Virus record (IMG/VR): IMGVR_UViG_3300025018_000456
Span: 1 to 28,486 of that record
Reading direction: 5' to 3' (one strand)
Source: a virus
Taxonomy: Duplodnaviria; Caudoviricetes
DNA: 28,486 nucleotides
Shown: positions 1 through 28,486 of the stretch, one piece after another
Layout: each line of letters begins with the position of its first letter
Position numbering within the stretch: position 1 is the stretch's first letter
Notes under the pieces: model-generated
Seen by the model: only the letters and a program-made list of their open reading frames with translations
Database searches by the model: none
Told to the model about the DNA's origin: nothing
Translations under genes and position numbers: made by a program

Positions 1-1
1 T

Positions 2-154
2 GCACTCGTGCGGGCGGCGTAGCAGCACGGCGAGGGAGCCCGCGAAGGGTTCCACAAAATGTACGGGATCGCCGAGGGCTTCCCAGACGGCCCCGGCGGC
101 GGCGGACTTGCCTCCGGCGTACACGAAGGGTGTTTTGCGTAGGTCAGTCAGCAT
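2..154 (-). CDS. DNA adenine methyltransferase, Dam/D12 class (N-terminal fragment, runs off the window)
   Basis: Hand translation from ATG at 154: MLTDLRKTPFVYAGGKSAAAGAVWEALGDPVHFVEPFAGSLAVLLRRPHEC; PFxYxGGK and VEPFAGS (SAM-binding motif I) are typical of the D12 class. Not in the ORF track. Confidence 0.88.
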   Translation of the reverse strand, partial: MLTDLRKTPFVYAGGKSAAAGAVWEALGDPVHFVEPFAGSLAVLLRRPHEC

Positions 155-350
155 CGGTCACCGCCCTGGCCTCGTCGCAGTGGTAGCACGACGGGGGCGG
201 TGGGCATCCCTCGACGTAGCGCCAATGCTTGCCGCAGGCGGTACACCGCCACGCCTGCCGTGTGCCTAGACACTGGCCGCAGGCCGGCGAACAGTCGGGG
301 TCCGCGCAACGAGTCAGCTCGAAGATGGGCGGATGGTTAGCTGGTGACAT
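144..350 (-). CDS. Small Cys-rich (probable Zn-binding) protein, 68 aa
   Basis: ATG at 350 after GGAGG; CADPDC, CGQC, CTAC and CYHC pairs; overlaps both neighbours. Confidence 0.65.
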   Translation of the reverse strand: MSPANHPPIFELTRCADPDCSPACGQCLGTRQAWRCTACGKHWRYVEGCPPPPSCYHCDEARAVTDAD

Positions 351-867
351 TGGTAGCACCCTCCCGAACCACGTTGAAAGCTGCGCGATTGCAGTAGATG
401 GACTTGGCGATCGGCGCGTTGCAACCCGGCTGTCCAAGCTGGCACGGCCGACACTGGCACGGGAACCACGGCAGCGCGTCAAGCCGACCGATTAGGATCG
501 CCCCGGTGTTGCGTTCGACGATAGCCAGAAACACCGGGCAGCCCGTTGCCTTCTGGACCTGCAGGTACTGACGATAGTGGGCTGCTTTCAGGCCGTGAAC
601 GTCGATCTGCTTGCTGTTGTTGAACGCGGCATGGCTGTAGTGTTTGACCTCTACCCATACCCGGTTGCCGCCCCGGCATACGTCCAGGTCAGGCACGATT
701 AGCGAGCGGGTCAGGAACTTAAGCTTGGGTGCAACGTCTCCGTCGGAGCCGGTGAAATCGTAGGACGGGATCACGCCGTAGCCGCGCTCCTGTAGCCATC
801 GGGTCACGATGGCCTCGCCCTCGCGGCCTTGCCGCAGGTTGTCATCGAAGTTGGAATGGGTGCTCAC
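337..867 (-). CDS. PD-(D/E)XK superfamily nuclease-like protein
   Basis: GTG at 867 overlaps the upstream stop (GTGA); GREGE..V..WL..RGY helix, PDL and WVEVK motifs; C-terminal CQCRPC. Confidence 0.75.
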   Translation of the reverse strand: MSTHSNFDDNLRQGREGEAIVTRWLQERGYGVIPSYDFTGSDGDVAPKLKFLTRSLIVPDLDVCRGGNRVWVEVKHYSHAAFNNSKQIDVHGLKAAHYRQYLQVQKATGCPVFLAIVERNTGAILIGRLDALPWFPCQCRPCQLGQPGCNAPIAKSIYCNRAAFNVVREGATNVTS

Positions 868-2090
868 GACGCCACCTCGTTCCCCCACACGGCCCATCCG
901 TCGGGCGCCGCGCCGCGCCGGAAGAGTTCGATCTTGGTGCCGTGGTACATGGTGTCGATCAGCGCGCGGAACTCCTCGGGCTTGGCCGAATGCGGCCCAG
1001 GCCGCGGCACCTCCTGCACCTGGTCGGCCTTCTTGTCGGAGTCCGGTTGGCAACTGCCGCGAACGCAGATCAGCAGCAGTTCGGCGGCGGCGTTGTGGTA
1101 GTGCCCAAACGGGCCGTGCCCTTTGTCCCAGACGATGGCGGTCTTGTACGTGAAGCCCCACGCCTTGACGACGGCCAGAGCGTCGGGGAGGAGCGGGAAG
1201 GTCGTCCAGCAGAAGAGCACAGCGTCGGGTTCGGCCATGGCGGCCACGGGTAGCGCGCTCAGGTCGGCGACGCTCATTGTCGGGTAGTGGTCATCGGCCG
1301 CAGTCCCGGCGTACCCGTCAAGCCCCCGGCTATCGCCGTACTTCCACGGCGGGTCGGCGTAGAGCACGCGATACCGGCCGGTCGGCATGGCCGGCGTGAA
1401 GTCCGCCAGCTCGTCCCGCTTGGCCTGCCGCGTCGCCTCGGTGAGCTTGACCTCGCCGGCCGCGACGGCGGCCAGCAGGTCCGGCCGCTTGTTGCCGAGG
1501 GCTTGGGTGCGGGCGGCGGTCGCCTCCGAGACTGCGGCGCGGGCGGCGAGGCGTGCGTGTTCGTGGTCCGGTTCGGGCTTCTCGGTTGGTCGTTTATCAC
1601 GTGATAAATCACCAACGGCCGCCCTTCCGTACCCGTCAACTTGCGCCTCGCGGTCGGCGGCGGCAACCTCCAACCGGCGGCCCCCTGCGGCCTCGTGCTG
1701 TTGCGTGGTAGCCTCCGCCCGCCGGGCGTTGGCGGCCTCGCGGCGGCGGGTCTGGTCGGCTTCCCACCCGGCGCTAGACTTGTCAATCAGAAGCCGGATG
1801 GCGGCCCGCTGGCCGGCCTCCAAGTCGCGGCGCTGGCCGTTCAAAGCCCAGACGTGCTCAAACGGGTTGCCGCCCGCGAACTGCTCGAACCTCGGCTCGA
1901 CGCCAGCCTCGCGACAGGCGGCATAGCGGTTGCGCCCGTCAAGGATCTGGCCGTCGCATAGCAGGATCGGCACCTGCAGCCCGGTCGTGGCAATCGACTC
2001 GACAAGCTGCGCGAACCGGCCCGGATCCATCATGGGAAACGCGGCGGCGGCGGGGTGTGCGGTCAGCTCAGGCGTGGTACAATCACTCAC
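864..2090 (-). CDS. ParB/Srx N-terminal domain fused to an MT-A70 family N6-adenine methyltransferase
   Basis: N-term HP.A..FP, GL..PI, ILDGRNRY.AC (ParB-like); C-term YADPPW, WGF.YKT, HSAKP, IELF.R, GW..WGNE (MT-A70); AAGGAGG upstream. Confidence 0.9.
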   Translation of the reverse strand: MSDCTTPELTAHPAAAAFPMMDPGRFAQLVESIATTGLQVPILLCDGQILDGRNRYAACREAGVEPRFEQFAGGNPFEHVWALNGQRRDLEAGQRAAIRLLIDKSSAGWEADQTRRREAANARRAEATTQQHEAAGGRRLEVAAADREAQVDGYGRAAVGDLSRDKRPTEKPEPDHEHARLAARAAVSEATAARTQALGNKRPDLLAAVAAGEVKLTEATRQAKRDELADFTPAMPTGRYRVLYADPPWKYGDSRGLDGYAGTAADDHYPTMSVADLSALPVAAMAEPDAVLFCWTTFPLLPDALAVVKAWGFTYKTAIVWDKGHGPFGHYHNAAAELLLICVRGSCQPDSDKKADQVQEVPRPGPHSAKPEEFRALIDTMYHGTKIELFRRGAAPDGWAVWGNEVAS

Positions 2091-2115
2091 ATGGGCCTCC
2101 TTTGCAGGTCCTTTT

Positions 2116-2161
2116 GCGGCCCGGCTGCTTCCACGGCGGCCGGGCCGCCCCTATTGTAGCA
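2116..2161 (-). promoter_or_regulatory. Putative extended -10 promoter (TGcTACAAT) with a 10-bp leader hairpin upstream of the ParB-MTase gene
   Basis: TG-c-TACAAT on the minus strand at 2161-2153; GCGGCCCGGC (2116-2125) pairs with GCCGGGCCGC (2139-2148). Confidence 0.5.
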
Positions 2162-2180
2162 CGTCACCTGCCCGACGGCG

Positions 2181-2579
2181 CTACTGGTCATCGGCGTCTC
2201 GGGGATCGCTCGTTGGTCCTGGGAAATACTCCGGCCAGAGAAACCAGATCCAAGTCAAAGCTTCGCAGAGATCGTGGACCAACTTCGGGGTTGTCACTAC
2301 CCGCCCGAGACGGGAGAGACAGCTGACGACGTTGGCGACGACCGCCGGGACCGCCTCCATTGCCAGGGAGGCTCCTGCTGCCGCGCAGAAGATGTAGTGG
2401 TCGTCAGCCCGCCAGTCAAAAAGCGTCGGCTCCCCAGGGGCCTCCCCCCATTGACTTCCCCAGAAGACGGTCAAGGGGGTGGGACCGGCCACCCCGAAGA
2501 CTATCTGCTCGACGGCTAGGTAGTCGTTCTCGACCAGTCGGATCCCAGGGACCAGAGACAGCATGGTGGCAACGGTCAT
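2181..2579 (-). CDS. Hypothetical protein, 132 aa
   Basis: ATGA overlap with the upstream gene; protein-like composition. Confidence 0.65.
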   Translation of the reverse strand: MTVATMLSLVPGIRLVENDYLAVEQIVFGVAGPTPLTVFWGSQWGEAPGEPTLFDWRADDHYIFCAAAGASLAMEAVPAVVANVVSCLSRLGRVVTTPKLVHDLCEALTWIWFLWPEYFPGPTSDPRDADDQ

Positions 2580-2833
2580 TGTCGTCTCGGGCCGCGCCGC
2601 ACTGCCCCGGCGGCGGCCGGCTGCTTGCGGCAGACGCAGCCGAACGGCCGGGCCGACCGCGCCTTGAACTCGTCAAAATCGTTGTCCGTCCAGTACCGCA
2701 CTTCGTCGCCTCGCCGCGCCCACTGGCCGACGATCTGCCGAAGCTGCCGTGGCGTGTGCGCTTCCACGGCGGCCCAGGCGAGCAGCGCCCCGCAGTGCGG
2801 GCAGAGCGCCACGGCATTGGATTTTTCGGTCAC
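2576..2833 (-). CDS. CxxC...CxC Zn-binding protein (paralog of 2859-3116)
   Basis: GTG at 2833 after AGGAGG (alternative ATG at 2869); CPHCG ... FDEF..R ... CVC. Confidence 0.7.
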   Translation of the reverse strand: MTEKSNAVALCPHCGALLAWAAVEAHTPRQLRQIVGQWARRGDEVRYWTDNDFDEFKARSARPFGCVCRKQPAAAGAVRRGPRRQ

Positions 2834-2858
2834 GACGGCACCCTCCTGCCCGACGGTG

Positions 2859-3116
2859 CTACTGGTCATCGCCGACCTCGGGAATCTCGAGCTGCTTGGA
2901 TTTGTCGGCCGGCTTGCCGCAGGTGCATTTGCCAATCCGGTCGCGGAACTCGGCGAATCGGTCATCGCCGACATACTCGATTTGGTAGCCGTACCCGGCG
3001 GCCTGCCGCACTCGCTTCATCTGCGTCTTGTCGGTGCGGTCGACGTGACACATGGCAATCGGCACCGCCCCGCAGACCGGGCAGCTCGCAAACATGTGTA
3101 GTCCGGTGTCATGCAT
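2859..3116 (-). CDS. CxxC...CxC Zn-binding protein, 85 aa
   Basis: CPVCG ... FAEF..R ... CTC; GAGG upstream. Confidence 0.72.
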   Translation of the reverse strand: MHDTGLHMFASCPVCGAVPIAMCHVDRTDKTQMKRVRQAAGYGYQIEYVGDDRFAEFRDRIGKCTCGKPADKSKQLEIPEVGDDQ

Positions 3117-3586
3117 GGTCTGCCTCGGTTCCCGGCAGGCTGGCCAGCCCCGGAGCGTCCTGTCCGGGGTGGCGGGCCGCTATGCGAGCCGGCCCGCCTA
3201 GGGTTCACGCGTAGCTGCCAGTCATCTTTTCGCGGCTGGCCGATTCCAGCCGCCGCGGCGTGGCTGTCAGGCCCGCCGCACTGCCCCGGCCGGCTATGAC
3301 CCCGGCCGGGGCTGCCGGTCTCTCCCGGCTTGTCACGCCTGTCTGCAGGGCTACTGGTTCCCGACGTTCTCATACCGCACATTACACGGACCCTGCTTGA
3401 GCCAGCGCCTCCCCGGCTGGACGGGAGCAGCGAACGTCGCTGCTGGCGAATCTCCTCTCGCATGGCCTCGCCCGGAATCGCGCCGGGTACGCTAACCGAG
3501 GCCGGACCCGGCCGCCGCCAAGGGTGGGGGACGACGGCCGGGGTTCGTCATCGCCGCGGGCCGGGGGGAAGTGCCGCGGCAATCTG
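3117..3586 (-). ncRNA. Candidate structured non-coding RNA or leader (unassigned)
   Basis: 470-nt gap in an otherwise tightly packed operon, containing about 10 consecutive stems; overlapping ORFs look like R/G/P-rich shadows. Confidence 0.4.
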
Positions 3587-3802
3587 TCAGTCCGATCCGA
3601 ACAGCGCCACAGCCAGCAGCATCGCCACGAGCCCGCAGGAGGCGGCCACGTCGCGTTGTGCGAGCGGCGCTACCGAGAACCACGTCCAACACGCCACGGC
3701 GGCCGCGGTCATCGCCCAGGCATAGCGCCGCCGGAGCTGCTGGCGCCGTAGCCGCGCCCGGAGTGCCACCGACGCGGGCGGCAGCGTTCGCATGGTCTTC
3801 AT
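3587..3802 (-). CDS. Small 2-TM membrane protein
   Basis: Basic N-terminus then two hydrophobic stretches; TGATG overlap and GAGGAG RBS. Confidence 0.65.
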   Translation of the reverse strand: MKTMRTLPPASVALRARLRRQQLRRRYAWAMTAAAVACWTWFSVAPLAQRDVAASCGLVAMLLAVALFGSD

Positions 3803-4134
3803 CAGCACTCCTCGTATTCAAGCCGGCCGGCGACCTCGCGGTACCGCAGCACGGGCCACTCGGTATCCAGGCGACCGACCTCGGCCGGGCCGGTGTGGTC
3901 TGCCAGGTCGGCGACCTCCGGCCGGCAGCGGGCAGCGTCGTGGAACCGCAGCCAGACGATGCCCACAACTGGGTATCCGTCGTGGCACGGTCCGAGCCGG
4001 GACAGCCCGCAGACGATCTCGACCTGCCCGTCGGTGATGGCCTTGCCGCAGGTCTCACAGCGCGGGTCCGGTGAGTCGCAGTCCAGTCGGGTGCGGACGA
4101 GCCGCACCCCGCTGTCCATCGTGATCTTCGGCAT
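3802..4134 (-). CDS. Hypothetical protein with CxxC, 110 aa
   Basis: ATG at 4134 after GGAGG; CETCG. Confidence 0.65.
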   Translation of the reverse strand: MPKITMDSGVRLVRTRLDCDSPDPRCETCGKAITDGQVEIVCGLSRLGPCHDGYPVVGIVWLRFHDAARCRPEVADLADHTGPAEVGRLDTEWPVLRYREVAGRLEYEEC

Positions 4135-4135
4135 G

Positions 4136-5014
4136 TCAGCCCTCCAGGTCGGACGGGGCGGCGTCATCGAACTCAGCATCGATCGCGTCGTCTTCGGCGG
4201 CCTGCGAAACCTCGGCGTCCGCCAAGGCTTGAATGTAGGACCGGGCCTGCCGCGCGAGGGATGTCAGCTCGTCAACCTGCGCCCCGGTCATAGACGCGAC
4301 GTTGGCCTTCGTCTCACGGTTGCACTCGCCGAGCATGTTGCGCGCTTCAAGCGCGTCCGCCAGCTCGCCGATCGCCTGATACCGCGCGGCCAGCGAGTCG
4401 AAGCCGGCGTACCCGGCCGGCCCGGTTGCCGCGGCGTTGACGGTCTGCGGGGCGGTCGGCGCCACGTCGCCGTCCATCTCCTCGCGGCTGTAGACTCCCG
4501 CGAGGATGTCCGGGAACAGCCGGCGGCAGAGCCGGCTCACCGCCCGCGCCCGGAGCATGTCTCCCCGGAACTTCTGCCAGTTTCCGCCGGTCAGCCCGGC
4601 GGCCTTGGCGTCCGCGTCGGTGAACTCTACCTTCATCTGCGTCCCGTCGGTGCGGGTGGCGTCGACTTCGTACCCGTCCTTCGTCGGACCTTCCCGCCAC
4701 GACGCCACCTGCCCGGAACCGCGGCAAGCGCCGACCATGAGGTCAGCGCCGAGGGTGACCTTGCCGTTGATGACGTGGGTTCCGTTGATGACTGTCATCA
4801 GCGGGAGCTGGAGCTGAGCTGCGGTTAGCATGGCCGCCATGATGTCCGGCGCCTTGCGGTAGGCCGGCGGCAGGGTCGCAGCCCCGGAAAGCTGATTGGC
4901 GAGGGCCATGGCGCTGTCCAGCGTCACGAAGTTCCCCCCCCCGATGTCAATCCCACCCGGCCGCGTCGCGGCGGACGGTTCGACCGCCGCGATGGCGGTG
5001 CTCTTGTCACTCAT
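4136..5014 (-). CDS. RecT/Red-beta-like single-strand annealing protein
   Basis: HVINGKVTL, AKAAGL..GNWQKF..DMLRARAVSR..R..FPD.L.GVY..EEM signature of RecT-like annealases. Confidence 0.85.
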   Translation of the reverse strand: MSDKSTAIAAVEPSAATRPGGIDIGGGNFVTLDSAMALANQLSGAATLPPAYRKAPDIMAAMLTAAQLQLPLMTVINGTHVINGKVTLGADLMVGACRGSGQVASWREGPTKDGYEVDATRTDGTQMKVEFTDADAKAAGLTGGNWQKFRGDMLRARAVSRLCRRLFPDILAGVYSREEMDGDVAPTAPQTVNAAATGPAGYAGFDSLAARYQAIGELADALEARNMLGECNRETKANVASMTGAQVDELTSLARQARSYIQALADAEVSQAAEDDAIDAEFDDAAPSDLEG

Positions 5015-5339
5015 GTCCTGCCTCCTTGCTGCTACCTCTCGCCGCCGATGTCACCATCATGCGCGCCCGTTCCGACTGGGCCTGCGCCGCCTCGCGCTCG
5101 CCGTCGAGAACTACGTCAAAGCCCACTTCCAACACCGTCTGCAGCGCGTAGCCGTATTCGAGGTCGTAGCGCCGGAACTCGCCGACCTCGGCGAAGTCGG
5201 GCATCGAGCCGTTGGCCTTCATCATCGTCACCAAGACCTTCAACTGCTGCTCGAACTGCATGTCGACGTGGTGCGGCAGGTGGGCTTTTCCGCCCTCCGA
5301 GGTCCAGGCCGAGGGAACGTTCCGCGTGTAGATGTCCAC
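5007..5339 (-). CDS. Hypothetical protein, 110 aa
   Basis: GTG at 5339 in a TAGTG overlap; protein-like composition from VDIYTRN onward. Confidence 0.65.
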   Translation of the reverse strand: MDIYTRNVPSAWTSEGGKAHLPHHVDMQFEQQLKVLVTMMKANGSMPDFAEVGEFRRYDLEYGYALQTVLEVGFDVVLDGEREAAQAQSERARMMVTSAARGSSKEAGHE

Positions 5340-5566
5340 TATCGCCGCCTTTCCAGCCGCGCCGCGGCCTTCGCGCCGTGCTGCTTGCAGTACAACTCGC
5401 CCGTCCCGTGACCGGGCTTGCGTTGGCACTGGTGGAAGCTCGGCCAGCGCCCTCCGTCGTGAACACGCGCAACGCAGCGCGTCGAGTCATAGACACTGGG
5501 CCGGTACGGCGTGCCATACTCGACCTGCGCCGCCTCCTCGGGCGTCTCCGGCGTACATGTACTCAT
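5339..5566 (-). CDS. Small CCCH-type Zn-finger-like protein
   Basis: RC.A......C.RK.G......YC.QHG; ATGA overlap and GGAGG RBS. Confidence 0.7.
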   Translation of the reverse strand: MSTCTPETPEEAAQVEYGTPYRPSVYDSTRCVARVHDGGRWPSFHQCQRKPGHGTGELYCKQHGAKAAARLERRR

Positions 5567-5772
5567 CGGGTCGCCTCCCCGATCATCCTCGCAACCTGTC
5601 GGACCTGACGCGCGATGCGGGCGGCCCGGCGCGCCGCGAGGTCCGCTGCCACGGAGGCTGGCCGGCCCGGCTCGCCGTCGTATGACGGGTTGCCCTCCGG
5701 GAACGCGCCCTCGGCGGCCAGGTCCGAGACCTTGACTACCTCGCCGGTAGCCAGTACAATCTCACTCAACAT
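5563..5772 (-). CDS. Hypothetical protein, 69 aa
   Basis: GGAGGAG RBS; coupled to the downstream gene. Confidence 0.65.
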   Translation of the reverse strand: MLSEIVLATGEVVKVSDLAAEGAFPEGNPSYDGEPGRPASVAADLAARRAARIARQVRQVARMIGEATR

Positions 5773-5817
5773 CTCAGCTCCTCCCGCCGGGCGGCCCCTC
5801 CAGGTCGCCCGGCGTCG

Positions 5818-6015
5818 TTATTCGGTCACTGCAGCCGGGGCGGCCAGCACGGCCACACCCGCCATGAGTGCCATGGCGTAGATCGTCGACTTCTGGTATG
5901 CCGCGCCGCGCGGCAGGCCGGCGTTGAGCCGTGCCACCAGCGCGGCTACCTCGGCGTGCTGCGCCTCCGTGAGCGGCACCATCAACATCCGCTCACTCTC
6001 GTCAGATTTAGCCAT
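5818..6015 (-). CDS. First gene of the leftward early operon; possible ribbon-helix-helix regulator, 65 aa
   Basis: ATG at 6015 after GAGGAGG; alternating RMLMVPL strand, then helix, turn, KS.I...AL..G helix. The RHH call is inference. Confidence 0.6.
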   Translation of the reverse strand: MAKSDESERMLMVPLTEAQHAEVAALVARLNAGLPRGAAYQKSTIYAMALMAGVAVLAAPAAVTE

Positions 6016-6037
6016 GCTCGACCTCCTCGTCACGGTC

Positions 6038-6065
6038 AGCATACCACCCAACAGGCCGGATGCAA
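6038..6065 (-). promoter_or_regulatory. Leftward promoter TTGCAT-N16-TATGCT with extended -10
   Basis: Minus strand TTGCATccggcctgttgggTGgTATGCT. Confidence 0.7.
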
Positions 6066-6146
6066 GCGCAATAATATTGCATTTTCGTTGCGCCGGCTGC
6101 TTCCGACTTGCGCCGCCCGACCTTCCGAAGGCGCAATAATATTGCA
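6066..6146. promoter_or_regulatory. Two identical palindromic operators GCGCAATAATATTGCA (6066-6081 and 6131-6146)
   Basis: Exact 16-bp direct repeat with the core palindrome GCAATA-A-TATTGC, in the AT-rich gap between divergent promoters. Confidence 0.85.
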
Positions 6147-6158
6147 ATAAAAAACCGC

Positions 6159-6186
6159 TTGATTGCCCCCTACTGAGTGGTATAAT
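6159..6186 (+). promoter_or_regulatory. Rightward promoter TTGATT-N16-TATAAT with extended -10
   Basis: TTGATTgccccctactgagTGgTATAAT; perfect -10 hexamer. Confidence 0.8.
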
Positions 6187-6205
6187 GACGGCACGGAGAG
6201 ACGAG

Positions 6206-6466
6206 ATGACGAGAATGACGACAAGCGAGATGACCACCTACATAGAGGACTATGGGGTCTCGGGCGTGACGGTTCTGGACGAGGGACTGAGGCGGTTCTC
6301 AGTCCAGTCGAACGGGAAAGACGCGTACACGGTGGTGTACCGAGGATCGGGTGACGGAGACCCAGACTTCATGGCGTTGTGGAGCTGCAACTGCGCCGCA
6401 GGCCGGCACGGCCGGGACTGCAAGCACGTTGCGGCCGTGAGTCGCGCCGTCGATTTGCTAACCTGA
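6206..6466 (+). CDS. SWIM zinc-finger protein
   Basis: F.VQS....Y.V ... WSCNC......CKHV is the CxC-xn-CxH SWIM signature; GGAGAG RBS before ATG 6206. Confidence 0.85.
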   Translation: MTRMTTSEMTTYIEDYGVSGVTVLDEGLRRFSVQSNGKDAYTVVYRGSGDGDPDFMALWSCNCAAGRHGRDCKHVAAVSRAVDLLT

Positions 6467-6485
6467 GCCACCACCGCCGGGGTTG

Positions 6486-6824
6486 CCCCCGGCCCGCCGA
6501 CAAGGAGACTGAGATGACAGACGCAGAGCTTGCCGAGGGCCAGCGCCTCCTCGCTGCGGAGCACGCGCGGTATGACGCGTACTGGCTAGCGCAGCCCGCG
6601 ATTGAGGCCGCCGCGGAGCTGAAGGCCGCGGAACGAGCCGCCTACGCGATGGATGCCCGCAGGACGCGGGCGGCCCGGCGCGCTGCGGCCCGCCTGGACG
6701 AGTACGCGGCGAAATGCGCCAAGGCTCGCGGGGATGAGCGGCGCGAGCAGCGATGGTCGCGTCCCTGACCCACACCACCCAGGGCCGGCCCCCCCCCGGC
6801 CCGCCGCAAGGAGACTGATATGAC
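6486..6824 (+). repeat. Repeated intergenic/RBS element at 6486-6518 and 6793-6824
   Basis: CCCCCGGCCCGCCG(A)CAAGGAGACTGA(G/T)ATGAC precedes two consecutive genes. Confidence 0.85.
6514..6768 (+). CDS. Hypothetical helical protein, 84 aa
   Basis: AAGGAG RBS, ATG at 6514; Ala/Glu/Arg-rich. Confidence 0.75.
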   Translation: MTDAELAEGQRLLAAEHARYDAYWLAQPAIEAAAELKAAERAAYAMDARRTRAARRAAARLDEYAAKCAKARGDERREQRWSRP

Positions 6825-7107
6825 GAACGAACGAATCAACAACCTGATTGCCACGGCCGGGCAGGCCGGGCAGGCGACCATATCAAGTGGCCGTCACTCT
6901 TCGTACTGCGCGACAGGCGCAGTTGTGCTGCTCGCGCCGAACTCGACGAACACCGCCTGGACCATCGTCCAACGCGGCGGCAACACCGGAGAGCGTCGCG
7001 ACCGCGACTGTCTCGTCGCGGTCGGAAGCCTTGACGACATCCGCGCCGCGCTTGCCCAGCGCGGGCCGACCTTTCAAGTCGGACCCGGAATGTGTCGCAT
7101 GTGGTAA
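6820..7107 (+). CDS. Hypothetical protein, 95 aa
   Basis: AAGGAG RBS; converges on the endolysin gene. Confidence 0.75.
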   Translation: MTNERINNLIATAGQAGQATISSGRHSSYCATGAVVLLAPNSTNTAWTIVQRGGNTGERRDRDCLVAVGSLDDIRAALAQRGPTFQVGPGMCRMW

Positions 7108-7118
7108 CACGCCGTACC

Positions 7119-7149
7119 AACGCCCTCCGGTCACCCGGCCGGGGGCGTT
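7119..7149. terminator. Imperfect GC hairpin between convergent operons (possible terminator)
   Basis: AACGCCCTCCGG ... CCGGGGGCGTT; no clear U-tract. Confidence 0.3.
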
Positions 7150-7853
7150 GCCTTGCCCAGTCGCCGCAGCACCACGGCCAGCTCCTGCCGCGTGATCGGG
7201 TCGCCCGGCCGGGTGCCGTCCATCAAGCCCTCGGCCTTGGCCCACGCCCACGCCTCGGCCGCCCACGGCGATACCGCGGGCTTCTCCTCCGGTTCCGCAT
7301 CGGCCTCGGGCGCGGGCGTGGTGCTTGTCAGCCACCCCCGCACCATCGCCTTGCTAATGCGCGTGCCGGGGCAGGTCTTCGGGCTAACGTCACGGTGGAA
7401 GGCCAGCCCCTCCGGCCCGCCCGGCCGGTAGTCTTTCGACAAGTCCAAGGCGAACCGCGCCGCCAGCTCGCGCAGGACGGTGGCCGTGCTGGCGATCTGC
7501 GCGGAGCTCGGGAACTCCGAGTCGAAGTCGCCGATCATGCTCACGCCGATCGTGCCGGGGTTCCACTCGCGGGCGTGAGCTCCCTGCTCCTTGACCGGCC
7601 AGCCCTCGGCGATGGTGCCGTCGGGCAGGATCATGTAGTGATAGCCGATATGCTTCCAGCCGTTCGCCTCGACGTGGCCGTTGTAGATGGACCGGATCGT
7701 CTTCTCGTTGCCGTACTCTCGCCACAGGGCGACGCTTGGCGAGGATGTGTGGTGCAGTACGATCCCGTGGATCATGCGAGTGTTGCCGGCGGTGCGCTTC
7801 GCCAGCACCTTGGCGAAGTCGGCCCGCGCGATCGGCTTGTACTGAAATGGCAT
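7131..7853 (-). CDS. Endolysin: Amidase_2/PGRP-type N-acetylmuramoyl-L-alanine amidase with a C-terminal SLH-like domain
   Basis: IVLHHT, GW..IGYHY, GAHA..WN..TIGV...GDF, HRD...KTCPG; C-term WA.EA..WA...GL.DG.RP...ITRQE.AV.L.R. Confidence 0.93.
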   Translation of the reverse strand: MPFQYKPIARADFAKVLAKRTAGNTRMIHGIVLHHTSSPSVALWREYGNEKTIRSIYNGHVEANGWKHIGYHYMILPDGTIAEGWPVKEQGAHAREWNPGTIGVSMIGDFDSEFPSSAQIASTATVLRELAARFALDLSKDYRPGGPEGLAFHRDVSPKTCPGTRISKAMVRGWLTSTTPAPEADAEPEEKPAVSPWAAEAWAWAKAEGLMDGTRPGDPITRQELAVVLRRLGKATPPAG

Positions 7854-7863
7854 GGCGCCTCCC

Positions 7864-9099
7864 TCACACCTTCTTCGCCCGTACTAGCACCGACGCGCCC
7901 CGCAAGGTCAGGTCCGACGGCGCCCCGACCTTGAAGGCAATCGACGCCAGCGATGCGTAGGTACTCATAACCAGGTCGCCCGTGCCGGCGGTTCGTGAAA
8001 CCGTGGTCCCCGTCGCCTGTATGGATATCTGGCCGGTCAGCGCCGCGTTGCTGACCTCATCGGCCGAAAGCGCCCGCAGGTCGAGGACCCAATAGTTGCT
8101 GACATCGAACGTGCCGGTCGCGACGGTCGCCAAGCAGAACTCAATGATGTCCCAATCGTAATCGTCGGACATCGGCAGGCGGACCAGCCATGTGCTGTCC
8201 GTGGTCAACGTCGTGAGCAGGAGCGGCAGCGGGATCATCACCCGCGGTCCGTACCACGCGGTCGTGGTGCTGTCATATGTCCAGAGGATTTCGGCAGCGG
8301 TGTCATACCAGATTTCGCCGTCCGCCGGAGTGCCGGGCGCGGAAGCTGCAACGGTCAACGGCAGGCCAAGCGTGGTACGGGCCGCCGCTGCGGTCGCATC
8401 GTCGAGCAGGGTCTGAGCGTAGGCGGTGACGCCCAACGTAGTCAACTGCGCGGCCGCGGTCGCGTCGTCAAGCAGCGCCCGTCCGGCCGTCGTCAGGTCG
8501 GTCAACGCCAGCGCCTCGGCACCGGTCGCGTAGGGGAGCTTGTCTGCGGCCAACGTCAGCCCGGCCAGGGCCGCGAGGTTGGCATGGTAGGGCTGGTAAT
8601 CCCCGGAGGCCGCGGCGACGAACACCCCCGCGTCGGGCGTCCAGGTCGTGAACGCGCTGGCCGTGACCGTACCGGCCCCGAGCGGCAGACTATGGGCCGG
8701 CGCCTCGGTGGCCGTGAGCTGCACGAGGATGGTGAAGTCGGCCAGCCCGCCGGTTGCCATGGCGGGGGAGACGCCTGACACCTGCCCGATGACGAGGTAC
8801 GCGGTACACGCCCCGGAGGTGTCCGAGAAGGTCATCGCCGTGGCGGTCGCCTTGCGGAACATCCAGGCTTGCCCGGAGTCGTCCAGGACGATGGCGTCAA
8901 AGGCGGGATAGTTGGTGCCGGTGGCGATGTCGCCAAGGACCGTAGCGCCGCCCGAGTAGATGCCCTCGCCGCCGAGGCGTTCGGCGAGGAAGCGGGAGAC
9001 GGCGAGGCCGTGGTACACCCGCTGGTTGAAGTCGACGGCGGCGAGGGTGTCGCCGGTCGCTCCGTAGACTCCGAGCCCGGTTCGGCCAGAGACAGCCAT
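7864..9099 (-). CDS. Tail fibre / receptor-binding protein
   Basis: YQP..ANLAALAGL..AADKLPY.TG....ALTDLT..GRALLDD fibre-shaft motif; repeated LLDDATAAA..TTLG; AP.TPADGEIWYDT motif. Confidence 0.85.
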   Translation of the reverse strand: MAVSGRTGLGVYGATGDTLAAVDFNQRVYHGLAVSRFLAERLGGEGIYSGGATVLGDIATGTNYPAFDAIVLDDSGQAWMFRKATATAMTFSDTSGACTAYLVIGQVSGVSPAMATGGLADFTILVQLTATEAPAHSLPLGAGTVTASAFTTWTPDAGVFVAAASGDYQPYHANLAALAGLTLAADKLPYATGAEALALTDLTTAGRALLDDATAAAQLTTLGVTAYAQTLLDDATAAAARTTLGLPLTVAASAPGTPADGEIWYDTAAEILWTYDSTTTAWYGPRVMIPLPLLLTTLTTDSTWLVRLPMSDDYDWDIIEFCLATVATGTFDVSNYWVLDLRALSADEVSNAALTGQISIQATGTTVSRTAGTGDLVMSTYASLASIAFKVGAPSDLTLRGASVLVRAKKV

Positions 9100-9105
9100 G
9101 GTTCA

Positions 9106-9315
9106 CTACCCTTCTGCGCGGGCCAAGAACTCGGCAATCCGGTCGGCCATGCCGCCCTTTTCGAGTGCGCGTTCGAAGCGGGAGATGTCATCGGATCGAA
9201 CGCCAAGCGCCTTGGCCATCTCAACCTGCGTGATGCCCAATCGATCCCGCCGCATTGCGAGGGTCCGCGGGTCTGTTTTCACGGTGATTCGTAGATTCAG
9301 TCCGGATAGCGCCAT
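9106..9315 (-). CDS. XRE-family helix-turn-helix protein, 69 aa
   Basis: L...R..LGITQ.EMA..LGV....ISRFE. Confidence 0.85.
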   Translation of the reverse strand: MALSGLNLRITVKTDPRTLAMRRDRLGITQVEMAKALGVRSDDISRFERALEKGGMADRIAEFLARAEG

Positions 9316-9318
9316 GGT

Positions 9319-9585
9319 TCACTCCAGTCCGTCCGACCCGCCGAGGGTCGAGATATCCAACATGAAGAGCGTATAGCCGCTTGTGGCGTCCCGCACCGAC
9401 AGGTCGGCCACTTGCCCCACCGGGACGGCCCCGGCCTCGTACGCGGCAAGCAGCGCGTCTGAGGCGCCGTTCTGAGAGCGATGCTTGAGGTGGTCAACGT
9501 CGCGGCCGGTGTCCGGCCCGCGCTCGCGCACGAGGCGGCGGAGGTTGGTGCGGGCGCGTTCGCCACGCATCGGGTCAGGTCTCAT
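9319..9585 (-). CDS. Hypothetical, probable minor tail protein, 88 aa
   Basis: ATG at 9585 after AGGA; ends FMLDISTLGGSDGL, resembling F.LD.S.L.G.D.L tails of phage tail proteins. Confidence 0.6.
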   Translation of the reverse strand: MRPDPMRGERARTNLRRLVRERGPDTGRDVDHLKHRSQNGASDALLAAYEAGAVPVGQVADLSVRDATSGYTLFMLDISTLGGSDGLE

Positions 9586-9748
9586 GGCGATCTTCCTGCT
9601 GCGACCGCCGAATAACCCGGCCGCCTCGCCAACCGACCCAGCAAAGGTCATACGTCACGGAGCCTTTGACCGGGGTCATTCGTATGACCACAACCGGGCC
9701 AATGGACCACATGCGAACCGCGACCTGGATGTCGCCGGGGAAAATCAT
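9575..9748 (-). CDS. Hypothetical protein, 57 aa
   Basis: ATGA overlap at 9748/9745; fills the gap in the operon. Confidence 0.45.
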   Translation of the reverse strand: MIFPGDIQVAVRMWSIGPVVVIRMTPVKGSVTYDLCWVGWRGGRVIRRSQQEDRHET

Positions 9749-11238
9749 ACCGCGCTCCAAGTCCCGCCCGGCCGCAGCGCCGTGTGCCGCGTCCAGGTCC
9801 CCGCCACAAGCCAGCCGACCTCCCATTGCCCGTCTGGCCGTTCGTAGATGTAGGGCGCGGCGGCCGTGGCAGACGCCACCGACAGGTACGGGCCGGTCCA
9901 AGGGTCGCCGTCGCCGGCGCGTGTTAGCACCACGAACTGTTCGTTGCCGAAGTGGTAGCCGGCGACCGCCTGCCGCCCGTCGCGACCGCGCCAGAAGTTC
10001 GTTGCCACGAGGTTGCCGTACCCGGCGGTCCAGTCGGCGGTTGGCGACAGCGCCGACCAACTCTCGCCCAGCAGATCATCGGAGACGTACTCCGAGGGGA
10101 CATCGTTACAGAACCAGCCGACCCGCCACCGGCCGTCGGTGCCGCGGTACACCCATGGGTGCGGCCGGCTGTCCGTTTGCCCGGCCGTGCGAACCGCGGA
10201 GGCGACGGTGTAGCGGGCCTTGCGAACCGCCGACCCGCCGCCCGTGATCATGTCGCCCCACTCGCGGCCAGGCACGACGTAGACTCGCTCGACGTCATCG
10301 TGCTGCGAATACTTGACGGCCAGGGCCTGCCCGTCGTGGCGGTCATAGCAGACGCAAGATGGCATCAGCCGGTTGAAGTGCCGATAGGTCGGCGTTTCAT
10401 CGAACAGCCCTTCGGCCGACAGCGGCTCGCCGTAGCCAAACCAGAACTGCTTGACCAGTTCGCCGAACGGGTCGCTCACGACGGAGTAGCTGAACGCGCC
10501 GGTCACGGGGTTGACGCCGCGGATGCTTCCGAACAGCAGTCCGGCGCGCGGCGCCACGATGGGCATCACGCGGCGGGCAACGGTGTCGTCTACCTCCGAC
10601 AGGTATGACCACTCGGAGCCCGGACCCGGCCGGGTCCAGAGCTTGGACATGCCGGCATTGGCGGCCGGCGTCCGACCGCCGGGGCGCGTGATGAACTCGG
10701 TTCCGCTCGGCGTCGCCACCGGGTTGCCGCCGAGTGGCGGAAACAGGTTGAAGAGCTGCGTGAACCGGCCGGTATAGACCGGGCTGGCGACGTCGTGATC
10801 CCACCGTGATGCGACGATGCCCGAGACGGTGGCCGGCGTGGTCTTGCCGAACTGCCAGTTGACCACGCGCTCGGGGCGGCCGGCCGGGAAGATGACCGCC
10901 GGTGTCAGCCCGTTGTTGTAGCTGCCAGCCACGGTCCCTAGCAGGTTGCCGTCCGCGTAGAAGGTGTAGCTGGTCGCTGCGCCGACCGGCGAGTCGGCGT
11001 CGCAATCGATGCGGATCACGATGTCGCCGCCGGTGGTGTAGCTGGCCGTCGGGTCGGCGCCGTCGCCGATGTCGAAATCGTTGCCGCCGGGATTGTTGCC
11101 GGAGACAACCAGTCGGAGCGTATCGGTGTCGGAGACGTAGACGTTGGCGACGGTGTAGGCCGCGGTGGTGTAGATCCGCACGCCGAACCCGTCGCCGTTG
11201 GCACTGGACATCGTGGCTTGGACGCGCCAACCGTTCAT
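9745..11238 (-). CDS. Minor tail / tail-tip protein (beta-rich), 497 aa
   Basis: Position in the tail module; N-terminal lectin/LamG-like YTFYADGNLLGT; Trp/Gly-rich C-terminal half. Confidence 0.7.
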   Translation of the reverse strand: MNGWRVQATMSSANGDGFGVRIYTTAAYTVANVYVSDTDTLRLVVSGNNPGGNDFDIGDGADPTASYTTGGDIVIRIDCDADSPVGAATSYTFYADGNLLGTVAGSYNNGLTPAVIFPAGRPERVVNWQFGKTTPATVSGIVASRWDHDVASPVYTGRFTQLFNLFPPLGGNPVATPSGTEFITRPGGRTPAANAGMSKLWTRPGPGSEWSYLSEVDDTVARRVMPIVAPRAGLLFGSIRGVNPVTGAFSYSVVSDPFGELVKQFWFGYGEPLSAEGLFDETPTYRHFNRLMPSCVCYDRHDGQALAVKYSQHDDVERVYVVPGREWGDMITGGGSAVRKARYTVASAVRTAGQTDSRPHPWVYRGTDGRWRVGWFCNDVPSEYVSDDLLGESWSALSPTADWTAGYGNLVATNFWRGRDGRQAVAGYHFGNEQFVVLTRAGDGDPWTGPYLSVASATAAAPYIYERPDGQWEVGWLVAGTWTRHTALRPGGTWSAV

Positions 11239-11260
11239 CGCCGGACTCTCCCGCAGGCAA

Positions 11261-11290
11261 TGGACGGTAGGCTGGTTGGCAGGGTAGAGT
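11261..11290 (+). promoter_or_regulatory. Putative promoter TGGACG-N18-TAGAGT, 6 nt upstream of a leaderless ATG
   Basis: Same geometry as the 11950-11979 copy. Confidence 0.65.
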
Positions 11291-11296
11291 CGCGGG

Positions 11297-11476
11297 ATGA
11301 GCAGAGATAGGCAACCGAGGAAACCGCGCCCCGCTCCGCAAGGTCTGCCGCCACCACCGTTGCCGCCACTCGGTGACAGCCAGAAGGCTCCGAGGGAGTC
11401 GCTAGGCCATAGACAGGACGAACGCCAATCCCAACGCCCAGACGACGCATCCGACGAGCAGCAGCCAACCAGATAG
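11297..11476 (+). CDS. Pro-rich peptide B, 59 aa (PPLGD motif), leaderless
   Basis: Hand translation: MSRDRQPRKPRPAPQGLPPPPLPPLGDSQKAPRESLGHRQDERQSQRPDDASDEQQPTR; homologous to the 11986-12132 peptide. Confidence 0.65.
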   Translation: MSRDRQPRKPRPAPQGLPPPPLPPLGDSQKAPRESLGHRQDERQSQRPDDASDEQQPTR

Positions 11477-11896
11477 AACGACCTTCGGCTTGACCTTCGT
11501 GTTTCGTGACTGCTGTTCCGTGGCGCCGACGCTCAGTTGCTCGATGATCTGCCGCACCAACGGCTGTTCGGACGTTCCTGCTTCGGTCGCTCCTGTGACG
11601 TGCTGGAGGTAAGCGGCAGCCGTCGACGGCCGAACAATTTTCACAATGCTGGTGCCAAGCAGCGACATCGCAATCGCACCCGCGAAGATACCGGCTGCCA
11701 CTGCCAATAGCCACGATCCTGCGCCAACCGGCGGAGCAATGGTCGCCGATGCAATCAGCATCCCGAGCATCCCGAGCGCCATGTTTCCACGGGCCGAGAG
11801 CTTGGCCAACATCGAGTCTGCCGCAGCCTCTTCCCAGGCAAGGTTTTCGGACGCCATGTCCAGCAGCCGCCATTCGAGCGGCGTAGCATCTGCCAT
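11402..11896 (-). CDS. 3-TM membrane protein B, 164 aa
   Basis: AGGAG RBS; three hydrophobic segments; MADATPLEWRLLDMA is paralogous to 12121-12594. Confidence 0.85.
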   Translation of the reverse strand: MADATPLEWRLLDMASENLAWEEAAADSMLAKLSARGNMALGMLGMLIASATIAPPVGAGSWLLAVAAGIFAGAIAMSLLGTSIVKIVRPSTAAAYLQHVTGATEAGTSEQPLVRQIIEQLSVGATEQQSRNTKVKPKVVLSGWLLLVGCVVWALGLAFVLSMA

Positions 11897-11949
11897 AATC
11901 TGCTCCTGTCCCTATCATGCCAAAGCCCCCCGGACTCGCCAGCAAACGA

Positions 11950-11979
11950 TGGACTCCCGGTGTGCCGGCTTGGTAGAGT
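11950..11979 (+). promoter_or_regulatory. Putative promoter TGGACT-N18-TAGAGT, 6 nt upstream of a leaderless ATG
   Basis: Same geometry as the 11261-11290 copy. Confidence 0.65.
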
Positions 11980-11985
11980 CCCTGC

Positions 11986-12132
11986 ATGAGCGAGAAGCCA
12001 GAGCCGAAACCGACACCGGAACCGAAGTCGCCACGGAACAATCCCGCTCCAAAGCCGGAGCGTCCTCCGCTTGGTGATGACCGGCGGTCGCCGAAAGACG
12101 TTGGCACTCGCAACAAGGCGTTAAAGCGATAG
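11986..12132 (+). CDS. Pro-rich peptide A, 48 aa (PPLGD motif), leaderless
   Basis: Hand translation: MSEKPEPKPTPEPKSPRNNPAPKPERPPLGDDRRSPKDVGTRNKALKR; fills the gap between the two membrane genes. Confidence 0.7.
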   Translation: MSEKPEPKPTPEPKSPRNNPAPKPERPPLGDDRRSPKDVGTRNKALKR

Positions 12133-12594
12133 TCCTAGTGCTATCAGCCATGCTAGCAAGCCAACCGCAAGCAAAGCTTGAACAGCCAACAACGGCTTTT
12201 CGGCGTGGTGGTTTCGCGTTCCTTGGATAGCCGCCGCAGATTCCATGTCCTCGATTAGCTCGCGAACTGCTGTCTGCTGGGCAATGGACGCTCCGTAAAC
12301 CGCCCATTCCCCTGGCGTGCCTGCTCGCTTCATGTCGACTGGACGAGTTTCCGCCGCACCGATTATGATCGCAACCGCGAATGCCGATGCGGCTATCGCA
12401 ACAGCATATGATGCAGATGCCGCAGTTGGTGGCTGAATGGCAGTCGCAGCCAACAACAAGCCGAGCAACGTTAGACTGACGGAGGCGAGCGCCGAGGTCT
12501 TGGTTCGAATAGAATCCCCTGCGTCGCGAATCCAATCCAACCGCGCTTCTGCCATATCTAGCAGCCGCCATTCGAGTTGCGTTGCATCCTCCAT
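12121..12594 (-). CDS. 3-TM membrane protein A, 157 aa
   Basis: GGGAG RBS; three hydrophobic segments; MEDATQLEWRLLDMA; visibly lower GC than the flanking tail genes. Confidence 0.85.
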   Translation of the reverse strand: MEDATQLEWRLLDMAEARLDWIRDAGDSIRTKTSALASVSLTLLGLLLAATAIQPPTAASASYAVAIAASAFAVAIIIGAAETRPVDMKRAGTPGEWAVYGASIAQQTAVRELIEDMESAAAIQGTRNHHAEKPLLAVQALLAVGLLAWLIALGLSL

Positions 12595-12612
12595 GTTCGT
12601 CTCCCTGCCTAA

Positions 12613-12993
12613 TCATGCCACCCGCTCCCCGGACCGATGGCGAGCACGCTCTAACGCCTTGATAGCCTCCTGTTCCGCATGTTCCGCAGAAACAGTAGAA
12701 CCCGCGAAGATGTTGGCAAACGCCTTGTATTGTATTGGCGGGATATAGTCCTTGACGTTATCCTTGAGTCCCCAGTGGTCGATAGCTCCGGTCGCATAAT
12801 TGATCATGCAAACCCATCCCTTTCCGTTCGGCGGTTGTACCGGAGCATCACTACCGACAACCTCGTGCCGAACGATGTGCTGCGAAGAGATTTCAAGCCG
12901 CTGCGCGATGGCGACCGCGGCGGCCTCCGTCTCCGCTACGGCTACGATTTCGTCACCATGTCGCTCCGGGGACATCACAATCCAGACGTTCAT
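12613..12993 (-). CDS. Hypothetical inserted protein, 126 aa
   Basis: ATGA overlap; lower GC; flanked by 18-bp direct repeats. Confidence 0.75.
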   Translation of the reverse strand: MNVWIVMSPERHGDEIVAVAETEAAAVAIAQRLEISSQHIVRHEVVGSDAPVQPPNGKGWVCMINYATGAIDHWGLKDNVKDYIPPIQYKAFANIFAGSTVSAEHAEQEAIKALERARHRSGERVA

Positions 12994-13007
12994 GCCACCC
13001 GCTCCCC
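12613..13007. repeat. 18-bp exact direct repeat TCATGCCACCCGCTCCCC (12613-12630 and 12990-13007)
   Basis: Read directly; both genes therefore end GERVA-stop. Confidence 0.9.
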
Positions 13008-15161
13008 CTGGTACGTCGCCAGCCCGTCAGGCGCCATGTCCCCGCCGCCGGCGAACTGCACGCCTGTCAGGCGGTAGGTGAAACCGTAGTTCGCGCCGAC
13101 CAGCCCCACGAGTTGACCGGGGAACAGGTCAACCCGCTGCGACACCCAGGAGGCGTAGGTCTTCGGCCGGCGGTGGCGTTCGTAGAGTTGCCGGCAGACG
13201 TAGTTGACCATGCCCTGCGTCTGGAATGCCGGGTCGGTGACGACCATCGGCCACGGTTCCCCCACGTAGTTCGCCACACTGCTATCGCGGATGCTCGGCC
13301 AGTCGACGCAGCGCGCCATCAACGGCCGGCCGTCGGGCGCCTGCCCCAGCACGATGATCACGTTGTAGAGTTCGGAGTCGTCTAGCGTGGCGACGAAGCT
13401 GCCATCGCGGATGGTCCGGTAGGGGTAGCCGGCGGTCCTTGCGTCCTGATAGAAGTAGCCGTCCGCGGGTAGGCTGCGTTCGTAGAAGTAGGATCCAACG
13501 GCAGGTGTCCCGGAGGTCGTCACGGTCGCCAAGACGAACAGCCCGTCGCTCAGCCGGAAGTAGTGGATCAGGCTGGTCCCGTAGAACTTCCGCTGGAAGT
13601 CTTCGAGGATGCGGTCGAGGTTGGTGCCGGGCCGGTACACGAACGACGGCGCCTCGCCGACCGGGGTGTCGGCGAACCGCACCGGCCACGCGGCCAGCGA
13701 GTAGTCTGCCGCGGCCAGCCCGCCGGCTTCCAACACCTCGGCCAGACACTCGGTGAGCAGCCGCCCGTCGAAAGGCTTGCCGCCCGGCCAGAGCTGCTTG
13801 CGGAACCGGCGGAACAACCCCTCGGCCTGTAGTTCGAGTTCGCCCGACTGCGGGCTGCTGTCGGCGATGACCCGCCACCTGGCGTCCGAGGTCAGCCCGC
13901 GGAACCGGGTCACGGAGTCTACAACGTACCGTACCGTCATGTGCGGTTGCACGTAGTCTGCAAGGTCCTGCTTGAAGCAAATCAGGTTGGCCCGCAGCGC
14001 CTCGCGCGAGAGGTCGCCTTCGCGGGTTAGTTCGATGGTCCGGTCGGCGACGTTGCTGATGGCTAGCACGTCGGTGCCGGCGCCGCCCTCGGTTCGTAGC
14101 AGCCGAGGGACCTTCACGTCAACGGCGTCCAGGGCGAAGGTGTTGGCCGTGGTGCTAGTCCAGGAGACCGTCCAACCGAGCCCGTAGCGGCGAGAGGTGG
14201 TGCCAGTGCCAACCACCCATGTCGAGCCGCCTTCGTCGACGCAGGTGATGGTCGCCGCGACGGGTCCGTTGCTCGCGCCGTGAACCGTGGCGGCCTCCAG
14301 TTCCAAGCTTGACCCGCCGGGGTCAAGCGCCGTGGGGTTCATCGTCACGGAGGCGGCCCCGGCGACCCACGCCTGATTGCTCACGTTGACCGTGGCGAAC
14401 CCTCCGCCGGAGACCTTCCACTTGGCGGCCCGGATGGCGTTGCGAACCTTCTCGCCCTCGCCGTCCAGTGTCTCGCCGGCCAGCGCGCCGTCATCACGGT
14501 ACACGAACCCGGCCCGGCGACCTTCTAGCGATTGGTTGACGTTGGCGATGATGAGCTTGGCTTGCACCTGCCGGATCCAGAGTTGATGAATGGTGCCGCG
14601 GTAGGTGTCGGCGACCATCCATTCAAACTGCCCGCGGGCGGTCTCCGAGGTGACGCCGGTGTCGGTGTCCAGGCTCTGCTCGTAGAGGATGGCGTTGCCG
14701 TTGTCGTGTAGCTCCAACTTCCACACGCCGCCGAACTCGACGGTCAACGGCGAGTCGGTGCCGACCCCACCTTCCGCGGCCTCGGTTTCGTAGGTGATGA
14801 AGGTCAGCCACCGGCCCTGCCCGGCCGCGGCCGCGGTCACGTCTTCCAACGCCCAGTCGGCGTCTGCCTTCTGCGCGAGGAAGGTCACGAGGGAGCCGTC
14901 CGCCTTGAAGCCCGGCTGCGTTTCGACCCACGTGCCGGTCTGCGTCCAGGAGGCGGAGACCATGCTGGTAAGGTCATAGTTCGGAAGCCCGGTGAAGTGG
15001 CCGGCGACCTCGGAGAAGCCGACCCCCGACGTGGATAGCAGCCCCTGCTTGATGAGGTCGCGGATGGTGTCCAGACTGCCCGGCGTGAAGTCGAGGAACA
15101 CTGCGCCGCCCGGTTCATCGATGACGGTTCGCGGTTCCTGTAGCCAGAGGTTGACGCTCAC
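12990..15161 (-). CDS. Tail-tip / baseplate hub-like protein, 723 aa
   Basis: Directly follows the tape measure; C-terminal half has hub-like features (RFRGL, LYNVIIVLG, LFPGQLV). Confidence 0.7.
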   Translation of the reverse strand: MSVNLWLQEPRTVIDEPGGAVFLDFTPGSLDTIRDLIKQGLLSTSGVGFSEVAGHFTGLPNYDLTSMVSASWTQTGTWVETQPGFKADGSLVTFLAQKADADWALEDVTAAAAGQGRWLTFITYETEAAEGGVGTDSPLTVEFGGVWKLELHDNGNAILYEQSLDTDTGVTSETARGQFEWMVADTYRGTIHQLWIRQVQAKLIIANVNQSLEGRRAGFVYRDDGALAGETLDGEGEKVRNAIRAAKWKVSGGGFATVNVSNQAWVAGAASVTMNPTALDPGGSSLELEAATVHGASNGPVAATITCVDEGGSTWVVGTGTTSRRYGLGWTVSWTSTTANTFALDAVDVKVPRLLRTEGGAGTDVLAISNVADRTIELTREGDLSREALRANLICFKQDLADYVQPHMTVRYVVDSVTRFRGLTSDARWRVIADSSPQSGELELQAEGLFRRFRKQLWPGGKPFDGRLLTECLAEVLEAGGLAAADYSLAAWPVRFADTPVGEAPSFVYRPGTNLDRILEDFQRKFYGTSLIHYFRLSDGLFVLATVTTSGTPAVGSYFYERSLPADGYFYQDARTAGYPYRTIRDGSFVATLDDSELYNVIIVLGQAPDGRPLMARCVDWPSIRDSSVANYVGEPWPMVVTDPAFQTQGMVNYVCRQLYERHRRPKTYASWVSQRVDLFPGQLVGLVGANYGFTYRLTGVQFAGGGDMAPDGLATYQGERVA

Positions 15162-17887
15162 ACCGCCCCCTCAACCGCGCCGAGTTGATCCTGCGCCGAC
15201 CGTGTAGCCCGGCCGATGCCCTCGCGGATCGCCTGCACCACCACGCGGGTGAACGGCATCATGGCCGAAGATGTCGCGTCCGCGATGATGCGCCCCTGCT
15301 GGTTGAGGCGGGCCTGGGCCAAGATCGCTTCGTCGCCGATCCCGAAGTTGCCGAGGGCGGTCCCGACGAGCGAGTCGGTGTAACTGGCGTGGCGCGGGTC
15401 CTGCTGGCCGCCCTGCATCTGGACGGATATGCTACGCGGGTCGCGGGCCGCGGCCTCGCCATGCAGACGGGACACCGCGCCACCGAACGGCGCGGGTAGG
15501 GTCATCACACCAGAGTCGGACATCCCGACACCGAGTTGCGCCAGGCGGTCTTCAATCTGGCCGAGTGCCTCGCGACTCCCGGCCACGGCGCCTGACGCCG
15601 CCCCGCCGGCGATCATTTCCGCGATGCTTCGGCGGAGCTCGCCACGTTCGCCCGCCAACCCGATGATTTCTGTCAGCATGGCGTCGGTGGACTTGCCGAA
15701 CGCCTGAGTCAGCCCCTCCAACCGGCGAGCCGTGAAATCCAGCCACTGCGCCGTGAGGTCCATCTGCCGTTGCATCCCGGTCTCAACCGCCGAGGCATAC
15801 TGGTCGAACCCGGCGGTCAACCCCTCCAACCGCAACTGCTCCTGCCGGGCGGCCTCGCGGTGCCGGTCGGCCATGGTCTTGATCTGGTCGGCGATTTTCG
15901 GGTTGGCGTCTGCCTCGCGCTCCAAGGCATCGGCTCGCGCCTCGTTCACGCGGATGGATTCCTGCAACGCCTTGACGTTCGGAAGGGCCTTGCCGAGTTC
16001 GTCCAGGAACAGCTGGCGGAGCCGGGCGGCCCCGGCCTCCGGCGAACCGGCCGGCGGGAGTTGCCCTGCCCGGCGTCGGGCGGCGGCCATGGCGGAGCCG
16101 GCGGCGGCACGCCCCTGCGCGGTTCCAGTGCGGCGCCCGGCGGCGGTGAGCCGGTCGTCAAGCGCCATGCCAGCCTGCGCCTCGGCGTACGCCTGCGCGC
16201 GGCTGGCCGCGATGAGCCCGGCCATGATGGCCTTCTGCTTTTCGAGCAGCTTGAGATAATCCTGCCGGGCGGTCGTGGCTTGCTTGACGGCGGCGGCCTC
16301 GGCGTCGATGGCATCCTTGTGGGCCTTGGTCCCCGCCGTGGCGGCTTGCACCTGCCGCTGCTCAGCTTCCAACACGGCCACACGGTTGCGGTGGTTATCC
16401 TCGGCGTCACGGAGGTTGGCGTTGAGACGGTCCAGGGCCTGCGCCCACTGCGAGGTCTGACCCGCGGCAGAGCGCGTGGCGTCCGCGGTGCCACGGGAGG
16501 AGCGGCCCGCATCGTCGACGGCCTCGGCCGCGCCGCTGGCAGCCTTGTCCGCCTCATTGAATGCCTTGGCCGCGTCACCGACGTTGCCACGCAGATAATC
16601 CCACACCGAGCCGGCGGTACGCTTCACTCCGCCGGCGGCGCCCCCGGCGATCTTGCCGACCGCGCCACCGACCGACGTCGGGTTGGCCAGCGGTACCGCC
16701 CGGCCGCCGCGCTTTCCGCCCACGCCTTGCAGACGGTCCAGCAGGTCAATCAGCGGCTGCAGCCGGGTCAGCGCGTCGTCAACCAGCCGGTCAAGCTCCT
16801 GCAGCGCCACAACGCGAAGCTCGGCGAACCCGGCCCGTGCGAGGTCCGGCAGGGCGTACATCGTGATGGTGAACTGGTCACGCCAGAGCTGGAACGTCGA
16901 CTTCGCCCGACCGATGGCGGTGCCGAACATCGCGAACACGCGCTTGATGGTCGCCCCCCATGCCTCAATGTTCTCGACCGTGAAGGTCCGCTTGATCCAG
17001 TCGGCGATACCCGGCAGCCAGGCGGCCACGGTCTGCCCCAGCTTCGCGAACACCGGGACGAGCCCGGTCACGGCGGCGGTGATGTCGCGGAGCCCCTGCG
17101 CCCCCTCATCAGTGGCGAACGCCGCACCGAACGCCGCGGCCACGTCGCGGAACGCAGCTTTCAGGTTGGTGATGGAGTTCGCGAAGGAGTCGGCCGCCCG
17201 TGGTAGCGCGCCGAACCCCTTGACGATGAGCCCGATGAACTGCTCGGCCGACACCCCTGCCGCCGCGAATTCCTTCTGAAGTTTCTCGGTGTCCGCTGTG
17301 CCGAACACGTCGGTCATCACGGCGCGGATCTGCGGCACCGCCTCGGCGAGCTGGTTGATTTCCTCGGCGGAGACCTTGCCCTTGGACACAATCTGCGACA
17401 GCGCCACGCCGACCCGCTGCAACTCCGCCTCGCCACGGCCGGCCAGCGCGAGCGCGTTGCCGAACTGCTCGATCGCATCGATCGCCACGTCCGCTTCGAT
17501 GCGGACGGCGATGAGACTGGTTGCCAACTGCGCGCCGGAGTCAAAGGTCACGCCAGGCTTGAGCGCCACGGCCTGCAACCGCTTCATCGCCCGGCTGGCC
17601 GCCTCCGCGGAACCGAGCATGGACTTGAGCCCGAGTTCCACCGACTGCCGCTGAGCCGCGACGCTGATGCCCCACGCGCCGAACGCCACGGCGGCCACGC
17701 CCGCGGCCTTGGCGATGTTTTTGAGCGCCGCGACTGAGGTCGCACCCATGCGGGTCATCGCCGCCCCGGCCATGTGTGCACCGGCTGAGATAGCGCGTTG
17801 CCCGGCCATGATGCCGGCGTATGCCCGCGTCACCTGCGCCGTGCCGGTGACCTTGAAGGCTACGACCTGTTCTTCTCGGCCTCTCAC
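15158..17887 (-). CDS. Tape measure protein, about 909 aa
   Basis: GTG at 17887 in a GTGA overlap; Ala-rich helical; ALSQIVSKGKVSAEEINQLAE tape-measure domain motif. Confidence 0.92.
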   Translation of the reverse strand: MRGREEQVVAFKVTGTAQVTRAYAGIMAGQRAISAGAHMAGAAMTRMGATSVAALKNIAKAAGVAAVAFGAWGISVAAQRQSVELGLKSMLGSAEAASRAMKRLQAVALKPGVTFDSGAQLATSLIAVRIEADVAIDAIEQFGNALALAGRGEAELQRVGVALSQIVSKGKVSAEEINQLAEAVPQIRAVMTDVFGTADTEKLQKEFAAAGVSAEQFIGLIVKGFGALPRAADSFANSITNLKAAFRDVAAAFGAAFATDEGAQGLRDITAAVTGLVPVFAKLGQTVAAWLPGIADWIKRTFTVENIEAWGATIKRVFAMFGTAIGRAKSTFQLWRDQFTITMYALPDLARAGFAELRVVALQELDRLVDDALTRLQPLIDLLDRLQGVGGKRGGRAVPLANPTSVGGAVGKIAGGAAGGVKRTAGSVWDYLRGNVGDAAKAFNEADKAASGAAEAVDDAGRSSRGTADATRSAAGQTSQWAQALDRLNANLRDAEDNHRNRVAVLEAEQRQVQAATAGTKAHKDAIDAEAAAVKQATTARQDYLKLLEKQKAIMAGLIAASRAQAYAEAQAGMALDDRLTAAGRRTGTAQGRAAAGSAMAAARRRAGQLPPAGSPEAGAARLRQLFLDELGKALPNVKALQESIRVNEARADALEREADANPKIADQIKTMADRHREAARQEQLRLEGLTAGFDQYASAVETGMQRQMDLTAQWLDFTARRLEGLTQAFGKSTDAMLTEIIGLAGERGELRRSIAEMIAGGAASGAVAGSREALGQIEDRLAQLGVGMSDSGVMTLPAPFGGAVSRLHGEAAARDPRSISVQMQGGQQDPRHASYTDSLVGTALGNFGIGDEAILAQARLNQQGRIIADATSSAMMPFTRVVVQAIREGIGRATRSAQDQLGAVEGAV

Positions 17888-18093
17888 GGCTTCGCCTCTT
17901 TCGGCGTCAAGACCTGCTGATGTGCCGCCCAATCGGCGACGGCGACGCTTACGTCAAGCGGGCTAACCATCATCTCCGACGGCAGACGGTGCAACTTCTC
18001 GACTATCCACCACGTCCGCGCCGCTTCGTCCTCCTGCGTCATCGAGTGCGGGTGGTGCCACGGCGCGAAACCGCACACCGGCGGTCCGGCCAC
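17884..18093 (-). CDS. Tail assembly chaperone extension (lambda gpT-like), probably made by frameshift
   Basis: Overlaps the chaperone 3' end in the +1 frame; EKLHRLPSEM resembles gpT-type motifs; its stop overlaps the tape measure start. Confidence 0.55.
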   Translation of the reverse strand: MAGPPVCGFAPWHHPHSMTQEDEAARTWWIVEKLHRLPSEMMVSPLDVSVAVADWAAHQQVLTPKEAKP

Positions 18094-18841
18094 CTCCCGC
18101 GAGGTTGGTGGCTTCGACGAACATCCGGCGCGCCGTGCCGTACGGCAGGAGCTTGACCTGCTCGCGCGTCAGGAGTGGCGGCCCGCCCGGCCCGGCGGTC
18201 ACGCAGCCGGCCAGCAGGTGCGACATCACGGCGATCTGATTGACCGGGCCGAGGGTCCGGCAGGCCATGCTCGCGGCCGACCGAGCAGCCTCCGTGTAGG
18301 GCCTGACGTAGACTTCCAGGCCGGCACAGTCCGCCCGGAGGTCGCCAACCCACCGCCCACGCCACTTTACCGCCTCGCGCCACGCCCGCGGGTCGGAACC
18401 GTCCGGCTCGGTGACCGCCGCGTCGCTATAGCCGCTGGCCTGTAGCACGGCCATGAGCAGCGCGAGCCCTGGCGTCACGTCGACGGCGCCGTCGGTCATC
18501 AGCAGGGAAATGTCGCCAACTTCCTCCGGCGAGTCGAATACGGGTATCATCCGCGCGAGGTTCGCCGGCTCCGGCTCGGCCGCCCCGTCGGTTAGCAGCC
18601 ACGCATCCGGGTCGATATGCAAACTGGCCGCCACGATTGCCCGGTCGCCGTCGGTGTCGTCAAAGTCGGCGCCGAGATTGATTGCCGCCCCGTTGTGGCA
18701 GGCGATGGCAGCATCGACGGTAAGCGGTTTCAACCAGCAGACCGCCGAGGGTGGCGCGTCGGGAAGTAATCCAACGCACCACCCCCAGCCGGCCGCCGGG
18801 CGCGTCAGAGGTTCGGCCTGTTCCCGTGCCGTGATCCTCAT
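17963..18841 (-). CDS. Tail assembly chaperone (lambda gpG-like), 292 aa
   Basis: Between tail tube and tape measure; TGATG overlap at 18841. Confidence 0.7.
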   Translation of the reverse strand: MRITAREQAEPLTRPAAGWGWCVGLLPDAPPSAVCWLKPLTVDAAIACHNGAAINLGADFDDTDGDRAIVAASLHIDPDAWLLTDGAAEPEPANLARMIPVFDSPEEVGDISLLMTDGAVDVTPGLALLMAVLQASGYSDAAVTEPDGSDPRAWREAVKWRGRWVGDLRADCAGLEVYVRPYTEAARSAASMACRTLGPVNQIAVMSHLLAGCVTAGPGGPPLLTREQVKLLPYGTARRMFVEATNLAGGGRTAGVRFRAVAPPALDDAGGRSGADVVDSREVAPSAVGDDG

Positions 18842-19239
18842 CAGTACGTGATTCCACTGGCCTGCGACGGGATCTCGCTGAATTGAAACGTCAGCTGCCA
18901 TGTCAGCACGTCGTCAGGCTGCGTGCTCGGCACGGCGGCGATGAGTTTGCCGTTGGCCGACAGGATCGTCGTGCTGTCCCGCATCCAGTAGCCGATCATG
19001 GTAGTTCCGAGCAGGGCCAGGATCGCGTCATCGGTAGAAATGATAGTCGCTTCCAACCCGGCTTCGTCCGCCATGCCGGAGACTTGCGATAGCCCGGCCG
19101 CGTCACCGGACCCGCGGATGTTGAACAGCCTCGGCGTGGTGTTGACCGTCATCCCGCTTCCATCGCGGAGCTTGTAGAGCACGGAGCCGAGTTTCAGCTT
19201 GTCCTTGGCCCCGGTGGTGTAGGTTGCAGTGTCAGACAT
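18841..19239 (-). CDS. Tail tube (major tail) protein, 132 aa
   Basis: GAGGAGG RBS, ATG at 19239; position; C-terminal DDVLTWQLTFQFS beta-strand pattern. Confidence 0.7.
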   Translation of the reverse strand: MSDTATYTTGAKDKLKLGSVLYKLRDGSGMTVNTTPRLFNIRGSGDAAGLSQVSGMADEAGLEATIISTDDAILALLGTTMIGYWMRDSTTILSANGKLIAAVPSTQPDDVLTWQLTFQFSEIPSQASGITY

Positions 19240-19250
19240 GGTTGGCCTCC

Positions 19251-19724
19251 TCAGGCTGTCCCGGCGATATCGGCATGGTGCCGAACCTCGAAATCCAGCG
19301 TCAGTAGCAGGGCCGGAAGTCCGGCCTGGGTATTGAACGGTTCGCCTTGCGGGTCGGAGCGCGTCCAACGCGCGAGCGGGTAACTGGCCGACAGGGCGGT
19401 CTCACACGCGGCCCGCACCACGTCGACGTACGCCTCGGCGGTCGTCATCATGTCGGTCGTGGTGTCGTCTGCCACCGCGATGAACACCTGCAACGCCACG
19501 GCGATGCCCATTGCCGGCGAGGTGTGATAGTCGGTGGCTTCCACGCCCGTCACGTCGACGGCCATCGCCGGCAGGCTGTCGTAGTGCAACAGCAGTCTCG
19601 AACTGTTGAGAATGCCGGAGGCGGCAGAAATGGTCGCCAACCCCGCGGTTGTGAGCGCCAAGTTGATGGCGGTCAACGTCGCCGGGGCGGTGAGCTTGCC
19701 CTTGATGGTCGCAACCTGCCCCAT
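19251..19724 (-). CDS. Tail terminator / completion protein
   Basis: Size (157 aa), position before the tail tube, LPA.AV motif. Confidence 0.6.
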   Translation of the reverse strand: MGQVATIKGKLTAPATLTAINLALTTAGLATISAASGILNSSRLLLHYDSLPAMAVDVTGVEATDYHTSPAMGIAVALQVFIAVADDTTTDMMTTAEAYVDVVRAACETALSASYPLARWTRSDPQGEPFNTQAGLPALLLTLDFEVRHHADIAGTA

Positions 19725-20431
19725 CAGATCCTCCCCCCGGCGATGTCGGCCAGCTCGCGCATCAGCACCGGCAGAGCGTCGTCGATCGCCGGGTAAAGCC
19801 TGTTGTATGGCTTCGTGCCGTGTTTAGCGATAGCGCGTTGAACCGCGTGGGCAATCTCCAACTCCCGCCCGGTGTGCGAGAAGCTGGCGATCTTGCCGCC
19901 CCGCATCCGCTCGAACCGGTCTTCGATCTGCAGCCTGATTTCGGCCGCGGCCTGTCGCTTGCGCCCAGCCTTCGTCTGCCCGTCGGCAATGCGCCGGGCC
20001 ATTCCGAGCGACATTTTGAGCGCGGCGCCCGTGGCGTCCGACGGTCGGCCGCGATGCGTTGATGCACCGTCCGCGAGGTGCTTCGCCTGGACCCACCGCA
20101 GCAGACCGCCGCCCTCCGGTGTGGTGATTGGCACCATGTGCGGTGGGGTGCCGAACTCGACTTCGGACCAGTAGTCTGCCAGCCCGACCCCGCCGATCAT
20201 CGCGGAGGCGGTCTGCTTGACGTACGGCTGCGGCGACCGCAACAGGTTGCCAGTCGCGTCGTTTTTCCCTTTGCTGGCCAAAGGCGAGTGCATCCAGTTG
20301 AACTGCGCGTTCGGCTTGACACCGCCCTTGTCAACCAACGCCGTGAGCATGGCAGCCCGCAGCGCCCGCGGCAGCCGGTCGGCCTGCCGGGCGATGTGCC
20401 CGTTGCTTCGCCAGTCCATCCGGGAGGTCAT
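19724..20431 (-). CDS. HK97 gp10-like neck/tail-completion protein
   Basis: TGNL.RS, Y...VEFGT.PH and HGTKP...L.PA motifs, with a basic insertion. Confidence 0.75.
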   Translation of the reverse strand: MTSRMDWRSNGHIARQADRLPRALRAAMLTALVDKGGVKPNAQFNWMHSPLASKGKNDATGNLLRSPQPYVKQTASAMIGGVGLADYWSEVEFGTPPHMVPITTPEGGGLLRWVQAKHLADGASTHRGRPSDATGAALKMSLGMARRIADGQTKAGRKRQAAAEIRLQIEDRFERMRGGKIASFSHTGRELEIAHAVQRAIAKHGTKPYNRLYPAIDDALPVLMRELADIAGGRI

Positions 20432-21075
20432 AGCGTCAACCTCCGATACGGGTCAAGCATCAACCGGATGCGACTGGGCATCGCAGACTCGCGGATCGCC
20501 ATCCCGGTCCCGGCGATCTGGACGGACTCGGCCGATGGCACGGGCGAGTGCCACAGGAGCGAGCAGAGCTGCAGGCAGGCGTTCTCCAGGTCATCGAGCG
20601 CCCGGCGGTGAAGCCGGCCCAACACCGTCGCCAGGGCCGCGGTCGTGGCGTCATACCCGGCCCGCGCAACCACGGCGATGGTTTGTACGCCTGGCGTCGT
20701 GCTGTAGCCATGCAGGTTGATGACCCCGATCGCGGCGTTCATCGTGTAGCCGGTGCCGTAGATGCTTGTGCGGGCCGCGATGACCTCGGAGGTTGCCGAG
20801 TCGGTGACGCTGGTAACGGCCACAATCGGCCATGCGCCCTCGCGGTACAACGGGATCATCGTCCCGCCGTCGCCGTCCAGGGTGTAGGTATAGGCCGCGG
20901 CCGGAGCGATGAGCATCCGGTCGCAGTACGCTTCGATATGGCTTGAAACGCGGTTGATGAGCGCCTCGCACCGGGCCGTGGCGTAGCGACCATCGGTGGC
21001 CGTGGCGATGGTGTCCTGTGCCAGCCATGCCTGCAGGTTGGCGACGGTCGTCAAAGCGTTGGCGTTCAAGGCCAT
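20428..21075 (-). CDS. Head-tail adaptor (HK97 gp6/SPP1 gp15-like)
   Basis: LTTVA.L..WL, LI...S..IE.YCDR, PI..VTSV, AGY, DLE.ACL.L, MP......LDPYRR. Confidence 0.85.
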   Translation of the reverse strand: MALNANALTTVANLQAWLAQDTIATATDGRYATARCEALINRVSSHIEAYCDRMLIAPAAAYTYTLDGDGGTMIPLYREGAWPIVAVTSVTDSATSEVIAARTSIYGTGYTMNAAIGVINLHGYSTTPGVQTIAVVARAGYDATTAALATVLGRLHRRALDDLENACLQLCSLLWHSPVPSAESVQIAGTGMAIRESAMPSRIRLMLDPYRRLTL

Positions 21076-21701
21076 CAGTCGAGCCTCACGATGTCTGCCA
21101 GATGCCCGTAGACACTCACGTAATCGGACCAACAGCCGTCATACGTTAGCGCGTAGTCTCGCCATGCCTCGCGGACACCCCACGGGATTGCCTCGTCGCC
21201 CCGGTCGCCCCAGTCGTGTAGCGCGCAACAGCCCTGCGCCACGACGCGGCCAGCGTAAAGTTCAAGGTCGGCCCGAACATCCGCCTCGTGATGGTTGGCG
21301 TCCAGGTACAACAGGCTGGTCTTGGACGGCGCCTGCTTCGCCGCATCGGCCCCGGTTGCCCCAATGAGGGTAATCCGGTCGGCGATGCCGAGGACTTCCC
21401 ACGCATCGCGGGCCACCTGCGCCATGTCGCGGCCGTCGGCGATGGCGAGCTGCGTCGGGTTGTATAGCTCCGGGTCGTGCGGGTCAATCGTCACCACCGC
21501 CCGGCCAGCGGCGGCCATCACGGCGGCGGAATAGCCGGCCCAGCATCCGAGTTCGATGACCGGCAGACTGGAATCGGTTCCGCCCGCCAGGTCATAGAGC
21601 CGCCATGCCTCGCCGCACCAATGGGGCACCTGCAGCCGGCCAAGGCGGTGTACGATGTCGGCCAGCGGGATGGGCTCGAACGTCCGCTTGCGCTTCGCCA
21701 T
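21075..21701 (-). CDS. Class I SAM-dependent methyltransferase (Methyltransf_24-like)
   Basis: VIELGCWAGYSA, TIDPH, LLYLDANH, D......V..GG-like..HD motifs. Confidence 0.88.
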   Translation of the reverse strand: MAKRKRTFEPIPLADIVHRLGRLQVPHWCGEAWRLYDLAGGTDSSLPVIELGCWAGYSAAVMAAAGRAVVTIDPHDPELYNPTQLAIADGRDMAQVARDAWEVLGIADRITLIGATGADAAKQAPSKTSLLYLDANHHEADVRADLELYAGRVVAQGCCALHDWGDRGDEAIPWGVREAWRDYALTYDGCWSDYVSVYGHLADIVRLD

Positions 21702-22798
21702 CACGCCACCTCTCGGACAAGCTGGACCGCCCGCGGCCACGTCGCCTGCAAGGTCAGCAGAATCTCAGGGGACACCAGCGCCTCGGCGCCAGGCGCGATG
21801 CTGAGCCCGTAGCTTGGAACTTCCATCGGCGCGTCGCCGGTGTTGCGAACCGCCACCGCCGCGGCCGGGTCCTGTTCGTCGGTCACGAACACGACTTTGA
21901 GGCTACGATCCGGCCCCTCGTCATACCGCCAGAAGCTGCCGTCGCTTTGGTAGTGACGGCAGCGGACCCGCCCGTCTTGGATCGGCGGGCATCCGGTCGC
22001 CAGTTCGAGCCGGCGGAACCACCACACGTCCTCGCCGAGGATGCCAATGTTCGGATTGCCGACCAACTCCCACAACAACGTCCGATCCTCGCGGTACTTC
22101 GTGTACTCCGCCCAGCCAAGGTCTGCCAGCACCGTCCGCCGCATCAGCGAACAGCCGAACCCGGCGATCTGTGTGTACCCGATGCGCCCGGCTTTGAGCG
22201 GAATGTAGCGGTTCGAGCCGTCGGTCATCTGGCCTGACTCGCCGGGGTCACGATCCATCATCTGCGAGATCGGCGCGCCGTGCATCCGCGTAGCGTAAAC
22301 ACCTACCGCCACCTGCGGTGCGAACGGGCCGATCGTCTCGGTGAGCACCTGCCGCAGGCAGACCCACGCATGAGCGCGCGGGTCGATATCGCTGTCCAAC
22401 CAGAGCACCCAGTCGACCTCAGGCTCCAAGCTGAGCACGCCGAGCCGGGTCGCCTCGCGGAGAATGGCGACCTTGTGCAGGTAGACGATGTTCGCCGGAC
22501 CGCCGGTGTGAGGGTTTGCGTCGAACGTGGCCAGCCCGCGAACGATGGATGAGATTTCCGCCGCGGTGTTCGAGCCCGTCTTGAGCGCCGACGGGATGAA
22601 CGGCAGAAGCTGGATGCCCGACCGCTTGGCCGCCGCGCGCGCAGCGTCCATCAACTCAGCGTCCGCGTCATAGCAGCAGGCCACGATGACCGGCTCAGCG
22701 CCGGCCCAGTCGATCCCGGCCCATCGTTCGATCATCGTCGGGATGATCGCCCGTTTGCCGTTGTCCAGCATGGTCGCAATCGCTACACGCTCGGTCAT
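21701..22798 (-). CDS. GT-A fold (GT2-like) glycosyltransferase
   Basis: WVLWLDSDI (DxD), AGFGCSLMRR.VL, GEDVWW.RR, DGRVRCRH motifs. Confidence 0.85.
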   Translation of the reverse strand: MTERVAIATMLDNGKRAIIPTMIERWAGIDWAGAEPVIVACCYDADAELMDAARAAAKRSGIQLLPFIPSALKTGSNTAAEISSIVRGLATFDANPHTGGPANIVYLHKVAILREATRLGVLSLEPEVDWVLWLDSDIDPRAHAWVCLRQVLTETIGPFAPQVAVGVYATRMHGAPISQMMDRDPGESGQMTDGSNRYIPLKAGRIGYTQIAGFGCSLMRRTVLADLGWAEYTKYREDRTLLWELVGNPNIGILGEDVWWFRRLELATGCPPIQDGRVRCRHYQSDGSFWRYDEGPDRSLKVVFVTDEQDPAAAVAVRNTGDAPMEVPSYGLSIAPGAEALVSPEILLTLQATWPRAVQLVREVA

Positions 22799-22956
22799 TT
22801 GGTTCTTGTCCCCTTCGCCGGCTTGGTGTGGTAGCTACGCCGCTCAGCGGGCAGGCGGGCAACCGTCACCTGCGACCCCGACTCAAGCGCCCGGACGATG
22901 CCCTCGGGCAGGTCCACTTGAGCCGACTCGTCGCCGCAGGTGACGATCACGCGCAT
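22795..22956 (-). CDS. Small head-associated hypothetical protein, 53 aa
   Basis: GGAGG RBS, ATG at 22956; ATGA overlap with the glycosyltransferase gene. Confidence 0.6.
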   Translation of the reverse strand: MRVIVTCGDESAQVDLPEGIVRALESGSQVTVARLPAERRSYHTKPAKGTRTK

Positions 22957-22961
22957 GGTCG

Positions 22962-23228
22962 TTAGCCCTCCGCGGCAGACACATCCAGCCACCGCAGGAT
23001 GATTAGCTTGTCCACGGTGGTCCCTTCGATCTTGATGTTCCCCGCGGAGTCGATGGTCGTCGTAGCAGTACGATCCTCGGTGAGCACGCCACTGGCCGTG
23101 ACGGCCTGGCACTCGATGATCACGTCATCGACGGCCAGGCCGCTAATCGCGATGCTGGTCGCACTCGCCGCACCGGCCGCCGTGGTTACCTTCCACATCG
23201 CCGGGTTGAAGTTGCCGAAGGTCGGCAT
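22962..23228 (-). CDS. Probable capsid decoration / head-associated protein, 88 aa
   Basis: Immediately after the major capsid gene; AAAGGA RBS; Thr/Ala/Ile-rich beta character. Confidence 0.6.
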   Translation of the reverse strand: MPTFGNFNPAMWKVTTAAGAASATSIAISGLAVDDVIIECQAVTASGVLTEDRTATTTIDSAGNIKIEGTTVDKLIILRWLDVSAAEG

Positions 23229-23249
23229 GATGCATTATCCTTTCTCGCC

Positions 23250-24605
23250 TCAGATGGCGACCTTGATGCCCACCGCAACGGCGCGGTCGGTCGTGGTTCC
23301 CTGCGTGATCCAGGGCTTGAAGTCACCGCGCCAGCTCCCCACGACCCGGTACTGAAGCGATTCGGGATCGTAGACCGTGACGATGCTGGCTGCCCGCTGC
23401 GTCGCCAACACGAACGCCCGACGGTTCGCCATGACAGCGACCGACACCGTGCCGGCCTGCGTCTCGTAGCCGGTCGTGTGGTTGGTGTCGGAAACGTAGG
23501 CCGAGACGACGATGGGGATGCCCATCACCGCGCCAACCTCGCCGGTCAGGTTCAGCGCCCTGGGGCCGATCTTGTCGATGCTGCTGTAGTTCGGCCAGAG
23601 CGAGGTCGCCTTGGTGGCGTTGACCAGCAGCTTGGTGTAGGCCGCGTTGCTGATGATGAGCACCAGGTCCTCAGCGTTGCCGTACCCGGCCGACAGCTTG
23701 GACCGAATCATCGCCACGTCAACCTCTTCCCACGCCGCGGTCCCGATGGAGGTCTCGGCGGTATCGAAGGTCGTGGCGGTCGCGACGCTGGCCAGCTTGC
23801 GAAGGCCGTCCCACGCTCGCCGGCAGTCGTTGGCCGTGGTTACCACGGACGAGTCCTGATGCGTGGCCGTGGTGTCGCCGTTGAGGATCGCCGTCTCCTG
23901 CCCGTTGACGAGCGACTTGGCGATGGCCCGGCGAACGTAGTCCTCCGCGGCGATGATGCTGTCCTCGTCGAACTCCAGGCTGAACGGCACCCGGATGCCC
24001 ATCGTCTTGCCGGTGAAGGTGACGTTTCTCGTCGACGGGGTGCGGGTCGGGATGAGCGCCGCGGTGTCGTTGACGTTCTCGCTCATCAGGTACGGCAGGC
24101 CAAGGTTGCCCTCAACCGGCCAGAGCCACGGCGACCGCGGGATCGTCACCTGGTCGAACAGGGTCGGCACCCGGCGAAGCAGCGCGATTTCCGCGCGGAG
24201 CTGGTCGGAGTAACCGGTCGGCACGTACTCCGCGCCGGTGGCCGTGCCGCTGGTGCTGAGCGCCTTGGCGGCCTTCTGAAGTTCCTGCCAGCCCTTGCAC
24301 TCCCGCGGATCCTTGCGGAGCAGCGCCGAGACCATGTACACACGGTCGGCGGCCTTCTGGAACCGCAGCTCGGCTTCGTCGCGGGGAACCCGACCATGAA
24401 TGTCGTCGTAGTCGACGACTTCCGGCTCGAACTCCAGCGGCTTGCCGGCCTTGTTGACGGCGGCGAGGTCCAACGGGCCGACGGGCGGCTCTCTGTCCGC
24501 CTGCTGCTTGGCGACCGCCGCGGCGACCGCCGCTTCGATCTTGTCGTTCATGCCCTCGGTCACGCCCTTGATCTGGGCGAGGATCTGGGCAAGTTCATCA
24601 GCCAT
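23250..24605 (-). CDS. Major capsid protein, HK97 fold with N-terminal delta/scaffold domain
   Basis: ATG at 24605 after GGAGG; G..YVP.......I, S.E..EDS, E.AILNGD, G.PIVVS motifs. Confidence 0.93.
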   Translation of the reverse strand: MADELAQILAQIKGVTEGMNDKIEAAVAAAVAKQQADREPPVGPLDLAAVNKAGKPLEFEPEVVDYDDIHGRVPRDEAELRFQKAADRVYMVSALLRKDPRECKGWQELQKAAKALSTSGTATGAEYVPTGYSDQLRAEIALLRRVPTLFDQVTIPRSPWLWPVEGNLGLPYLMSENVNDTAALIPTRTPSTRNVTFTGKTMGIRVPFSLEFDEDSIIAAEDYVRRAIAKSLVNGQETAILNGDTTATHQDSSVVTTANDCRRAWDGLRKLASVATATTFDTAETSIGTAAWEEVDVAMIRSKLSAGYGNAEDLVLIISNAAYTKLLVNATKATSLWPNYSSIDKIGPRALNLTGEVGAVMGIPIVVSAYVSDTNHTTGYETQAGTVSVAVMANRRAFVLATQRAASIVTVYDPESLQYRVVGSWRGDFKPWITQGTTTDRAVAVGIKVAI

Positions 24606-25452
24606 GATGTCTGCCTCCGATGTAACGCTGACGCTCGGTCTTGAGCGCCGATGCAACGCGGCTCGGCACGGAGTCGGCGAGGGATCGCAACTCCGCAACG
24701 GCCTCGGTCAGCACCGCCCAATCAGGCTGCTCGGATGGGTCTCCGGGCGCCGGATGGGTCTCCGGGATCGGTGGCGGCGAAAGTTGTTCGATGAGGGCCT
24801 TGGCCTTGGCTACCTCGCAGGGGGGAACAGGGCAGCCAAGGCCAAGCTTGCGATAGTGGGCGGTGATGTTGACCAGCGCCTGCGCCGCGCCGGTCAATCT
24901 CCGGATGTCACAGGCAATGCGGGCCGACTCGATCGCGTCCTTGTCATCGGGAAAGAAGTGCTTCAGCAGTACGCCGGCGAAGTCGGACCCCGCATCGGCG
25001 GCCTTGACCAGCGCGTCCGCGTTGGACGGGATGGTGACGCCGCTGTATTCCTGAATGTCCCATGCGTAGATGGTCGGCCCGCGCTGGCCGTCCATGACCG
25101 GTTCCTGCGTGGCGTCGGTGACCTTGAAGCCGACCGAGAATGCCTTGAGGAACCCGCCCCGGTAGAGCTGCCACATTTCGTCACCGAGTGCGGTCGGCGC
25201 GAACTCCGTAGTAGCCTCGACCCCCTCGCCCGGAATAGCGCGGATGTCCACCGCCTTGCCGATGGGCGGCGTCTTGCGGTCGTGCATCCAGAGCACCACG
25301 GGGTTGCGAAGGAAGTCGGCGAAGGTCGCGCCATCGGCTTTTAGAACCTCAGAGTCCCGGTCGACCGTCTCGCGACTAACCCACGCATCAACAGCGCGGT
25401 GACCTTCATCGATGCTCTTTACGGCGTCCGGCAGGCTGGCGAACTTCATCAT
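24598..25452 (-). CDS. HK97-family prohead protease
   Basis: VDRD.EV, NPVVLW.HD...PIGK, LKAFSVGF, EYS.V.IPSN.DA. Confidence 0.93.
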   Translation of the reverse strand: MMKFASLPDAVKSIDEGHRAVDAWVSRETVDRDSEVLKADGATFADFLRNPVVLWMHDRKTPPIGKAVDIRAIPGEGVEATTEFAPTALGDEMWQLYRGGFLKAFSVGFKVTDATQEPVMDGQRGPTIYAWDIQEYSGVTIPSNADALVKAADAGSDFAGVLLKHFFPDDKDAIESARIACDIRRLTGAAQALVNITAHYRKLGLGCPVPPCEVAKAKALIEQLSPPPIPETHPAPGDPSEQPDWAVLTEAVAELRSLADSVPSRVASALKTERQRYIGGRHHG

Positions 25453-27545
25453 GTCGTTTCCTCCGGCGGGCCGGCGGCCGGTTCGGTGTAGCACTTGCAG
25501 CGGACCGACTCACCCGCGGGCAGGCTGTCGGCCGCGGGGTAAAGGGCGGGGTAACCGTGAACGCTAAAGGGCTCGCCTACGCGAACCGTCTGGCCGTCGA
25601 TGTCGGCGTGGCGGGTGTACGGCCCGGCGACGTTGCGCCAGGTCTGCCATTCAACTCCGGCTTCCAGCATCGCCATCATGCTGCCGTGGTTGTACGCCCT
25701 GGCGAGTTCGGTTTGAGCGATGTTCTCCACCCGATCATCGTAGGCCGCAACCTGCAGCGGCTCGTCGGACCGGCCGAAGGCATCAAGGATCGCCTGCCGT
25801 ACGCCCGTCAACCCGCGCCCGTCGCGAATGGCCTCGGCGATGCCCCGGTTGAGCAACTCGCGGGTGCCTTCGTTGATCCACTGCACGCGCTGAGCCGCGG
25901 TCGCATCGGCGAACTGTTCCACCACCGGCCCCGCCCAGTTCGGCCGCACCTGCAGGGCGTGCAGGTTGACGGTGGATTCGGCGCCGCCCTCCGCGCCGAG
26001 GGCGATGATCACGCGCATCGTGGGCGCCATCTTGGACGCGACAGCATCCTGCCACGGAAGGGCATCGAGCGGGGTGTCTCCGGGCGGGTCGGCGGCCTTG
26101 ACGTAGAAGGCATCCCACGCGGCGAGGATCCCGTCCGCCTGCTCCTGTAGCATCTGGCCGACCAACCGCCGCACCGCCGGGGCGAGGCTGTCGCGGGCCG
26201 CGGCGACCTGCGCCGGGCGGATCGCCTTGGTGGCCGACTTCGGAGTCGGCGTCTCGGCCTCCGGCCCGCCGACAACCGGCGACACCGGCGACACAACCTT
26301 CGGTGGCTGCAGCACGGTCGGCACGAGATTCGAGACGGCCTCTTCGGGGATTTCGTCTCCGTAGATCCGACGTAGCGCCCATAGCCGGTCAATGCCGGAT
26401 CGCACCATGACGCCGAGGGTGTCGGCCTGTTCCTTGGCGTTGGCCTGCAGCGCCTGGACTTCGGAGGTGTCAGCCTCAATGACCAGATCCTCGCCGAACT
26501 GCCATGAGAGGTGAGCAGTCAAAGCCGCCGCCACGGCATTGACTCGTGGCATAACGGCCAGTTCCCATAGCGCCCGGTATCCGGTCTCAAAATTGCTGTA
26601 GGTAGCGTGTTCCAGGTCACCGAGGAACAGTGGCGGGATGCGGTACGCCTTCGCCACATCTCGCGTGGTCAGCTTATCCAGCTCTAGAAACTCGGCGTCA
26701 CGCGGGCTGAGGGACAGCTTCTCAACCTCGACGTTCTCGGGCGCGAACAGGACGGAATGCCGCTTGCCCCCACCCTGGTGCCTACCGGCAAGTTCGGCGC
26801 GGAGGATCCGTTTTTGCTCCTCCGTGATGCCCGGCGCGGAGATCAGCACGTCAGCGATCAGCCCATTAGCGAACAGGTCGCGGTTCGTGGACTTGGCTTG
26901 CCATTCGGCGTCCAGTCCCATGCGGAGACTCGACAGCGGCGACAGGCCGCGTAGCGGTTCAATCGGGTTCCAGAGCAGTAACGGTACGATGTCCGCCGGG
27001 TCGATTGGCAGACGTTGACTCTCGCTCGCGGTGCCTGGCGGCTGATACAGGTAGAACTGGATCACCCTCCGGTCGGGCGCCGCGACGGGGAACAGACGGT
27101 GACCCGACATCGGCCAGATCTGCGACGGTGCGCCGGCCGCGAGCGGGTTGTCCCGAGATATGCTGAGGTAGCATTCGCCGGTCAGCAGCAGCCACGAATA
27201 GAGCGAATGCTTCCAGTCCAGGCCGAGGTAGCTGTTGCCACGCGCCAACAGGATCGCGAGGTCGTGTTCCGGGTCTTCCTTGCCGTTGACCAGCACGCGA
27301 AACGGGATGGTCTTGGCGCAGTCGGCCAGCAGCCCCACGGCGGCCATGACATCATCCGAGCTGGCGTAGCGTTCCACGTCCGAGGTCACACGCTCGGACG
27401 GTCGGACGCCGCGATCGTCGGGCCAACGCCACGCGCCCCATCCAGCCATGGTGTCGGACCCGCTGATTTGATTGGCGTCTCGACTTCGGCGGTAGGCACC
27501 AACGGCCCCACCGACCTTGGAAGCCATGGCGGCGAGCAGTCCCAT
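25449..27545 (-). CDS. Portal protein fused to a C-terminal Mu gpF/SPP1 gp7-like head morphogenesis domain
   Basis: Portal motifs LLLTGECY, GLSPL, D.EFLE, A.AYRIPP..LG, ATYSN; C-term R...IA.TE..RA.N, W......RH...DG, YP.......E.V.C.C; start at TGATG 27545. Confidence 0.92.
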   Translation of the reverse strand: MGLLAAMASKVGGAVGAYRRSRDANQISGSDTMAGWGAWRWPDDRGVRPSERVTSDVERYASSDDVMAAVGLLADCAKTIPFRVLVNGKEDPEHDLAILLARGNSYLGLDWKHSLYSWLLLTGECYLSISRDNPLAAGAPSQIWPMSGHRLFPVAAPDRRVIQFYLYQPPGTASESQRLPIDPADIVPLLLWNPIEPLRGLSPLSSLRMGLDAEWQAKSTNRDLFANGLIADVLISAPGITEEQKRILRAELAGRHQGGGKRHSVLFAPENVEVEKLSLSPRDAEFLELDKLTTRDVAKAYRIPPLFLGDLEHATYSNFETGYRALWELAVMPRVNAVAAALTAHLSWQFGEDLVIEADTSEVQALQANAKEQADTLGVMVRSGIDRLWALRRIYGDEIPEEAVSNLVPTVLQPPKVVSPVSPVVGGPEAETPTPKSATKAIRPAQVAAARDSLAPAVRRLVGQMLQEQADGILAAWDAFYVKAADPPGDTPLDALPWQDAVASKMAPTMRVIIALGAEGGAESTVNLHALQVRPNWAGPVVEQFADATAAQRVQWINEGTRELLNRGIAEAIRDGRGLTGVRQAILDAFGRSDEPLQVAAYDDRVENIAQTELARAYNHGSMMAMLEAGVEWQTWRNVAGPYTRHADIDGQTVRVGEPFSVHGYPALYPAADSLPAGESVRCKCYTEPAAGPPEETT

Positions 27546-28486
27546 CACCACACCTCCCAGGTCTGCGACGCCATGGTCCGAGCCCGCCACGCCAGGGCGA
27601 GGGACATCACGGTGTCGTCATGGCAGCCCTTGCCGCCGGCATACGACGGGCGGCCGTTGGTGGACATCGTAACGGTGAACGCTTGCAGCTCATGCCGGAG
27701 GTTGGCGTCCGCCGGGATGCCGATCTCGCCGCGCTCGAATGCCAGCGACAGGTCTTCGATCAACGGCGGCTTGGACTGCGCCGTGGTCATGAACCCGCGG
27801 ACCGGCAAACCATCGCGAACCAACTGTTCGAGCAGCGGTTCGCCGATGCTGTTCTGTTCGACCAACACCACCTGCGGCTGCCATCGGTCCGAAAGGGCTT
27901 TGAGCCGCTGCGTCTGCAGAGCGTAATCGATTTGGTTGAAGCGGTCGATTTCGACCACCTCGCCAGATTCGCAATCCACCACGGTGAGCGCGGTGAAGTC
28001 GTCACGCTTGGCCCAGTCGACGCCGATCGCGAACCGGCCATCGTAGGGTTCGGCTGGCAGGTGGCCGCGGGTCGCCTCGTCAATCCGGCGGATCACCGCC
28101 CCGCCGTCGGCGATGATCGCGGCGAGATATTCCTGCTGGAACACCGCCTCCGGCAGACTCGCCCGCGCCGCTTCGATGTCGGCCGCGGGCAGGTGCGGGT
28201 TGTCAGCCGACAAGTAGCGCCACGACCGCCACTCGGGATCACCGCCAAGCCCGCGCGAGTAAAGCCGCGTGAAGTACCCGTGGCCGCGCGGGGTGCCGAC
28301 GAACAGCGCCCGGCCGCCGTGCCTGGTCAGCGCCGGCCGCAGCGCCTTCTCCCAAATCGCCTGCAGGTCGCCGATGCTTCCGGCTTCGTCGACAACCACC
28401 AGCCTGCGTTGCCCGCCACGCAGGCTGCCCTCGCCGACATGGGCCGACTTGAAGCTGATGCTCGCGCCGTTGTCGAGGTCCAGACG
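27545..28486 (-). CDS. terL: Terminase large subunit (C-terminal part; start lies outside the window)
   Basis: Frame open to the window edge; LRG...LVVVDEA (Walker B), GTPRG, F.QEY.A, GVDWA...D.T, HDD.VMSLALA. Confidence 0.95.
   Translation of the reverse strand, partial: RLDLDNGASISFKSAHVGEGSLRGGQRRLVVVDEAGSIGDLQAIWEKALRPALTRHGGRALFVGTPRGHGYFTRLYSRGLGGDPEWRSWRYLSADNPHLPAADIEAARASLPEAVFQQEYLAAIIADGGAVIRRIDEATRGHLPAEPYDGRFAIGVDWAKRDDFTALTVVDCESGEVVEIDRFNQIDYALQTQRLKALSDRWQPQVVLVEQNSIGEPLLEQLVRDGLPVRGFMTTAQSKPPLIEDLSLAFERGEIGIPADANLRHELQAFTVTMSTNGRPSYAGGKGCHDDTVMSLALAWRARTMASQTWEVW

Follow-up and report, generated by a model that had tools for sequence, protein, structure and literature searches.

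A duplicated cassette of PycTM-like membrane proteins and convergent PPLGD peptides, with stop-free bridge frames, in a phage tail operon

Many type I toxin-antitoxin loci are convergent and overlap at their 3′ ends, with a small single-helix toxin and a non-coding antitoxin, and type II loci are co-transcribed two-gene operons whose protein antitoxin binds the toxin. Morons are genes of foreign composition inside a conserved phage operon, with their own promoter and their own terminator, and small membrane morons often function in exclusion. The 3-TM effectors of Pycsar and Pucsar (PycTM, PucTM; PF18967; pJV1-SpdB3) combine a long N-terminal helix with two TM helices, followed by a helical loop in the cytosol and a third TM helix at the C terminus; in these systems the effector gene lies beside a class III nucleotide cyclase gene, and a cyclic mononucleotide activates the effector. 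PucTM, a PycTM-family protein, is described as forming hexameric channels, with a phenotype resembling abortive infection (bioRxiv 10.64898/2026.08.12.744502), and in the account of the guard-type systems Panoptes (OptS/OptE) and Hailong it is loss of the inhibitor that triggers defence (PMC13712596). Translational coupling via termination-reinitiation at ATGA overlaps is described by Huber et al. 2019 (PMC6728339).

The phage considered here is uncultured and comes from groundwater; in the 28,486-nucleotide stretch of DNA that was analysed (the window), two cassette copies sit between two tail genes. Each copy encodes a 3-TM protein on the minus strand, TM-A (157 aa, 12121..12594, with a ribosome-binding site GGAG 6 nt 5′ of its ATG) or its paralog TM-B (164 aa, 11402..11896), and a convergent peptide on the plus strand, peptide A (48 aa, 11986..12132) or peptide B (59 aa, 11297..11476). 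The coordinates and translations of all four, as given by a first-pass annotation, hold, as does the paralogy of the TM proteins (63/162 residues identical, 39%, E = 5e-23), and the 17-nt DNA match between 12560-12576 and 11862-11878 is exact. The reading we favour, at a probability of roughly one half, is that a cyclase-free PycTM-like three-helix protein is likely held inactive by a head-on proline-rich peptide, with a stop-free frame likely passing ribosomes to the next tail gene, in a stacked moron array. What carries this reading, in sequence, is the genes themselves, the promoter-like boxes, the ATGA chain, the avoidance of stop-creating codons, and the remote PycTM homology.

TM-A and TM-B share the helix order of the Pycsar and Pucsar effectors, and by sequence they are remote relatives of the PycTM/pJV1-SpdB3 family. 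Both fall in ESM Atlas clusters containing PycTM (scores 0.93-0.94), with PF18967 present in only 12-33% of the members of those clusters. A TM family profile searched against 301 Actinomycetota genomes gave as its top match a full-length true PycTM (E = 8.6e-6 for that genome), which sits in an operon of a cyclase, a SEC-C protein, and PycTM. Alignment of the family with 22 PycTM proteins by hhalign gave probabilities of 74-79%, compared with 2% for the reversed profile, and the reciprocal profile, made from those 22 proteins, did not separate the TM family from reversed controls. PF18967 matched none of the five family members at E ≤ 10, nor anything within the window, and in the profile alignment the PR and YFG motifs of the 22 PycTM proteins are missing, with an invariant RN pair preceding TM3 in the TM family where PycTM motifs are replaced. 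No cyclase was found among the 39 ORFs scanned, direct neighbours included, with a distant cyclase possible in a record that is about 30% complete. As the TM proteins lie below the Pfam cut-off, lack the PR/YFG motifs, and have no cyclase found in the window, the cassettes are not Pycsar; their partner is instead a convergent peptide gene. The likeness to Pycsar or SLATT effectors that had been drawn from topology stands as remote PycTM homology and falls for SLATT, with SLATT_3 matching TM-A only at 9.2 bits against a cut-off of 26.3 (E = 1.8), and a second search matching TM-A only at 9.9 bits against a cut-off of 45 (E = 0.69).

Only three homologs of the TM proteins were found among 1.84 billion representatives. 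The search with TM-A alone returned none and that with TM-B one non-self match, P0002 is a TM-B homolog of 78% identity, and the five-sequence family profile added no homologs to those already found. PADLOC gave no match for the five family members, fold searches of PDB and BFVD nothing at E ≤ 0.001, and fold comparison by VIA generic helical bundles only, with tblastn of TM-B against phages and of P0003 against plasmids giving no real match. Family-profile searches of sampled Chloroflexota (251, then 301 genomes), and of Planctomycetota, Acidobacteriota, and Pseudomonadota (201 genomes each), brought up only false positives, TadB-like proteins among them, and a single short, weak look-alike (L132, in the unpublished genome G1237).

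Homology to PycTM does not imply that TM-A and TM-B are toxic, since the family also includes proteins that function in plasmid spreading (SpdB3). They might be non-toxic membrane factors for superinfection exclusion, or SpdB3-like helpers, the peptide being an accessory subunit, which we consider rather unlikely: the exclusion role common to small membrane morons and the missing PycTM-specific motifs favour it, whereas a separately promoted peptide on the opposite strand and a likely block of the TM genes on late mRNA would better suit a protein that needs restraint. Also in its favour, SpdB3 is reported to be needed for plasmid spreading and to interact with itself (PMC4447253).

In both peptides a Pro/basic tract is followed by PPLGD, with peptide A overlapping the 3′ end of TM-A by 12 nt and the final 75 nt of peptide B lying antisense to TM-B. 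Translation of the window in all six frames yields PPLGD at 12064 and 11363 and nowhere else, and a shared 5-mer arises between shuffled peptides of the same compositions with P = 0.02. The motif had been noted as kept despite codon differences, and its coding DNA indeed differs between the copies by four nucleotides, every one at a third codon position, a pattern that one minus-strand mirror frame has too; an ATG stands at the conserved promoter position of both copies in the plus frame only. Within a core of 17 codons, the first, second, and third positions have 6, 7, and 11 mismatches and 8/17 residues are identical; outside this core the peptides are poorly conserved.

In complex prediction, TM-A is predicted, at the level of weak support, to bind peptide A (ipSAE 0.49, best of three controls 0.00), a mark that is reached by 116/157 solved complexes and 2/215 mismatches, and with a score of 0.60 or less by only 18 of the 157 solved complexes yet by both mismatches. 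The prediction runs share at least 95% of contacts, with a partner pLDDT of 58-60, and the pLDDT of TM-A is 90 with peptide A compared with 66-72 with unrelated partners.

These observations bear on the view that the plus-strand transcript is mainly a cis-antisense RNA against the TM mRNA, following type I toxin-antitoxin logic, with the peptide ORF mostly stabilising or translating the RNA. We judge this unlikely, as the retention of PPLGD through four synonymous changes suggests selection on the protein sequence, the weak predicted binding of TM-A to peptide A points the same way, and the sole Rfam match in the region is at chance level; on the other side are the 3′ overlaps of the TM and peptide genes, the poor conservation of the peptides beyond the core, and the finding of no intrinsic terminator in 11000-13200, so that transcripts could overlap widely. 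The convergent ORFs with 3′ overlaps of 12 and 75 nt resemble type I loci, from which the cassettes differ in their 157-164-aa 3-TM protein, rather than a small single-helix toxin, and in the conserved ORF of the antisense unit. The small, probably disordered protein partner recalls type II loci, in contrast to which the partner is convergent on the opposite strand and not co-transcribed upstream.

Conservation of the TM-plus-peptide pairing rests on the two paralogs, as no relative with DNA shows it. Related-locus scans found nothing in viral contigs and only the window itself in metagenomes, the P0003 scan of GTDB found nothing, and no comparable peptide was found at 31 true PycTM loci (minus L077 and part of L076) or beside a weaker TM look-alike gene (L105, in the unpublished genome G461). 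The back-translated peptide motif had eight matches; among the matches listed, one lay within a 369-aa ORF and none fell in a short ORF that has a start codon. We found no account of such a pairing in the literature searched, which lay mostly outside subscription journals and supplements; the supplementary gene-neighbourhood tables of bioRxiv papers could contain such loci.

Both peptide ORFs follow a predicted leaderless promoter with the common layout TGGAC-N19-TAGAGT-N6-ATG. For peptide A (11930..11988, plus strand) this comprises an 8-nt conserved block at 11930-11937, a -35-like TGGACT at 11950-11955, and a -10 TAGAGT at 11974-11979, with the ATG following after 6 nt, and for peptide B (11241..11299, plus strand) the same 8-nt block at 11241-11248, TGGACG at 11261-11266, and TAGAGT at 11285-11290, again 6 nt before the ATG. 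The noncoding DNA 5′ of the two ATGs can be aligned gap-free and shares identical blocks of 8, 6, and 9 nt, and a TANNNT box 6-7 nt 5′ of an ATG is found at only 6 of the 722 ATGs in the window, two of which belong to peptides A and B. The earlier description of the peptide ORFs as leaderless is supported by this -10 box in both copies. In GTDB, the same promoter motif heads a Pfam-recognised gene in 10/28 matches, and in 5/5 from Actinomycetota (4 TetR), the control being weak overall, with 11/28 matches heading ORFs of at least 150 codons against a background of 39/164; among viral contigs, none of 29 matches to the pattern had a peptide gene. On the minus strand, a TGGCATGAT box at 12612..12620 (repeat D1) is a candidate extended -10 of a TM-A promoter, and the same element precedes TM-B at 11914..11922.

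The character of these promoters is relevant to a further explanation, in which the peptide takes the place of the cyclic nucleotide as the ligand that activates or gates the TM protein, and is made from a promoter that responds to stress or infection. PycTM and PucTM are turned on by a ligand from a partner gene product, the peptide is the sole partner where no cyclase was found, and the TM fold becomes ordered in the predicted binding. Against this, the promoter resembles the ordinary housekeeping type, under which an activator would be lethal unless further controlled, and no operator or sensor was identified, making this explanation quite improbable in our view.

ATGA stop/start overlaps occur four times in succession, at 12990, 12613, 11915, and 11235, as in the termination-reinitiation coupling described in PMC6728339; unlike ordinary coupling of this kind, two of the links are not independent genes but off-frame ORFs of ~230 codons, running across an entire gene together with an antisense gene and two promoters. 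These stop-free bridge frames occupy the -1 frames of TM-A and TM-B on the minus strand. Bridge A (233 codons, 11915..12616) begins where ATGA joins it to the stop of the upstream gene ORF126 and ends in the ATGA overlap with bridge B (227 codons, 11235..11918), which ends in the overlap with the start of a 497-aa tail gene. Each bridge ATG is contained in a TGGCATGAT box, and a transcript from the box before TM-A would therefore lack the ATG of bridge A.

Synonymous permutation gives P(no stop) of 0.011 and 0.036 for the two bridges, which become unremarkable (about 0.2 each) when the permutation uses core-gene codon usage. In the TM genes, none of 32 at-risk codons ends in T, the choice that would create a stop, compared with 52/215 other codons (Fisher p = 2.9e-4), with no avoidance in core genes (124/1070 at-risk codons, 431/4337 others) and 5/22 in ORF126. 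No other minus-strand gene is stop-free in the same off-frame (0/20), and 3% of 230-codon windows in core genes are. The third base differs at 32/54 identical degenerate residues of the paralogs, so the two bridge cases are largely independent. The bridge frames likely carry ribosomes across each cassette to the next tail gene.

A further possibility is that the off-frame ORFs, of 233 and 227 aa, either encode functional proteins or arose purely by chance, and that the peptides are by-products of a GC-rich spacer that was duplicated. Public gene callers did take the 233-aa bridge A frame as the gene, dropping TM-A, and long off-frame ORFs are common in this genome of 66% GC; however, the bridge products are alike over 22 residues only (E = 0.002), whereas the TM frames are 39% identical throughout, and the bridge products have no NCBIfam match. 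The variant at 12021 is silent in peptide A and alters the bridge product, a second variant alters both bridge product and TM-A, and stop avoidance is confined to the two TM genes, all of which leaves this explanation very unlikely.

Under the favoured reading of a TM protein restrained by its peptide, the TM protein would oligomerise into a PucTM-like membrane channel, toxic if free, and the peptide, constantly produced from its leaderless transcript, would use its PPLGD core to bind its cognate TM protein at the cytosolic helices, with convergent transcription perhaps adding antisense damping. An incoming phage that stops host expression or removes the peptide would open the channel, and the cell would abort, protecting the carrier population; a temperate lifestyle is here an assumption, as no integrase or clear repressor was found among the 39 ORFs scanned of a record about 30% complete. 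On the late mRNA of the phage itself, ribosomes leaving ORF126 would reinitiate at ATGA, pass through bridge A and then bridge B, and start again on the tail gene, avoiding polarity. With each bridge starting 22 nt 5′ of its TM start, TM translation is likely blocked during the phage's own lytic growth. The likeness to Panoptes and Hailong lies solely in the proposed logic of a membrane effector held off by a constantly made inhibitor, as theirs is an enzyme-made nucleotide or DNA oligomer rather than the ribosomal peptide proposed here, and their effectors are of another family. A more ambitious form, which is possible but doubtful, is a phage-borne guard system with two specificities, in which a PycTM-type pore is governed by a ribosomally made PPLGD peptide and not a cyclic nucleotide. 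The cassette would then be triple-coded, with selection holding open a third frame that encodes a junk protein, so that ribosomes on the late operon would silence the pore as well as reach the next tail gene.

Many PycTM-like genes have no adjacent cyclase, and a peptide partner that annotation has overlooked would offer a concrete explanation of their control; such a partner, if real, could indicate the ligand site for the whole PycTM family. Likewise, the bridge frames would be an example of how a tightly coupled late operon can accommodate a foreign and possibly toxic cassette without polarity. The loss of TM-A from public data is also a warning that gene callers can choose a bridge over a real gene.

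The module is likely an acquired accessory cassette, of ~690 nt per copy. Its GC3 is 0.54-0.71, compared with 0.85-0.89 in four core genes, and its GC 0.57-0.62, compared with about 0.66-0.70 in the surroundings. This GC3 shift, the conserved promoters, and the weak predicted binding support the proposal that a two-component accessory module was inserted into the tail operon. Like morons, the cassettes have a foreign composition and conserved promoter-like boxes and are stacked at one site; unlike them, they have no intrinsic terminator found in 11000-13200. Their edges carry short repeated junction motifs, as in the PeSL cassette shuffling of T4-type phages, where the junction described is promoter plus stem-loop rather than, as here, a tail-gene end with an ATGA overlap (PMC2839356). 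Both flanking genes, on the minus strand, are probable tail proteins without a family match: the 723-aa upstream gene (12990..15161) directly follows the tape measure gene, and the 497-aa downstream gene (9745..11238) precedes a tail-fibre gene. Searches with the flanking tail and portal genes gave no usable relatives to compare for an empty site. A hairpin predicted over the start of the 497-aa gene is not significant (z = -1.6), with 16/200 shuffles folding equally well.

ORF126 (126 aa, 12613..12993, minus strand) is a third low-GC3 cassette with no assigned function and no family at a meaningful level in Pfam, PHROG, or NCBIfam. The two copies of an 18-nt direct repeat that bound it (12613-12630 and 12990-13007) are identical, and GERVA forms the C-terminal end of both ORF126 and the 723-aa tail gene. 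The promoters, the bridge frames, the 18-nt repeat, and this third cassette were absent from the first-pass annotation. One Logan contig from run X1, possibly the source of this DNA, covers 10217-13409 with two letters different, and run X2, from another study, contains two exact pieces of ~200 nt within the cassette; on this evidence the block is not an assembly chimera.

The two modules described in the first-pass annotation, each a three-transmembrane (3-TM) protein gene overlapped by a convergent leaderless peptide gene within the tail operon, are real and more structured than first reported, with all of the features described found present in the sequence. We read them, at a probability of roughly 0.5, as encoding a peptide-restrained PycTM-like pore with ribosome bridges. 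The block in which they lie (11235-12993) comprises ORF126 together with modules A and B and looks acquired, since its GC content is lower than that of its surroundings and its GC3 (0.54-0.71) is much lower than that of four core genes (0.85-0.89). ORF126 (12613-12993, minus strand), a low-GC3 orphan gene with no match in the family searches and the only member of its cluster, lies between the two copies of an exact 18-nt repeat, whose sequence is that of the end of the upstream tail gene; its last five residues are those of the upstream tail gene, and its first 7 nt those of the downstream tail gene. Bases related to this repeat also occur at the other two junctions of the block. We can only infer that the three units were stacked at one site through recombination at short boundary sequences, as the search for relatives through the flanking genes turned up no phage in which the site is empty.

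The paralogous proteins TM-A (12121..12594, minus strand, 157 aa) and TM-B (11402..11896, minus strand, 164 aa) share one topology, seen in hydropathy and in two structure models (mean pLDDT 67 and 74): TM1 continues from a long N-terminal helix and is followed by TM2, a loop that is itself helical, and another long helix whose end forms TM3. No family was named by Pfam, PHROGs, NCBIfam, or PADLOC, and a search of 1.84 billion representatives returned only three homologs at an E threshold of 0.001. Three lines link the proteins to PycTM, the 3TM effector family of Pycsar and Pucsar (PF18967, pJV1-SpdB3): both fall in Atlas clusters with PF18967 in 12-33% of their members; the top match of a five-sequence TM profile in 301 Actinomycetota genomes was a PF18967 gene, full-length and sharing its operon with a class III cyclase; and profile-profile comparison with 22 fetched PycTM proteins gave a probability of 74-79%, against 2% for the reversed profile. 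However, a reciprocal HMM from the PycTM side did not separate the TM proteins from reversed controls, and the proteins lack both the PR and the YFG motif of PycTM. Taken together, these results place the TM proteins, on sequence grounds, in a remote branch of the family rather than among Pycsar members; a scan of 39 ORFs in the window turned up no cyclase. The family member PucTM is described as a hexameric channel with an abortive-infection-like phenotype (bioRxiv 10.64898/2026.08.12.744502), and SpdB3, another member, as having a role in plasmid spreading (PMC4447253). Homology suggests a pore, but it does not establish toxicity given the role of SpdB3; a non-toxic membrane role of the TM proteins, with SpdB3 as its precedent, appears quite unlikely.

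Peptide A (11986..12132, plus strand, 48 aa) and peptide B (11297..11476, plus strand, 59 aa) are each convergent with their own TM gene. The 62 noncoding bases 5' of each ATG can be aligned gap-free between the two copies; blocks of 8, 6, and 9 nt, which include TGGAC and TAGAGT, are identical, and 6 nt separate the -10-like box from the ATG. Such a box lies at that distance upstream of only 6 of the 722 ATGs in the window. The same promoter pattern, with 28 occurrences in GTDB, heads a Pfam-recognised gene in 10, including all five Actinomycetota matches, four of which are TetR regulators. TetR genes are often leaderless. ORF length alone shows a modest enrichment (11/28 versus 39/164), and none of the 28 sites has a relative of the TM gene nearby. 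Two more TANNNT-N6/7-ATG sites, at 2078 and 4826 on the plus strand, lie antisense to the MT-A70 and RecT genes and are possible further leaderless small genes.

The convergent overlap might suggest antisense control of the TM genes, which we regard as unlikely; PPLGD is kept in both peptides despite four third-position changes, within a common core of P-x-x-P-P-L-G-D-x4-P-[KR]-[DE]. A variant at a single site, 12021, is silent in peptide A. The shared 5-mer alone reaches P=0.02 by shuffling, so the case for the peptides rests on motif, position, and promoter jointly. The predicted complex of TM-A with peptide A scored 0.49 (ipSAE), whereas the best-scoring of three controls reached 0.00; the score lies in a range (up to 0.60) where passing scores in calibration came from 18 of 157 solved complexes and from both passing mismatches. 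Contacts agreed by at least 95% between runs, with a partner pLDDT of 58-60, and TM-A itself reached a pLDDT of 90 with peptide A versus 66-72 with unrelated partners. This model lends weak support to binding of peptide A to TM-A. That the bound peptide would be an activator is improbable in our estimation, and restraint of the pore is the role we prefer.

The minus strand has a run of four ATGA overlaps between a stop and a start codon, at 12990 (723-aa tail gene to ORF126), 12613 (ORF126 to a 233-codon ORF), 11915 (233-codon to 227-codon ORF), and 11235 (227-codon ORF to a 497-aa tail gene), with translational coupling at such overlaps reported as established (PMC6728339). The 233-codon ORF (bridge A, 11915..12616) and the 227-codon ORF (bridge B, 11235..11918) run in the -1 frame of the TM genes, each covering its module exactly, including the TM gene, the antisense peptide gene, and the peptide promoter; gene callers picked the 233-codon ORF instead of TM-A. 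The bridge products are unlikely to be functional proteins, as their conservation is limited to 22 residues. At 11209-11278 (minus strand), a predicted hairpin over the start of the 497-aa tail gene pairs this start with the complement of the peptide B -35 box; its z of -1.6 is not significant.

When synonymous codons were shuffled within genes (5000 trials), the frame was still open in 1.1% (A) and 3.6% (B) of trials, and T was used in 0/32 codons whose T-ending synonym would put a stop into the frame, versus 52/215 comparable codons (Fisher p=2.9e-4). Such avoidance was absent in 16 core genes (124/1070 versus 431/4337) and in ORF126 (5/22), and in the equivalent frame each of the 20 other minus-strand genes examined is interrupted by one stop or more. 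Nor is the openness simply inherited identity, since third positions of the TM paralogs differ at 32 of 54 identical residues. Counting against selection on the bridges are an open-frame chance of ~0.2 per module with core codon usage, the ~3% of equal-length core-gene windows that are stop-free, and the post hoc spotting of the openness. We consider the by-product reading very improbable.

Each bridge ATG falls within a conserved TGGCATGAT box, 22 nt upstream of the TM start. Were this box the -10 of a TM promoter, the transcript would start at the TM ribosome-binding site, without the bridge ATG, and late mRNA would load ribosomes onto the bridge, which would then traverse the TM start. We infer a switch between promoter and late mRNA, in which TM protein would be made in the carrier state but not during lytic growth.

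The ingredients of such a system, namely a 3TM effector, toxin-antitoxin logic, and ATGA coupling, are known, and no description of the TM-gene/convergent-peptide pairing was found in the literature searched; that it represents a new class of peptide-guarded defence cassette is a tentative proposal, on balance doubtful. Generality is the weak point of the case. Profile searches of phylum samples revealed no TM-family member with a visible peptide partner, and no comparable peptide was found in the 31 loci of true PycTM genes from samples of 251 Actinomycetota and 251 Pseudomonadota genomes, as far as these were read (all but L077 and a portion of L076), or at L105, a weak TM look-alike from an unpublished genome. 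A short look-alike at a contig end (L132:125-661, unpublished genome G1237) has a 50-aa highly charged, low-complexity ORF upstream and co-directional, unlike peptides A and B; it may be a small partner of a different type. The TM-gene/peptide pairing may occur only in a lineage that is poorly sampled. Among the loci compared, L102:100-2013 (G559) has PycTM in one operon with a class III cyclase and a SEC-C-motif protein that is E2-like by eye, with L070 near-identical in layout.

The window is a 28.5 kb tailed-phage fragment, ~30% complete by CheckV, with minus-strand genes for terminase, portal, protease, capsid, connector, tape-measure, tail-fibre, and amidase, followed by those for RecT and an MT-A70 methylase. 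The portal is <30% identical to the best cultured phages among the matches listed, and by sequence the phage is very divergent. The stretch is present in an aquifer sequencing run, which may be its own source, and a groundwater run from another study holds short exact pieces of it. The one named TM-protein homolog (P0003, NUP99236.1) is from an Armatimonadota MAG, a hint only toward the host. A Methyltransf_24 methyltransferase and a weak glycosyltransferase-like gene (21075-22798, minus strand) lie between the capsid and head-tail adaptor genes, possibly for virion glycan modification. The portal is fused with a Mu gpF-like head morphogenesis domain (25449-27590, minus strand), and several ATGA, GTGA, and TGATG overlaps at 15158-25494 (minus strand) mark a densely coupled late operon.
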